From positions 1 through 64,000 of the forward strand of contig JAZDNO010000023.1 in NCBI GenBank assembly GCA_043799545.1: 64,000 nucleotides of DNA, written 5' to 3'. How positions within the stretch are numbered: position 1 is the first letter of the stretch; each line of letters starts with the position of its first letter. Source of the DNA: Methanobacteriota archaeon (GTDB taxonomy: Archaea > Thermoplasmatota > Thermoplasmata > SG8-5 > DAIRED01). The notes beneath the pieces were generated by a model, which had not been told where the DNA came from, did not search any database, and worked only from the letters and a program-made list of their open reading frames with translations. This document shows, piece by piece, positions 1 through 64,000 of the stretch. The translations under genes and the position numbers were made by a program.

Positions 1-2
1 TA

Positions 3-3000
3 GACGCAGACGTATTTCCAGGTTCCGTTCCTGGTTTGACGGATACCGTAGAGGTTTCGATTAGACACGATACTATGAACATTGAATTCGGTATGGACCA
101 GATAAACCGAGACGCCGAAGAATACTTCAACTCTCTGCCAGCCCACTACAAAAAGATGGCTCGCGACCTGAGGTTATATCTCAAGGAATTAATGGGGTAT
201 TTACCTCCGCTTAACAAGCTCCCACAATTAGCCCAAAGTCTGGATGTCAGCATTTACGTGCCTAACGAAAATGCTGGCGCTATAACCCGAAATGTTTTAT
301 CGAACGGCGGCGTACTGGCGTCATCGTCAACCGCCGATTTCGAGCAAGACGTATGCACGATTTACGCAACGATTTCTCTGGAAGGTTTGATGAACGTGGC
401 CTCACTTCCGTATTCAATCGAAATCTTACCGAATTTCCATCAAATCCCCGTTACATTTATTGATAAAAGTATACCGTTCATAGGTGCCGACCTCGTTCAC
501 AACGGCGCTGTAGAGGGATTCCCGGACAAAGGGGAAGGCGCCATTGTGGGAATAATGGATACTGGCATTGGTGATGACAATAATTATGATCCGAGTAGAG
601 GTTATATACCGTTGTCCTTACAACCAGATGGTTCGCGAGGAGTGGTTGATTCGCGTAATTTTGCAGTATTTCCAGCAACCGGGGATGGTGATGTAGGTGA
701 TAGTGATGGACACGGAACCATAATTGCAGGTATTATCGGTAGTAATGGGATGTCTGTGGATAATTCAGATAATAACATACAAACTAACTATATCGGTGTC
801 GCTCCGAATGCAAAACTAGTTGTGGCTAGGGTACAAAGTGGGTGGAAAATTGGCGTATGGAAAGAAGATTATTGGAAACAGGTGCAAAATTATTCTAAGG
901 CAATTAACTGGTTGTCGGATCCAACCACACAAAGGGCAGGTGTAAATATAATCCAAATGTCAGTAGGTTTTTCAGATGATAGTGAAGGGATTCCTACAAA
1001 TAGCACTTCCAATAACGGGGATTCTTACATTTCTCGATTAGTTGACTATATAACTTACAATAAAGATATATTATTTGTGGCGTCTGCTGGCAATAGCGGA
1101 TTGCATCCGGGTTCACCAATAATGATGCCAGCCGATGCATATAATGCCGTCACTGTGGGAGCTATTAAAGAGATAATCCCCGGGATGAAACCAACAGATT
1201 CGAATCTTTGGGAAGCTAATAGTTCATATAAAATTGCAGATGACCGTCAAGGTGTCGAGTTACTAGCTCCGGGAACGGTCGTCTACTCAACATGTAATGA
1301 TTGGGTTGGACCTGATGGTGGTGGCACAATAGATGACGAATTTCCAGATGTTACACCGGGTTTGGAATGGGTGAAGAGTTCAGGAACTAGCGTTGCTACA
1401 CCCCATGTTTCGGGGACTGCTGCTCTAGTGTGGACAAGAAACACATTGGACAATTATCCAAAACGTTCGTTAGTTGTCAAGGCGATTCTTCTGAACAGTG
1501 CGATAAAACCAGGGGATTGGGTAACTGAGACCTATCCAACCAAACCTCTAGATGCGAAGCAAGGCACAGGTATTTTGAACGCAAGCCGGAGCATGGAAAC
1601 CGCACGCAATGCAAACCGGCACGACGGCGCCACGCTTACGAGTTTGAGCGATAGGCGTTATTATCACTTTACGCTTAACGATTCCCAGGTTCCAGCGAAA
1701 TTTTCTGCCACGTTGGCGTGGAATAGGCATATTAGCAATGCGTCTATCACGCCGTCGCCAGTACTGAATAATTTAAATGTTCTTTTGCATAAATTGACTC
1801 CTAATGGAACATGGTTGGAAGAAGATTCTTTATATAAATCTACGAGCCTGTATGATAATGTGGAACATATATCGAGCCAAATAACGACCCCCGGAATTTA
1901 TGTTATAGAGATTCGACCAGTATACCTCGGGACAGGTGGTTTGGAAACCTTCGGCATAGCCTTCAGCCACGAATATGCGGCGAAAGGAACTCAACTTTAT
2001 GGCGTTGTTGGCGATTCCACAAAACCTAACAGCGCAGTCTCTAAGACCGGCGCATACTGGCGCAACACCTCGCCGATAACGATAACCGCGGCCGCTTCAG
2101 ACACTGGCGGCAGCGGACTCGGCTCGGTCGAGCTGTTCTACAGGTTCGGCGCAGTCAACGGAACCTGGACGGTCTCGTGGACACGGTGGGTGGATGCATC
2201 TAACCCGGACACGGTATCGCCATGGTCCTGGAGCTTCCCCTGGCCATCCGGGCAGGGGCACTACCAATTCTACACGAGAGCCACAGATAATGCCGGGAAC
2301 ATCGAACTCGTTCCGGCGTTAGCGGACGTCGCTTACGCTTACGATAATTCACAACCAATTGGCAATATAGTCATTAATGGCGGCGCCCACCAGACTATCT
2401 CGAGCAGCGTGAGCGTCGACCTGAGCGGTATCTCGGATGCGGGCTCCGGGTTGAACAAAATGAGGTTCGCAAATGACGGGTACGAGTGGACCACAGATTA
2501 CTCAATAATCCAGTCGACTCACCCAGTGTATCCTGGGGATACCGATTCGTATACCCTCGCTTACACCGGAGCCATAAGGATGAAAGTGCATTTCGAGAAG
2601 ATTGACATCCGACCAAACGCGGATTTCATTTACATCAAAGATTCTCATGGAAATATATTGAATAGTTTCACAGGGTCCTATCCCGCGGGTGTCGAGTGGG
2701 CAAGTTCCGAAGCCGATGGGGATATCGATTGGATCGAGATTGAGATGGTGATTGCACCGCAGAATAGTTGGTACGGATATGGATTCAAGATAGACAGGTA
2801 CAGCTATTACAAGCCGGTCTGGAGCACGTGGGAGCCATTCTCCGCAAGCAAGTCATGGATGCTGTCGAACGGCTACGGTGAAAAGCGGGTGTATTGCGAG
2901 ATATCCGACAATCTGGGCCAAGTGTATCAAACATACGCCTCTATCTATTTTGCACCATATGCGACATCTGTAACAGTTAACGGAGGTGCCCAATACACCT

Positions 3001-6000
3001 CTTCAAACCAAGTTCAACTGGCCATGGATACGAATATTTCCCAGACCCAGATGAGATTCAGCAACAGCGCCTCAAACTCATGGCTGTACAAATCAAATCC
3101 CGGCATTCAAAATGCGAGGGATTACTGGTGGCACTTGGAATCGATAACCCCGATAGACCCATTTCCCGATGGATGTGCAGCGAGAGCAGAGTCGATAACT
3201 CCCCTCAAAGGTGGAGCCGGCGATGTACAACCGCCAGCTGGAGCGACGACATGGCGCTTGAATTTCGCCTTTATCCATCTCAAGGCCGGAGATTGGCTTT
3301 CGTTCGATTATTATGTTCCAACGGTCGATAAATGGACACAATTGTACATGTACGAAGGACCTATGGACATCGCCAGTCAAATTGACTCCATCGAAATTCC
3401 TATTATAACTCAATACAGTGCCGGTGTAAGAATCCATTATTATTCGCTAAATGGCAATTCGGATTGCCCATTTTACACTAATTCCTACGAATGGAGAAAT
3501 AACAATCTTTACTACGGCCCCAACTACGACCATACATGGCCCGTCGCCGGCGACCCATACGCTAAAGTAGGCATCAGCTTCGATACGATAGACCTGGGTG
3601 CTGGCGACAAAATATCGATATCGCACCCGGGTGGGCAGGTAATTACAGAGCTGGTTGGACCGCTTCCTGCGGGATCCTATTTCGTCGATTGTCAAAACGG
3701 AGATGATATCGCGGTAAGGCTGGTGAGCCTGAATCCGAACAGCCGTGGTTGGGGGATATCCTTAAACGGAAAGTACTGTTACGACAGGCAATGGTCGAGC
3801 TGGATTCCATGGGGTAGCACTTACGCAGGTTGGGATTTGACCACTTGTGGTGGAAATCCGGGGGACGGTGCGAAACGAGTTTATTATCAGGGGATGGACA
3901 GTGCTGGCAATCTAGGTCCGTTAGCATGGGACGATATAATAAAGGATACAATCAGCCCGCAAATAGTCTCATTGACGATTTCCGAGACTAGTCCCTATGT
4001 CCAAACGATTGGAACCACGCTGTGTTATCGACCTGGTTTTCAATCATCTTTTACAATCCTGATATCTGCTGTCGATGACAGGTCCGGAGTAAGCTGGGCG
4101 ACTGGCGCCACCGCCTTCGGTGACAATCCGATCGACATCACGCCTTCAGCGGATCAATTTGAGCTGGCGTACACTATCGAAAGCGGCGCGACGTTTTCTG
4201 GGAACATCGGGGTGACCGTTTACGATGTCGCAGGCAATGCCATAAATGGCGTTATCGCGGTGATCCAGGATTCCGTGGGACCCGCGGTTTCGCTTTCCGC
4301 GCCAAGCGATGGGTTGCACATGATTGATGACACTCCGGCGCTTTCCTGGTCTACATCCGATGGCATTTCGGGGCCTTCAGGCAACCATCACCTCCAGGTG
4401 GCTGATGATGTCGGATTCGCAAACCTGATTGTGAACGTGGATTTGCCCGTGGTAAGTTACACATTTGCTACTGGCTTGGACGATGGAACATATTATTGGC
4501 GCGTGAAGGCCGAAGACAATGTGGGCAATTGGGGCAGCTATTCGGGTATCCGAACGTTTACAGTGGACACCACGGCACCGCTTGCTATGATAAACCTAGT
4601 GGACCCTAGAGGAACCGACCCGGAAATTTTCGACATCCATGGCATATCCGAGGACATCAACTTCAAACAGTACGTTGTCGAAGTCCGATTGGATGCCTCC
4701 CCGATCGAATGGAAGACCATACGCTCGTCAACGTCCCAACCTTCCGGTTGGCTGGCGACATGGTACACGGACGACTTTATCGACGGGGCATACCAAATCA
4801 GGCTTTCAGTCACGGACCTGGCCGGCAACAATGCTCAATTTACGGTAAATGCGAATGTGGACAACACTCTAAGGATACTCACGAATTCCGTCCAAGCCGA
4901 GCCGAACCCCTTCGTTCCAGCATATGAAGTCACGAACATAAGATACGTTATCAGCGAGCAAGCCTATGTAACAGTGGAAATTTTCGATTCGGATGGCATA
5001 TTGATCAGAACACTCCTGAGTGATGAGTCGCAGGGCAAGGGAAACAACAATGCTGTATGGGATGGAAAGGATGATTACGGAGCCAGAGTAAACTACGGAG
5101 AAACATATAATTACATAATCCAGGTAGGGAAAGATACCAATACGATAGTTGATCAAGTGACCGGTCAAGTTCATACGCAAGCGGCAACTTTGAAATTAAT
5201 GGCCTGGTCTTATCCGGCGTATGGAAATTACTTACATGTCCAGGTTTCGTGGCCCTCGTGGAACAAATATCTCCCCGCATCTTTCATACGGTATGAAATG
5301 ACCATGGAACTATGGATAAAACCGTACAACGGAGTAAGTAATTACATTTCCACGACAACACAGTCATCGAATGATTATTACCTCACATCATTTACATTCT
5401 TGGTCAGTGCACCCACATCCCGTCCCCCGCTTGGTTCTCTGCCATCGACTTGGCCAGTAAACACTTACAAATTCACACTAATTGAGACAACAACTGAGGG
5501 TGTGCGCAATTCAGATAAAATTTCAGTTCCATTAAGGTCTATTCCTGATTTTTCGATGCACTATCTGCAGAACTTAGGAATGGGATGCCCCTATGTTGGA
5601 ACCTGGAATGGAACAGACTATGTTTTAGATAATACAATACTTGGCGAATCCGAAGTCATGGATCGGCCAAATCTTTTCGTCGAGGATTATTATAAACTCC
5701 AGCAACCGATGATGCCGGGGGATGATGGCAATTACCATGTTTCTGTCATTGAATTTGAGAACGAACACCCATATCTTGACGTAACTGAATTGCTCACAGT
5801 GGACCACAAACCAGGAACGGAAATAGGTTTGAACCATGATGACTCGACATATACAATCACAAATCCCATGCCCCCTACGAGAGTTCAGAAACCTGGCTCC
5901 CCACTGACCAATTATTTGCATTTGATAAACGAGAGCGATGACGATGAATTCATCGAGGGCGATGATGGATTTAACGTATTGGTCTATTTCGATGATGAAT

Positions 6001-7346
6001 ATGATTTGACAAATGCAAAATTAGTAATCCGAAGCGATATGAAACCTGGCGGGGGTGGAATTTTTGATCCACTCAAGAACGTTGGACCGGATGGACCGAT
6101 TGTTATCAACCTAATGAATCCGATCACTGGCGAATGGGAGAACGTTGGAAACATATACCCGCGTGCCCTGTGGTCGATAGATATTATTGATTTGTCAGAA
6201 TATTCCTATCTAGGCAATACAAGCCTATACTTCATGTTTGAGTGGCTGGGGCATCATAAACTCGATTTCGTTGGGATAGACCTTTCAGAACAGGACAATG
6301 TCTATGTGCAAAGGCTTTCCCCGTCTTCAGCAACCCATTCAAAGGGCGGATTAGTAACCTATGATATAGCATTGTCCGACAATAGATGCGTGGGACTCAT
6401 TCCAGGCGAGTGGATGAATATTACTTTCCCTTATGCACCGACATCGCTTGAAAGGGATTTCATACTATATTCGAAAGGATACTATAACCTTAGCTTTGCT
6501 TATGCCGATTTGAGCTCTGATAAAACAGAAGTTCAAACATTTGAGGGCATAACATTTGATGCAAGCGCTTCCTACGACGAATACCGTGAGATTGCAGAAT
6601 ATTATTTCGACTTCGGCGATGGTGCAAACAGTGGCTGGGTTACAACTCCCACGGTTACTCACCTTTACAGTAAAGGAGCGCAAGCCTACATCGCCAGCCT
6701 AATCGTCAAAAACGATGAGGGGCTCGTGAGTACAAACGAGATGAATGTGAGCGTTTTCGTTCACAATAGGCCGCCGGTAGCACAGGCAGAGGTCTATCAA
6801 GAGATCGAAATAACCCTCTCCGTCACTGGCCGAAAGGACAACACCGTTGGAATACTGATTTTCGAGGACGGGACGCTCATCCAAAGCAACGATGTCATGC
6901 GGACTGCCGGACCGCCGAACGTCATCACATTTGAATTGAACAAATATCTCGGCAGGGTTTACGAGATAGAACTCGTATACGATGCGGACTACAAAGGCTC
7001 GAATCCTACCTGGCTCAACTTCACATCTGCCGAAACCGCCATGATGTTCTTCAAGGAATTTAACACCAAGAACGGGTATTGCCAGATTATTTCGGTACCG
7101 ACACCATATCTGGATGATGTTGTCGAATACAATCCAACCTACAGATTCGATGCTTCTGGCTCGTATGACATTGACGGTTCAATTGTATCCTATGAGTGGG
7201 ACTTCGGAGATGGAACCGCCACTGAAGGTACAATCGTCGCGCATACGTTCTTAGAACCGGGTTCCAATACGGTTACTCTGACGGTTACTGACGATGACGG
7301 AGCGATAGCTAGGGAAACTATCGAAATCGAGATTCCTAATAGCTAA
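3..7346 (+). CDS. Large secreted S8 (subtilisin-like) serine protease with Ig-like, CUB-like, FN3-like, FlgD-Ig-like and PKD domains; 5'-partial
   Basis: Catalytic triad motifs IVGIMDTGI (Asp), DSDGHGTIIAG (His) and SSGTSVATPHVSG (Ser). FlgD-Ig-like PNPF...VEIFD...WDGKD and two PKD motifs (FDASASYD...FDFGDG, FDASGSYD...WDFGDG). The frame is open from base 3 with no signal peptide after the TTG at 36, so the true start is probably upstream of the window. Confidence 0.9.
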   Translation, partial: DADVFPGSVPGLTDTVEVSIRHDTMNIEFGMDQINRDAEEYFNSLPAHYKKMARDLRLYLKELMGYLPPLNKLPQLAQSLDVSIYVPNENAGAITRNVLSNGGVLASSSTADFEQDVCTIYATISLEGLMNVASLPYSIEILPNFHQIPVTFIDKSIPFIGADLVHNGAVEGFPDKGEGAIVGIMDTGIGDDNNYDPSRGYIPLSLQPDGSRGVVDSRNFAVFPATGDGDVGDSDGHGTIIAGIIGSNGMSVDNSDNNIQTNYIGVAPNAKLVVARVQSGWKIGVWKEDYWKQVQNYSKAINWLSDPTTQRAGVNIIQMSVGFSDDSEGIPTNSTSNNGDSYISRLVDYITYNKDILFVASAGNSGLHPGSPIMMPADAYNAVTVGAIKEIIPGMKPTDSNLWEANSSYKIADDRQGVELLAPGTVVYSTCNDWVGPDGGGTIDDEFPDVTPGLEWVKSSGTSVATPHVSGTAALVWTRNTLDNYPKRSLVVKAILLNSAIKPGDWVTETYPTKPLDAKQGTGILNASRSMETARNANRHDGATLTSLSDRRYYHFTLNDSQVPAKFSATLAWNRHISNASITPSPVLNNLNVLLHKLTPNGTWLEEDSLYKSTSLYDNVEHISSQITTPGIYVIEIRPVYLGTGGLETFGIAFSHEYAAKGTQLYGVVGDSTKPNSAVSKTGAYWRNTSPITITAAASDTGGSGLGSVELFYRFGAVNGTWTVSWTRWVDASNPDTVSPWSWSFPWPSGQGHYQFYTRATDNAGNIELVPALADVAYAYDNSQPIGNIVINGGAHQTISSSVSVDLSGISDAGSGLNKMRFANDGYEWTTDYSIIQSTHPVYPGDTDSYTLAYTGAIRMKVHFEKIDIRPNADFIYIKDSHGNILNSFTGSYPAGVEWASSEADGDIDWIEIEMVIAPQNSWYGYGFKIDRYSYYKPVWSTWEPFSASKSWMLSNGYGEKRVYCEISDNLGQVYQTYASIYFAPYATSVTVNGGAQYTSSNQVQLAMDTNISQTQMRFSNSASNSWLYKSNPGIQNARDYWWHLESITPIDPFPDGCAARAESITPLKGGAGDVQPPAGATTWRLNFAFIHLKAGDWLSFDYYVPTVDKWTQLYMYEGPMDIASQIDSIEIPIITQYSAGVRIHYYSLNGNSDCPFYTNSYEWRNNNLYYGPNYDHTWPVAGDPYAKVGISFDTIDLGAGDKISISHPGGQVITELVGPLPAGSYFVDCQNGDDIAVRLVSLNPNSRGWGISLNGKYCYDRQWSSWIPWGSTYAGWDLTTCGGNPGDGAKRVYYQGMDSAGNLGPLAWDDIIKDTISPQIVSLTISETSPYVQTIGTTLCYRPGFQSSFTILISAVDDRSGVSWATGATAFGDNPIDITPSADQFELAYTIESGATFSGNIGVTVYDVAGNAINGVIAVIQDSVGPAVSLSAPSDGLHMIDDTPALSWSTSDGISGPSGNHHLQVADDVGFANLIVNVDLPVVSYTFATGLDDGTYYWRVKAEDNVGNWGSYSGIRTFTVDTTAPLAMINLVDPRGTDPEIFDIHGISEDINFKQYVVEVRLDASPIEWKTIRSSTSQPSGWLATWYTDDFIDGAYQIRLSVTDLAGNNAQFTVNANVDNTLRILTNSVQAEPNPFVPAYEVTNIRYVISEQAYVTVEIFDSDGILIRTLLSDESQGKGNNNAVWDGKDDYGARVNYGETYNYIIQVGKDTNTIVDQVTGQVHTQAATLKLMAWSYPAYGNYLHVQVSWPSWNKYLPASFIRYEMTMELWIKPYNGVSNYISTTTQSSNDYYLTSFTFLVSAPTSRPPLGSLPSTWPVNTYKFTLIETTTEGVRNSDKISVPLRSIPDFSMHYLQNLGMGCPYVGTWNGTDYVLDNTILGESEVMDRPNLFVEDYYKLQQPMMPGDDGNYHVSVIEFENEHPYLDVTELLTVDHKPGTEIGLNHDDSTYTITNPMPPTRVQKPGSPLTNYLHLINESDDDEFIEGDDGFNVLVYFDDEYDLTNAKLVIRSDMKPGGGGIFDPLKNVGPDGPIVINLMNPITGEWENVGNIYPRALWSIDIIDLSEYSYLGNTSLYFMFEWLGHHKLDFVGIDLSEQDNVYVQRLSPSSATHSKGGLVTYDIALSDNRCVGLIPGEWMNITFPYAPTSLERDFILYSKGYYNLSFAYADLSSDKTEVQTFEGITFDASASYDEYREIAEYYFDFGDGANSGWVTTPTVTHLYSKGAQAYIASLIVKNDEGLVSTNEMNVSVFVHNRPPVAQAEVYQEIEITLSVTGRKDNTVGILIFEDGTLIQSNDVMRTAGPPNVITFELNKYLGRVYEIELVYDADYKGSNPTWLNFTSAETAMMFFKEFNTKNGYCQIISVPTPYLDDVVEYNPTYRFDASGSYDIDGSIVSYEWDFGDGTATEGTIVAHTFLEPGSNTVTLTVTDDDGAIARETIEIEIPNS

Positions 7347-7458
7347 CAACGGGCAAATCCTTTCGCCAAACACCCCCACACACTGGTGGCTCGTATAAAT
7401 GCCCATGCTACGCCGTCCATGCGAAACGTATATGGCCTGGCTCGCCAATCCCCCCGCG

Positions 7459-8181
7459 ATGATGTCCCTCCACAACCACACGAACTTCTCGGACGGCTCA
7501 TGGTCCCCCGCCGAGGTGATGGAAGCGGCGGCGGAGATGCGCCTGAAAGCCGTCGGCATCACCGACCACTTCGCGGCCACTCACGTCAACGCGGTCATGC
7601 CGGACTTTCTCGCGAACTACGTTGGAAAGGTCAGGGATGCCGCCGCGCAGTTCGCCGGCAGGATTGAGGTTTTCGTCGGCGCGGAGCTTCACGCCTCGCC
7701 GAAAAGGACGGTCTTCGAGCAGGTCGACCCCGCGGCGCTGGCTGACCTGGATTACCTGATTGTCGAGTACGTGGCGGACGAAAACCGCAGCGGCATGCCA
7801 TTCTGGGAGTTCATCGAGTACCGCAAAAGAATCCCGTGCCACGTGGGGCTGGCGCACACGGACGCGGCGCTCCTCCTCGGGCACGTCGAGGCGAGGGAGC
7901 TGGCCGAGCTCCTGAAGATGGAGAAGATTTTCCTGGAGCTGAACACAAACAAACAATACTCCAGGCTCGGGAAGCAGTTCTACCGCCACTGGCCGGAGCT
8001 GTTCCGCGAGGTCGGCCGCGCTGAGGGCGAGCTGTCCATCGGCACGGACGTCCATTCGCGCCTGGCGGACGTGGGCAACGTCTCCGACGCCGAGGAGTTC
8101 GCGCGCTCCGTCGGCGCGGAAGGCTGCTTCGAGCGCTGCGTCGCCAGCATACGCAAGCGCGCCGGGCAAAGAAATATATAG
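7459..8181 (+). CDS. PHP-domain metal-dependent phosphoesterase
   Basis: Metal-ligand motifs LHNHTNFSDG, GITDH, VGAELH, GLAH and GTDVH. Start placed at ATG 7459, downstream of a BRE/TATA-like gaaacgtatat (~7423-7433). Confidence 0.88.
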   Translation: MMSLHNHTNFSDGSWSPAEVMEAAAEMRLKAVGITDHFAATHVNAVMPDFLANYVGKVRDAAAQFAGRIEVFVGAELHASPKRTVFEQVDPAALADLDYLIVEYVADENRSGMPFWEFIEYRKRIPCHVGLAHTDAALLLGHVEARELAELLKMEKIFLELNTNKQYSRLGKQFYRHWPELFREVGRAEGELSIGTDVHSRLADVGNVSDAEEFARSVGAEGCFERCVASIRKRAGQRNI

Positions 8182-8213
8182 GCCGTGCCCGATAATACTC
8201 GCGAGACGAGAAC

Positions 8214-8588
8214 ATGGCAGGAAGGACGACGCTGAGCGAGAAGGACCTCGCCACCATCGACCTCCTACACAAGGCCGGACTGACGCTCGGCATCGCGAAG
8301 GTGCTGGCGGTGATGGCGAAGGGGGAGGAGACGGTATCTGTCAAGATAGAGGGGCTGACGGCCCTCAGGCAGCCCGAGGTCTCGATAGCGATGCGCGAGC
8401 TTCTCCGCAGGAAATGGGCCAAGCGGCGCAGCATTAAAAAGGACGGCAAAGGCCGCCCCGTCCACGGTTACATCCTCACTGTGAAATTCGGCGACATCGT
8501 CGCGGAGCTCGAAACTGCCCAGAAGCGCAAGGCGCAGGAAATGGACAAGACGATTTCCAGGCTCAAGCGGTTGGCGAAGGGGCTATAG
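8214..8588 (+). CDS. Archaeal winged-helix transcriptional regulator (COG4738-like)
   Basis: LRQPEVSIAMREL...KKDGKGRPVHGYIL matches the family signature; C-terminal coiled coil. Confidence 0.8.
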   Translation: MAGRTTLSEKDLATIDLLHKAGLTLGIAKVLAVMAKGEETVSVKIEGLTALRQPEVSIAMRELLRRKWAKRRSIKKDGKGRPVHGYILTVKFGDIVAELETAQKRKAQEMDKTISRLKRLAKGL

Positions 8589-9251
8589 CTCCCTCGTTCC
8601 CGACTCTGCGCCGACGATGACTTTCGGCTTCATTCCGACGAAGAGACCTGTCTCGACGACGCCTACGATGCCGTGAAGCCTCTCGTCCATTTTCGCTGGC
8701 TCGGCTATCTCGGGGAACTTGCAGTCGGCGATGAGGTTGCCGCAGTCCGTGACGAACGGCGAGCCGTCCTGGCGCGCCCTGATTGTCGGGACGCACCCCA
8801 AGGAAGACAGCCTGTCCAGGCACTGCCTCGTGCCGAACCTCAGTATCTCTACCGGTACGGGGCCTTTCCTCCCCAAAACGCCGACCATCTTCCCCTCGTC
8901 TGCGACTATGACATAGCTTTTGGTCGCGCTGGCGACGACCTTCTCTATCAGAAGCGCGCCCCCTAGACCCTTGATGAGGTCCTTCGAGGGGCTGACCTCG
9001 TCAGCGCCGTCAATGGTCATGTCGACAGAGACGTGGTCGTCCAGGCTGGCGAGCTTTATCCCGAGCGACATTGCCAGCTTGACCGTGGCCGTGGAGGTCG
9101 GGATTCCAACGAATTCGAGCTTCTCCTCCGCCACGCGCCTGGCCAGAGCCCTCGTCGCGCAGTCCGCGGTGCGACCCGTTCCCAGTCCCACGACCATCCC
9201 GCCCCTGACCAGGGATGCTGCGCGCTCCCCCGCGGCCTCCTTCGCGTCCAT
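8583..9251 (-). CDS. rpiA: Ribose-5-phosphate isomerase A
   Basis: VVGLGTG, DGADEV...LIKGLGGALLIEK, PVEIL, TDCGNLIAD and GVVETGLF motifs. Confidence 0.96.
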   Translation of the reverse strand: MDAKEAAGERAASLVRGGMVVGLGTGRTADCATRALARRVAEEKLEFVGIPTSTATVKLAMSLGIKLASLDDHVSVDMTIDGADEVSPSKDLIKGLGGALLIEKVVASATKSYVIVADEGKMVGVLGRKGPVPVEILRFGTRQCLDRLSSLGCVPTIRARQDGSPFVTDCGNLIADCKFPEIAEPAKMDERLHGIVGVVETGLFVGMKPKVIVGAESGTREL

Positions 9252-9284
9252 GTCGGAGGTGATGGCAAGCGCCGTCTTAAAATT

Positions 9285-9336
9285 TGCTAGAAATCAAAAA
9301 AGAGTTTTCGGGCCGGGATGTGGAGTCCCCGGCCCG
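9285..9336 (-). terminator. GC-rich hairpin followed by a T-tract, putative terminator of the small-ORF transcript
   Basis: Minus strand cgggccggg-gactccacat-cccggcccg (9336-9309, 9-bp stem) followed by aaaactcTTTTTTgatttc. Confidence 0.4.
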
Positions 9337-9408
9337 GCGGCAGGAGGCACAAGCGGCCCCGAGCCGAACGCCCAGGGGGTCAAATCCCAGGGCGTGGATG
9401 GAACATGC

Positions 9409-9486
9409 CTAATCGTCATACGTGAGCGGGCAGCCGTACAGGGCGTACATCTCCCGCCAGCCGCAATCCGGTACATCGTCGTCCAT
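9409..9486 (-). CDS. Putative 25-aa small protein MDDDVPDCGWREMYALYGCPLTYDD (not in the ORF track)
   Basis: Minus strand: TATAATA (9527-9521), SD AGGTGA (9496-9491), 4-nt spacer, ATG 9486, TAG 9411-9409. It fills the otherwise empty rpiA-DUF2797 gap. Confidence 0.5.
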   Translation of the reverse strand: MDDDVPDCGWREMYALYGCPLTYDD

Positions 9487-9639
9487 TTTTTCACCTGCAT
9501 GACAGTTATGCCCGGAGGAGTATTATAGGGTATGATCGAGAGGTCGCCGAAAGTGCGAGCCAGCGCAACTGAAAATGCGTGCCACTTTCACCCCTCTCCG
9601 AGGGAAAACGGTAATACCTCCCGTGCGCATGTGCTTGCG

Positions 9640-10485
9640 ATGTTCGTCCGTTCCGACTCGCTCCTGGAGAAGCCTGGCGAAGCCCGTTCGCTCCACGTCC
9701 TGTCGTTCGACTGGAACGGGTTCGATCCCTCCGTCACGGCGTGGGACGCCGCGCGCTCCGAGGTCGTCGAGATGAACGTCTGGAACCTGAACATGTGCGT
9801 CACGACGGCGCGGCGCTGCGTCGGGAGCTTCGACGGCGAGGATTACTTTCCCTGCCCGACGACGCGCAGAATCAGCGGCCCGTTCGCGCAGTGCCAGTCC
9901 TGCGCGGGGTCTTGGATTCCGGTTCAGCAGTGCACGTTCGAGCCGAAGTGCGACGGCACACTGTGCGATTCAAAATTCTGCTCCCGCGAGCACGCGGTCT
10001 ACGTCGCGTTCCACGGCGCGCTTGCGAAGGTCGGCATGTGCGGCGGCCACAGGGTCGCGGGGCGCCTGGTGGAGCAGGGGGCGGACGCGTATGCGCTTGT
10101 CGCGGCTCTTCCGAACAGGCTGGAGGCCAGGCGTTTGGAATCTGCGATTTCGAAGGAGATGAAGATGAGGCAGCGCGTGATGTCGAAGGAGGCGCTGGCC
10201 AACTACGTCGCGCCACCGCCGTGGCAACTGATGGAGGAGAAGTGGGCCGAGCTGGGGGGGCGCATCTCCGCGAAGACCGGAAGCCCGCCTGGCAAGCTCG
10301 CCCGCCTGGACAAATACCCTCTCGCCCAACCGCTGGCTTCTGCGCCGCGCTTGAGGCAGACGATCGGCCCGCACGAGGGCAAAGTGATTGGTATAAAAGG
10401 GCGCTACGTCGTGTACGAAAACGACGGGTTGAACGCGCTGGATTTGTCGGATTTGCCTGCGAGGGTGGTAAAAATCTCTCCCTAG
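9640..10485 (+). CDS. DUF2797-family protein (Cys-rich, probably metal-binding)
   Basis: RCVG...CP...QCQSC...HAVYVAF...KVG...RLVEQGA...RLEARRLE pattern. Start at ATG 9640 preferred over 9532. Confidence 0.75.
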   Translation: MFVRSDSLLEKPGEARSLHVLSFDWNGFDPSVTAWDAARSEVVEMNVWNLNMCVTTARRCVGSFDGEDYFPCPTTRRISGPFAQCQSCAGSWIPVQQCTFEPKCDGTLCDSKFCSREHAVYVAFHGALAKVGMCGGHRVAGRLVEQGADAYALVAALPNRLEARRLESAISKEMKMRQRVMSKEALANYVAPPPWQLMEEKWAELGGRISAKTGSPPGKLARLDKYPLAQPLASAPRLRQTIGPHEGKVIGIKGRYVVYENDGLNALDLSDLPARVVKISP

Positions 10486-11996
10486 AGCCACTTCACCAGC
10501 ACCCTCGGCACGTTCTCCAGCACGTCCGTCGCGACGAGGCCGTAGCTCTTCTCCGCGAAGGCCATGTCCCCTGCGGAGCCGTTGACGAACGCCGCCATCC
10601 GCGCCGCCGCGAACGGGGGCGCGCCCTTTGCCAGCAGGCCGGCGCAAAGCCCCGCGAGAACGTCCCCGGTCCCGCCGACGGTCATACCATCGTTGCCTGT
10701 GTGGTTGAATTTCACCGTGGTGCCGTCTGAGACTGCGTCCACAGCCCCCTTCTGCAGTATCGCGAACCCCGTTGATTTCGAGAGCCTGGCGACGGCCTTG
10801 CCCCTGGGCGCGGGCTCGTCCGGCGGCGCCTTTCCTGCGAGGAGCGCGAACTCCCCGGCGTGGGGGGTCAGGATGCCGCGCTTCCCCCCGAGGATGCCGT
10901 GCTTCCTGCCTATCGCCCGGAGGCCGTCAGCGTCGACGACCATCGGTTTCTTGCACTCGGCGATGAGCTCGGCCAACGCCTCCAGCGTCTCTTCCGTCCG
11001 CCCCGCACCAGGCCCGATTAGCACTGCGTCCGCGTCCCTGGCCAGGTCGAGGCATTCCTTGACGTTCGAAGGGCGCAGTGCGGCCCCCCCGAGCGGTTTC
11101 ACGATGAGGTTCGGCGAGCACGCGGCGATGGTGCGGGCGGTGGGTTCTGGCGCGGCGACCACAGACAGGTCGGCGCCAACCCGGAGCGCAGCCAAGGCGG
11201 CGAGCGCTGGAGCGCCGGCGTACGGCCCGCCCCCGACGACGAGCACGCGCCCGTTCTGGCCCTTGCGCGAACCCTTCGCGGGGCGAGGGTACAGCACTTG
11301 CAGGTCGCCCGGGCCGATTAGACCAGCCTCGGGCGGGATGCCTATGTCCGATACGATTATCTTTCCAGAGTTGGCGGGGTTCATGCCGTCCTTCGCCTCG
11401 TGGAAAGTCACCGTGACCTTCGGCTTTATGGAGGCCCTGGTCCCCAGGCCGCTCGGGACATCGACCGACAGAGTGGGCTTCCCGTGCGCGTTGAGGTCCC
11501 TGATGCATCCCAGGTACGGCTCGCGGACCTCCCCCACGGAGCCGACGCCCAGCAGCGCGTCCACGATGATGTCGCATCCGCCGTCGTAGTCCTCCCAGGA
11601 GTATATCGGCACGAGCCCCTTGAGCCTGTTGAAGTTCACCTTGGAAATCGGGTCGTGCACGTCGTTCTTGAGCTTGACGAACTCCACGTCGAACGCCCCT
11701 CCGCACTCGGGCTTGCCCAGCCTCATCGTGGATGAGATGATGTACAGCTCGCTGCGGACGAGGACGACCTTGACCTTAGCCTCAGGGGCAAGGTACCTGG
11801 CGGCGACGAAACCGTCTCCCCCGTTGTTGCCGGTCCCGCAGACTATGGCTACGGTCTTTCCGCGCCCCTTCATGTGCTTCAGGACAGCGTCGGCCACGGC
11901 TTTTCCAGCCCGCTCCATCATGACCTCCGGCTTCACCCCGAGGGCGATTGTGTTCTTATCCAGGATGCGGGCTTCCGTGAAATTCATTCGAATCAT
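10482..11996 (-). CDS. nnr: Bifunctional NAD(P)H-hydrate epimerase/dehydratase
   Basis: NnrE motifs MMERAG, CGTGNNGGDG, DALLGVG, VDVPSG. NnrD motifs KGQNGRVLVVGG, IGPG, VVDADG, LTPHAGEF, GMTVGGTGDVLAG. Confidence 0.95.
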   Translation of the reverse strand: MIRMNFTEARILDKNTIALGVKPEVMMERAGKAVADAVLKHMKGRGKTVAIVCGTGNNGGDGFVAARYLAPEAKVKVVLVRSELYIISSTMRLGKPECGGAFDVEFVKLKNDVHDPISKVNFNRLKGLVPIYSWEDYDGGCDIIVDALLGVGSVGEVREPYLGCIRDLNAHGKPTLSVDVPSGLGTRASIKPKVTVTFHEAKDGMNPANSGKIIVSDIGIPPEAGLIGPGDLQVLYPRPAKGSRKGQNGRVLVVGGGPYAGAPALAALAALRVGADLSVVAAPEPTARTIAACSPNLIVKPLGGAALRPSNVKECLDLARDADAVLIGPGAGRTEETLEALAELIAECKKPMVVDADGLRAIGRKHGILGGKRGILTPHAGEFALLAGKAPPDEPAPRGKAVARLSKSTGFAILQKGAVDAVSDGTTVKFNHTGNDGMTVGGTGDVLAGLCAGLLAKGAPPFAAARMAAFVNGSAGDMAFAEKSYGLVATDVLENVPRVLVKWL

Positions 11997-14641
11997 CTCT
12001 CCTTCAGTGCCCTGTCCAGTACGCGCTCGTACAATTTGTACTCTTCGCTGCGGGCGAACTCCGCTATCTTGTCGTCCGGCAGGTGCTCGAGGATGTCGTC
12101 GAGCTTCTTCAGAACCCTCGCCAGCTCAGCCTCCTCCGATTTCCTCGCCTTGGAATCCCTCTCGAGGGCGTCGAGGCGCTCCCGCTGCTTCGCGCGCCTG
12201 GATATCTCCCTGTTGAACTCGTCGAGCCTGCTCTTGAAGTCCTCCCTGGCCTTCTCCACCTCGCGCTCCCTCTTCGCGAGCTCCTCTATGCGTTGCGTGA
12301 GCATCATGCGCTCGGCCGTCACGCGCTCCAGCTCCCGCCTCAGCTTCTCGACGTCGTTGGCCTGCCCCTCCCTCTTGGCCTTCTTCCTCAGCCCCTCTCC
12401 GGGGGTCATCCCTTTCTCGAGCGGATGGATTGCCGGGCCTCCGGCGTCTGAGGACAGCCTTCTCACGCTTCCGTCGAAGAGCAGCCCGCGCATAGACAGC
12501 GGGGCCAGGAGCCGCTCCTCGTCAACCTGGAACACCTCCATCACGCAGTCGAATATCTCCATGAGTATCGCGACCGCGCTCGCGTCGTGCGCCCCCTTGT
12601 CCATCGTGAAAGCGCTCGTGGCGCCAGCCTGCCTCAGCTTGCCAGCGAGGGAGAGGGCGAACTTGATGACTGAGCCGGACTCGTCCGACCTGAGGGCGCT
12701 GGAGGTCGCGTCGCTGACGCAGCGGAGGCCCTTGGACGAGCCGAGGTGCCTCAGCGCCGAGTCTATGGCCACGCCGAGGTTGGTGAGGTCGTTCGAAGCG
12801 ACGAAACGGTTCCCGTCCCGTTCGACGCCTATGACCCTGCGCTGGGTGTGCGAGTGCCAGTCCACGACGGCCACGCGGTTGCGGTTCTCCGGAGCCTCCA
12901 GGTCCAGGCCCACGGCGCGGTACTCGGCAACGAGGTCGGCCGCGCCCTTCCGCGCGGTGATGACTAGCAGCGGCCCGCCGAGGGAGAACCCGCCCCTTGC
13001 AAAATGTACCAGAAGCGAATCCCGGATCGGCTCGGGATGGCCGTAGACGAGGATTGACGACATGTCCGGAAAGCCGGCGCCGAACACCGCGTCGAGGCCC
13101 GGTATGCCCGAGACCGTCCTGTCCGCGCGGTCCTGCACATTCACCATCGACGCGTTCACGCCGCTGGAGAACGTCAGCCCCGCTCTGTCCATGGAAATTC
13201 CTATCTGGTTCAGGTCGACGAGTCCCGCCATCGCGCTTACCACCCGGAGGCTGCGCCTGACCTGGTCGTCGACCTCGCGCTCGATTTCCAGCACGCCGTC
13301 CAGTGCGGAGTGGAGCTGGCGCAGCTCCCGCTCATCGTGCGCCTCCTTCGTGAGGACGAAAAGCGAGGTCAGGCCGGACTTGGAGAGCTTGGCCTTGGCC
13401 ATGGCCAGGAACTCGTACGCGGTTTCGGCGTCGTTCAGCACGGCGGAGTAGCTAGTGAAGTCCAGCACGGCGCGCATCACGGGCGTTTGCTTGAGCGTCC
13501 GTATGGCCGAGCCCAGGGCGAGCCCGAGGTTCGTGACGTCCTCGGAGCAGGCTATCACGCCGGGCTTTTCCTCGAAACCCGAGACGCTCCTCATCCTGCA
13601 CGAGTAATAATCCACGATGACCAGCGCCCTGGTCTTGACGTGCTTCGCGCAATCGACACCGAGCGCCTCCAGCTCGGCGAAGACCTCGTCCGGGCCCCTG
13701 CCGGAAGAGACTATGAGAACTGAGCCGCCGCAGTCCAGCCCCTCCTTCGCGAACCTCAGCGCGACTGCGTACTTCTCCCATCCTGGCGGACCCTGGAGGG
13801 CGAAGGACGAGCCCTTGGGGATGCCTCCCCGCAGCGCGGAATCCAGCGGGTCGATGCCGAAGCGCACGTGCCTGGCAATCGCCCCTCGGAGTATCGTCTC
13901 CGACACGCCAAGCCGTTCGACCGCGTCGCCGTAGGCCGCGAGCCTGGGCCTGAGCAGCGCGACGGCGTCCTCGAAAGCCCTCGGCCTGTCGAAGTAGGTC
14001 TCGCCCAGCTCGACTAGCGAATCGAGGGCGTGCGACATCGCCGCCGCCGCCTTTAACGGCTCTATCTCCTCGTCCAGCTTGACCTGCACCTTGCCGCCCG
14101 CGAGCTCCGCCTTCGCAGTCCCGGTCAGAGCGTGGCTGAGCTTGTTCTTGTAGACCGGGAGCTGCTCCGGCTTTGCGGACGATATCAGGGCGCCGTAGAT
14201 GTCCGAGAAGATGGCCTCAAGCTGGTCGCGGTCGCCCATGGAAGAGACGTCCTCCACGAACTCCTCGGCTGAGAAACGCTGGAGTATCGGCAGGGCGTCC
14301 CAAAGCCCGAGGCGTGTAATCTCGCCTGCTTTGGAAGCGGCGAAGTCGTTGACCGGGGCTGCGAGCATGCGCTCCGCATCCTCGGCCCCCAGGAAAATCT
14401 CGATGAACCCGCGCACGGCCTCCAGCACGGCGTTGATGGCCGCGAGGCCGTCTTCGTCGTCGGGGAGCGCCGAGCAATCGGGCACCAGGCCGGCCGACAC
14501 GGCAATCTTGGAAACGAAAGGGCTCTCCTTCTCGAACCTGGACATGCCCACTTTGAACTGCAGTTCCGTCAGGACCTCCCTGTTTCCGCTGAGAACAGCC
14601 GCTAAAAGGTCTGACGCCAGCGCGATCCTCGTGACCGCCAT
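11993..14641 (-). CDS. Tandem KaiC/RAD55-like ATPase-fold protein with degenerate Walker A motifs, N-terminal helical region and C-terminal coiled coil
   Basis: Two RecA-fold starts: FGIDPLDSALRGGIPKGSSFALQGPPGWEK and SGIPGLDAVFGAGFPDMSSILVYGHPEP. C-terminal coiled coil ends LDDILEHLPDDKIAEFARSEEYKLYERVL. Confidence 0.8.
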   Translation of the reverse strand: MAVTRIALASDLLAAVLSGNREVLTELQFKVGMSRFEKESPFVSKIAVSAGLVPDCSALPDDEDGLAAINAVLEAVRGFIEIFLGAEDAERMLAAPVNDFAASKAGEITRLGLWDALPILQRFSAEEFVEDVSSMGDRDQLEAIFSDIYGALISSAKPEQLPVYKNKLSHALTGTAKAELAGGKVQVKLDEEIEPLKAAAAMSHALDSLVELGETYFDRPRAFEDAVALLRPRLAAYGDAVERLGVSETILRGAIARHVRFGIDPLDSALRGGIPKGSSFALQGPPGWEKYAVALRFAKEGLDCGGSVLIVSSGRGPDEVFAELEALGVDCAKHVKTRALVIVDYYSCRMRSVSGFEEKPGVIACSEDVTNLGLALGSAIRTLKQTPVMRAVLDFTSYSAVLNDAETAYEFLAMAKAKLSKSGLTSLFVLTKEAHDERELRQLHSALDGVLEIEREVDDQVRRSLRVVSAMAGLVDLNQIGISMDRAGLTFSSGVNASMVNVQDRADRTVSGIPGLDAVFGAGFPDMSSILVYGHPEPIRDSLLVHFARGGFSLGGPLLVITARKGAADLVAEYRAVGLDLEAPENRNRVAVVDWHSHTQRRVIGVERDGNRFVASNDLTNLGVAIDSALRHLGSSKGLRCVSDATSSALRSDESGSVIKFALSLAGKLRQAGATSAFTMDKGAHDASAVAILMEIFDCVMEVFQVDEERLLAPLSMRGLLFDGSVRRLSSDAGGPAIHPLEKGMTPGEGLRKKAKREGQANDVEKLRRELERVTAERMMLTQRIEELAKREREVEKAREDFKSRLDEFNREISRRAKQRERLDALERDSKARKSEEAELARVLKKLDDILEHLPDDKIAEFARSEEYKLYERVLDRALKER

Positions 14642-14660
14642 CGGGAGCCCGGCCCCCCGC

Positions 14661-15386
14661 TCAGAAGACCTTGGAGTCAGCCGACACCGTGATGCCAGTC
14701 TGGCCGATGAGCAGCGGGTGCTTGGTCGTGTCGTGCTTGGTGAACCTCATCTTCCTGACGGTTATCGTGCGCCTCAGCTCCCCCTTGACATCTTCCAGGC
14801 CGAGGTTGATGAACGAGTCGGCGATGAACTGCTCGATGCCGTATCTGGTGAGTCCTCCGCCCTCGACGGATTCGGTTATCAGGAGAGAGGTCATGTCGCG
14901 GCCCTTGAGCGATGCTGCGAACTTGAAAAGCTCCCTCCGGAGCCTGCCCGTCGAGTCCTCGTAGTAAAGGCCTATTGCGGTCAGCGAGTCAATGGCGAGC
15001 CGCTTCGCCTTTGTGAATTGCATGAGGTTGTCCAGGAGCACCCTGAGCGCCTCGAAGCCGACGACGCCCTCCTCCTCGCTCGCGTCGCACCTGGCGCGTA
15101 TCTCGCCCATGTCGAGGATGACGAGCTTCCCCTCCTTCTCGTACTTCTCGATATCCATGGCGTAGTTGCTCATGGCCCTGATGATGCTGTCCCTGCTCTC
15201 CTCAAGGGTTAGATAGATGCCAGCCTCGCCGTAGTCCTTTGCTCCATTGTATAAAAACTGCATTGCGAGCAAGCTCTTCGCGCTTCCAGCCGGCCCGCTG
15301 ATGAGGTTGACCGTGTTCTCCGGCAGCCCTCCGCCTACCAATTCGTCCAATCCGTGAATCCCCGTCGGAACCCTAGTCCTGCCCAT
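14661..15386 (-). CDS. KaiC/RAD55-like single-domain ATPase
   Basis: RVPTGIHGLDELVGGGLP, Walker A-like GPAGSAKS, YLTLEES, Walker B RLAIDSL, C-terminal RKMR. ATG 15386 preferred over GTG 15398. Confidence 0.9.
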   Translation of the reverse strand: MGRTRVPTGIHGLDELVGGGLPENTVNLISGPAGSAKSLLAMQFLYNGAKDYGEAGIYLTLEESRDSIIRAMSNYAMDIEKYEKEGKLVILDMGEIRARCDASEEEGVVGFEALRVLLDNLMQFTKAKRLAIDSLTAIGLYYEDSTGRLRRELFKFAASLKGRDMTSLLITESVEGGGLTRYGIEQFIADSFINLGLEDVKGELRRTITVRKMRFTKHDTTKHPLLIGQTGITVSADSKVF

Positions 15387-15627
15387 TGCCAACACCACCG
15401 TTCTCCTTCAATTTCCTTATGCTGATTACGACCTTCTCCGTCTGGTCGCCGATGAAGAACGGCAGGACGTCCTTCAGCTTCACCGAGAGGACTTGCAGGT
15501 CGTCCCCGCTCATCTCCTCCAGGTTTATGTTCGCATCCTGGCTTTGCTTCATCAGCACGTACTTCGACATCGCCCCGAGCGGGCTTTCCTCCATGATTGC
15601 GAGGACCATCTTGCTAAGGACGTTCAT
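15373..15627 (-). CDS. Small helical hypothetical protein (84 aa), KaiC-operon member
   Basis: MNVLSK...; its ATG overlaps the upstream TGA (ATGA) and its end overlaps the KaiC-like start. Confidence 0.7.
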   Translation of the reverse strand: MNVLSKMVLAIMEESPLGAMSKYVLMKQSQDANINLEEMSGDDLQVLSVKLKDVLPFFIGDQTEKVVISIRKLKENGGVGNGQD

Positions 15628-15917
15628 TTGCCCTCGCCCTTTAGGAGTTTCATGCCCTTCAGCTCGCTCAGCACGCGGTTGCACTCATCCCCCTCGAAGC
15701 AAGATTTGACGGACGTGGTTAGCATGATGTTTGTGGTCGTCCTGCCGAAGGCTGAATCGAGGGATTCGGTAAGGGTCCTCAGGGAGTCGTCGGGCTGGTT
15801 TTTGTCGAAACCGTCCTCGCCCACGCTGACGATGTTCTTGGCCATCTGGAAGCCGATTGCGCGGCTAAGTGTCCTGTAGAGTTCCCTGTATATTTTCTCG
15901 GCAGACGCTGGATCCAT
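15624..15917 (-). CDS. Small helical hypothetical protein (~97 aa), first gene of the KaiC-like operon
   Basis: MDPASAEK...; GGTG SD-like sequence before ATG 15917 (15953 is an alternative start); upstream BRE-TATA aaaaccaTTTTATAT. Confidence 0.65.
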   Translation of the reverse strand: MDPASAEKIYRELYRTLSRAIGFQMAKNIVSVGEDGFDKNQPDDSLRTLTESLDSAFGRTTTNIMLTTSVKSCFEGDECNRVLSELKGMKLLKGEGK

Positions 15918-15959
15918 CACACCACCCATGTCGACATCACGTCGCATCTCCATTTAATC

Positions 15960-16000
15960 GCAGATGACTCTTTACATATAAAATGGTTTTTAAAGGCCTC
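15960..16000. promoter_or_regulatory. Divergent promoter region between the KaiC-like operon and the wHTH gene
   Basis: AT-rich tttacatataaaatggtttttaaagg with TATA-like elements on both strands inside GC-rich DNA. Confidence 0.5.
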
Positions 16001-16033
16001 AAACCTTTTATCGGTGGTGCGGGATTGCGGCTC

Positions 16034-16744
16034 ATGAAGGCTGGAATGGGCAGGGCGCTCCGCCGGGCGTTTCGCCAGGACGACCTGCTGGCAAACATCG
16101 TTCCGAGGAGGGCGGGCGCGTCGTCGCAGCTCATGCACCCCGTCCGCATGGCCATGTTCGCCCGCTCGACTTTCAGGCCGTGCAGCTGCCTTCGCTCCCT
16201 CGCCCGGAGCTCGGGCGTGAGCGCCCCCGTCGCCGCCCGCCACCTCGCGCGCATGGAGGCGTCTGGCCTTATAACCAGCGCGAAGCTGGGCAACAGAAAG
16301 GTTTTCGCGCCGTTGGGCATGGTCGACCCACATGACACGGCGGTTTTTTCGCTTCTCAGCGAGGACGCCCCGCGCAAGGCGCTACGGCAAATCGTTCTCG
16401 GGTCCGCGCCGAACCAGCGCACGCTCGCCAGAAAGCTCCGCACCTACCAGCAGGAAGCATCGCTCGTGCTGGCCGGGCTCGCAGGCGCAGAATTGCTCGA
16501 AGTGCGGCGGGCGGGACGCGAAGCCCGGTACTCCCCGTCGGTGAAGCTGCTGGAGATGGCCGAATTTTACGAAAGACGCGAGCCGGGATTCCGCGCCTGG
16601 CTGCTGTCAGCGCTCGATTCCGACGGCGTCGCGCCGCGCGCGGTCGGGAAGCGTGCCGGAACCGTTGTCATCGAGGCGGACCGCGGGGAGTCGAGGGTGC
16701 AGGTCGTTTTTCAAACGCATCCTTTGAGCGACGTCCTGAGGTAG
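16034..16744 (+). CDS. Tandem winged-helix (ArsR-like) DNA-binding protein
   Basis: Two HTH-like segments (SLRSLARSSGVSAPVAARHLARMEASGLI; NQRTLARKL...VLAGLAGAELL...GREARYS). Transcribed divergently from the KaiC-like operon. Start could be 15983. Confidence 0.7.
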   Translation: MKAGMGRALRRAFRQDDLLANIVPRRAGASSQLMHPVRMAMFARSTFRPCSCLRSLARSSGVSAPVAARHLARMEASGLITSAKLGNRKVFAPLGMVDPHDTAVFSLLSEDAPRKALRQIVLGSAPNQRTLARKLRTYQQEASLVLAGLAGAELLEVRRAGREARYSPSVKLLEMAEFYERREPGFRAWLLSALDSDGVAPRAVGKRAGTVVIEADRGESRVQVVFQTHPLSDVLR

Positions 16745-16778
16745 CGAATCATTTTTACCGGGAGAGCGATGCACCCGC

Positions 16779-17600
16779 GTGAAGGTCCTCCACGTCCACA
16801 ACGTCGCCCACGTACCCATCACGCTCTGCAAGGCGCTGCGAGCAGCAGGGGTCGAGGCGGATTTCGCCGAAGAAGTTTCCGGCGCGAGCGTGTCGGATTA
16901 CGACATCGTCCACGTTCACTACGCCGTGAACAGGAAGTCGCTCGCGGGCATCCGCGCGGCGCGGAGGCTCGGCAAGCCCGTCGTGCTGCACCACCACGGC
17001 TCCGACGTGCGCCAGGTTACGGGTTCGGGCATGGCCCCCCTGCCGTTCTGGCGCTCGGCCGTGAGCGGCTGGGCCAGGAAACGTTCTGACTGGGTCGTCC
17101 TCGCCACGCCGGACCTCATCCGGTTCTGCCCGAGCGGAACCTACGTCCCGAACCCCGTCGACACGGAGATGTTCCGACCTACCGCGGGGGAGAAGCTCGA
17201 CCGCGTGCTAATCTGCGGGCGCCAGGTGAAAGGCTCGCGCCTGATGAAATTCATCGACCCTGCCAGGCAGTACGATAGCATCAACACGGGGCTGCCGTTG
17301 AAGCTTCCGTCGAACGTGCGCGTTCTGCAGCCGGTCCCCCGCGCCGAGTTCCCTGCGTTTCTGAACAGATACCCGGAGATGATGGGCGCGATAGGGGACC
17401 TGGTGACGATGGCGCGCATGGAGGCAATGGCGTGCAGCTTGAAGACGTTCTCGGATTTCGACGAGTCGTACGTGAAGTTTTACGACGGAGAAAATCCGGA
17501 CAGGGTCGATGACCCGCGGGCGTTCGTCCAGCGCCACCACGATTCGCAGAAGGTCGCACGGAAGGTCATTGATATTTACGAAGAAATCCTCAAGGCTTGA
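16779..17600 (+). CDS. GT-B fold glycosyltransferase (GT4-like), short
   Basis: MKVLHV, DIVHVHY, HHHGSDVR, TPDL, VPNPVD and MEAMAC motifs. Confidence 0.85.
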   Translation: MKVLHVHNVAHVPITLCKALRAAGVEADFAEEVSGASVSDYDIVHVHYAVNRKSLAGIRAARRLGKPVVLHHHGSDVRQVTGSGMAPLPFWRSAVSGWARKRSDWVVLATPDLIRFCPSGTYVPNPVDTEMFRPTAGEKLDRVLICGRQVKGSRLMKFIDPARQYDSINTGLPLKLPSNVRVLQPVPRAEFPAFLNRYPEMMGAIGDLVTMARMEAMACSLKTFSDFDESYVKFYDGENPDRVDDPRAFVQRHHDSQKVARKVIDIYEEILKA

Positions 17601-18999
17601 AAGAGCCCCATATTGCAGAGAGCTCGCGCTTTTTCAGGCCCCCGGTGGCCAACGTCATCGCGACGTGGACTGCTGCGCACACTGCCCCGACGAGCCACAG
17701 CGAAACACCGTTCTCGGTGAAGATGTAGAGCGCGTATCCCGCGCTTATCGCCCCGGACGCCCCGACGACGTGGGGCCAGAGCTTCCAAGCCAGAGAGTTC
17801 ACCCTTGTGGAAACCAGGTTGAGCGCCAGTAGCAGGCCCTCGGCGCAGACGAGCCCCCCGGCCACCCCGTTCGCGCCGTATTTGACGGCCAGCGGATACG
17901 CCGCCAGTGCGAGCAAGGTAGCGCCCGCCGCCATGTTCCACGCCGCGTCGCGTTGCCTGTCAGAGCTCCAGAGGTAGCCTCTCGTGACCGCGTTCGCGGC
18001 GGCAAGGGGCATCATCGCCGACAGGGCCATCAGCGGGACCGGGTCGTAGCCTTCTCCGAAGAGCAGGGCTGTGAGCGGCTTCGCCAGCGCGAAAGTCAGG
18101 ATGGCCCCGGTCACCGTGATGAAGAGCACGAACCTCAGCCCTGCGAGGTAGGCAGCGCGCATCCTCTTCTCCTCGGCGCCCATCCCGGCCAGCACGGGAT
18201 ACAGCGCGGCTTCCAGCGCGAGCGGGACTATGAGGACGAAACCCACGGCGCGGTAGGCGGCGCTGAACCATCCGGTCTGCTCGCTTCCGGACAGCCAGTA
18301 TAGCGCAAGCGTGGGGACGGCGATGTAGAATGACAGAACGAATTCAAAGGCCGCGAATGGCGCGGCCGCTTTCAGCCAAGGCTTGAGGCTCCCCCCGACG
18401 GCGGGCTTCCCTCCGAGTCGGAGGCAGTACCCCCACGAGGCTACCAGGCGCACGACGGAAGCGGCGAGCATCGCCAGCATCGCCCCCTCGATGCCCAGGC
18501 CCAGGAATATCGCCGCGCCGACGCAGGCGGCCTGCGCCACACGCCACGCTATCTGCGTGTAGGCCTCGGCGCCCATCCTCTGGACCCCCCTGAAGAACGC
18601 GTAGAAGATGCCGCTCGCGGTGTCGAGCATCGAGACTCCCCCCGCGATGAGGACCAGCCCCGCGGCGAACAGGTCCTCGGTCAGGAGGAATGCGGCGGCT
18701 GCGAGCGCTGGAAAGACTGCGCCGGTGATTGCCAGTCTCAGCGTCAGCAGCTGCCCGAAGCTGGTCCCGTCCTCGGGGCGGCGCGCGACCTCCCGTATCG
18801 CGAGGGCATCGAGACCGAAATCAGCGAAGATTGCGAAGACCGCCGCGAGGGAGAAAGCGAAGCTGTATGTCCCGAAAAGGCCGTCGCCGAGGTACCGTGC
18901 TAACGCGACGACGATGAGCGCGCCAATCGCCTTGCTGGCGAGGCTCGCTGCTACGACGTAGCCCGCGTTGCTCAGCATCCGCCCCGGCCTTCCGCTCAT
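17590..18999 (-). CDS. MOP-superfamily oligosaccharide flippase (Wzx-like)
   Basis: ARYLG...FGTYSFAFS...FADFGL...REVAR and GWFSAAYR motifs; many transmembrane segments. Confidence 0.92.
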   Translation of the reverse strand: MSGRPGRMLSNAGYVVAASLASKAIGALIVVALARYLGDGLFGTYSFAFSLAAVFAIFADFGLDALAIREVARRPEDGTSFGQLLTLRLAITGAVFPALAAAAFLLTEDLFAAGLVLIAGGVSMLDTASGIFYAFFRGVQRMGAEAYTQIAWRVAQAACVGAAIFLGLGIEGAMLAMLAASVVRLVASWGYCLRLGGKPAVGGSLKPWLKAAAPFAAFEFVLSFYIAVPTLALYWLSGSEQTGWFSAAYRAVGFVLIVPLALEAALYPVLAGMGAEEKRMRAAYLAGLRFVLFITVTGAILTFALAKPLTALLFGEGYDPVPLMALSAMMPLAAANAVTRGYLWSSDRQRDAAWNMAAGATLLALAAYPLAVKYGANGVAGGLVCAEGLLLALNLVSTRVNSLAWKLWPHVVGASGAISAGYALYIFTENGVSLWLVGAVCAAVHVAMTLATGGLKKRELSAIWGSFKP

Positions 19000-19141
19000 T
19001 GGCGGGCAATCGAGCCCTGCGTTAAATATCCTGCGCTCCATTTTTGCTTTTGTACCTGTTGAATCAGCTCATCAGCAGATTTATTAATTTGTTGGTCATT
19101 GCTTTATTATAGTATTTATCGTATGTACAAGGTTGGTAAAT

Positions 19142-19879
19142 ATGAAGAAGAGTAAAAGTGTGAAACGGGGCGCAGGTGAGGCCAGGAATAAATCATCGGG
19201 TGAGATCACAACCCCAACCATGGTCGACGATTCTGAGTCGTCCATCGACATATACAAGTTGAGGTCTTTGTACGAAGATTTTGAGGACGAGGAGTTGATA
19301 ATTTACCAATCCGTATACGGGAGGAAAATCTACAACAGTTTCAAGTTGTACGACAAGACCGGTGGCGGTGCGGTTCAGATGAACGGGCACAGCCAATGCA
19401 TCGCAGACACAGACAAGCACATAGGCGATTACTACTATTTGCTGGCTGCCCGTTGGGTCCGTGTAAGCGATTCCACGATTCATTTCATTTCGGAGGCCAA
19501 ATGGGCTCCGCGAAGCGGCCCAACGGTTCCGACGATTGGTTTAGGGTTGGCAAGCAGCTTCAGCGCCGGCGGCAAGTACGCGCTTTTTAAGAACGGGGCA
19601 ACACGTGGAACGGTCAAATGCGTCACCAAAAAAAGTTGGCTGGAGACATCGTCAGACAACATCCCCTGCGACATAGGCATTAACCACAAGTACGAGATCA
19701 AGTTGAGGGCTGGGCACGTGTATTTCTACATCGATCACATCGAGGTCGCCCACCACACGACAAACATTCCAGACTCAACGGAATCCTTGCAGGCGCATGC
19801 GGCGATAACAACAAACGACAACGTCGCATCCGCAATGACCTTGGAGTACATTTTCGTGATATTGGGCGAGAAATTCTAG
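19142..19879 (+). CDS. Hypothetical protein, C-terminal ConA/LamG-like beta-sandwich, no signal peptide
   Basis: AT-richer than its neighbours, with an AT-rich upstream promoter. C-terminal NHKYEIKL...VYFYIDHIEVAHHTTNIP resembles the end of a ConA-like fold. Confidence 0.6.
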   Translation: MKKSKSVKRGAGEARNKSSGEITTPTMVDDSESSIDIYKLRSLYEDFEDEELIIYQSVYGRKIYNSFKLYDKTGGGAVQMNGHSQCIADTDKHIGDYYYLLAARWVRVSDSTIHFISEAKWAPRSGPTVPTIGLGLASSFSAGGKYALFKNGATRGTVKCVTKKSWLETSSDNIPCDIGINHKYEIKLRAGHVYFYIDHIEVAHHTTNIPDSTESLQAHAAITTNDNVASAMTLEYIFVILGEKF

Positions 19880-19968
19880 CGGTCACCTTGATTGCACATC
19901 CACCCGACGGTTTGGTTCCCGTCCATCCGCTCCCAAAGTTTTATCCGGTGGCGAGGGGATTGGGATTC

Positions 19969-20523
19969 GTGAGGCAATCTGTCCGTGCTCTCGTCGCGGT
20001 GGCGTTCGCCGCCACTTTACTATCCGCTTGCGTGAATGCCAGCGCCGCTTCCATTACCCCCACCGTGTCTCCGACGCGTGGGAGCATCAGCGCTGAGTAC
20101 GCCTTCGTAGTCAGGTACTCGGGGCAGCTGGCCGTCTCCAGCGCCACGGTCTACATCAACGGCGAGGCCCGCGCCATGGGTGAGGTAGACCCCGCGGACC
20201 AGAACGTCACGAACGGCAAGGACTACTCCCTTGTCACGAAGCTGCCCGAGGGCGCGAACGTTTACTATTTCCTGGTCGTCGACGCCAACGGGACAGAGTA
20301 CCGCAGCGCGGCCGGAACTGTGGTCGTGGACCCGCTCCTGGAATTCGGGCACTTCGACGTCGCGCTCGCGGTGCTGCTGTTCATGCTCCCTCTCGCATAC
20401 GCCATGCTCCTGATGAGGCGGGCCACGAAGGCGCTGGAGAAGGTGGCGAAAAGGCTGGAACCGAAGGATGAAAAACCCGAAGCTGGCATCAAGGAGCCAG
20501 AGGCTCCTCTGAATCGTGGCTGA
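19969..20523 (+). CDS. Small membrane-anchored surface protein (signal peptide, one Ig-like domain, C-terminal TM helix)
   Basis: GTG 19969 start gives MRQSVRALVAVAFAATLLSACVNASA; then a beta-rich domain and the TM segment VALAVLLFMLPLAYAMLL followed by RR. Confidence 0.7.
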   Translation: MRQSVRALVAVAFAATLLSACVNASAASITPTVSPTRGSISAEYAFVVRYSGQLAVSSATVYINGEARAMGEVDPADQNVTNGKDYSLVTKLPEGANVYYFLVVDANGTEYRSAAGTVVVDPLLEFGHFDVALAVLLFMLPLAYAMLLMRRATKALEKVAKRLEPKDEKPEAGIKEPEAPLNRG

Positions 20524-21598
20524 GCGCGGAGCCGCACGAAGCGCAGGCCAGGTCTTCGGGCACGCACCCGGCATGGTACGTCCGCCCGCACTCGCATTCG
20601 GCGAACTTCTGCGTTTTTACCAATTTGCTGCAGGCCGCGCAGCGCCTCCTCCTCCCCATCGGGAGCTCGTTGCCGACGCCGAGCACCTTGAACATTATCC
20701 CCCAGAACAGGAGTATCCAGGCCATGAAGATGAATATGCCCGCGTTGTTGTGGGTCCACGTCAGCGCCTCGGGCCCGTAGTTGACGCCGACGAGGACGAT
20801 TAGCGCCATCCTGATGACGTTGGCGTACCACGCCATCACCACTCCCACAAGGAGGAGGACTCCCACGCGCGCGTCGAACTTCTTGTATTCTATGGCGACG
20901 AATGCTGCGAAGGCGGAGATGAAAATCGTCACCGAATAAAGCCCGGTGCAGGAGAGCCCGATGGAAACGGCCTGCTGGAATCCGTCCGTGCCGATGTAGT
21001 TGATTATGTTGTGCCGGTTCGGGTCGAGCCAGTTGTCCACGCCGAAGATGGAGAGCAGCCCCGAGGTCGGGCGCGTGAGCAGCCATTCGGTCCATGGAGT
21101 ATCGGTGTTCGCTTCGGTGAGGGCTCCGTATTTCAAACTGTATATCGTCGTCGGGACGACCAGAATCGCGAAGAGGAATGCGAAGAACAGGAATGCGAAA
21201 TCTCGCTCGGCCGCGTATTTCGATGGGACGTAGTTGTATGCCAGCAGTATCGCGCCCAGGAGCAGGGCGACGTAGTCGTTGCTGCCGAGCTGGATGGCGC
21301 CCGCGGTCGCCAGGTTGTACGCGACGACGAGGATTATCGCCGCCACTCCGCCCACGGGCATCAGGTCGGCGAGCCTGCCGTTCAGGGTGACGGCGTGGAT
21401 GAGCCTTCCCGCCAGGTTGTCAGATGGTTTTTTCTCCTCCCGCTCGGAACCCCTGTAGCCCCACGAGAGGATCGCCAGCCCTATGGCGAAGAGCGTGGCG
21501 CCGAAGAGCCTGTTCAGGTGGCTCAGCAGAATCATCACGTCGAGCCCGGCGAAGAGGAAGACGAGCCCGACTAGCAGCTTCATGCGCCCGCCGCGCAT
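20489..21598 (-). CDS. artC: Archaeosortase (exosortase family, ArtC/PEF-CTERM type) with a C-terminal Cys/His zinc finger
   Basis: Polytopic membrane protein with catalytic motifs IGLSCTG (Cys), ANVIRM (Arg) and WTHNN (His). C-terminal CAAC...CECGRTYHAGC...CASC. GGAGG SD before ATG 21598. Confidence 0.85.
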   Translation of the reverse strand: MRGGRMKLLVGLVFLFAGLDVMILLSHLNRLFGATLFAIGLAILSWGYRGSEREEKKPSDNLAGRLIHAVTLNGRLADLMPVGGVAAIILVVAYNLATAGAIQLGSNDYVALLLGAILLAYNYVPSKYAAERDFAFLFFAFLFAILVVPTTIYSLKYGALTEANTDTPWTEWLLTRPTSGLLSIFGVDNWLDPNRHNIINYIGTDGFQQAVSIGLSCTGLYSVTIFISAFAAFVAIEYKKFDARVGVLLLVGVVMAWYANVIRMALIVLVGVNYGPEALTWTHNNAGIFIFMAWILLFWGIMFKVLGVGNELPMGRRRRCAACSKLVKTQKFAECECGRTYHAGCVPEDLACASCGSALSHDSEEPLAP

Positions 21599-22498
21599 CT
21601 AAGCCTCCCGCATCAGCTCCTTCAGGCCGCTCTCCAGGGTCGTGCGCGGCTCGTATCCCAGCAGGCGCCTCGCCTTTTCTATGCTAGGGTAGCTGTGCTT
21701 GATGTCGCCATCTCTGGAAGCTCCATGCTCTATCCTGACGTCCTTGCCGGAGAGCTTCGCCACGGTCTCCGCCAGCTTGTTGACCGTGGTGTGCGCGCCC
21801 GTACCGCAGTTGAAGACCTGGCCCACCGCACCCTTCTTGCTGGCCGCCAGCTCTATGAAGTGCACGACATCGGCCGCGCTCACGAAATCGCGCGTCTGCT
21901 TGCCGTCCCCGTGGACAACGAGCGACTTCCCGGCTTTGGCAGACTGGATGAACTTCGATATGACTCCAGTGTACGGGTTCCTCGGGTCCTGGCGTGCGCT
22001 GTAGATGTTGAACGGCCTGACGATTGTCGCTGGCAGGTCCAGGTGCTCGTGGAAGTGCATGGCGTACCACTCGCCGCCGAGCTTGCTCCAGCCGTACGGG
22101 CTGATGGGGGTGAGGGGGTGCGCCTCGTCTATTGGGAGCTTGACCGGGTTGCCGTAGACGGCCGCGGAGCTGACGTAGACGAAGCGCTTGACCCCCGATT
22201 CCAGGGAGGCGCCCAGCAGCTTGCTCGTTCCCAGCACGTTGTTCTCCGTGTAGCGGTCGGGGTGCCTGATGGACTCCTCGACGCTGATGAAGGCGGCGCA
22301 GTGGACGACGACGTCGACGTCCTTGAGGAGATGGAGCATGAGCTGCTGGTTCTTGATGTCCCCCTCGACGGTGACGTCCGCGACGCGCGGGTACCTCGGC
22401 TTGTGCAGGTCGACGCCGACGACCTCTCCGCGCCTGGCGTAGTGGTCGACGAGATACGAGCCGAGCTGGCCGGCCGCGCCTGTGACGAGGAGCTTCAT
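21599..22498 (-). CDS. NAD-dependent nucleotide-sugar epimerase/dehydratase (extended SDR)
   Basis: TGAAGQLG, SSAAVYG, YGWSK, RPFNIYS and GKQTRDFV motifs. Start MKLLVTG at 22498. Confidence 0.93.
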   Translation of the reverse strand: MKLLVTGAAGQLGSYLVDHYARRGEVVGVDLHKPRYPRVADVTVEGDIKNQQLMLHLLKDVDVVVHCAAFISVEESIRHPDRYTENNVLGTSKLLGASLESGVKRFVYVSSAAVYGNPVKLPIDEAHPLTPISPYGWSKLGGEWYAMHFHEHLDLPATIVRPFNIYSARQDPRNPYTGVISKFIQSAKAGKSLVVHGDGKQTRDFVSAADVVHFIELAASKKGAVGQVFNCGTGAHTTVNKLAETVAKLSGKDVRIEHGASRDGDIKHSYPSIEKARRLLGYEPRTTLESGLKELMREA

Positions 22499-22541
22499 GG
22501 GAATAAGATAGCGAATCGTCAATATTAAGGCTTTTGGAATC

Positions 22542-23339
22542 TCAAGCCGATTCGATATTCCCGGCCAAGTGATTCCCTGTTCCGCTGTCCTTGATATGCT
22601 TGAAATTTCCGCAAAGTGCGTTAGAGGCAACCGTGTTGTATCGGACTCCCGCACTGGTCAAGTTGATGCCGACCGCGCCCACGCTGCTGTGGTTCGAGAT
22701 TACATTGTTTTTAATGACATGGTACTGGTTGTAAACGTTGCTCGCGCCGCATAAATAAACTCCGTACTTGCCCTTTAGCAGAAGATTGTCCCTTATCACG
22801 TTGCCCTGCGCGGTCTCGTCTCCTGAAAGATATATGTTGTGTCCGGAGGTAATCATCCTGTTGTTGTCCACCAGATTGTACGAGGAGCCCTGGCCCAGCA
22901 CTATCCCGAACACCTTCTCTCCCAGTATGACGTTGTCGTGGAAGCGGCAGTGATTGATTGTCACGTTGGAGTGGATGCCATAGCACGCCTTAGTCAAGTC
23001 TATGGTGAAGCCGGATATCTCGACTGCGTCGGACTTCACGTCGAACACCATGTCGCCGCTGGTGTTGGTCATCTTGCAGAAGGCGGCTCCCATCCCGATG
23101 ATGTGGACCCCATCGACATCGACGAGCACGGCCTCTTCGTAGTCGCCCTTCCTCACGAAGACGTAATCGTTCGCGTTCGGCGAGCACAGCGCGAGCGCAG
23201 CGCCGATGGTCTCCTTGGCGGTGGCCCAGGACGTCCCGGATTTTCCGTCGCTGCCCGAGACCCCGTCCACGAAATATGCCATTCCCAGGCGCTTCTCGTA
23301 CGGCAGCAGCTTCCCTCCGAAATGCGAAACGATGTCCAT
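22542..23339 (-). CDS. Right-handed parallel beta-helix (pectin-lyase-like) protein, no signal peptide
   Basis: FVDGVSGSDGKSG...TIGAAL...VFVRKGDYEE start followed by (Y)GI...N.I..N repeats. Strong SD AGGAGG. Confidence 0.8.
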   Translation of the reverse strand: MDIVSHFGGKLLPYEKRLGMAYFVDGVSGSDGKSGTSWATAKETIGAALALCSPNANDYVFVRKGDYEEAVLVDVDGVHIIGMGAAFCKMTNTSGDMVFDVKSDAVEISGFTIDLTKACYGIHSNVTINHCRFHDNVILGEKVFGIVLGQGSSYNLVDNNRMITSGHNIYLSGDETAQGNVIRDNLLLKGKYGVYLCGASNVYNQYHVIKNNVISNHSSVGAVGINLTSAGVRYNTVASNALCGNFKHIKDSGTGNHLAGNIESA

Positions 23340-23477
23340 CTCCCTTTCCTCCTTGCTAGACGCATGGCATGCTCCGATGATATATTAGCTTTGCTTCCGG
23401 AAGGTCATCCGCGTAGTTTGGCTAGGCGCTTCTCCGGCAACCGTCCAGTCATCAAAGTCAAAATATGCGCCAATAAG

Positions 23478-23490
23478 AAACCTATAAATA
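23478..23490 (+). promoter_or_regulatory. BRE-TATA promoter of the surface-protein array
   Basis: aaacctataaata about 55 nt upstream of ATG 23544. Confidence 0.5.
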
Positions 23491-23543
23491 GCCATGGAAT
23501 CATTTTGTCTATTAGAGATTGAGCGGTTCGGCGGAGCATCCAA

Positions 23544-25397
23544 ATGGCGATGAAGAGTTTGGCGTTATTGGTCGGTATAGCAATCGCAGTGAGTTCATTA
23601 GGGTTGACGACATATGCTCGGACGTCGGAGACGAAACCGATGCATTGGCTAGCTCCTTATGGTTACGAAGGGATGATTTACTGGCCGGACGGCACAACAT
23701 TATTAGACGATGAAACGTCAGCGAATTTCAATATGATGATTTGTATTGACGACGATAACGACGGGATTGTATGGAATCCTGGTACAGGACTGCCAGAGGA
23801 TGAGCGGTACTACGTCTGGAGCGACGCTGGGATGAACGGATTTTGTGCAATCGATGATTCTAATATCCCTGGTGCAGCGTACTACGCCGAGTCATTTTGT
23901 GTCGGATTACCGGGAGGAGTTGGGTTAACCTTCAGAGTGTGGGTGAACGGCTCGAAGTTCACCTCAGTCGATTCGCAGGACGGATATTGCGGCAAGATGG
24001 GGGCGACGCCACAGGCGGACGGCACGTACTCGGTAGCGGACTCGACGTTTACGTTCCTACCCGGCGCTTCCATGTGGCACGACATGCAGATACCCGGACC
24101 ACCATTGAGTGACATTATTCCACCAATAGTGATTTCAACATATCCCCCGCAAGGAACTGATGTTATGGATCCGTATGTGATCATAAGAATCGATTTCAAT
24201 GAGGCAATCAATATCACCTCAGTCCTGTATGCAATAGAGCCAGAGCCAGACGACATAAGCGCGAGTTGGAGCAACAGCAATAAGACAATGTGGATAAACC
24301 ATTCGATATTTGATGGCGGGATATTTTACTGGGCGAACATCACTCAAGCCAAGGACAAGGCTGGCAATCCTTTGAATCCTACGCCTTATTCCTTGTTTTT
24401 CGCAGTGTTAGCGTATCCAAATTCCTGGTCATCACCGTTCGGGATGGAGGGATACGTTTATCTTCCGAATGGGACAACATTGCTACTGGGTGAAACCGCG
24501 TCGAATTTTGAAATGATATTTTGCGTCGATGCTGATAACGATGGACAGTATTATAATCCCAAGACCGGGGAGGGTGACGTTATTCACTGCTACAGCGATG
24601 AGGGAATCAATGGCTATCAGCCCTTGGATGATACATACATCGACACCAGCTTTTGGCAATATACGATGCAACCTGGATACCCAGGTGGATATAACAATAA
24701 ATATAAAATTTGGATAAATGGCTCAAAGCTGATTACCACAAACTCCCAGGACGGATGGTGCGGCAAGCCGGGGTCGATACCCTTGGCTGACGGAACATAT
24801 TCCCCAACGGACCAGATATTCACGTTCCCGCCCACGGGGGGTAGTGTATGGCAGAACTCTAAGATTCCCGGGCCACCGCAGCCAACATTCAAAGTTCCCG
24901 TCGTCGCCGGCTGGAACCTCATTTCGGTGCCACTAATCCCGTTGGTCACTGCGCTGCCAACCCCCCTAATGGACAACGACGGAGACACGCAATGGACAAG
25001 GGCTATGTGGTACGACCCGTGGGACACAGCCGACCATTGGAAACAATACAACAGCGTTTGGAACCCAGCCCTCAACGACCTTGAAGGTGTCGATGGTAAT
25101 ATTGGAGTCTGGCTGTATGTCACAACAGTCGGCGACGCTTACATCAACGTAACCGGGAGCGAGCCCACAAGCACGGCAATCCAGCTAAAAGCAGGCTGGA
25201 ATCAGGTAGGTTACCCATCCATCGCGCCGAGGACAGTTTCCGACACCTTCTGGGGAACTGGTGCAGACATAGTGGAGGTTTTCGATCCGATACAACCATA
25301 CATGACCAAAACCGTCTCCGCCTCCTATGTGATGGTCCCTGGAAAAGGGTACTGGGTGCATGTGAATACTGATACGGTCTGGGCGGTGACCTGGTAA
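23544..25397 (+). CDS. Secreted modular surface protein: two copies of domain X, an Ig-like (Big_5-like) domain and a C-terminal duplicated GWN domain
   Basis: Signal peptide; two ~145-aa PxGxEG...ICxDxDxDG...SDxGMNG...WVNGSK...SQDGYCG...IPGP units; C-terminal AGWNL...AGWNQVGYP...GKGYWVHV. Confidence 0.85.
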   Translation: MAMKSLALLVGIAIAVSSLGLTTYARTSETKPMHWLAPYGYEGMIYWPDGTTLLDDETSANFNMMICIDDDNDGIVWNPGTGLPEDERYYVWSDAGMNGFCAIDDSNIPGAAYYAESFCVGLPGGVGLTFRVWVNGSKFTSVDSQDGYCGKMGATPQADGTYSVADSTFTFLPGASMWHDMQIPGPPLSDIIPPIVISTYPPQGTDVMDPYVIIRIDFNEAINITSVLYAIEPEPDDISASWSNSNKTMWINHSIFDGGIFYWANITQAKDKAGNPLNPTPYSLFFAVLAYPNSWSSPFGMEGYVYLPNGTTLLLGETASNFEMIFCVDADNDGQYYNPKTGEGDVIHCYSDEGINGYQPLDDTYIDTSFWQYTMQPGYPGGYNNKYKIWINGSKLITTNSQDGWCGKPGSIPLADGTYSPTDQIFTFPPTGGSVWQNSKIPGPPQPTFKVPVVAGWNLISVPLIPLVTALPTPLMDNDGDTQWTRAMWYDPWDTADHWKQYNSVWNPALNDLEGVDGNIGVWLYVTTVGDAYINVTGSEPTSTAIQLKAGWNQVGYPSIAPRTVSDTFWGTGADIVEVFDPIQPYMTKTVSASYVMVPGKGYWVHVNTDTVWAVTW

Positions 25398-27175
25398 TGA
25401 ATGGCCTGGCGTTGTTGGTCGGCATGGCAATCGCGGCGAGTTGTATTGGAATAACCACATCGGCCACCACATCTGATATTGAATTAAAAGGATGGCCTGA
25501 GGAAGGCCAGTGGTTCCTTGAGGGAATGATTTACTGGACGGACGGTTCAACAATCCTGGATGCAGAAACTCAAGCGAATTTTAATATGATAATTTGCATT
25601 GACTATGATGGCGATGGCCTGTTTTGGAACCCAGGCACCGGATTACCTGTAGACGAGGCTGACTACTGTTTCAGTGACGCGAATATGAATGGCTACGGGG
25701 CGATAGACGACTCGAACATCCCGATGTGGGGATATTGGAGCCACACAATCCAAGTCGGACAGCCTGGTGGCGAGGGTAACATGTTCAAGGTCTGGGTGAA
25801 CGGCTCTAAGTTCACAACAATTGCATCGCAGGATGGATACTGCGGCAAGATGGGGGCGACGCCTCAGGCGGACGGCACGTATTCTGCGATAGACTCAACA
25901 TTTATTCTCGGACCAGATGGCATGCAGCTGTGGCACGACATGCAGATTCCCGGGCCCGCCGCAACGAAGACCTACGGCCCTGCCGCGCCGACCAACGTGC
26001 GAACGTGGCTCGTCGGCTCGCAAGCCCTGGCGACAGACGTCAACGTTTCGTGGAACGCCGTGGCTGGCGCGACCGGTTACAACATCTACCGCGGGACCGC
26101 GCCCTACTCGATTGACTTCGCAGCCCCGCTCAACGGGGGTGTGCCAATCGTGGCGCTTCAGTATGTCGACGCGGGAGCCATTGCAGGCGCTCCGCAGTAC
26201 TACTACTCTGTCAGGTCAGTCGCCGGGGGCGTCGAGAGCGCCACCAGCGAGACAGTTGGCAAGTACACGATGAGCCTGCTGGCCGGCTACAACGCCTTCG
26301 GCTGCCCGCTCGCCCTCTTCCCGGAGAGGGTGGACTACCAGGGCCACCTGCTCTGCGACTGGCGCCTGATAAGGGCCACGAGCGCGGACAGGATTCCGAA
26401 CGCAACGACCATCTTCACCTATACCTACGCCACCCAATCATGGAAGGGCAGGGCGGCGACAACCCCCGATGCGATACCGCACACGGTAATCAACCCGCAT
26501 GATGACGGGCTCCTGATGTATATGTCGCAGGCTGACAGCTACACCTGGGTCGGGTGGCCGGCGGAGCAGATAAGGACCGCCAACTTCTCCGGGGCGACGC
26601 CGCTGTCAGCGCCTGGCAACTTCCATGTAGAGTGGTCCGGAGCAGACATCCGGTTGACTTGGGATGCAGTCGTCGGCGCCAACCGCTACGAAGTCTACAC
26701 CGCGACCAGCAGGTCTCTGATGAATTACAACTTCGCATCCCCTGCGTACAGCGGAACCAATCTGTTCTGGGTGGACGCAGGAGCCAATACGACGGTCGGA
26801 CAGAAGTATTACATCGTGGTGGCCGTCGACGGCGATGGCGACAAGGGTGACAGCTCTTACGCAGCGGGGAAATGCACGAGGAGTCTGGGGGCCGGGTACA
26901 ACGCGATAACCACGCCGTTCGAGTCTTTCAGGGGCCACACGGATACTCAAGGCCACCAGCTTTGCGACTGGACGCTTATCGACGGCGGCTCGCCGTTCAG
27001 CTACAGGCGCATCCCGAACGCGACAGTGGCATTCACCTTCGATGTTTCGGGGCAGCGATGGGTGGGAAGGTCGTCGTCGACGCCGGAATTCGTAAGCCAT
27101 CGGATATTGGAAGTGCAGGGCATGGGAATGATGGTTTACATGGGAGCCGCAGGCACGTATACCTGGGTCGGTTGA
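25397..27175 (+). CDS. Secreted modular surface protein: domain X plus two FN3/GYN-domain units
   Basis: Start overlaps the previous stop (TAATG). Signal peptide, domain X, then APTNV...SWNAVAGATGYNIYRG FN3-like units each followed by an AGYN(A) beta domain. Confidence 0.85.
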   Translation: MNGLALLVGMAIAASCIGITTSATTSDIELKGWPEEGQWFLEGMIYWTDGSTILDAETQANFNMIICIDYDGDGLFWNPGTGLPVDEADYCFSDANMNGYGAIDDSNIPMWGYWSHTIQVGQPGGEGNMFKVWVNGSKFTTIASQDGYCGKMGATPQADGTYSAIDSTFILGPDGMQLWHDMQIPGPAATKTYGPAAPTNVRTWLVGSQALATDVNVSWNAVAGATGYNIYRGTAPYSIDFAAPLNGGVPIVALQYVDAGAIAGAPQYYYSVRSVAGGVESATSETVGKYTMSLLAGYNAFGCPLALFPERVDYQGHLLCDWRLIRATSADRIPNATTIFTYTYATQSWKGRAATTPDAIPHTVINPHDDGLLMYMSQADSYTWVGWPAEQIRTANFSGATPLSAPGNFHVEWSGADIRLTWDAVVGANRYEVYTATSRSLMNYNFASPAYSGTNLFWVDAGANTTVGQKYYIVVAVDGDGDKGDSSYAAGKCTRSLGAGYNAITTPFESFRGHTDTQGHQLCDWTLIDGGSPFSYRRIPNATVAFTFDVSGQRWVGRSSSTPEFVSHRILEVQGMGMMVYMGAAGTYTWVG

Positions 27176-27184
27176 GAGGGAACG

Positions 27185-28576
27185 ATGCAAGCCAAAGGAA
27201 ATCGAAAGGCACCCGCAATCGTCCTAGCGGGAATGCTGCTGTCGGGCGCGTTCTGCATGCTGGCATACGCGCAACCGTCAGGGACAAACTCAACACTAGT
27301 GGTCACCAATCCTTTTCTTTTGGAAGGCTATGTGTATCATTGGAATGGCACGCTGCTGACGGGCGTGAGTTCATCATTATTCATGATGATGATATGCGTG
27401 GACGAGGACGAAGACAATCTGTATTGGCCAGAGGATTCAACTGATTATAACCACGTTTACAGCGATGAGGGCATGAACGGGCTTCCCCCGATCGACGACA
27501 GCTACATCGAGTCGAACGGTTTCTATACGATAACCCTGCCAACAGGTGGTCCAGGCGGATATGTAAAAAACTTCAAAATCTGGGTGAACGGGTCGGCATT
27601 TCCAGATTATGTATCGCAAGACGGCTACTGCACAACTCCGGGGGTTATCCCCCAACCGGATGGCAGATATCTCCCGGCGCAGCAGATATTCACATTCCCA
27701 GCAAGCGGAGCCTCGTTTTCTCTAGATATCCAGGTTCCAGTGGGTTGGTTTCATTATCCCTCCACGGCCACCGGGCCAGTAGGTTCGTCTGCGTCCGCCA
27801 ATTTGGTAATCACATACGAACCGGATTGCGGATGCTTCGGAGACACTTTACTATATTATTCTAATGACAAGAATAGCACTTGGTATTACATCGGAACGGA
27901 AGATGATATGGTTAATGAGGACGGTCTGTTCGCGTGGACCGCTCCCGACAGCGGCGAATACTGGTGGTACGCTGGAAACGGTTACGGCGCAATAGCAGAC
28001 GACCCTCCGGGACCTGGAACGCCCGCCGAGGCTGGCCCTTACGTCATAACCCTCCCGCCGCCATCATTCAATATTCCCGTTATCGCTGGATGGAACCTGG
28101 TCTCGACGCCCCTCGTGCCGGGGAACGCGACGATGCCGGACCCGCTTCTTGACTACGATGGAGATACACAATGGACGCGAGCCCTATGGTACGACCCTTG
28201 GGACTCGGCAGACCACTGGAAGCAGTATAATGTCGCGTGGAACTCATCGATGAACGACCTGAAGAGCGTCGACAACAAGATGTGCATCTGGCTGTACGTC
28301 ACGACGGTCGGGAACGGTTACATCAAAGTCACCGGAAGCCAGCCCAGCAGCACGGGAATCCCGCTGAAGGCCGGCTGGAACCTAGTGGGCTACCCATCCA
28401 TCACGCCGAGGACCGCTTCCGACACCTTCTGGGGGACAGGCGCGGACATCGTGGAGGTCTTCGACCCGGCGCAGCCGTACATGACCAAGGCCGTCGGCCC
28501 GACCTACCTGATGACCCCCGGAAAAGGGTACTGGGTCCACGTGAATGCCGACACCGTTTGGACGGTCGATTGGTGA
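27185..28576 (+). CDS. Secreted modular surface protein: domain X, a small beta domain and a C-terminal GWN domain
   Basis: Signal peptide, divergent domain X, and a C-terminal ~165 aa closely similar to that of 23544-25397. Confidence 0.85.
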   Translation: MQAKGNRKAPAIVLAGMLLSGAFCMLAYAQPSGTNSTLVVTNPFLLEGYVYHWNGTLLTGVSSSLFMMMICVDEDEDNLYWPEDSTDYNHVYSDEGMNGLPPIDDSYIESNGFYTITLPTGGPGGYVKNFKIWVNGSAFPDYVSQDGYCTTPGVIPQPDGRYLPAQQIFTFPASGASFSLDIQVPVGWFHYPSTATGPVGSSASANLVITYEPDCGCFGDTLLYYSNDKNSTWYYIGTEDDMVNEDGLFAWTAPDSGEYWWYAGNGYGAIADDPPGPGTPAEAGPYVITLPPPSFNIPVIAGWNLVSTPLVPGNATMPDPLLDYDGDTQWTRALWYDPWDSADHWKQYNVAWNSSMNDLKSVDNKMCIWLYVTTVGNGYIKVTGSQPSSTGIPLKAGWNLVGYPSITPRTASDTFWGTGADIVEVFDPAQPYMTKAVGPTYLMTPGKGYWVHVNADTVWTVDW

Positions 28577-28624
28577 CGGCGCAACCTTTTCCTACCGCAA
28601 CGCCATTCCCCTCGCGGTCTTCCC

Positions 28625-29488
28625 ATGAAAGTCATCGCAGGAACCTCATCGCAAAAGCTCGCATCCAGCCTCTCCACGGAACTCAAGGCCCCCGTGGCCA
28701 ACGCGGAGATAAAGCGCTTCCCCGACGACGAGTGCTACGTGCGCATCCTCGACGACATGAGGGGCAAGGTCGTCGTTGTCGTTCAAAACACGTACCCGGA
28801 TAACAACCTCGCCGAGCACCTGATTCTGCAGGACGCCGCGAGGCACTCGGGCGCTAAGAGCGTGATATCCGTGATACCTTACTTCGGCTACGCCCGGCAG
28901 GACAAGCTCTTCCGGTCGGGGGAGGCGGTAAGCGCGCGCCTGATGGCCCGCGTGGTCGAGGGGAACGCTGACGCCACCATTTTAATAGACATACATAATA
29001 TAACAACGTTAGAAGAATACCGCAAGCCCGTCGCAAACGCTTCGGCGATACCGTCCCTCGCCCGATTTTTGGCATCGAAGGAGAGCATAGACGCGGTCCT
29101 CTCGCCGGACAAGGGCTCGCTCGCGAGGGCGGGCGAGGCCGCGAGGCTGATGAACTGCAAGTTCGACCACCTTGAAAAGACGCGCATCGACGGCGCGACA
29201 GTCGTCGTAAAGCCGAAGGAGCTTGACGTCGCAGGGAAATCCGTCGCAATCGTGGACGACATCATCGCGACGGGAGGGACCATCGCCGCGGCCACGGCGC
29301 AGCTGAGACAGTGCGGGGCGAAACGGATTGTCACGGCATGCACGCACGGACTTTTCACGGGCGGAGGCCTGCAGAGGCTGCAGGGCGTTTGCGATGCGGT
29401 GTACTCTTCGGATACGCTAGAAAACGAGTCGACGGCATATTCTCCCGCGCACGAAGTGGCGAGGGCTATCAAATCTATATCTATATAA
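28625..29488 (+). CDS. prs: Ribose-phosphate pyrophosphokinase
   Basis: KRFPDDECYVRI, IPYFGYARQD, SPDKG, VDDIIATGGT and CTHGLF motifs. Confidence 0.96.
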   Translation: MKVIAGTSSQKLASSLSTELKAPVANAEIKRFPDDECYVRILDDMRGKVVVVVQNTYPDNNLAEHLILQDAARHSGAKSVISVIPYFGYARQDKLFRSGEAVSARLMARVVEGNADATILIDIHNITTLEEYRKPVANASAIPSLARFLASKESIDAVLSPDKGSLARAGEAARLMNCKFDHLEKTRIDGATVVVKPKELDVAGKSVAIVDDIIATGGTIAAATAQLRQCGAKRIVTACTHGLFTGGGLQRLQGVCDAVYSSDTLENESTAYSPAHEVARAIKSISI

Positions 29489-29660
29489 AACGCCCCCCCT
29501 GCCGTTCGAGGGATGTACCAAATCCTATTTAAGTAGTCTCGGGCTTTTCATGAACAATGTGTGCAAGGGCTCTACCTAAATCGTTATATAGGCGCGTGGG
29601 ATTACACGGCCGGGGGCTAATAGAGCCGTTTGTACCGATAGTTGGATAGGAGGAAAAAGA

Positions 29661-32600
29661 ATGAATACTAGGACAATAAAGGGAGCAAGCCTGATTGTGG
29701 TGGTCGCTATGGTGGCCATGGTTTTCGCTGGAGTGCAGATTCAGGCGGCGCCCGCCGGAGCCTACACGAGGTACGGCGACGGCGGTGCCAACGTCGCACC
29801 TGCTAGCACAACCATCTCGGCTTGGATAGATGGAGTTGAGTACGGGTTGAACACATCGTCCGTAACCGGAACCTACACGATTGAAACCGCTGGTGACGAT
29901 ATATTCGACACGACAATGAAAATCGGCGGCCTGAACGGGGAGACAGTCCGTTACGTGCTTGGAACCGAAAGGCTGATGACCGGCCAGTTGAGCCGGTTTG
30001 CGACCCAGAACGCGGCATTTACCGCCTGGGGCATCACCCTCGGCGCCCTCACTGAGGCAGCGGCCGGAAGCCAGGCGAGGCTGTTGAAGATAAACAACGT
30101 GTCTTCGCAGTCCACGTTGGAATCCGCAGCCGGAGTACCAAACGATTACATAGTCATCTGGAACCCCGCAGGGGCGACAATCGACATCACGACATACTCA
30201 ATCGCCGTCGGAGCCGCAGCTGCGCAGCCGATAATCGCCGGCGACATCTGGACGTACAGGATGTACGCCTGGACGACCAACCCGGTCCCCGTGAGCGGCT
30301 TCATCGCCATCAACATGGCGAAGTGGGGCGGGCTCGCCACAGCCGGCAACTCGATAAAGCTCATCCACACGGCGACTGGATTCATCGTCGACCGCGTCGA
30401 ATACGGCAACATCGCAGACCCCCAGAACACGATAATGACGAACGCGACTGCACCCGGTTCGGCCCAGCAGATCCGCAGGACCGCCGCCGGCGCAGACACG
30501 AACTCGTGCAGCGTAGACTTCTCCGCACCGGTGGCCCAGTGGCTGCCACAGGATTTGATTGCACCGACGGTCAATGCGGGCTCTGACGAGACGAGGAACG
30601 CCTTGTTCTCAACGACGGCCGGCAGGGTAACACCTGCGAGCATTACCGACACTGGCGGTTCAGGAGTATCCGCCGTCGTCTCCTGGACTTCCGTCCCGGC
30701 GGGAGTCGTATTCGGAACCCCTGCTTCGCTGACGACTACGATAAGCGCACCTGCTGGCAACGGAGTAACATACACGATAAGGCTGACTGGATATGACAAT
30801 GCTGGCAACAGCGCGTGGGACGAATTCACGCTGCTCTGGGACACGGTCGGTCCGACAGTGAACGCGGGCTCCGACGAGACGAGGAACGCCGTGTTCTCAT
30901 CGACGGCCGGCAGGGTAACACCTGCGAGCGCGTCTGCGACGGGAGCCGCAATCACGACCTACGCCTGGACATCTGCCCCGGCTGGCGTGATATTCGGAAC
31001 CCCGGCAGCGTTGACGACGACAATCTCCGCCCCGGCGGGCGAAGTGACGTACACGGTCAGGCTGACGGTCACGGACGCAGCCACCAACGCGGTGTTCGAC
31101 GAATTCACGCTGCTCTGGGACACGGTCGGTCCGACAGTGAACGCGGGCTCTGACGAGACAAAGGACGCGATATTCACCACGACCGTGCCTGCGGACAGGA
31201 CGGTCATCTCAAGCGCATCGGCAACTGGCGCTCCAATCTCGACCTACGCCTGGACAGCAGCCCCGGCGGGAGTCGTATTCGGAACCCCGGCAGCGCTGAC
31301 GACAACGATAACCGCAGCAGTCGGCGTTTACACGGTCACACTGACGGTCACTGACGCTGCAGGCAACGTTGTCGCGGACTCGTTCCAGCTTACATGGAAC
31401 CCGCCTGCGACCGCATGGGCGACCGCGACCGGACCGACCGGAACCGGAGCAGTCGGAATCACAATAACGTACACGTACTCAGTGGCCCCGGCACCGACCT
31501 CGGTCGACCTCTACTACACCCTGGATACGGTTTCGCCATGGACATGGGTCTGGGCGGTCAACGACGCGCCAGTCGACGGCAGCATAGCTTATGTACTCCC
31601 GGGCAACGGGGTCTACAGCTTCTACGCGTCCGCAGTCGGCGGCGGCTCAGTCGAGCCGAACCCGCCGGCGCCAACGGATGCGCCGGAAATCGGAACGTAC
31701 ACTGTTGGCAGCTCCAAGCTATTCGGGCCATCAGCACCGTTGAACGTCAGGATATGGCTTGTGGGCTCGCAAGCATTGGCGACGGCCGTCAACATCTCGT
31801 GGAACGCCGTGGCCGGCGCGACAGGGTACAACATCTACCGCGGAACCACGCCCTACTCGATAGACTTCGGAACGCCGCTCAACGGCGGAGTGCCGATAGT
31901 GGCGCTCCAATACGTTGACGCCGGAGCCATCGCAGGCTCGGCACAGTACTACTACTCGGTCAGGGCAATCGCCGGAGGCGTCGAGAGTGCAAGCAGCGCA
32001 ACCGTAGGCAAGTACACGATGCCCCTTCAGATCAACTACAACGTCTTCGGCATACCGCTGGAACTATTCCCGGAGAGGACTGACTACCTGGGGCACCTCA
32101 TGTGCGACTGGAGGCTAATCAGGGCGACGAGCGTGGACAGGGTACCGAACGCGACGACCATCTTCACCTTCACCTACGCGACGCAGTCCTGGAAGTCCAG
32201 GTCTTCCACCACACCTGACGCAATCGCTCACGTGGCAATCAACCCGCAGGAGGACGGCATTGAGATATTCATGCAAGTGGCCGACAGCTACACGTGGCTG
32301 GGAACCCCCGCAGAACAGGTACGCAAGGCCAACTTCACTGGCGTGACCCCGCTGGCGGCACCCGCGAACTTCAAGGTACGCTGGGCCGGAGTATTGGGCG
32401 GCAGCAACAACGACGTGAGGCTGACATGGGATGCGGTACCCGGCGCGGACCACTACCACGTCTACACATCGACGACAAGGTCACTGGCCAACTTCAACTT
32501 CGTGGCAGCCCCCGCATATTCCGGAGTCGCATTGACCTGGGACGACGCGGGAGCCAACACGACTGTCGGAGCAAAGTACTACATCGTCGTCGCGGTTGAC

Positions 32601-32939
32601 GGCGATGGGGACCTGGGAGACTCCGCATACGCGGTCGGCAAATACACGCGCAGCCTCCTGAAGAACTACAACGTCTTCACGACGCCCTTCGAAGTCTTCA
32701 GGGGCAGGGCAGACTACTTGGGACACCAGCTCTGCGACTGGAGGCTCGTCAGGGCCACGAGCCAGGACAGGATACCGCTCTCCACGACCATCTTCACCTT
32801 CACGTACGCAACGCAGTCGTGGAAGTCCAGGTCGTCCACAACACCGGATGCCATCGCTCACGTCCAAATACCGACAATGGGCTCGGGAGTCGAAGTATTC
32901 TTGAGCGACCCCAGCACATACACGTGGCTGAGCACCTAA
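29661..32939 (+). CDS. Large secreted surface (S-layer-like) protein: lamin-tail-like domain, 3 PKD-like repeats, two FN3/GYN units
   Basis: AGGAGG SD, signal peptide, LTD-like LKINNV...IVIWNP...VDRVEYG, three PTVNAGSDET repeats, and a C-terminal ~400 aa paralogous to 25397-27175. Confidence 0.85.
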   Translation: MNTRTIKGASLIVVVAMVAMVFAGVQIQAAPAGAYTRYGDGGANVAPASTTISAWIDGVEYGLNTSSVTGTYTIETAGDDIFDTTMKIGGLNGETVRYVLGTERLMTGQLSRFATQNAAFTAWGITLGALTEAAAGSQARLLKINNVSSQSTLESAAGVPNDYIVIWNPAGATIDITTYSIAVGAAAAQPIIAGDIWTYRMYAWTTNPVPVSGFIAINMAKWGGLATAGNSIKLIHTATGFIVDRVEYGNIADPQNTIMTNATAPGSAQQIRRTAAGADTNSCSVDFSAPVAQWLPQDLIAPTVNAGSDETRNALFSTTAGRVTPASITDTGGSGVSAVVSWTSVPAGVVFGTPASLTTTISAPAGNGVTYTIRLTGYDNAGNSAWDEFTLLWDTVGPTVNAGSDETRNAVFSSTAGRVTPASASATGAAITTYAWTSAPAGVIFGTPAALTTTISAPAGEVTYTVRLTVTDAATNAVFDEFTLLWDTVGPTVNAGSDETKDAIFTTTVPADRTVISSASATGAPISTYAWTAAPAGVVFGTPAALTTTITAAVGVYTVTLTVTDAAGNVVADSFQLTWNPPATAWATATGPTGTGAVGITITYTYSVAPAPTSVDLYYTLDTVSPWTWVWAVNDAPVDGSIAYVLPGNGVYSFYASAVGGGSVEPNPPAPTDAPEIGTYTVGSSKLFGPSAPLNVRIWLVGSQALATAVNISWNAVAGATGYNIYRGTTPYSIDFGTPLNGGVPIVALQYVDAGAIAGSAQYYYSVRAIAGGVESASSATVGKYTMPLQINYNVFGIPLELFPERTDYLGHLMCDWRLIRATSVDRVPNATTIFTFTYATQSWKSRSSTTPDAIAHVAINPQEDGIEIFMQVADSYTWLGTPAEQVRKANFTGVTPLAAPANFKVRWAGVLGGSNNDVRLTWDAVPGADHYHVYTSTTRSLANFNFVAAPAYSGVALTWDDAGANTTVGAKYYIVVAVDGDGDLGDSAYAVGKYTRSLLKNYNVFTTPFEVFRGRADYLGHQLCDWRLVRATSQDRIPLSTTIFTFTYATQSWKSRSSTTPDAIAHVQIPTMGSGVEVFLSDPSTYTWLST
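30565..31400 (+). repeat. Three tandem ~93-aa PKD-like repeats containing a 53-bp exact duplication
   Basis: gacgaattcacgctgctctgggacacggtcggtccgacagtgaacgcgggctc occurs at 30819-30871 and 31098-31150 (period 279 nt). Confidence 0.9.
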
Positions 32940-32948
32940 GCGTAAAAG

Positions 32949-32972
32949 GGGTGGGCCCGAACGGGCCCACCC
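32949..32972 (+). terminator. Perfect GC hairpin after 29661-32939
   Basis: gggtgggcccg-aa-cgggcccaccc, 10 nt after the stop codon. Confidence 0.6.
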
Positions 32973-33069
32973 TCCTTATATATTTAAAGTCCTAGGAATA
33001 AAGGCATATGGACATGACAAAATATCTAGAAGGGAGGCAATAGGAGAAAATAAGATAGGAGATGAAAAA

Positions 33070-36000
33070 ATGAAAACAAGAGTAAAGGTATTGGCAACTG
33101 TAATGGCGTTAGGGATGTTGCTGAGTGTTTTTGGAGCACTCTCCGCTCGCGCAACGTGGCCGACCCCGTATGGTTTTGAGGGTATGGTATACCTCACAGA
33201 CGGCTCGACACTCCTTGACGGGGAAACAGTAGCGAGCTTCGACATAATAATCTGCGTGGACCAGGATTCGGACTTAACTGTTTGGAACCCGGGCACTGGA
33301 TTGCCAGCAGACGAGGCAGTGAACTGTTTCAGTGACGCAGGAATGAATGGCTATGTTCCGTGGATAGACGACTCGAACATGCCTGGGGCGGCGTATTACG
33401 CCACCACATTCCAGGTTGGACAGCCTGGGAGCGTCGGCGACACGTTCCGCGTGTGGGTCAACGGCTCGAAGTTCGGGTCCGTCGTCTCGCAGGACGGATA
33501 CGTCGGAGCCCTCGGGGCGACGCCTCAGGGAGACGGAACATACGCAGCGATAGACTCGACGTTCACATTCGGAGCTGGCGCGAGCATGTGGTTCGACTTC
33601 CAGATTCCGGGACCAGGGTTTGCACCAGACCCGACAGCGACTGTATCGAGCCTGGCCCCAGTGTCACCATCGGCTGACAACACGCCCGCCGTAACCTACA
33701 CCCACGCAAACAACCCGGCATCCGTGACCGTTTACGCATGGGACACCGCAGGACCGGGTCCATGGGTCGCAGTAGGGACCGATGGGACAGTAACTGGACC
33801 GCCGGACACGTTCGATACGAACGTAATGGCCGCCGGAACCTATCTGTTCACGGCCATACCGACTGGCGGAAACCCGACTGACCCGGTTCCAACGGTTGTT
33901 GGAGACTCCGAATTCGGACCGTACACCATCTTACCCGCGGGCGACGTAGTCCCGCCGGACACAACAATCGTCAGCGTACTGCCGGCCTTCGTCGGTCAGT
34001 GCCCCAACACGGTTACAATCACCGTGTTCGGTGACGACACGGGAACGGGCGGTTCAAACATCCTGTCCGCACAGTACCGCATCGACAGGAACGACGACGG
34101 CGACTTCAACGACGCATTGCCTGCATGGTACGGTCTGGACGAGGCCTGGCACGCTGTGGACGACACAGCCACGGCAGCAGGGCCGACAAGGACATTCACC
34201 GAGGCCATAGACCTCCACAACTGCACGATAACCGCCGGAACGTTCAACATCGAAGCCCGCGCGGCTGACGTTGCAGGTTACGACGCAACACCGGCATCGA
34301 CGAACTTTGCCATCGCTGACTCAACATCGCCGGTCAATGCAAGGATCGCACCGACCCCGACCGACGGCAACATTAGAGCACCTGGCGACACCGTAATAAG
34401 GATAACGGCCACAGACTTCAGGATGACAACAGCGCTGATAACTGTGACAGCACCCACCGCTTCGGTTGTCAATGCCCCAATGACACAGATAAACTGGGCA
34501 AAGGGCTCGAACATCGTCACCTTCGAATACACGATAACTGAGAACACCGATGGCGCAGTAACATGGTCCGTAGACACAGACGACGGCCCCAACCCAGCCA
34601 CGACGACCGCCGGTTTCTACACAGTCCAGAGCGGAATGCTCGGACCGAACGCGCCCTACAGCATCGCTGGCAGGGTCTTCCAGTACAACGGTGCGGCAGG
34701 CCTCTACAACCCATTGATACAGGACAACGCCAATGTCATAGTGCAGACTGTGAACTTTACTGGCGATCTGAAAACGTACGGCCCGCAGAACACTGACGCG
34801 GCAGGCAACTTCTTGTTCACCGTGCAGCCGGTCGACCAGCTCGTTTGGGGCAACCCGATATTCGTGCAGGCGACCAACGCTGGCGGAATTGCATGGATGG
34901 GCTGGAACCAGTCGACAATCGTGCTGAACAGCGCGAGCTCGTTCTGCAACGTCACATACGGCGTCCCATACAACCTGACGGTCACGGCGGTCGCAGACTG
35001 GACGCTCGGTGAAATCATCGGCGTCAACGCAGTCGCGCCCGGCACGGCAGTCCAGGTAAGGGTTGAAGTCTATGACAACCGCTCGCTCATGGCAACCGGT
35101 TACTACGGCAACCTGAGAATCGACACTAACGACACGAACGCTGCGGTCCTAGTCTGGGGCGGCGCTGACCCGAACAACATAGCGTTGGACGGAGTCGGCG
35201 GTGGATTCACAGACGGATTCTACGACAACACAGTGCAGCTCTGGACCCCGAGGCCATTCGGCTGGGGAGTCTGGGTCAACGACACAACCGGCGGCGACAA
35301 CTCGCTGGTAGACGCGTCGGCGGCATTCCTGCTGCCATACGCGGCAGTCAGCGTCACTGACAACACGCACATACGCATAGTCTCCGGCGGAATAATGTGG
35401 ACCCTGTCGGTAGGATGGAACCTCGTTTCGCTCACCAAAGGCTACACCTTGTCCGCGTTCAGCGCATTCGAGGCAACCCAGTACATCGAGGACGCCAGGG
35501 TCAGGTATGGCCTTGGAGCATCCGCGATTGTAATGGCGAGCCTGACGAACGGTCAGCCATCGACAATCAGCTACGACACATACACCTACGGACCCGGTGG
35601 ATCGGACTTCTTGATCAACAACGACATGGCCTACTGGGTCTACGTCGATGTCGCCATACCGATGGTCTACATACCCTGCAACGACATCACACTGCCCAAC
35701 GACGCGACCGTCGGCATAGTGGCCAACGTCAACACCGTGACACTGCTCGCTGGCTGGACGATGGTCAGCACCGGAATGAACGAGGCAAGCAACGTCTTCG
35801 GTGTGGGCGTCAACGCTCCGCTGCTGTCTGATATCGATGGCAACCAGGGCAACGGCGCGGCCGGCTCCAGATTCTGGACCGGTGGCAGCTGGGTTGCGGG
35901 CGTACACTATGCGTGGTACGACCAGCCCGGTGGAATCGCAGACTCTAACACGGGAGTCGACTACCTCACTGGAGGCGTCGTGCTTTCGTCTGCGGCAGCT

Positions 36001-36165
36001 TGGAACCCGGCAGCACAGACCTACCACACATGCGTCTACGATGCGTGGTTCGGACTGTGGGATTCCGGTCTCGGGTACAACAACTACGTCGACCAGGTGT
36101 ACTACGCGAGCGGATTCTGGGTGTACTCTGCAGGTGGAGCAATAACGTACAGCGTGATCGCTTAA
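33070..36165 (+). CDS. Large secreted surface (S-layer-like) protein: domain X, Ig-like modules, divergent C-terminal GWN domain
   Basis: AGGAG SD, signal peptide, PYGFEG domain X, C-terminal WTLSVGWNLVS...YWVYV...LLAGWTMVS...GFWVYS; strong preference for C-ending codons. Confidence 0.85.
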   Translation: MKTRVKVLATVMALGMLLSVFGALSARATWPTPYGFEGMVYLTDGSTLLDGETVASFDIIICVDQDSDLTVWNPGTGLPADEAVNCFSDAGMNGYVPWIDDSNMPGAAYYATTFQVGQPGSVGDTFRVWVNGSKFGSVVSQDGYVGALGATPQGDGTYAAIDSTFTFGAGASMWFDFQIPGPGFAPDPTATVSSLAPVSPSADNTPAVTYTHANNPASVTVYAWDTAGPGPWVAVGTDGTVTGPPDTFDTNVMAAGTYLFTAIPTGGNPTDPVPTVVGDSEFGPYTILPAGDVVPPDTTIVSVLPAFVGQCPNTVTITVFGDDTGTGGSNILSAQYRIDRNDDGDFNDALPAWYGLDEAWHAVDDTATAAGPTRTFTEAIDLHNCTITAGTFNIEARAADVAGYDATPASTNFAIADSTSPVNARIAPTPTDGNIRAPGDTVIRITATDFRMTTALITVTAPTASVVNAPMTQINWAKGSNIVTFEYTITENTDGAVTWSVDTDDGPNPATTTAGFYTVQSGMLGPNAPYSIAGRVFQYNGAAGLYNPLIQDNANVIVQTVNFTGDLKTYGPQNTDAAGNFLFTVQPVDQLVWGNPIFVQATNAGGIAWMGWNQSTIVLNSASSFCNVTYGVPYNLTVTAVADWTLGEIIGVNAVAPGTAVQVRVEVYDNRSLMATGYYGNLRIDTNDTNAAVLVWGGADPNNIALDGVGGGFTDGFYDNTVQLWTPRPFGWGVWVNDTTGGDNSLVDASAAFLLPYAAVSVTDNTHIRIVSGGIMWTLSVGWNLVSLTKGYTLSAFSAFEATQYIEDARVRYGLGASAIVMASLTNGQPSTISYDTYTYGPGGSDFLINNDMAYWVYVDVAIPMVYIPCNDITLPNDATVGIVANVNTVTLLAGWTMVSTGMNEASNVFGVGVNAPLLSDIDGNQGNGAAGSRFWTGGSWVAGVHYAWYDQPGGIADSNTGVDYLTGGVVLSSAAAWNPAAQTYHTCVYDAWFGLWDSGLGYNNYVDQVYYASGFWVYSAGGAITYSVIA

Positions 36166-36181
36166 GCAAGAGCGAAACCTG

Positions 36182-36203
36182 ATCCGCGCCGAAAGGCGCG
36201 GAT
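36182..36203 (+). terminator. Hairpin with GAAA tetraloop after 33070-36165
   Basis: atccgcgcc-gaaa-ggcgcggat (9-bp stem) followed by T-rich sequence. Confidence 0.6.
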
Positions 36204-36465
36204 AAAACCTTTATACATTTCTTATTTCTTCTGGCATAGTGAAAACGATGCGCAAGCTTTTTTAAGGGATGAGCATAAAGTTAATATAGAGAAAGTGCAA
36301 TTCTGAGTTAGACTAGTGGACATTAACATCCGGAACGGTCCGCCAGTGTGTCGTAGGTAGGGAGTGTCATGGAGTGTCGTGAGAAAGGGGCTGTGAGCCC
36401 CGCCTTAGCCAGCATGAGCCTTACAGTTGTTGTACCAGTGACCGTCATCGACGGAGGTGCGTTAC

Positions 36466-39400
36466 ATGTCTAAGCGCGAGAGCGGGATAGAGTGTCCGGT
36501 TTGCGGAGCATCCAATCCAACTGGCGATTCCGAGTGCAAGGAGTGCGGTTTCATATTCGAGGCTGACCGGGCTGTGGCGAAGCCTCCTGTGGCAGCAGCC
36601 GCTCCGAAAGGAGTAGTAGCTCCCTCCTCGACGCGCGAGTGCCCCAGCTGCATGGCCATAATCGAGGCATCCGACGCGGAGTGCCCCATCTGCGGCGAGA
36701 AGTTAGTGCCAACCTTCGTCAAGGAGACTGGCCAGGAGATATCGTGTAAATCCTGCGGGGCATTGCTCGATTCGTCGTTGACGGTCTGCCCGATATGCGG
36801 GGAAGGCCTGGTAGAGGTCAGGGAGGAGCCGGCGCCGGAAGCCCAGGCCGACGAGTTCACATGCAGCAACTGCGGGTCGATACTCTCGTTCGGTATGACC
36901 GAGTGCCCGGTCTGCGGCGTGAGGTTCGACCAGCCGTTGACCCCCCCAATGCCGGTCTCGGCGGTTCCAGCAGAACCTGTCGAGATACCCATGGAAACGC
37001 CCGAACCCGCTGTAGCCAAGGACGAATCATGGGACCTTGGGTCTGTGGGCGGCCAGGCTGTTGAACCTGCGGATGCCCCATACGAACCGGAACAGAGGGA
37101 GGAACCAGCCGCTCCGGGGATAGATGCAATTCCAGAGGAGCCGATGCAGGTCGCAGAAGAGCCGCCAATGCCAGTTCCATCAGCTCCGCCCGAGGCGGTG
37201 CCGGCGAAGGTCAAGCTGGCGGACGACGAGTTCGCATGCCCGTCATGCTCCGTTCCGGTCAAGCTTGGAACGGACCGCTGCGAATCGTGCTGGGCGGACG
37301 TGGCCGGATACGTCAGGTGCCCGTCATGCGGGACGGCGTCTGGACCCGGGGTGGAGGTCTGTCCGGACTGTTTCGCCAAGCTGCCATTGGCCGCGGCGCC
37401 GACGGCGATGGCGCCTGAACCGGAACTCGAGGTTCCCGAGGATAAAGAAGAGCCCTCGCCCAAGGAGGGCGACGCCGATTGCCCGTCGTGCGGAAGCCCG
37501 GTCCTCAAGGAAGACGTGATGTGCGCCGACTGCGGAATGATACTCATAAATGAGGAGGAGCCGCCGGTCAAGAAGCGCGAGCCGAGGAAGAAGCCCATCC
37601 AGCAGCTCGGAGTATGGGAGAAGCGCGCTGTGATAATCGTGATTGCGCTCCTCATGAGCTCCGCCCTGATGCCATTCATATTCAGCCTGCCGCAGGTCGA
37701 GCGCGACCGGATAATATTCGACGGGTCATTCGACGACTGGGGCCAAGTTAGGGTCAACCACGACGACGTGGGAGCGCTGCCGAGCGAGGTGGACATTACT
37801 GCCTACCAGGTGATATCCGACGGCAGGAACATCTACTTCTCGGAGACCGTGCTGGGCAATATCTTCAGCAGCGTCCGCGGGGAGACGATGAGGGTATTCG
37901 CCGATACAGACCGGAATCCGGCCACTGGCTATTCCATACGCGGCACGGGCGCCGACTACATGGTCCGGGTCTACGGATGGGGCGGCGTCGTCAGGAGCGC
38001 TTCCTGCCTCAGGTTCGCCACCGCCACAAACCAGAACGACTTCACAGCTTTCCAGAGCCACGCCACGGCGTACCCGTACGCCTCGGGAAACCAAACGGAG
38101 GTCCGCGTGCTCCTTGCAGACATGGGGATGAACGAAGAGACACGGGCGAACATAGTTTTCTACATGGGCAACTCGCTCGGCCAGCATGACTTCTCCGACC
38201 TGGTCGTGTCGAACATCGGTGGGGTTCTCAACGTCAGGCAGGTCCCTTCCGCGAGCGTTCTCGCGGACGGCTGGATACCTGTCGGAACCTCGACTGAGGT
38301 GATGACCTTCGAGATGGCGGCTGCGGGCCAAGACATCTCATTAACGGGATTGGAGACGCACGGGCTCGTCCAGAACCGGACCCTTCCGCTAATGATCGCC
38401 GATGGGAATACCGTGCTCGCCAGCGTCATAGCCAACCCGACCGCTGCCCAAGCAGGCGATGTGGTCGAGGCCTTGTTCGCCGCAGCGGACTTCACGCTGC
38501 TGGATGGTTCCACGGCCGTCACGGGCGGAGCCGCCAGGGCGTATGCCGGCCAACCTGCAGCCGGGGTGACGATAGACGGCGCCTTCGCAGATTGGCGTAA
38601 TGAAGCGATCTCCGACGACCCGACAACCGACGTCATGGACCGGAGCTCTACGAATTACATCACTTCTGATAACATCAACATCCTGGGGTACGCCAGCGGG
38701 ACCGCCGCCAGCGCCCAGGGGCAGAGCCTCAACGTTTACGTGAACGTTGCAGGCCATGCGCTTGGCGGAACCGACGTGCCGGTCGAGGAATCGGCTCACC
38801 TGGTGCCCCCGAGCAGCACTAGGTCCCAGGCTACACCGTCTGCAAGCCAGGCGCAATCGAACAATACCCGTTCGGAACAAGCGCAAACGCCAGCCGGAAC
38901 AAGGCAGGCGGCCGCTGAGCGCCCGGAGCTGGCGCCGCCGGCGCCGAAGGCGAAGACGGGCGAGGACGCAATCCTCGTGCTGCTGGACACGGACAACCGT
39001 TCGGCGACTGGATACCTGGCCGGCGGGCTCGGCGCGGACATGCTCCTAGAGGTAAAGGGGCGCGAGGGAAAGGTGACTTCGACGATTCTGTACGGTTTCT
39101 CCGGCGCGGACCAGAGGATTTACTCCTGGAATGCGGTGGGAAACGGCACCGCCGCCTGCACGGGCTCGGAGATTGAGGTGGGAGTACTGCTTTCCGATAT
39201 CGGAATAGCTGCCTACGCTGAACTTGCAGTCCTGATTCATGTGGTCGACTGGAAGGAGGACAAGGACGCTGCGAACGTGAGCTGGGACGCAGCTGGCAAC
39301 GCGTTAGGGACCACTAGGGCACCCGCTCCGCCCAACCAGATATACGGTTGGGTAAAACACGCGAACAACTCGATAGCCAACGGCACTACATTGGCGGTGA

Positions 39401-42400
39401 TGATTGCGGTGAGCGGGATAGCGAGTAGCTACGTCGTGCGCACGAACAGTACGACTGGCGGTTTCTTCTTCAACTTCCCATCGAGCTACAACGGAAGGAC
39501 CGCATCGTTCTATACGACGGACGGAACGGCAAACTGGGGACTCAGGAGAACCGTCCTTGCCGGGAATTTCGTAGGAATCATCACGAAAGACTTCAATATC
39601 ACAATGAACAGATCTCTCGCGGCTTATGCCCCGAAGGACTTCATGGCATCGACCGGGGCCTCGTCAGACCCGGAGGTCAAACTTAGATGGACGGCCACGG
39701 GCTTACCGCCGTCTGGAAACTACAGGATTTTCAGGGGCACGACGCTTTTCTACGACCAGTCAGATGACGCATACGATTGCTTCCAATTCACGCCGCAGGC
39801 GACGACCTCCTCGTATGGCTGGCTCGACTCGAACGTGAGCATAGGCGGCGATTACTTCTACTACGTCGCTGCGGTCAATGGAACATCGAACGAGATGAAC
39901 TCGACGTTCCTCTGGAACCGCGTCCAAGCATTGCCCGAATCCCCGTACACGGTCTACGGCGTGGCAAAGAACCCGGATGGCACCAGAATACAGGGAGTCA
40001 ACGTCGAGGTGCGCACGTGGAACGGCAGCGTCTGGCACATCTTCAATAAAATCACGGATCCGACTGGTGGCTACCTCGTGACCCTCCAGCCCGACGAGTA
40101 CCTCCTCGGTTCGGAGGCGCACGTGAACGGTACTCTCGGCGACGCGTCCGTCTACAACCTCACAGCCGTCCCGTACATCCCTGGCATCCAGGACGACAAG
40201 TCTCCGTGCAACCTCACCCTCGGCCCGCCGCCGATGGAATTTTCCAAGACGGTGGACGAGCAGTTCATCGTTGTGGGCGAGACGCTCCACTATACGATAT
40301 GGTTCAACAACACCGGGACTGTCAACGCATCGCAGGTATGGATTAACGACACTCTGCCTCAGGGGGTCGTCTACGCCGCGGACACGGCGGCGACGTCCCC
40401 TACGGCTTTCCCCTACTTCGTCAGCAGGACCGGTCCGCAATGGGTCGGCAGCAACCAGGAGATATACTACGTCTTCGTGGATGTCACTCCCGGAAACCAC
40501 TATTTTCAGATTGACGCGGTCGTGAACGTCACGGGGGTGTTGAACGGCACTATGCTGACCAACTGGGCGTACATGAACTGGACGACCGACGGCACGCAGT
40601 ACTGGACGCAGAACGGCACGATGTTCTATCCGGACGGCCTGAGCGACAGCGCCACAAGCACCGCGCTCGTCACGAACGTCGTCATAACCAAGGATGTGGA
40701 CCTGGCGGTTGCGAACGCGGGAGACTATCTGGTATACACGGTGACTTTCAGCAACGCCGGCGGCGTCGACGCCTCGTTCGTCTGGGTCAACGACACGTTA
40801 CCGAACGTGCCTCCAGGCGCCGTGACGTATGTCAGCGATACTGCCCTGTCGCTCGGAGCACTCTTCCTGAGCAGCACGACGTGGACCACCCCGCTGCAAT
40901 ACGTTTTCCAGAACGTTCCGCCGGGAGCGCACGCATTCACGATAACCGCCCGCATTGCCACCAACGTCCCAGTGGGCACCGCGCTGCTGAACAACGCCAG
41001 CTGCACCTACGCGATGGCGACGACTTCCTTCTTCGGACCGTGGGACACGGCGCAAACCACCGTGGTCGCCCCGAGCATTGCCGTCGGCAAGACGGTGGAC
41101 CTGCCTCAGGCGCGCCCAGGCGACGCCCTGACGTACACCATCCGCTTCGACAACAACGGGAACGACGTGGCGGACCGCGTGTGGATAAACGATACCCTGG
41201 ACACGGACACGTACTGGGAGACTGACACGTCGCAGTCGCTCTTCACCATGTTCGTGTCGAGGGCGATCAGCGCCGTCCCGGGCGCCACGCTGCGCTACGT
41301 ATTCGGCAACGTGCCCGTCGGCGCGCATCAATTCACGATAACTGCGAGGATACGCGCGGACGCTCTGACCAGGCCCGGGCCTGACGGATGGGCGGTCAAC
41401 TCTGTCGAGCTGGACTTCGCCACGAACTACACATCGTACGCGCAGAGCTCCGCCAGCGCGCAAACGGAAATCATTGCCCCTGCCGTCGAGGTCGCCAAGG
41501 ACGTGAGCGCCGCGACCGCATCGCCAGGCGACCCGCTCGTTTACACCATAGCGATATACAACAACGGCACGGCTCCAGCATCCTACGTCTGGATAAACGA
41601 TACCCTGCCAGCGGGAGTCACGTTCGTCAGGGACACGGCCGGTTTGGGCTCGACGGCGGCGCCGTTCTGGTCCGCGAGCAGCAACGCATCCAACCCGCTC
41701 CAGTACGTCTTCCGGGACGTACCGCCGGCCCCGGGCGTCTACTCGTTCCAGGTGTTCGTCACGATTTTGGGCACGGTGATGGACGGCACGTGCCTCACGA
41801 ACTGGGTCTACTGCGACTATGCCCCGCAAGGCGTCCAGACATTCGACAACGCCACGACGGTCGTGCGCAGGCCGATTATTGACGTGGACAAGGCGGCGGA
41901 CCCGGGCATAGTTTATCCGGGAAGCTTCCTGAACTACACGATATGGTTCAACAACACCGGAGGTGGGGGCGCGTCTTACACGTGGTTGAACGACACTCTA
42001 CCGCTTAACGCACAGTACGTGAGCGATACGAACGCGTCAGTCATAGGCGTCGGTCCTCCGGCGACGACCTGGACCCATGTAGGCAACGTCATAAGGTGGG
42101 TCTTCAGGACCGTCCAGCCCGGCATCCACAGCTTCACAATCACCATGCGTGTTAGCAGCGCTGCAGCGGAGGGCGACTTCGTCGTCAACACGGTCTTGTG
42201 CGCTTACGAGCAGGCGAACGGGCTCAAGTTCGCGCCCTCGTCTGCGACCGCCATCGCGGCGGTGCTGGCCGGACCAATAATCGGGGTGACGAAGGCCGCA
42301 GACCACAACCCGGTGCTGCCCGGAGACGTTCTGACATACCAGATAACGTTCAACAACGGCGGCAACCAGGTCGCTTCCCGCGTATGGCTCAACGAGACGC

Positions 42401-45400
42401 TCCCCGCAGGAGTGGCGTACATCAGCGACACGAACGCATCTGTGACCTCGTCGGGCGTGGGCTTGGCGATATTCGTCTCCAGAATAGGCAATTCGATACG
42501 ATGGGTATTCTACGACGTGGCGCCTGGCGCCCACTCGTTCCAGGTCAGCGCGAGGGTCAACTTAGAGGTCGAATGGAGCGTGCTGAGCAACTACGTCAGG
42601 TGCGAGTACCTTTCGAGCACGGGTGTGTACGGCCCCGACACGTGGGACTGGGCGAACGTGACCGTTCTCAGGCCCAATATCACGGTTGTGAAGAACGTTG
42701 ACAGGGCTTTCGCCTCGCCTGGCGACCTGCTGACATACACGGTCTCATTCGCCAACACCGGGAGCGTACCATCCATCGTTCGCATCGTCGACGACCTGCC
42801 TCTGGGAGTATCGTACTTTACGGACGATGCGGCGACGATATCCGGGGTCATCACCCTGGCTTCAAAGGGGACAAGCGGCCAGCGCCTCTGGTTCAACTTC
42901 ACAAACGTCCAGCCGGGACCGCACTCCTTCAACGTCGTCGTGCAGATTAGGACGAACGTGACGGCGGGCACGATACTCGTCAACAACGCCCTGCTCAACT
43001 ACACGGCAGAGAACGGCCACGAGTTCGCAGGCTCCAGGGACAACGCAACGACAATCGTTTCGGACATGGTCGTCGTCAAGTCGGCCTCGCGGCCCTCGGT
43101 CGGCCCGGGGGATTTCCTCAACTTCACGATATGGTTCAACAACACGGGGAACATGACGTGCTCGTATGTCTGGATTAACGATACCTTGCCGGCCTGGACC
43201 ACGTACGTCACGGACACGGCCGCGTCGCTGGGATACACATTCACGCGGACAGTCGGCGTCGGTTTCGTGCGATATGCCTTCCGCAACATCTCGGCCAACA
43301 GCTTCAACTCGTTCACCATCGCCCTGCGCGTCAACGCCAGCGTCCCGCCGGGAACGTGGGTGAACAACACGGTCGTAATGAACTACACGGACGCCTTCGG
43401 CAACCTCTTGCCCGGTTCGCAGGACGTCGCACCGGTCAGGGTGGACGTGGCGGTGGTTGGGCTGGCCAAAACCGTGGACTTGCCCGTCGCGTACCCCGAC
43501 GATTTGCTCACGTACACGATATGGTTCAACAACACCGGTACAATCGCGTCGCCGCACGTTTGGATAAACGACACGCTGCCGTCGTGGGTGACGCTCGCGG
43601 CGCCGTGGAGCCTCGGTGGAACCGGAGCAGTCGGCGGGGGCGGTCTGGTCAACTTCACTTTGAACGTCTACTACGCATGGCACTTCCTGAACGTGGGCGT
43701 GGGAACGCACTTCATCACGCTGATTGTTCGGATAAACCCCGCGGCACCGTCCGGAATGCTGGTCAACCTAGCCGAGTCCGATTATGACAACGGTTACGGA
43801 ACCATGCTGCCGCGAAACGACACGGCCACCACTCTGGTAATAAGGCCATACATTTCGGTTAACAAGGCGGGACCCGGGCAGGCGCTCCCAGGCGACTGGA
43901 TACGCTACTGGATAAACTTCACGGTAACTGGCGCAGGTATCGCGTCGATGGTCTGGATAAACGACACCCTTCCTGCGGAGCTTGGGTTCATAACGCACAA
44001 CGCGGATGCTTCGTTGTCGACGTGGGCAATCTTCGCAGGCTTCTGGCAGAACGGACAGGATATGCACTTCAACTTCACGAACGTACCGGCGGGTTCCTAC
44101 TCGTTCTGGATGCAGGTTGCAGTGAGCACCTCCGCCGAGGGGGAGGTCACCAACACGGCGTACCTCGACTACTCGATAGCCAACGGATACGTTTGGCACG
44201 CCCAAGACGACGCGATGACCGACGTGGTCCGGCCGCACATCACGATATCGAAGACAGTCAACCTGGCCGAGGCTTACCCGAACGACATCTTGGTTTACAC
44301 GATATACTACAACAACACTGGCGGAGCAGCCGCTGCCATGGTGATAGTCACGGACGTCCTTCCGAACTGGGTCTCCTACATCGACGACACGTCCGGCGTA
44401 ACGCCTGTGTTCGACGGCCTCCAGACGTACGATTGGACATTCATGTCAGTCACGATGGGCCTGCACAGCTTCCAGGTCCGCGTGCGCGTGAACAGCACGA
44501 CCCCGCACTGCCAGACTCTGGTCAACACGGCGTCGCTGACATACTCGACGATTAGCAATGTCGGTACGCCGGCTGAGTTCGAGCCTTCCATCGACGCGGC
44601 ATCCACGCACATCAACAGGCCGCTCATAACAGTTGACAAGATCGTCGACTATGCGGTCGCGGCTCCGGGAGCCTTCCTCAACTACACAATCGCTTTCGAC
44701 AACAACAACCCGGAAGCGGCGTTCGCCGTCTGGATAAACGACACCCTGCCCGCGGGCGTGATATACGTCACCGACACATCGGCGGCAGTGGTCGGCGCGA
44801 CCCTCGCCAGCAGCGGCCGGAGCGGCCAGTTCATGTGGTTCAACTTCACGAACGTGCTGCCTGGGGCGCACGCCTTCACCGTAACGGTCCGTATAAATCC
44901 GGTGGCCGTCCCTGGCACCACTTTGACCAACTGGGCGCACCTCGATTACGCCGCGGCGAACGGCTTCATGCTCGAGCCTTCAGAGGACACGGCATCGACG
45001 CTCATCTCGGCGATGGGCATCACCAAGGACGTAGACCTCCCGCTCGCGGTCCAGGGAGACACGCTGACCTACACCATAACATTCGAGAACACCGCCGCGT
45101 CGCCGGCGATGTTCGTGTGGATTAACGATACATTGCCAATGGGCGTTACCTATGTGAGTGACACTGCATTTTTCCTCGGTGTTTATGGAGGCGGACCAAC
45201 CTTCTCAGGACAGGTCGTTAGGTTCTGGTTCCAGAACGTCCCGCAGGGCGTTTACACCTTTGATATCGTAGTGACAATCGACGCCTCGGTAGCGCCAGGC
45301 ACCTGGCTCAACAACACCGCGCGACTCGACTGGGCGAACGAGCTAGGCGGCATCATGCCGTCGTCGCAGGACGGGGCGGAGACGAAGGTCGCCGAGGCCG

Positions 45401-48400
45401 TCGTGGACATAGCAAAGAGCGCCTCTGTGGGCCGGGTCTACCCGGGACAGCAGTTCACGTACACGATATGGTTCAACAACTCCGGCGAGACGGACGCTAC
45501 GTGGGTAAGCATCGTGGACTTCTTGCCCAGCGGCGTAGTCTATCAGTCCAACACCGCCGGGGCCGTGGCGGGCGCGACGTTCTTGGGGCCAATGGCCCAG
45601 AGCGGGCGATACCTCTATTTCAACTTCACCGGCGTTCTGCCGGGTGCGCACTCGTTCACGATAAACCTCTCGGTGTCGGTGCCGCTGGACAACGTCCTGC
45701 TGGTCAACCAGGCGTCTCTGAATTACAGCGCTGGCTCTTACCAATACCAGGACTGGCCCGTCGACTGGGCGAACGTCACGCTGGTGATGCCGATAATGAC
45801 GGTCGACAAGACCCCGGAGATACAGCCCGCCTCTTGGGGCGACCTCGTCACTTTCACGATAACCTTCAGCAACACCGGGCACGGCACGGCTTCCTGGGTC
45901 TGGATTAACGACACTCTGCCGTCGGGGCTTTTTTACGTATCGGACACGTCCGACACGTCCCCGACGGTTACTCCATATTTCCAAAGCAAGGGGAACTCCG
46001 GACAGAGCCTTTGGTTCAACTTCACGGACGTGCCCTCTGGAGTATATTCGTTCACCCTGACCGTCCGCGTGGGAACCGGAATTGCTGACGGGACAGCGCT
46101 GACGAACACCGTCGATATCCGCTACAACACGCCTGACTGGAACGCATATCCTGTCGACAGCGACGAAGCGTGGGTGATAGTCCAGGTGCCGAGCATCGCG
46201 GTGCAGAAGGACGTCAACAGGAACGTAGCCAGCCCGGGAAGCTTCCTGACGTACACAATATCGTTCAACAACGTCGGCTCGTGGCCGGCGGCGCGCGTCT
46301 GGATTAACGACACGCTGCCTGCGGGCGTGCAGTACTGGAGCGACAACGCAAACCTGGTCGCGGGCGCGACCTTCCTAGCCCCCACCGGCGTCAGCGGTAG
46401 GAGGCTCTACTTCAACTTCACGAACGTCGTCACCGGCCTCCACTCTTTCCAGGTCGTGGCATACGTCCTACCGACCGTGACGAACGGGACGACGCTCACG
46501 AACTGGGCGTTCCTGAACTACACGCTCGCCAGCGGCTACAGGATGCCGCCGTCGCAGGACGACGCCTCGACGCTCGTGACAATCATGGCAGTCGCAAAAG
46601 TCGTGGGCGCTCCAGTCGTGAGGGCGCTGCAGACCGTGACGTACACGATCCACTTCAACAACACCGCCGCGTTCCCGATTACATACGCTTGGCTCAACGA
46701 CACGCTGCCCGCGGGCACGACGTACGCCAACGACACGGCGTGGACCGTGGCGAACGCGAACTTCGTCGGTAAATGGATTTCCGGGCAGCAGCTCAAATTC
46801 AACTTCACGGCAGTGCAGCCGGGATACCACTCGTTCGTCATAACCGCGACTGTCGCGCCTTCGGTCATACCGGGCCAGCAGCTCTCCAACCTCGTCAACC
46901 TGAACCACACTGACAACGCGGGGTTCGAGATGACTGGCTCGTCCTCGTGGGCGAACTGCACGGTGGCCAGGCCGACGCTGACAATAGCTAAAGCAGCCGT
47001 CACGCCGGATGTCTACCCGGGGAGCGTCGCAAGGTTCGCAATCACCGTCACGAACATCGGGACGGACGCGGCTGGCTGGATTTGGGTCAACGACACGCTT
47101 CAGGCCGGGCTGACTTTCGTGGCGCACAACGCATGGGCACTCGCGGCGTTTTCCGCCAACGAGAGCCTGACCGCGAACTTCGTCAGCATCAGGTTCTACG
47201 GTCTGGGCGTCGGCGCGAGCCTGACGTTCTGGCTCGACGCCCGGGTCGCAATCACTCAGGGCGACGACACATACCGGATGAACACCGCGCGATGCGCCTT
47301 CACGTCGGTCGGCGGATACAGGCTGCCGGAAGAGCCCGTCGACTCGGCGCTGATACACATCACCAGGCCGGCAGTCTCGGTGCAGAAAGCCGTCGACAGG
47401 TCTGGCGTCTACCACGGCCAGACGCTCACGTACACGATATGGTTCAACAACTCCGGGCACGCGCCAGCGGGTGACATCTGGATAAACGACACCCTGCCCA
47501 ACAACGTCCTCTATCAAGGTGACACATCTGGGCTGGGGGTTGGGCAGCACCAGAGCATAGGGTTGTGGCACTCGTGGCATTTCACAAACGTCGCTGTCGG
47601 AGCGCGCTCGTTCACCATCACGGTCCTGGTCCTACAGTCTGCTCCGATAAACAGCTGGCTCTACAACGAGGCGACGTGGAACTACACCTCGCCGAACGGC
47701 ATAAACCCCGGGACGGCGACCGCGACGAGCAACCAGGTCTCCACCCTCGTCCTCGGCCCAATCGTCTCGTTATCCAAAATCGTGGACGCAGCGACCGCCC
47801 AGCCGGGCCAGCCCCTCACCTACACAATCTACTTCAACAACACCGGCAACTCCAACGCGCGTGTGTGGCTCAACGACACGCTGCCCCTGGATGTCACATA
47901 CGCAGGGCACACAGCCGCCACGACGGCTACGCACACCTTGCTGAGCTGGGGCCGGAGCGGCCAAAACCTGTGGTTCAACTTCACGAACGTCCAGCCCGGA
48001 AACCACTGGTTCACAGTGACCGTGCGCGTGAACAACAACGCGCAGAACGGCACGTGGGCCAACAACACCGCGACGTGCGATTTCGTAGCGGCGAACGGCT
48101 ACCACTATGACCGACTCCAGGACGGGGCCATCACTCTGATATTCAGGCCGATGGTCGTAGTGCAGAAGACGGCCGACATCGGCCAGGCGACTATCGGCGA
48201 CACAATCGTGTACACGATTTGGTTCAACAACACCGACGACGTCGACGCTTCCTACGTTTGGCTCAACGACACTCTGCCGCCGGGGGTGACTTACGTATCA
48301 GATACGTCAGCCACGTCCCCGACGGCTTCCCCTTACTTCTGGGCAAACGATACGACCGGCAACCCGCTCCTCTTCGAGTTCAGGGACCTGCCGCCCGGGG

Positions 48401-51400
48401 ACTACTCTTTCACGATTACCGTGGCGGTCGATTACTTCGCGGCTCCGCCGGCGGACTTCACCGCCGAGAACGTGGCGACGTGCGACGTCGCGACGCCTTG
48501 GGCGACGATAGACCATTCGGAGGCGAGCGCCAGCACCCAGATCGTCCGGCCATGGATAACCGTCGGTAAGATTGGCCCGGCAATCGTGAGCCCGGGTGCG
48601 ACCGTCCAGTTCACAATATTCTTCAACAACATCGGGCCATCGGCGGCGGCCTTCGTTTGGATAAACGAGACGTTCTTCGGCTCGATGCTTTGGGTCAGCG
48701 ACAGCGCAGCGGCGGTCTCGGGTGCGACCTTCGGCGGGCGTATCGGGACACCAGGACCCGTCATCCAGTACCTATTCACGAACGTGCAGCCGGGGGCGCA
48801 CAGCTTCGTCGTCAACGTGACGATAGACCCGACGGTGGCCGAGGGCGCATCCCTCTGGAACAACGTCACGCTCGATTACACGACTTCGAGCTCGCAGGCG
48901 AACGTCGACCTTGAGCGGTCATGGCGCAACGTGAGCTTGACAGCCACTGGCGTGAGCATCACGGTCCAGAAGCTCGTCAGCGCAGGGACGGCCACGCCTG
49001 GCGATTTCCTCAACTACACGGTATTCTTCAACAACCTCGGCTCTGAGAACGCTGCCTTTGTCTGGCTCAACGACACGCTCCCCGCGGGCGTTGTTTACGT
49101 CGGCAACACATCCGCTGGCGTCTGGGGCGCAACGCTGGTCAGTTCCGGCCGGAGCGGCCAGAACATGTGGTTCAACTTCACGAACGTCCAGCCGGGCGCG
49201 CACTGGTTCACGATTACTGTGCGCGTATCGACCTCCGGACTTGCAGACGGTCAGCCGCTCAGGAACCGGGCATACCTTAACTACACCAACGCGAACGGCA
49301 ACATGGAAGCCCCGTCGTCCGCGAGCGCCTTGACGGTGGTTTCGATGCCGAACATCACCGTCGCCAAGTCCGTGAACGCCACCCTCGCTTATGCGGGAAC
49401 CTCGCTCACGTATACGATATGGTTCAACAACACGGGCAACGGCACGGCGGCCTTCGTATGGCTGAACGACACCCTCCCGGCGGGAGTCACGTACATTGGA
49501 AACACCTCCGCGACCGTGGCGGGAGCGACGCTGGTCAGCTCCGGTCGGAGCGGACAATCCATGTGGTTCAACTTCACGGACGTGCTGACGGGCGCGCACT
49601 CGTTCACGATAACCGTGGCGATAAACGGCGCAGCTGCGAACAACACGCTCCTCGCCAACCGCGCCTCGCTCAACTACACGGACCTCAACAGGAACATCTA
49701 CCCGTGGTCCCAGGACTGGGCGAACACTACGGTGCTCAACCTTCCGTACATCGTTGTCGAGAAGGCGGTCAACCAGACATCCTGCTCGTCCGGGGACGCG
49801 CTGCAGTACACGATATGGTTCAACAACACCGGCCCGGCGACGTCGGCGCTCGTCGAAATAAGCGACGTGCTGCCCGTGGGAGCGACCTACGTGAGCAACT
49901 CATCCATGAGCGTTGCGGGCGCCACCTACGCCAGCTCGGGCGCCAGCGGCCAGTACCTCTGGTTCAATTTCACGAACGTCCTGACCGGAGTCCACAGCTT
50001 CGTGATAAACGTGACCGGCGCGGGCGGCGCGGGAACGTTCCTGACGAACTGGGCCTTCCTGAACTACACGGATCCGACAGGAACGATACAGCTTCCGTGG
50101 TCGCAGGACTCGGCGACGACCGTCGTGACGAACGTTGCCATCATAGTCGTCAAGACGGCTTCCGTTCCGACGGCCGATCCGAGCGACCCGGTACAGTACA
50201 CGATAACGTTCGACAACGACGGCACGGCGGCCGCAGGCACGGTCTCCATCGCCGACGTGCTCCCCATCGGCGTCACCTACGTCAGCAACTCGTCCGCTTC
50301 CGTGGTGGGCGCCGTACTCGCGAGCAGCGGCATGAGCGGCCAATACCTGTGGTTCAACTTCACGAACGTCCAGCCCGGGGCGCACAGCTTCCTTGTCAAC
50401 GTCACGGTGAACGCCGGTGTCGCGGACCGCACGCCGTTGCGCAACTGGGTGTTCCTCAACTACACGGACATGGCCGCCAATCCGCTCCTGCGGAGCCAGT
50501 CGAGCGCGCTCACGACGGTCACGGCACCAGTCGTCCTGGTTTCCAAGGTTCCGGACATGCAGTACGCCGACCCGGGCGACATTGTGACTTACACGATCAC
50601 ATTCGTGAACACCGGTTCGGGCGTCGCGGCCAGCGTGTGGATTGTCGACACTCTTCAGGCGGGACTAGCATATGTGAGCAACACTTCCGCGAGCGTCGCT
50701 GGCGCAATTCTGGTCAGTTCCGGCCGGAGCGGCCAATACCTGTGGTTCAACTTCACGAACGTCCAGCAGGGCGCGCACTCATTCGTCCTGCGGGCCCGCG
50801 TCCAGGTGGGCCTCGCCGACGGCATTATTCTTAGGAACACGGCCGGCCTAAACTGCACGGACGCGAACGGCAACCTGCTCCCGCAGAGCGTTGACGTAGC
50901 CGACGTCACGGTCACAGCGCCCTCGATGTCCATGGCCAAGACCGCGGCTCCGACCAACGTCTATCCCGGCGAGTACGTCAATTTCACCATAATCTTCCAG
51001 AACTCCGGGGCCGGCGCGGCCTCGTTCGTGTGGTTGAACGACACTCTGCCCGGTTACTGCCAGTACATCACGCATTCCGCTTCGTCCATACCGTACTATT
51101 TGATAAGCACATACGGCGGCGGCATCCTGCGCATCGTGTTCAGGAACCTGCCAACGGGGCTATACTCGTTCACGATTACCGTGAAAATACTGACCAACGC
51201 TCCCGACGGGGTCCGGCTGGATAACGCGGCGAGGCTGGACAGCACGGACGCCAACGGCAACAAGTTGGCGCAACGGACCGACAATGCCAGCGTGTGGGTC
51301 AGGGCTCCGAGCATCGCTGTCCAGAAGACCGTGTCCGACGCCTCGGTCTACCCGAACCAAACGGTTGCATACGAGATATACTTCGACAACATGGGTTCCG

Positions 51401-54400
51401 GGAACGCCTCGAAGGTGTGGATAAACGACACCATGCCCCTAGGAGTTACTCTGCTCTGGCACACGGCTCAGAACTCTACGACGACAGCGGCATACTACGC
51501 ATCCGGCATCATCGCCCTGCAGAAAATGTATCTCGTTTTCAACAACGTCACACCAGGTTCTCACAGCTTTACGATCTTCGTCAGGATAAACACGAACCTC
51601 GCGAACGGCGCGGTCCTCCGCAACACCGCTTGGTGCAACTACACGGCCGTGACGAAATACCAGGAGACCAAGGCCTGGGCGGACGTTACGGTTTCGAGGC
51701 CGACGGTCGATGTGGCGAAGTCTGTCAGCCAGGCCGTGTCGTCCCCCGGAGATGTTTTGACATACTACATATGGCTTAACGGCACGGGCGCGGTCGCACC
51801 GGACCTGTGGTTCAACGACACGCTGCCGAACGGCGTCACCTACCTGTGGGATAGCGCGGCCGGAGTAGCTGGATTCGTCTCCCGCACAATCGCCGGCCAG
51901 AACCTCATTATCCACTTCCAGGGTTTCACATCCGGCGTGCATTTCTTCACGATAACCGTCAGGGTCAGCAACGACACCGTGACGCTGCTGTTCGACGGAT
52001 GGCCGCTCCTCAACTCCGCGAGGATTGAGTACCGCGTCCCGACGTACGGTTGGAACGCCACCGCAAGCGTCCAGTCATTCGTGCGCTTCCCGACGATAAC
52101 CGTCGAAAAGTACGTCGACAAGTCCGTGGCCTATCCGACGGAGGTGCTCAAGTACACAATCCGTGTGCGCAACACAGGTTCGGTCGCCTCGCCGATTGTA
52201 TGGGTCCGCGACACGATGCCAACGAACGCGATATACCTCACCAGCACCGTGGGCACGCCGTCTGTCGTGGCGGGAGTGTACACGTGGACGTTCTACAACA
52301 TGGCTGCGAAGGGCACCATCGAGTTCAACGTCTGGGTCAGGGTTTCGGCGAGCGCTCCGAACAACGACACAGTGGACAACCTGGTCAGGTGCGATTACAC
52401 TTTCACCAACGGTTTGATTCGCACCACGACCGATGCATCCACCTCGACGCGCGTAATCAGGCCAGTAATCACGGTTGAGAAGATTGCCCTCCAGCCCACA
52501 GCATACCCGGGCGAGGTTGTGACGTTCGTCATATACTTCAACAACACGATGGGCAGCGGCACGGCTTACAGGGTGTGGATAAACGACACCCTCCCCGTTG
52601 GATTGACCTACGAACCGGGCGGAACGACGCCTGGACTCGTCGCAGGACAGAGCCTGGGATGGCTCTTCAGGAACGTCGGGTCGTATACTAGGAACCAGCT
52701 CACGGTGATGGCGCGCGTTGGCATGGATGTCCCGGCCCGCACGGTACTAACGGACACGGCTTTCCTGAACTACACGGGGCCGTCTCAGTCCGGATACCTT
52801 AAGTTCGAGGAGACGCGCGACACCGCGTCGATTACGGTCATCTCTCCGCACATCGTCGTGGAGAAGACCGTGAACGCAGCCACGGCGAACCCTGGCGACA
52901 TGTTGACGTACGCGCTCTACTTCAACAACACCGGGAACGGTGCCGCCGTGAACACTGTGATTGAGGACACCTTGCCTGAGTGGGTGGCATACGTCTCGGA
53001 CGATTCCGGATTGTCGCATGGCACCTTCGGGCGCACCTTGACGTGGGACATCGGTGCTCTGCCGGTCGGGCCGCACGTCTTCAACGTGACAGTAAGGATA
53101 ACCAGCGACTTCGCAATACCGGACCGCACGCTGCTTGTGAACGAGGTTGCATGCTCGTACGCGACACCCACGGGCCAATCGTGGACCACCGCAGACTCTG
53201 CGGAAACCATGGTAATCAAACCGATAGTCTCGCTCACGAAAACCGCCGCCACAGGCGTAGCCGGGCCCGGGGACGTTGTCAGGTTCACGATAACTCTCAG
53301 CAACACCGGCTCCGACTTGGCCAGACTCCTGTGGCTGAACGACACGCTGCCGGCGCACTTGATATACGCCGGCGACAGCTCCGCATCAGTCACGGGAATG
53401 GAGCGTGTCTCCATGGTAGCGGGGGCGGGCCAGATACGATGGACGTTCGCCAACGTCACCCCCGGGACGCACTCTTTCGAGGTCAACTTCACAGTGAACG
53501 TCTCGATGCTCGATGATTCCGTCTCCCTCAACGCGGTGACCTCGGCGTACATAGCGCCGAACGGCGTCGCGTACCCGAACCTCAGCGCGAGCGCGTACGT
53601 TCACCTCAGAAGGCCGTTCATCACGGTGCAAAAAACAGTGGACAACGCGACGGTCGCTCCGGGTGGTGTGCTGAATTACACCATCTGGTTCAACAACACG
53701 GGAAGCGGGGTTGCTGGGACGGTCTGGCTGAACGACACGCTGCCTGCCATGACCTCATACGTCTCAGACACATCCGGCGCTGCGGTCCAATCCGCAGGGC
53801 AGGTGTTGAGGTGGATATTGCTCGGCGTCGTCCCGGGTCCGCACTCCTTTAGCGTCATCGTGAACGTTTCCAGCACTGCGTACGGCACTCTGGTCAACAA
53901 CGTCACGTGCGGTTACGCGGCTGTGAGCGGGTTCTTCCTGGGCTCATCTTCAGACGAGGCCGTAACCGTAGTTGGGGGTGCAATGCCGACGCCGCCAGAG
54001 ATAACGACAGTGCCTATCACGCCCGTCTGGGCTGGATTCGACGTGCATTTCGCGGCTGACGTCACGGATGACGAGGGCGTCGACACCGTGATGATATACT
54101 ACGTGGACATCGAGGGCGTTTGGGGCTCCGGAGAGATGGTGCAGAGCGCGGGCAACTTCACAACCGGCATCGGCGCGTATGAATACCAGATTGACCCGCA
54201 GACCTGGAAAGGCATAGTCAGCTACTTCGTCTGGGCCAACGACACCCGTGGGTTGTGGAGCATGACCGGGTGGAACGATGTCGTTGTAATCCTGCCCCCC
54301 TACATCGTGTGGGGCAACGTCGTCAGCAACGCCGGCTCGCCCGTCGCCAACGCCATGGTGCTTGTGATAAACAACGCGACCAACGACACTGCGCTGACGG

Positions 54401-54723
54401 TGGCGAACAACGACGGCGTCTACGAGGTCGACCTGGCGGATATGGATTCCGGGTACCAGATCGGCCAGGACCTGACGCTCTTCGGAACGGACCTGCTCTA
54501 CTACGGCTTCGCATACACCGGGGTAGACGTCTCGGGCTACTCTCTCTCTCCGGAGATGCCCCCGTCGGCGGACAACCCGAACAGCTTCCCGTACGACCAG
54601 GTTGACATCATCCTCAACGAGATTCCCGAGTATGGCACCGTGGCATTCCCGCTGCTAATCGTTTTGGCGCTGTTCGCCATAACGCGCCGGAGGGGAAAGC
54701 GCGGGGCGCCCAAGCGGGTGTAA
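36466..54723 (+). CDS. Giant (~6,085 aa) surface protein: 7 N-terminal double Zn ribbons, TM helix, 2 DOMON/CBM9-like domains, FN3 and prealbumin-like modules, 35 DUF11-like repeats, PEF-CTERM-like sorting signal
   Basis: SD GGAGGTG before ATG 36466. Seven CxxC-x10-CxxC units, TM AVIIVIALLMSSALMPFIFSL, repeats K.vd...PG..l.YTI.F.N.G....vW.NDTLP, C-terminal IPEY + hydrophobic helix + RRRGKR. Confidence 0.92.
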   Translation: MSKRESGIECPVCGASNPTGDSECKECGFIFEADRAVAKPPVAAAAPKGVVAPSSTRECPSCMAIIEASDAECPICGEKLVPTFVKETGQEISCKSCGALLDSSLTVCPICGEGLVEVREEPAPEAQADEFTCSNCGSILSFGMTECPVCGVRFDQPLTPPMPVSAVPAEPVEIPMETPEPAVAKDESWDLGSVGGQAVEPADAPYEPEQREEPAAPGIDAIPEEPMQVAEEPPMPVPSAPPEAVPAKVKLADDEFACPSCSVPVKLGTDRCESCWADVAGYVRCPSCGTASGPGVEVCPDCFAKLPLAAAPTAMAPEPELEVPEDKEEPSPKEGDADCPSCGSPVLKEDVMCADCGMILINEEEPPVKKREPRKKPIQQLGVWEKRAVIIVIALLMSSALMPFIFSLPQVERDRIIFDGSFDDWGQVRVNHDDVGALPSEVDITAYQVISDGRNIYFSETVLGNIFSSVRGETMRVFADTDRNPATGYSIRGTGADYMVRVYGWGGVVRSASCLRFATATNQNDFTAFQSHATAYPYASGNQTEVRVLLADMGMNEETRANIVFYMGNSLGQHDFSDLVVSNIGGVLNVRQVPSASVLADGWIPVGTSTEVMTFEMAAAGQDISLTGLETHGLVQNRTLPLMIADGNTVLASVIANPTAAQAGDVVEALFAAADFTLLDGSTAVTGGAARAYAGQPAAGVTIDGAFADWRNEAISDDPTTDVMDRSSTNYITSDNINILGYASGTAASAQGQSLNVYVNVAGHALGGTDVPVEESAHLVPPSSTRSQATPSASQAQSNNTRSEQAQTPAGTRQAAAERPELAPPAPKAKTGEDAILVLLDTDNRSATGYLAGGLGADMLLEVKGREGKVTSTILYGFSGADQRIYSWNAVGNGTAACTGSEIEVGVLLSDIGIAAYAELAVLIHVVDWKEDKDAANVSWDAAGNALGTTRAPAPPNQIYGWVKHANNSIANGTTLAVMIAVSGIASSYVVRTNSTTGGFFFNFPSSYNGRTASFYTTDGTANWGLRRTVLAGNFVGIITKDFNITMNRSLAAYAPKDFMASTGASSDPEVKLRWTATGLPPSGNYRIFRGTTLFYDQSDDAYDCFQFTPQATTSSYGWLDSNVSIGGDYFYYVAAVNGTSNEMNSTFLWNRVQALPESPYTVYGVAKNPDGTRIQGVNVEVRTWNGSVWHIFNKITDPTGGYLVTLQPDEYLLGSEAHVNGTLGDASVYNLTAVPYIPGIQDDKSPCNLTLGPPPMEFSKTVDEQFIVVGETLHYTIWFNNTGTVNASQVWINDTLPQGVVYAADTAATSPTAFPYFVSRTGPQWVGSNQEIYYVFVDVTPGNHYFQIDAVVNVTGVLNGTMLTNWAYMNWTTDGTQYWTQNGTMFYPDGLSDSATSTALVTNVVITKDVDLAVANAGDYLVYTVTFSNAGGVDASFVWVNDTLPNVPPGAVTYVSDTALSLGALFLSSTTWTTPLQYVFQNVPPGAHAFTITARIATNVPVGTALLNNASCTYAMATTSFFGPWDTAQTTVVAPSIAVGKTVDLPQARPGDALTYTIRFDNNGNDVADRVWINDTLDTDTYWETDTSQSLFTMFVSRAISAVPGATLRYVFGNVPVGAHQFTITARIRADALTRPGPDGWAVNSVELDFATNYTSYAQSSASAQTEIIAPAVEVAKDVSAATASPGDPLVYTIAIYNNGTAPASYVWINDTLPAGVTFVRDTAGLGSTAAPFWSASSNASNPLQYVFRDVPPAPGVYSFQVFVTILGTVMDGTCLTNWVYCDYAPQGVQTFDNATTVVRRPIIDVDKAADPGIVYPGSFLNYTIWFNNTGGGGASYTWLNDTLPLNAQYVSDTNASVIGVGPPATTWTHVGNVIRWVFRTVQPGIHSFTITMRVSSAAAEGDFVVNTVLCAYEQANGLKFAPSSATAIAAVLAGPIIGVTKAADHNPVLPGDVLTYQITFNNGGNQVASRVWLNETLPAGVAYISDTNASVTSSGVGLAIFVSRIGNSIRWVFYDVAPGAHSFQVSARVNLEVEWSVLSNYVRCEYLSSTGVYGPDTWDWANVTVLRPNITVVKNVDRAFASPGDLLTYTVSFANTGSVPSIVRIVDDLPLGVSYFTDDAATISGVITLASKGTSGQRLWFNFTNVQPGPHSFNVVVQIRTNVTAGTILVNNALLNYTAENGHEFAGSRDNATTIVSDMVVVKSASRPSVGPGDFLNFTIWFNNTGNMTCSYVWINDTLPAWTTYVTDTAASLGYTFTRTVGVGFVRYAFRNISANSFNSFTIALRVNASVPPGTWVNNTVVMNYTDAFGNLLPGSQDVAPVRVDVAVVGLAKTVDLPVAYPDDLLTYTIWFNNTGTIASPHVWINDTLPSWVTLAAPWSLGGTGAVGGGGLVNFTLNVYYAWHFLNVGVGTHFITLIVRINPAAPSGMLVNLAESDYDNGYGTMLPRNDTATTLVIRPYISVNKAGPGQALPGDWIRYWINFTVTGAGIASMVWINDTLPAELGFITHNADASLSTWAIFAGFWQNGQDMHFNFTNVPAGSYSFWMQVAVSTSAEGEVTNTAYLDYSIANGYVWHAQDDAMTDVVRPHITISKTVNLAEAYPNDILVYTIYYNNTGGAAAAMVIVTDVLPNWVSYIDDTSGVTPVFDGLQTYDWTFMSVTMGLHSFQVRVRVNSTTPHCQTLVNTASLTYSTISNVGTPAEFEPSIDAASTHINRPLITVDKIVDYAVAAPGAFLNYTIAFDNNNPEAAFAVWINDTLPAGVIYVTDTSAAVVGATLASSGRSGQFMWFNFTNVLPGAHAFTVTVRINPVAVPGTTLTNWAHLDYAAANGFMLEPSEDTASTLISAMGITKDVDLPLAVQGDTLTYTITFENTAASPAMFVWINDTLPMGVTYVSDTAFFLGVYGGGPTFSGQVVRFWFQNVPQGVYTFDIVVTIDASVAPGTWLNNTARLDWANELGGIMPSSQDGAETKVAEAVVDIAKSASVGRVYPGQQFTYTIWFNNSGETDATWVSIVDFLPSGVVYQSNTAGAVAGATFLGPMAQSGRYLYFNFTGVLPGAHSFTINLSVSVPLDNVLLVNQASLNYSAGSYQYQDWPVDWANVTLVMPIMTVDKTPEIQPASWGDLVTFTITFSNTGHGTASWVWINDTLPSGLFYVSDTSDTSPTVTPYFQSKGNSGQSLWFNFTDVPSGVYSFTLTVRVGTGIADGTALTNTVDIRYNTPDWNAYPVDSDEAWVIVQVPSIAVQKDVNRNVASPGSFLTYTISFNNVGSWPAARVWINDTLPAGVQYWSDNANLVAGATFLAPTGVSGRRLYFNFTNVVTGLHSFQVVAYVLPTVTNGTTLTNWAFLNYTLASGYRMPPSQDDASTLVTIMAVAKVVGAPVVRALQTVTYTIHFNNTAAFPITYAWLNDTLPAGTTYANDTAWTVANANFVGKWISGQQLKFNFTAVQPGYHSFVITATVAPSVIPGQQLSNLVNLNHTDNAGFEMTGSSSWANCTVARPTLTIAKAAVTPDVYPGSVARFAITVTNIGTDAAGWIWVNDTLQAGLTFVAHNAWALAAFSANESLTANFVSIRFYGLGVGASLTFWLDARVAITQGDDTYRMNTARCAFTSVGGYRLPEEPVDSALIHITRPAVSVQKAVDRSGVYHGQTLTYTIWFNNSGHAPAGDIWINDTLPNNVLYQGDTSGLGVGQHQSIGLWHSWHFTNVAVGARSFTITVLVLQSAPINSWLYNEATWNYTSPNGINPGTATATSNQVSTLVLGPIVSLSKIVDAATAQPGQPLTYTIYFNNTGNSNARVWLNDTLPLDVTYAGHTAATTATHTLLSWGRSGQNLWFNFTNVQPGNHWFTVTVRVNNNAQNGTWANNTATCDFVAANGYHYDRLQDGAITLIFRPMVVVQKTADIGQATIGDTIVYTIWFNNTDDVDASYVWLNDTLPPGVTYVSDTSATSPTASPYFWANDTTGNPLLFEFRDLPPGDYSFTITVAVDYFAAPPADFTAENVATCDVATPWATIDHSEASASTQIVRPWITVGKIGPAIVSPGATVQFTIFFNNIGPSAAAFVWINETFFGSMLWVSDSAAAVSGATFGGRIGTPGPVIQYLFTNVQPGAHSFVVNVTIDPTVAEGASLWNNVTLDYTTSSSQANVDLERSWRNVSLTATGVSITVQKLVSAGTATPGDFLNYTVFFNNLGSENAAFVWLNDTLPAGVVYVGNTSAGVWGATLVSSGRSGQNMWFNFTNVQPGAHWFTITVRVSTSGLADGQPLRNRAYLNYTNANGNMEAPSSASALTVVSMPNITVAKSVNATLAYAGTSLTYTIWFNNTGNGTAAFVWLNDTLPAGVTYIGNTSATVAGATLVSSGRSGQSMWFNFTDVLTGAHSFTITVAINGAAANNTLLANRASLNYTDLNRNIYPWSQDWANTTVLNLPYIVVEKAVNQTSCSSGDALQYTIWFNNTGPATSALVEISDVLPVGATYVSNSSMSVAGATYASSGASGQYLWFNFTNVLTGVHSFVINVTGAGGAGTFLTNWAFLNYTDPTGTIQLPWSQDSATTVVTNVAIIVVKTASVPTADPSDPVQYTITFDNDGTAAAGTVSIADVLPIGVTYVSNSSASVVGAVLASSGMSGQYLWFNFTNVQPGAHSFLVNVTVNAGVADRTPLRNWVFLNYTDMAANPLLRSQSSALTTVTAPVVLVSKVPDMQYADPGDIVTYTITFVNTGSGVAASVWIVDTLQAGLAYVSNTSASVAGAILVSSGRSGQYLWFNFTNVQQGAHSFVLRARVQVGLADGIILRNTAGLNCTDANGNLLPQSVDVADVTVTAPSMSMAKTAAPTNVYPGEYVNFTIIFQNSGAGAASFVWLNDTLPGYCQYITHSASSIPYYLISTYGGGILRIVFRNLPTGLYSFTITVKILTNAPDGVRLDNAARLDSTDANGNKLAQRTDNASVWVRAPSIAVQKTVSDASVYPNQTVAYEIYFDNMGSGNASKVWINDTMPLGVTLLWHTAQNSTTTAAYYASGIIALQKMYLVFNNVTPGSHSFTIFVRINTNLANGAVLRNTAWCNYTAVTKYQETKAWADVTVSRPTVDVAKSVSQAVSSPGDVLTYYIWLNGTGAVAPDLWFNDTLPNGVTYLWDSAAGVAGFVSRTIAGQNLIIHFQGFTSGVHFFTITVRVSNDTVTLLFDGWPLLNSARIEYRVPTYGWNATASVQSFVRFPTITVEKYVDKSVAYPTEVLKYTIRVRNTGSVASPIVWVRDTMPTNAIYLTSTVGTPSVVAGVYTWTFYNMAAKGTIEFNVWVRVSASAPNNDTVDNLVRCDYTFTNGLIRTTTDASTSTRVIRPVITVEKIALQPTAYPGEVVTFVIYFNNTMGSGTAYRVWINDTLPVGLTYEPGGTTPGLVAGQSLGWLFRNVGSYTRNQLTVMARVGMDVPARTVLTDTAFLNYTGPSQSGYLKFEETRDTASITVISPHIVVEKTVNAATANPGDMLTYALYFNNTGNGAAVNTVIEDTLPEWVAYVSDDSGLSHGTFGRTLTWDIGALPVGPHVFNVTVRITSDFAIPDRTLLVNEVACSYATPTGQSWTTADSAETMVIKPIVSLTKTAATGVAGPGDVVRFTITLSNTGSDLARLLWLNDTLPAHLIYAGDSSASVTGMERVSMVAGAGQIRWTFANVTPGTHSFEVNFTVNVSMLDDSVSLNAVTSAYIAPNGVAYPNLSASAYVHLRRPFITVQKTVDNATVAPGGVLNYTIWFNNTGSGVAGTVWLNDTLPAMTSYVSDTSGAAVQSAGQVLRWILLGVVPGPHSFSVIVNVSSTAYGTLVNNVTCGYAAVSGFFLGSSSDEAVTVVGGAMPTPPEITTVPITPVWAGFDVHFAADVTDDEGVDTVMIYYVDIEGVWGSGEMVQSAGNFTTGIGAYEYQIDPQTWKGIVSYFVWANDTRGLWSMTGWNDVVVILPPYIVWGNVVSNAGSPVANAMVLVINNATNDTALTVANNDGVYEVDLADMDSGYQIGQDLTLFGTDLLYYGFAYTGVDVSGYSLSPEMPPSADNPNSFPYDQVDIILNEIPEYGTVAFPLLIVLALFAITRRRGKRGAPKRV
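40234..53973 (+). repeat. Array of 35 tandem ~131-aa DUF11-like (Ig-like) repeats
   Basis: Counted by eye from MEFSKTVD (40234) to ITVQKTVD (~53620); mean period about 392 nt. Confidence 0.9.
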
Positions 54724-54727
54724 CGCA

Positions 54728-55534
54728 ATGGCGCACAGAAAAGCCCTGTTCGCAACTGTAATCGTGGCCATTCTGGCAATTACCATGCTGGTGGCGCTCG
54801 CCCCAAGCGTGTCGGCGGTTCCGAGGGTCTATTACATCCACGTCAGCGACGGGGGAATCCCTTCGGCTGGGGCCATCGTGAACCTGACAGACATCCGCAG
54901 CGGCTGGCGCGGAAGCGGGACGACGGACGGCAACGGATTGTTCCAAACGGGGGTGCCTTTCGAGGATCCTGGATTCTCTGTCGTGAGGGGCGACACCCTA
55001 GTGATAACCGCGGCAAAAGGCGGGCGCGTCGGAATGACGAGCGTCATCCTGGAAGCTCAGGCCAGCGCGACAGCGTCTGTCTCGCTCGACCTGGCTGCAA
55101 ACGTGCCCCCCACCCCTGTGGCAATAACAAGTGTCGATGCGGGGGAGGGCTACGTCGACGTCGCCTGGAGCGAATCGGCCACCCAGGACTTCGGCAAGTA
55201 CGGAGTTTACGTTTCCACATCCGCAGGGACTTACGGCAGCGAGAGGTGGAGCTCATCGAACCTGAAGACCGGTTCGTGCCGCGTGGATGGGCTCGAGCCA
55301 GGGACCAGGTATTATCTGCGCGTCGCCGTGCTGGATGCGGGCGGGGCGGCCGCGTTCTCGGGGCAGAGCGCTGTAACGACCGAGGGCAACAAGCCAGTGA
55401 CTTACGCGCTTCTGCTGGGTGCAATCGTGGTTGCTGCCATCCTTCTGCTGGTGTACATGTTCAAGCGGGGGAAGGGCGCTAAGCAATCGGGGGAAACCAA
55501 GCCCGCTCCCAGGCGCCGAAGGCGGAGAGGTTAG
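54728..55534 (+). CDS. Membrane-anchored surface protein (signal peptide, carboxypeptidase-regulatory-like domain, FN3, TM, basic tail)
   Basis: VDVAWSES...GLEPGTRYYLRVAV FN3 motif; C-terminal hydrophobic helix followed by KRGK...RRRRRG. Confidence 0.85.
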   Translation: MAHRKALFATVIVAILAITMLVALAPSVSAVPRVYYIHVSDGGIPSAGAIVNLTDIRSGWRGSGTTDGNGLFQTGVPFEDPGFSVVRGDTLVITAAKGGRVGMTSVILEAQASATASVSLDLAANVPPTPVAITSVDAGEGYVDVAWSESATQDFGKYGVYVSTSAGTYGSERWSSSNLKTGSCRVDGLEPGTRYYLRVAVLDAGGAAAFSGQSAVTTEGNKPVTYALLLGAIVVAAILLLVYMFKRGKGAKQSGETKPAPRRRRRRG

Positions 55535-55540
55535 CCGTCC

Positions 55541-58177
55541 ATGCCGAATGTTACCGGGATGCGCTGCGCCGCGGTCCTTGCCATCGCTGCCGCCCTGCTC
55601 ATACCCGCTGTAGGGACGTCCCAGGTTCCTTACACTGTGGCCGGGCGGGTCACGGATTCTTGGGGAAGCCCGGTTCCTGGAGCAGTCGTTGTCGTGAGCA
55701 ACATCGGCAGCGGGGGCTCTATGGAAACGGCGACGGACGTATCAGGAAGGTACTTGGTTGACATCGCAGGGTTCCCATATGGGTACGCGCCAGGGGACGA
55801 GATTCGCGTCGAGGTGACAGCGGGGGCTCTGTCCACGCAGGGAACCGGCTTTGTCATCGCATCTGCCAGCGCCACCTACTTGAACCTGACGATCGTTGAC
55901 ACGACGCCGCCCGAGATATTCCACCAACAGCACCCGTACGTCATAGCCTGCGTTCCGCTTGCAATCGAGTGCGGCGTCTCGGACGATATGCACGCCGATT
56001 CTGTGACATTCAGATATATACAGCCTGGTTCTTCGACTGCTCTAACCTTGAACATGTCGCTCTCATCTGGAACTCCGAGCAACGGCACTTGGTCCGCGGC
56101 GGTTCCTGCGCTGGAATCGACGGGCACGCTCAACTACTGGTTCGAGGCGGCAGACCTTTCAGGCAACGAGGCGGATGCCTGTTACTTCTCAGTTCCGGTC
56201 TTGCACGGCCCGCTCTCAGCGCTCGAGATTGTTGCTCCGTCCACAGTCCGGGCAGGGGAAGGGTTCTCGGTTACTGTGAGCGCGCGGGACCTCTGCGGCA
56301 ACCTGGTCTCAAACTACACGGGGGCTGTCAACTTTACCTCCGCTGAACCATATCCCGCGACACTGCCGCCCTCCAGCATATTCACGGGCTCCGAAAACGG
56401 GACCGACACATTCAATGGCCTTGCCCTTTTCACGCCGCCAATCCAGTCAATCACAGTGACGGACGCGGCGGCCGGATTGTCCGCTACTGCCTCCATCATC
56501 GTGTTCCCCGGTCCCGCGATGATGATGAGCTGGGTGCCGGACGAAGCGACCATGGCGGCGGGCTCAAAGCAACAGTTCCAGGCGCGCACCGTCGATCGTT
56601 TCGGCAACCCGAGCGAGTATTCGACCAACCTGGACGTGCTTCTGTCGTCCTCTTCGTCAGGCGGTGCCTTCAACCCGATCCAGCTGGCATTGCCAGCAGG
56701 CGGCCTGTCTGCCCCGGTCGAGTACTCCGACGTTGCGGTTGGCGGACCGCACGCGCTCAAGGCTCTACCGACGGATCCGCTCGTCGCGGCGGGATGGGCT
56801 AACGTCACCGTGCTGAATGCGAGCGCCGACGCATGGCACTTTGACCCCCAGACGGCTTCGGTGAGCGCCGGGGCGCCGTTGTGGCTCAATGTCTCGCTTG
56901 TAAACTCAAGTGGTGTCACCAAGACTCTCCAAGTGGCGACGATAGTAAGATTGGCGACATCGTCATCAGGAGGATCGTTTTTCGACCCGACGACAGGCGC
57001 GGTGAAAACGTTTGTTACCATCCAAGCCGGTGCAGGCAAAGCCGCGGTGATATACAAGGACACGCAGTCCACCCGCCTCGTCGACAAGACGTACTCCCAC
57101 GTTCTGACAGCTTCAAACGGAAGCTTTGTGGCGACGGGGATGGCGAACGTCTTCATTCAGGATGGTCTAGCATCAGCGCTGCTCCTTGAGGGGCCCTCCG
57201 AGGTGATAGCCGGAGAGGAGTTCAATATCATCGCTTGGGCAATTGACGAGTACGGGAATAGGGCTTACGATCACTCCGGCATGGTATACGCAAGCTCCAA
57301 TGATATTGACTGGGGCGGCGCTTGGAGTTCTTTTCCCATCGGGGGCCAAGCATACGCCACGCTGCAAATTAACCTGACCAGGGTCGGCATCTGGCGGCTT
57401 AACGTGACGACTGGGGGTATCTGGGCGAGTTCCAACATCTCTGTGAGGAACGCGCGGGCGAACGCCCTTAGAATGATCGGGCCCACGGAGGTCGAAGCCG
57501 GTGAGCAGTTTGACGTCTGGCTTGCTGTGAGCGACAGATTTGGAAACGCTGCTGTCGATTACACCGGAAATGTGACGCTGGCCTCGACGGACCCATACCC
57601 TGCCAAACTGCCTGGAAATGCCTCGTTCAAGGAATCTGGCGGAGGGGTTCTTGTGATTCCCGGACTTTCGCTATTCACTACCCCCCAGCAGAAGATCAAC
57701 GTCACGACAGATAACGGGGCGCTCTTTGCATGGGCGTCCATCGGAGTTGTTGACACCTCGCCTCCCATAATAACAGTGGAGTTTCCATCGGAGATTTATT
57801 CTGGTGAAGATTTCCAGATTTGGGTGAACGCCAGCGATACGGCCAGAATCGAGTACGTGAGCATCGAAGATGCCTGGATGGGCAGCAGCGCAGCCTTTGA
57901 TTTGCGCATGGTTTCCGGGAACGAAACGACCCGCGTCGGAAGTTATCTGGCAAATGCCACTCCCGAGGAGGGTGCAAAGAATTTCACATTTACCGTGGAG
58001 GCTTCCGACGGGTCGAATGTCGTCACATCCCCCGAAACGGGCAAATACACAATTGAGATAACTGACGACAGTGGGTTGTCAACGGAGTGGGCAGCGGCCA
58101 TCGCCTTAATCGCCATAATGACAATAATTATCCTACTGGTGTTCATCGGAAGGCGCCGCCGCAAGCCCGAACGTTAA
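55541..58177 (+). CDS. Membrane-anchored surface protein with tandem Ig-like modules
   Basis: Signal peptide; PYTVAGRV prealbumin-like domain; repeated V.AGE.F.V.v.A.D..GN....YTG.V..tS modules; C-terminal TM followed by RRRRK. Confidence 0.85.
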   Translation: MPNVTGMRCAAVLAIAAALLIPAVGTSQVPYTVAGRVTDSWGSPVPGAVVVVSNIGSGGSMETATDVSGRYLVDIAGFPYGYAPGDEIRVEVTAGALSTQGTGFVIASASATYLNLTIVDTTPPEIFHQQHPYVIACVPLAIECGVSDDMHADSVTFRYIQPGSSTALTLNMSLSSGTPSNGTWSAAVPALESTGTLNYWFEAADLSGNEADACYFSVPVLHGPLSALEIVAPSTVRAGEGFSVTVSARDLCGNLVSNYTGAVNFTSAEPYPATLPPSSIFTGSENGTDTFNGLALFTPPIQSITVTDAAAGLSATASIIVFPGPAMMMSWVPDEATMAAGSKQQFQARTVDRFGNPSEYSTNLDVLLSSSSSGGAFNPIQLALPAGGLSAPVEYSDVAVGGPHALKALPTDPLVAAGWANVTVLNASADAWHFDPQTASVSAGAPLWLNVSLVNSSGVTKTLQVATIVRLATSSSGGSFFDPTTGAVKTFVTIQAGAGKAAVIYKDTQSTRLVDKTYSHVLTASNGSFVATGMANVFIQDGLASALLLEGPSEVIAGEEFNIIAWAIDEYGNRAYDHSGMVYASSNDIDWGGAWSSFPIGGQAYATLQINLTRVGIWRLNVTTGGIWASSNISVRNARANALRMIGPTEVEAGEQFDVWLAVSDRFGNAAVDYTGNVTLASTDPYPAKLPGNASFKESGGGVLVIPGLSLFTTPQQKINVTTDNGALFAWASIGVVDTSPPIITVEFPSEIYSGEDFQIWVNASDTARIEYVSIEDAWMGSSAAFDLRMVSGNETTRVGSYLANATPEEGAKNFTFTVEASDGSNVVTSPETGKYTIEITDDSGLSTEWAAAIALIAIMTIIILLVFIGRRRRKPER

Positions 58178-58187
58178 CCCTTTTATA
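58176..58187 (+). promoter_or_regulatory. BRE-TATA promoter of proS (near-leaderless)
   Basis: aacccttttata about 25 nt upstream of ATG 58212. Confidence 0.55.
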
Positions 58188-58211
58188 CCAGCGCCCCGAT
58201 GCGCGCTACGC

Positions 58212-59612
58212 ATGATGTCCGAGGACGATTTCAGCAACTGGTACAACGACCTTGTCGAGAGGGCCGGCCTGTGCGACAAGCGCTACCCGATAAAGGGCAT
58301 GAACATCTGGACAGCCTACGGGTGGAAGGTCATGAGCCTCATCGATTCGTTCACGCGCGCGGAGATGGAACGAACTTCCCACGGGGAAGTCTGTTTCCCG
58401 CTTCTCATCCCCGCAGACCAGTTCGCCAGGGAAGAGAAGCACATCAAGGGTTTCGGCTCCGAGGTATACTGGGTCACGCACGCGGGGGACAACCCGCTCG
58501 ACATCAAGCTCGTCGTTAGGCCGACGTCGGAGACGGCGATGTACCCTATTTTCTCGCTCTGGATAAGGGCGCACACCGACCTGCCGCTGAAAGTATACCA
58601 GGTCTGCAACGTCTTCCGCTACGAGACGAAGCAGACTCGGGCGTTCGTGCGGATGCGCGAGATTCACTTCTTCGAGGCGCACACATGCCACGCCGACTTC
58701 GAGGACGCCGAGCGCCAGATGGCCGAGGACATGGAGATAATGGACAACGTCTCGCGAGCCCTCTGCCTCCCGCACTTCAAGCACCGCCGCCCCGACTGGG
58801 ACAAGTTCGCGGGCGCCTATTACTCCGTCGGTATAGACTGCCACATGCCCACGGGACGCACGGTCCAGATTGGCGGCATCCACCAGTACCGCGACAACTT
58901 CGCCAAGGCGTACGACATCAAGTACGAGGCCGACAACGGGGAGCACAGGCACGTCCACCAGACGACCTACGGCATGAGCGAGCGCCTCGTCGGCGCAATC
59001 GTCGCGATTCACGGGGACGAACACGGGCTCAAGCTCCCGCCCGCGGTGGCTCCGATACAGGTGGTCATCGTCCCGATACTGTCGAAGGACGGAAAGGACG
59101 ACGTGGCGGGCGAGAGCGCAAATGTGCGAGACGAGCTAGCAGCCGCCGGAATCCGCGTCCACCTCGACGACCGCGACCTGCGCCCCGGCAACAAGTATTT
59201 CGATTGGGAATTGAAGGGCGTCCCGCTTCGGTTGGAAATCGGGGGGCGCGACATCAAGAGCCAGTCCGTCCTATCGGTCAGGCGCGACACGCGCGAGAAG
59301 AGCCCGATTGCGAGGGGCGAGCTGGTTTCCGGCGTCCGAGCGAAGCTTGACGCAATCCAGAAGGCGATGTGGGACGACGCGTCGGCGAAGCTGGCGAGCG
59401 GAACGGTTGCAGTCACGTCGCTGGAGGGCGAGCAGCCCAAGGCGGTGCTGCGGATGGCCTGGTGCGGGGAAAACGCGTGCGGCCAGGAAATCGAGGCGAA
59501 GACGGGCCTGAACATCCTGGGCACGAGCTACCGGATAGAAGCCGGTTCAGGCCATTGCGTGAAATGCGGCGGGGCGGCGAAGATTTTCCTGTACGCGGCC
59601 AGGACATACTGA
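58212..59612 (+). CDS. proS: Proline--tRNA ligase, archaeal/eukaryotic type
   Basis: VRPTSET, FRYETKQTRAFVRMREIHFFEAHT, HQTTYGMSERLVGA, GLKLPPAVAPIQV, WELKGVPLRLEIG and a C-terminal Zn-binding region. Confidence 0.97.
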   Translation: MMSEDDFSNWYNDLVERAGLCDKRYPIKGMNIWTAYGWKVMSLIDSFTRAEMERTSHGEVCFPLLIPADQFAREEKHIKGFGSEVYWVTHAGDNPLDIKLVVRPTSETAMYPIFSLWIRAHTDLPLKVYQVCNVFRYETKQTRAFVRMREIHFFEAHTCHADFEDAERQMAEDMEIMDNVSRALCLPHFKHRRPDWDKFAGAYYSVGIDCHMPTGRTVQIGGIHQYRDNFAKAYDIKYEADNGEHRHVHQTTYGMSERLVGAIVAIHGDEHGLKLPPAVAPIQVVIVPILSKDGKDDVAGESANVRDELAAAGIRVHLDDRDLRPGNKYFDWELKGVPLRLEIGGRDIKSQSVLSVRRDTREKSPIARGELVSGVRAKLDAIQKAMWDDASAKLASGTVAVTSLEGEQPKAVLRMAWCGENACGQEIEAKTGLNILGTSYRIEAGSGHCVKCGGAAKIFLYAARTY

Positions 59613-59709
59613 AGTCGGAACGGGTCGAAAACAGATGATTGCATTATCGCAACATCCGCACCATAATGTTTATATGCTTTTCTATGCATATATGCTTCAG
59701 GTGTAATCA

Positions 59710-62700
59710 ATGGCGGGATTGGAAGAGGGAGCGTGGGCTCGTCCGACAGCGGTTTCCATCCTTGTCGCCGCAATGCTTTTCACGGCTCTGGCCGGTTTTG
59801 GGCCGGCAAAGAGCACATTGGCGTCGGCAGACCCCATTATGCCATTCGCGGCGGGCTCATACGTGCCCGGGACCGATTGGGTCAAGTATGGTGTCGTGCT
59901 GGACATCGGCGCCCCGGGGCAGGAGTCTCACGTGCTGACACCGACCGTAATCAAGTTGACGGACGGGTCGTATGCGATGTGGTACGAGGGCCGTGGTCTT
60001 GACGGGCACCAGCGGATTTACAAGGCAACTTCGAACGACGGGCTTTCATGGACCCTGCACGGCGTTGCCATCGATTATGGCGAGCCATATGCCGAATTCG
60101 GAGTGATGTTTCCCTTTGTCATGGTCGATGATTCCGGGCTTTATCACATGTGGTACGCGGGATACAACGGTTATAAGCACACGAGGATACTCCAAGCGAC
60201 ATCTGTGGATGGTTGGAACTGGACAAAGCTTGGTCCTGAACTCTCCTCCGGTTCTGTCTATGACCCGGACGGTGTCAGCAACCCACGGTTGCACTTCGAC
60301 GGTACGCAATGGCACATGTGGTACAGCGGAAGCCAATGGAACCCACTTCGCATCTGGGTATGCCATGCCCACAAGGCAGCATTGGCCGACCCATGGATTA
60401 AGGATGGAATTGTCCTTTACAACGACGCGGATTACGACAACAACGTTGCTTGGGCTCAGTACATCGTGCCCAACGATAATGGTTATGATATGTTCTATGG
60501 CGGAAGATCTCCTGACCAGTATCCGGGCAGGATTTGCCACGCTTCCTCGGCCGACGGTCTGAATTGGACCAAGACCGGCATAGCGCTCGACCGGACGCTG
60601 CCCGGTGAATCGGTCATGTGCGACTTCCCCTCGGTCCTAGTGGATGATGGCGTTTACAAGATGTGGTACACCGGATATGACGGCGTGCACGACAGGACTT
60701 TCTACGCCGAATCCGCCGCGCCAGTGCCCGTGGAGACGGTCGACCTTTCAATCTCGTCAAGCGACGTCGCAACGTCGAATGCGGCACCGGTTGAGGGCGA
60801 CTCTGTAAATATCACCGCGACTGTCCACGGGGACGCGAGCACCGCGTCCGGATGGGAGAAGCGCGGTGTCGTGATGGACGTTGGCGGCGCATATCAGAAC
60901 CTCCACGTGGACGTACCGTCGGTGCTCCGATTACCTAACGGGACGTACGCGATGTACTACGTCGGCGAGGACACGCATCCCAACTGGCGCATATTCCGGG
61001 CGTTTTCATATGATGGCATCAACTGGACGAAGCAGGGAGTCGTGCTGAACTACGGCGGAGCCTACGCCGGGGTTGGAGTGTGCGACCCGTACGTGGTGCT
61101 GGATGCGTCTGGCAAATACCACATGTGGTATACGGGCTACAACGCCGAGGCGGGAGGTAACAGGATGCGCATCCTATACGCAACCTCGACGACGGGATTC
61201 AATTTCCAGTACCAGAGGATGGAGGTCAACTACGGCGGCACAGACGGTCCTGACTCCGTCAGGTTCCCCTACGTCGTCCAGGATGATTCCGGACAGACGT
61301 TGTTCTACGACGGCGCCTCGTGGTACACGAACCCGCGCAGCTGGGTGAACCACGCGCACTGCGCCACAGGGGCGGCCTCGTGGACGAAGGACGGCAAGGT
61401 CATCACATCCAGCGCTCCATTCGGAGATAACCAGGGAAGAGCCTGGGTCTTGGGGACTGAGGCCGGGTACGAGGCGTTCTACACGTGTTACGATGCCAGC
61501 GGAATCAGCAGGATTCTGCGCTCAACATCGCCAGACGGATACGCCTGGACCCTCGACGGGGTTGCCCTGGAACCAACCATCCCCGAGGAGGGCACGAACG
61601 TTCGCTGGTGCTCGGTCATCGCTGAGGGTGACGTCTACAAGATGTGGTATTCCGTGCCCGGTGTGCACGGGCGCATCTTCTACGCTGAGAAGGCGCCCGG
61701 CCACGTCGCCCAGGATGCGACATGTGACGTCTCGTTCTACATGGACACCGTCGATCCGATGAACCTGATAGGTTCGGTGGAGGATGTCTTTGTGCCGGCC
61801 AACGGGCAGGCGCAGGCGAGCCTCGACTGGTCTGCGGTCGCGGGCGACCACGACATCATCGTCGAAGTCGGCAGCGTAGTTCCCGCGGATTCCGACCTCT
61901 CGAACAACGTAGCCGTGGCCTCGATAACAGTAAGCGACCCGCCGAATCCCGCCACCGTCGATTTGGCAGTCTTCGACAACGAAATTTCCCTGCCCGAAGA
62001 GGCTGAGACCGGTGAAGTTGTGACCGTCGCAGCGACAATCCACAATCCATTATCGCTCGGAGCCGAATGGGTCAAGAAGGGCGTTGTCCTGAATCCCGAC
62101 ATCTCGGCCCAGTATCCTTGCGTCATCAAGGACGGTGCCGTTTACAAGATGTGGTACGCGGGCTTCGGCGCCCCCGACATCTACTACGCAACGTCAACTG
62201 ACCGCGTGAATTGGACGAACTACGGAAGAGTGCTGATACATCCGTCCGGCACGACATACGCCGCAGCGCCATCGGTCATGCGCGACAGCGACGGCACCTA
62301 CAAGATGTGGTACTCGTGCCAGAACTACAATTGGAATTCCGAGATTTACTACGCAACATCTCCCGACGGCATCACTTGGACCAAAGCGGGAAAGGTCCTG
62401 TCGATAGGCTCGGTTGGCAGCTTCGACTCGGTTTATGCTTGTCAAGGTTACGTTTTCAAGGAGTCTGGCCTCTATAAAATGTACTACAAGGCCTACGACG
62501 CCGGTTTGGTGAGCAGGATGGGCTATGCGACCTCGGCCGACGGCGTAGCGTGGGTCAAGCAGGGGTGTGTCATGGAATTGCCAGCTGGCTACACTGGCAT
62601 GGAGTGCCCGATGGTCTTGCCAGACGGCGCCGGGTCGTACGACATGTGGTTCAACGCGGGCTCCTCCGGTACATGCCGGATATTATCCGCCCATTCCACC

Positions 62701-63723
62701 GACGGCATCACCTGGTCGCAGGGGGTGGTCGAACTCGAAGGCACGCCCGGAGATGCAGACAGCGCGATGGTATACACGCCTTTCGTCATGCCAGACGGAG
62801 GCGACCTTTGCTTGTATTACTCCGGCAACGCCGCCGGGTCCGCAAGCTATATCTTCCTGGCGGAGAAGATTGCGTCCGGGTCCGACGCTACCTGCACGGT
62901 GTCGTTCTATCTCGACTGCGTCGACGAGGCGAACCTCATCTGCCGGGAAACCGAAGTATTCGTCCCGATGGGCGGGCAAACGACTGTGGAGGCGGAGTGG
63001 AGCGCAAACCCTGCAGGCGAGCACGAGGTGATTGTTGCAGTCTCTGACGTGTCGCCGACGGATTCCGACCTCACGAACAACGTGGCATCCGAGACGATAA
63101 CTGTGGCCGAACCCGCTTCCCCTGCGGAGCTGGAGATTTCCAAGGTCATGCTCTCAGGCATCACCGAGGGCTACACGTTTACGCACTATGAGTGGGAGCT
63201 TCTGATAACAGTTTCCAACGTCGGCGGTTCAGATGCTGAGGACATCGTGGTCAGGGACGTCCTTCCAGCAGAACTCGAGCTGCTGGAGATGCTGCCCTCT
63301 GATGGCACGGCGTGTTACCTGAACGAGGGAGATGCGATATTGCAGCTGAGATTGCCACCGATCATCATCCTCCCTGTCGTGAGGGCGACGCACATCACGT
63401 GGACAATCGCGGAAATGGCTCCGGGAGCGGAGGAAACACTATGCCTCAAGATATGCACGCGGGTCAACCCGGGGGGCAACCAGGAATTCACCTTCCCCGG
63501 CAACTACACCCTGAACGACGGTGCCTGGCTCTCGGCTACGGATACGTTGACGGGCGATGAAATATCCGCAGGTCCGACCCCCCCGATAACCGTCGAAATT
63601 TCTGGATTCATCCCGCAATGTCTGGAACCGAGAATCGATTTGGGAATCCGATACATCGCGAGGGACGAGTACCTCGCACGCCCGAACCCGTCGCCGGCGC
63701 GGCCAATCAGCAGAATTGTGTGA
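59710..63723 (+). CDS. Secreted protein with three five-bladed beta-propellers (GH32/43/130-like fold), two CARDB domains and a C-terminal DUF11-like domain
   Basis: Signal peptide; blade repeats W.K.GVVL...P.V...G.Y.MWY.G...I..ATS.DG..W; CARDB ends DSDLSNNVA and DSDLTNNVA. Confidence 0.85.
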   Translation: MAGLEEGAWARPTAVSILVAAMLFTALAGFGPAKSTLASADPIMPFAAGSYVPGTDWVKYGVVLDIGAPGQESHVLTPTVIKLTDGSYAMWYEGRGLDGHQRIYKATSNDGLSWTLHGVAIDYGEPYAEFGVMFPFVMVDDSGLYHMWYAGYNGYKHTRILQATSVDGWNWTKLGPELSSGSVYDPDGVSNPRLHFDGTQWHMWYSGSQWNPLRIWVCHAHKAALADPWIKDGIVLYNDADYDNNVAWAQYIVPNDNGYDMFYGGRSPDQYPGRICHASSADGLNWTKTGIALDRTLPGESVMCDFPSVLVDDGVYKMWYTGYDGVHDRTFYAESAAPVPVETVDLSISSSDVATSNAAPVEGDSVNITATVHGDASTASGWEKRGVVMDVGGAYQNLHVDVPSVLRLPNGTYAMYYVGEDTHPNWRIFRAFSYDGINWTKQGVVLNYGGAYAGVGVCDPYVVLDASGKYHMWYTGYNAEAGGNRMRILYATSTTGFNFQYQRMEVNYGGTDGPDSVRFPYVVQDDSGQTLFYDGASWYTNPRSWVNHAHCATGAASWTKDGKVITSSAPFGDNQGRAWVLGTEAGYEAFYTCYDASGISRILRSTSPDGYAWTLDGVALEPTIPEEGTNVRWCSVIAEGDVYKMWYSVPGVHGRIFYAEKAPGHVAQDATCDVSFYMDTVDPMNLIGSVEDVFVPANGQAQASLDWSAVAGDHDIIVEVGSVVPADSDLSNNVAVASITVSDPPNPATVDLAVFDNEISLPEEAETGEVVTVAATIHNPLSLGAEWVKKGVVLNPDISAQYPCVIKDGAVYKMWYAGFGAPDIYYATSTDRVNWTNYGRVLIHPSGTTYAAAPSVMRDSDGTYKMWYSCQNYNWNSEIYYATSPDGITWTKAGKVLSIGSVGSFDSVYACQGYVFKESGLYKMYYKAYDAGLVSRMGYATSADGVAWVKQGCVMELPAGYTGMECPMVLPDGAGSYDMWFNAGSSGTCRILSAHSTDGITWSQGVVELEGTPGDADSAMVYTPFVMPDGGDLCLYYSGNAAGSASYIFLAEKIASGSDATCTVSFYLDCVDEANLICRETEVFVPMGGQTTVEAEWSANPAGEHEVIVAVSDVSPTDSDLTNNVASETITVAEPASPAELEISKVMLSGITEGYTFTHYEWELLITVSNVGGSDAEDIVVRDVLPAELELLEMLPSDGTACYLNEGDAILQLRLPPIIILPVVRATHITWTIAEMAPGAEETLCLKICTRVNPGGNQEFTFPGNYTLNDGAWLSATDTLTGDEISAGPTPPITVEISGFIPQCLEPRIDLGIRYIARDEYLARPNPSPARPISRIV

Positions 63724-63754
63724 TGCGGAGAAAGAAACTGTTGCATCTGCCAGA

Positions 63755-63976
63755 CTACTTTATTTCCAGCTTGCCGCCGTAGAGGTATACCCCGACGAGA
63801 CCGGTCCCAACCATCACCATGAAGAAGGAGTAGATGGCGATGTTATCTATGTCGAAGATGTTCCAGGCGCCGTAGAGCATGCCCCACGCGGCGTAGAGCG
63901 TGATGCCGCCCACCAGCACAAGGCCGTAGAAGAGAGCGGTCAGCCTTCGCGACGAATCCTTGGATTCCTCGATCAT
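63755..63976 (-). CDS. Small membrane protein (73 aa, two TM helices)
   Basis: Two hydrophobic segments; converges on the preceding gene with a short gap. Confidence 0.7.
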   Translation of the reverse strand: MIEESKDSSRRLTALFYGLVLVGGITLYAAWGMLYGAWNIFDIDNIAIYSFFMVMVGTGLVGVYLYGGKLEIK

Positions 63977-64000
63977 CGTCCCGGCTAAAGTCCTTCTTTT

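Follow-up and report, generated by a model that had tools for sequence, protein, structure and literature searches.

Several described systems place one conserved module on many exported proteins. The C-terminal domain of the Bacteroidota T9SS is found on cargo such as gingipains, PPAD, and CPG70, and the outcome is attachment to the cell surface. Further examples are SLH domains and dockerins, both of them helical, the dockerins being small repeats that bind Ca. Thermoplasmata of sediments and groundwater are believed to degrade detrital protein for a living by means of exported peptidases, which raises the question of how a wall-less cell keeps its exported peptidases and adhesins. The stretch analysed here (64,000 nucleotides of a Thermoplasmatota contig, hereafter the window) contains five genes, A–E, which offer a concrete and testable handle on this question in the form of a C-terminal domain, G.

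An earlier note, made from the sequence alone, had described A–E as a mix-and-match array of five paralogous surface proteins and had interpreted them as a combinatorial S-layer or filament system. The five plus-strand ORFs were found at 23544..36165, and the reported sharing of modules was reproduced by BLASTP and local HMMs. The self-contained S-layer or filament system did not hold up: G is shared with unrelated proteins throughout the genome, and nothing in the data shows an S-layer or a filament. Because G ends proteins on more than 20 contigs, including seven that bear peptidase domains, we do not regard the locus as an array-specific kit. Our preferred reading, which we put at about even, is that A–E are adhesin-like exported surface proteins built from a small set of shuffled, lineage-restricted modules, with G as a generic C-terminal retention module. 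The features of the locus are given below, where X is a module of approximately 150 residues, b is an Ig-like module, F is a fibronectin-III-like part followed by a GYN unit of approximately 100 aa, and G' is a divergent G.

20489..21598, minus strand: gene of the exosortase/archaeosortase family, most similar to ArtC (59.8 bits; cut-off 100, not reached)
23544..25397, plus strand: gene A, 617 aa, signal-like N-terminus–X–Big_5–X–G; X at nt 23628-24101, Big_5 Ig-like at nt 24111-24401, X at nt 24408-24881, G at nt 24882-25394
25397..27175, plus strand: gene B, 592 aa, signal-like N-terminus–X–F1–F2; X at nt 25505-25960, F1 at nt 25964-26596, F2 at nt 26597-27172
27185..28576, plus strand: gene C, 463 aa, signal-like N-terminus–X–b–G; X at nt 27305-27742, b (Ig-like) at nt 27743-28060, G at nt 28061-28573
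28625..29488, plus strand: prs, ribose-phosphate diphosphokinase (NF002095, 297 bits)
29661..32939, plus strand: gene D, 1092 aa, signal-like N-terminus–(LTD-like)–three PKD-like–b–F1–F2; LTD-like at nt 30081-30404 (sub-threshold), three PKD-like at nt 30591-31418, b at nt 31419-31718, F1 at nt 31719-32318, F2 at nt 32319-32936
32948..32973, plus strand: terminator-like hairpin after the D stop, 11 pairs (9 G-C), followed by a T/A-rich tract
33070..36165, plus strand: gene E, 1031 aa, signal-like N-terminus–X–b-like–central beta-rich–G'; X at nt 33148-33627, b-like at nt 33628-33999, central beta-rich region of no family at nt 34000-35349, divergent twin-GWN G' at about nt 35389-36144
36182..36203, plus strand: hairpin 17 nt past the E stop, 9 pairs closed by a GAAA loop, with a T-rich tract downstream
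36457..54723, plus strand: giant ORF, 6088 aa; zinc ribbons at the N-terminus, DUF11 in at least 26 stretches, TM segment and basic tail at the C-terminus

The stop codon of A and the start codon of B share 1 nt, and 9 nt separate the B stop from the C start. The housekeeping gene prs lies between C and D and interrupts the array. A-B-C(-prs) make up one transcription unit, and D and E one each. In our reading, the region is a conserved prs-D-E-giant envelope gene cluster, anchored by prs, beside a lineage-specific, translationally coupled A-B-C operon of X paralogues. The architectures of A, B, and C were found as the earlier note had given them. For D, which has no X module, the three PKD domains and the F pair were recovered, the LTD domain remained sub-threshold, and an additional b module was present. 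For E, described as X followed by several Ig domains and G', we recovered X, a b-like region, and the divergent G', with a central region that belongs to no family.

The copies of X (A29-186, A289-446, B37-188, C41-186, and E27-186) were pairwise 38-62% identical, with BLASTP E values of 1e-29 to 1e-75 and HMM scores of 226-281 bits. The module has no Pfam family, even at E<=10, and it is rare: 3 of 401 genomes of the class carry it, and a word-index homologue search returned a single foreign match (P0007). Its predicted model has a pLDDT of 92. The best structure matches were all weak, being carbohydrate-binding, CBM20, transthyretin-like, and CnaB-like sandwiches; the lowest Foldseek E value was 3e-3 (the CBM20 region of a CGTase) and the highest VIA Z was 6.7, values that fall within the range of common beta-sandwich arrangements. 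Among the acidic residues, D77 and D131 are invariant and D41, D43, D45, and D76 nearly so. The genome encodes a sixth X protein (C12), which shares 53% identity with E over 326 aa and ends in a PEF-CTERM-like TM tail (16.4 bits, cut-off 23). The X module is seen with G, G', FN3-GYN pairs, and a PEF-CTERM membrane anchor. This mixing is repeated in a relative (G033), which encodes proteins of the types X..F-F-X..G, X..X, and X..G.

B and D each contain two copies of F. The B and D regions are 67% identical over 410 aa, and F1 and F2 are 37% identical to each other. The fibronectin-III part at D707-781 matched an Fn3-like protein (PDB 3mpc, E 8.7e-7), which was the only match of D in a PDB sequence search; the same search with E gave none. 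F is rare, with one full-length foreign match (P0161) in the word-index search and other matches that cover only the FN3 part. Apart from weak FN3-type matches, no Pfam family was found for it. The b modules at C193-288 and D587-682 are 34% identical (E 2e-9). Big_5, PKD, and FN3 are known families, and X and G have no Pfam match (E<=10). Big_5 in A scored 30 bits against a cut-off of 23.6, and K319L-like_PKD was recognised in three stretches of D with 43.2-49.7 bits against 27. The LTD-like stretch (PF00932, D141-248) scored 15.7 bits against 34.3, yet it covers profile positions 7-107 of 109, and the D orthologue P0161 and the D-like protein of G021 reached 25.6 and 24.1 bits, respectively.

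Domain G (A447-617 and C293-463, 71% identical) spans approximately 170 aa, is all-beta, and consists of two homologous halves, each starting with GWN(L/M)(V/I)(S/G)xP. Its description as a duplicated GWN domain was borne out by hhalign, which aligned the N-half with the C-half at a probability of 97.5% (E 6e-12). In an alignment of 22 paralogues, G10/W11/N12 and G105/W106/N107 are conserved, and the aromatic residues W11, W53, W77, W106, Y140, Y157, and W158 are invariant. The AF2 model is confident (pLDDT 94.4). The C-terminus of E matched G with a probability of 94.7% (E 5.6e-8), and this divergent copy is G'. Comparison of eight GYN units with the N-half of G yielded a probability of 34% (E 4e-4) over 84 columns, end to end, against 0.2-1.2% for the controls (X or reversed GYN). 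In addition, the structure neighbours of GYN and G in the Atlas share one CARDB/Chloroflexota cluster (432 aa, 75 members). The profile comparison is no more than suggestive of a relationship between GYN and G. The single C-termini of the D-like proteins of G111 and G021 had looked GWN-like by eye; hhalign against G and GYN did not support this (probability <=17%, not significant).

G had no Pfam match, even at E<=10, and none of A–E had an NCBIfam match at E<=0.01. These searches included the T9SS tail (PF18962 / TIGR04183), for which G (Pfam) and A–E (NCBIfam) gave no match at the respective thresholds; Dockerin (PF00404) and SLH (PF00395) had no Pfam match in G, G', or F. Against the PDB, no Foldseek match was obtained at E<=1e-3, and the G profile had no sequence match at E<=1. 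In a wide VIA structure search, Z reached at most 5.3, for RCK_C domains across 65 residues, with no T9SS domain among the matches listed; these values also lie within the range of common beta-sandwich arrangements. In the portion of the literature that the search reached, no description of the domain was found, and the motifs GWNLIS, GWNLVS, GWNLVG, and GWNLIG had no occurrence.

HMM mapping, which the earlier note had proposed, located G in 25 ORFs and one fragment of the 2.06-Mb genome, scattered over more than 20 contigs. Twenty-one of the 25 ORFs end with G (tail <=1 aa) and two are cut by contig ends; one of the remaining two has an 88-aa tail, and the other carries G near the N-terminus of its frame. 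Peptidase domains are present in 7 of the 20 carriers outside the window (gingipain-type C25 twice, papain-type C1, clostripain-type C11+M14, subtilisin-type S8, and M28 twice), and NosD/beta-helix regions in six, two of which are also peptidases. Cleaved_Adhesin, FG-GAP, LTD, and PKD/DUF11 occur in one carrier each, and five have no family. The paralogous G domains are 28-71% identical, while their passengers are unrelated. All 21 other genomes of the order carry the domain, as do 119 of the 401 genomes of the class, a distribution far wider than the 3 of 401 for X. Metagenomic cluster representatives with G numbered 12,577 at E<=1e-3, and in 133 of the best 148 it lies within 5 aa of the C-terminus. 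A neighbouring receptor gene is not evident, since a gene with a C-terminal TM segment and a basic tail adjoins a G gene in 1 of 23 cases versus approximately 11% expected, as counted by a crude heuristic on ORFs >=150 aa.

Each of A–E has one N-terminal hydrophobic segment and no C-terminal TM segment in a Kyte-Doolittle scan; hydropathy was the sole criterion for both signal peptides and TM segments, and a second flagged window in A (451-469) lies inside the G domain. Most G carriers likewise have N-terminal hydrophobic segments. The PEF-CTERM substrate features (PEF motif, TM helix, and basic tail) are found in none of A–E, and the proposed combination of a signal peptide with no TM or sortase-type anchor therefore stood. 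All five proteins are all-beta and acidic (pI 4.05-4.66), and they carry 0.64-1.30 N-glycosylation sequons per 100 aa versus a genome median of 0.25. From these features, A–E appear to be exported and are probably glycosylated. The ArtC-like gene is likely the processing enzyme for PEF-CTERM-like proteins, not for A–E.

The claim that all five end in a G or F module was correct in the window (G in A and C, G' in E, and F-F in B and D), but F-F is internal in a 2638-aa protein of G033. Docking through the C-terminus is in keeping with a conserved beta module at the anchor position. It is not specific to the array: as G is found in every genome of the order searched, docking, if real, would be a genome-wide mechanism. 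The choice of anchor in nature also bears on this point. The X paralogue C12 has its PEF-CTERM-like anchor where C and E have G and G', which, on sequence comparison, suggests that G occupies the anchoring position. The earlier note had also named X-G complex prediction as a check; it gave a score of 0.19 (mark 0.32), which counts neither for nor against an X-G interaction.

According to our preferred reading, retention by a C-terminal module, the proteins would be exported through Sec, followed by cleavage of the signal peptide. The head would be X, a beta-sandwich of approximately 150 residues at the distal, N-terminal end, whose DxDxDG-type acidic loop would probably bind a ligand in a Ca-dependent manner. 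Ig-like Big_5, b, and PKD domains would act as spacers between the head and a GWN-type tail. A and C would have the canonical G as their tail, E its divergent form, and B and D their FN3+GYN pairs. The C-terminal G would bind a common envelope component non-covalently, with a glycan, a lipoglycan, or a surface protein as candidate partners, and would thereby retain the protein on the wall-less cell. This logic may be likened to that of SLH domains, dockerins, and the T9SS C-terminal domain.

An alternative, which we consider distinctly unlikely, is that D and/or E are the major subunits of an S-layer or filament, with A–C as accessory proteins that assemble via the C-terminal G and F modules. 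D and E each form a transcription unit of their own and have good Shine-Dalgarno sites, namely GGAGG at 29649-29653 (7 nt before the D ATG) and AGGAG at 33057-33061 (8 nt before the E ATG); GGAGG precedes only 108 of 1315 ORFs (8.2%). Both are followed by strong hairpins. The count of terminator-like sites in 22500-37000 is ordinary (10 versus 10.7 in shuffles), and only the D and E hairpins stand out, the latter having been read directly from the sequence, as it is absent from the plus-strand list of the scan. The strong ribosome-binding sites and terminators reported for these two genes were therefore confirmed. Both proteins are about 1000 aa long, acidic, sequon-rich, and rich in T/S/A/G/V (49-53%), with no TM segment. 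Moreover, the prs-D-E-giant synteny spans two families of the order (prs-D in G111, prs-D-like-E-like-giant-like in G021), so the expected clustering in relatives was partly recovered; D has an orthologue with 63% identity in G111 and a D-like gene in G021. Against these points, the codon adaptation of D and E is unremarkable: their CAI lies at the 74th and 56th percentiles, versus 97-99 for the references (EF1A, EF2, and thermosome), an argument that is itself weak, because CAI mostly tracks GC3 here (r 0.96). The biased codons claimed earlier, and with them the division into major and minor subunits, were not upheld. A codon-usage PCA was rejected as an expression axis, its PC1 being GC3 and its PC2 separating low-GC island genes from spurious antisense ORFs. 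Of 22 genomes of the order, the E core was found in 9, which include 5 of the 7 of high quality; it was not found in G111, a genome of the same genus with 84% completeness. Further relatives of E and D may have been missed through rapid sequence change or gaps in the bins. A second E paralogue, on contig C22, is split over two frames, X is limited to 3 of 401 genomes, and G is also found on peptidases.

G, G', and GYN might instead be CBM-like substrate- or particle-binding modules that direct exoenzymes and adhesins to polymers in the environment or to cells other than the producer, and not to its own surface, a reading that we hold to be doubtful. The many invariant aromatics of G fit such a function, as does the internal F-F of G033. 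Domains that are G-like by predicted structure also occur on bacterial sialidase, M14, CARDB, and PAD_porph proteins and on T9SS-tailed proteins; because the G-like domain sits upstream of Por_Secre_tail in some bacterial clusters, it is not the terminal anchor there and could be a ligand-binding module. Nevertheless, one module on enzymes with very different substrates is better explained by a common receptor, the extreme C-terminal placement in the best metagenomic representatives argues in the same direction, and the X paralogue has a membrane anchor at the same position. The strictly C-terminal placement would equally suit an export or sorting signal, T9SS-like, which is recognised by a machinery and then removed or modified, and the cargo mirrors that of the Porphyromonas T9SS (C25 gingipain-like, M14, and Cleaved_Adhesin proteins here, and PAD_porph in an Atlas cluster). 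We consider this highly improbable, as every carrier that was examined has a Sec-type hydrophobic segment at its N-terminus, no machinery came to light as a candidate, a signal of 170 residues in two folded subdomains would be large, and neither Por_Secre_tail nor an NCBIfam sorting domain was matched.

Compared with described surface proteins, A, C, and E resemble fibrillar adhesins in that X, a non-Ig module, stands at the N-terminus, followed by Ig-like spacers and, at the C-terminus, by a conserved module; the neighbouring giant has a DUF11 stalk. They differ in being short, with one to three spacers, and their putative head and anchor are in no described family. The S-layer proteins SlaA/SlaB of Sulfolobales provide a parallel for D and E, which are large, anchorless, acidic, and glycoprotein-like and would need a membrane-anchored partner; such a protein, the giant, is encoded next door with conserved synteny. 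There is no sequence or structure relation to SlaA/SlaB, and the conservation of D and E is patchy. The prs-D-E-giant cluster, conserved within the order, nevertheless supplies candidate core envelope components.

With regard to anchoring, the same genome appears to hold an alternative C-terminal system of the PEF-CTERM/archaeosortase C type (TIGR03024, TIGR03762). It comprises the tails of the C12 X-paralogue and of the giant (19 bits, cut-off 23) together with the ArtC-like gene, all below the curated cut-offs; unlike these proteins, A–E have neither a C-terminal TM segment nor a PEF motif. Dockerin–cohesin pairs and SLH domains share with G the principle of one C-terminal module on many exoenzymes and structural proteins, which in the case of G would dock its carriers to a shared component of the envelope or of a scaffold. 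Unlike them, G is all-beta with no Pfam match, and no cohesin-like receptor was identified.

The T9SS C-terminal domain is similar to G in being all-beta, in lying at the extreme C-terminus, and in occurring on many unrelated secreted proteins per genome, and the cargo types overlap. The differences are that there is no sequence match, that G is twice as long and duplicated, and that it belongs to a single-membrane archaeon; certain bacteria have G-like domains together with a genuine T9SS tail. In this genome, G, an unnamed domain with a confident predicted fold, stands at the end of about 25 exported proteins, and it occurs in more than 12,000 metagenome clusters. A bolder proposal, which we regard as unlikely, is that wall-less archaea and some bacteria share a widespread, so far undescribed system of surface display, with twin-GWN as its docking half. 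One envelope receptor would then hold the whole exoproteome, from peptidases and beta-helix proteins to X-headed adhesins, and the D-E-giant scaffold, an S-layer-like coat with divergent GWN units, would dock A–C and the 20-odd G-tagged enzymes. If this were true, archaea would possess a functional equivalent of the cellulosome or of the way in which T9SS cargo is attached.

The five genes of modular, probably exported proteins (A–E) lay on the + strand where the earlier note had placed them, in a source genome (G000) of 2.06 Mb (31 contigs, 94% complete), whose contig C7 supplies the window (its positions 1-64000). The array is not continuous: a housekeeping gene that the note lacked, prs, splits C from D. 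X denotes a ~150-aa domain, G a ~170-aa twin-GWN C-terminal domain, b an Ig-like module, and F a fibronectin-III-like (FN3) part plus a ~100-aa GYN unit.

Features of the array and its flanks (window coordinates)
20489-21598, -: exosortase/archaeosortase-family gene, ArtC-like (archaeosortase C closest, 59.8 bits, cut-off 100)
23544-25397, +: A, 617 aa; X - Big_5 - X - G
25397-27175, +: B, 592 aa; X - F - F
27185-28576, +: C, 463 aa; X - b - G
28625-29488, +, between C and D: prs, ribose-phosphate diphosphokinase (NF002095, 297 bits)
29661-32939, +: D, 1092 aa; (LTD-like) - PKD x3 - b - F - F
32948-32973: G+C-rich hairpin 3' of D, 11 pairs
33070-36165, +: E, 1031 aa; X - b-like - ~450 aa without family - G' (divergent G)
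36182-36203: G+C-rich hairpin 3' of E, 9 pairs
36457-54723, +: giant ORF, 6088 aa, adjoining E

The stop of A and the start of B overlap by 1 base, and 9 nt separate B from C. Separate upstream regions precede D and E, with the strong Shine–Dalgarno sequences reported earlier (GGAGG, 7 nt 5' of the ATG of D; AGGAG, 8 nt 5' of that of E), and the hairpins reported after both genes were also found. Gene spacing, upstream regions and hairpins therefore divide the array into three units, A-B-C(-prs), D, and E. The biased codons claimed for D and E found no support. The A–C segment (window 22000-28000) has a G+C content of 0.51–0.57 versus ~0.60 in the rest of the genome, and GC3 is likewise lower in A (0.57) and C (0.65), which would fit a more recent arrival or relaxed codon selection.

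All-against-all BLASTP bore out the proposed mix-and-match of shared modules. A matched C (47% over 316 aa, E = 4e-95), B (62% over 195 aa) and E (44% over 292 aa); B matched D (67% over 410 aa, 568 bits) and E (51% over 204 aa); and C matched D (34% over 98 aa). The module map of A–E is real. Pfam recognized a Big_5 domain in A (30 bits); in D it found the PKD triplet as three K319L-like stretches, and LTD below threshold (15.7 bits). In F, the FN3 part matched PDB 3mpc (E = 8.7e-7). Neither X nor G had a Pfam match, even at E ≤ 10, or an NCBIfam match. By hydropathy only, each protein has a single N-terminal hydrophobic segment and no C-terminal one, in line with a signal peptide and no TM segment. 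All five are acidic (pI 4.05–4.66), with 0.64–1.30 N-glycosylation sequons per 100 aa versus a genome median of 0.25. The observation of a modular array stands with these corrections.

A shared kind of end unit was established for three of the five proteins. A and C carry a canonical G, and E ends in a divergent one: its C-terminus and those of its orthologue P0007 and of the E-like protein of G021 (another genome of the order) matched the G profile at a probability of 94.7% (E = 5.6e-8). The GYN unit of B and D aligned end to end with the N-half of G, in register of the (G)(W/Y)N motif, at a probability of 34% (E = 4e-4; controls 0.2–1.2%), and its structure neighbours in the ESM Atlas include a CARDB/Chloroflexota cluster also found with G. 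Its kinship with a G half is only suggestive.

Copies were counted with HMMs of the window modules over all six-frame ORFs of the genome. X occurred six times, with five copies in the window and a single one on contig C12, and F only in B and D. G occurred in 25 ORFs and one fragment across more than 20 contigs; it was terminal in 21, cut by contig ends in two, followed by an 88-aa tail in one and near the start of the frame in one. Among 20 G carriers outside the window, Pfam read peptidase domains in seven (C25 twice, C1, C11+M14, S8, M28 twice), NosD/beta-helix in six (two also with a peptidase), Cleaved_Adhesin, FG-GAP, LTD and PKD/DUF11 in one each, and no family in five. The G domains are 28–71% identical to that of C, while the passengers are unrelated. 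Against 1.84 billion cluster representatives, the G profile found 12,577 proteins at E ≤ 1e-3, 4,641 at E ≤ 1e-10 and 924 at E ≤ 1e-30; among the 148 best representatives, 133 have G ending no more than 5 aa from the C-terminus. Every one of the order's 21 other genomes has G, as do 119/401 of the class, where whole families lack it. A scan of species representatives returned mostly Thermoplasmata and Methanomassiliicoccales-labelled MAGs, together with a small number of Anaerolineae, Chloroflexota and Acidobacteriota bins. As a C-terminal domain, G spans both this genome and the metagenomes. X has a very narrow distribution: 3/401 class genomes yielded it (this one, and G033 and G021 in another family of the order), and a word-index search gave one foreign match, P0007. 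On G021:C11, two extremely long open frames (8661 and 8676 aa) also carry G (82955-83449 and 108868-109362).

The modules are mixed differently in G033, and mixing is therefore a property of the family. A 2638-aa protein (L116, G033:C28:114000-125500, ORF 1464-9377, -) reads X ... F-F-X ... Big_5 ... DUF11 ... G, a 1771-aa protein X-x-X-Big_5-PKD without G, and a 933-aa protein X ... G. F-F can thus be internal, as in the first. This protein resembles a fusion of B-type and C/E-type proteins, which are adjacent separate genes in the window, and suggests gene fission or fusion. Clustering in relatives was found in part: prs (78%) precedes a D orthologue (63%) in G111, of the same genus, and G021 has prs (50%), a D-like gene, an E-like gene that lacks X (29% over E204-1029) and a homologue of the giant ORF (35%). 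The prs-D-E-giant cluster is thus old, with A-B-C added locally. The E core was found in 9/22 genomes of the order. A second E paralogue, without X, at G000:C22:90544-93721 (-) is broken into two overlapping frames of 898 and 352 aa (49% and 68% identical to E); it is either a pseudogene with a frameshift or a product of misassembly.

The sixth X protein (locus L100, G000:C12:94366-98022, 1218-aa frame) combines a cytoplasmic region built of TNGLTNG-type repeats with a TM segment, an outer domain sharing 29% identity with giant ORF residues 371-941, X, a pair of b-like modules and a tail resembling PEF-CTERM (16.4 bits, cut-off 23). It appears anchored at both ends. Its X-b segment is 53% identical to E over 326 aa; homologous X-b passengers bear a membrane anchor, G or G' at the same position, which gives the best internal argument for G as an anchor. 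G genes were not enriched beside genes for TM-anchored proteins (1/23). A–E are best supported as adhesin-like modular surface proteins whose C-terminal GWN-type module would be the organism's general, uncharacterised device for retaining exported proteins on the cell surface. The combinatorial S-layer or filament system inferred earlier is less likely and gained no specific support.

The N-terminal double zinc ribbons of the giant ORF are presumably cytoplasmic; it also has several hydrophobic segments, no fewer than 26 DUF11 stretches bearing DUF7619/DUF7927/DUF7507 signatures, and a C-terminal PEF-CTERM-like TM segment with an RRRGKRG tail (19 bits, cut-off 23). Directly 3' lie genes for 268 aa with fn3 (54728-55534, +) and 878 aa with CarboxypepD_reg (55541-58177, +); both proteins have a signal-like N-terminus and a C-terminal TM segment with a poly-Arg/Lys tail, without a PEF motif match. 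The ArtC-like gene, 2 kb upstream of the array, adjoins epimerase/dehydratase and polysaccharide-synthesis genes. Window 3-7346 (+) contains a 5'-open ORF of >2447 aa with subtilase S8, Ig-like and, at the C-terminus, two PKD domains; it lacks both G and a TM tail, and has a GC3 of only 0.49 and a CAI at the 9th percentile. An 882-aa KaiC-like ATPase (two KaiC stretches, DUF7504) is encoded at 11993-14641 (-).

The structure model of X is a beta-sandwich (pLDDT 92) with a nearly invariant acidic DxDxDG-type loop and weak likeness (Z ≤ 6.7) to carbohydrate-binding, CBM20, transthyretin-like and CnaB domains. G was modelled as two beta subdomains (AF2, pLDDT 94.4), and its halves are homologous (hhalign probability 97.5%, E = 6e-12). 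G has no matching solved structure in Foldseek (E ≤ 1e-3), in a PDB profile search (E ≤ 1) or in VIA, where RCK_C domains scored best (Z = 5.3 over 65 residues). A literature search of titles and abstract beginnings yielded no publication on the domain. By features, the ESM Atlas gave only unnamed clusters for G; by predicted structure, it placed G-like domains on PAD_porph, M14, CARDB, sialidase and fn3 proteins of Thermoplasmatota, Chloroflexota, Verrucomicrobiota, Cloacimonadota and Fidelibacterota; certain of these proteins carry a T9SS tail as well.
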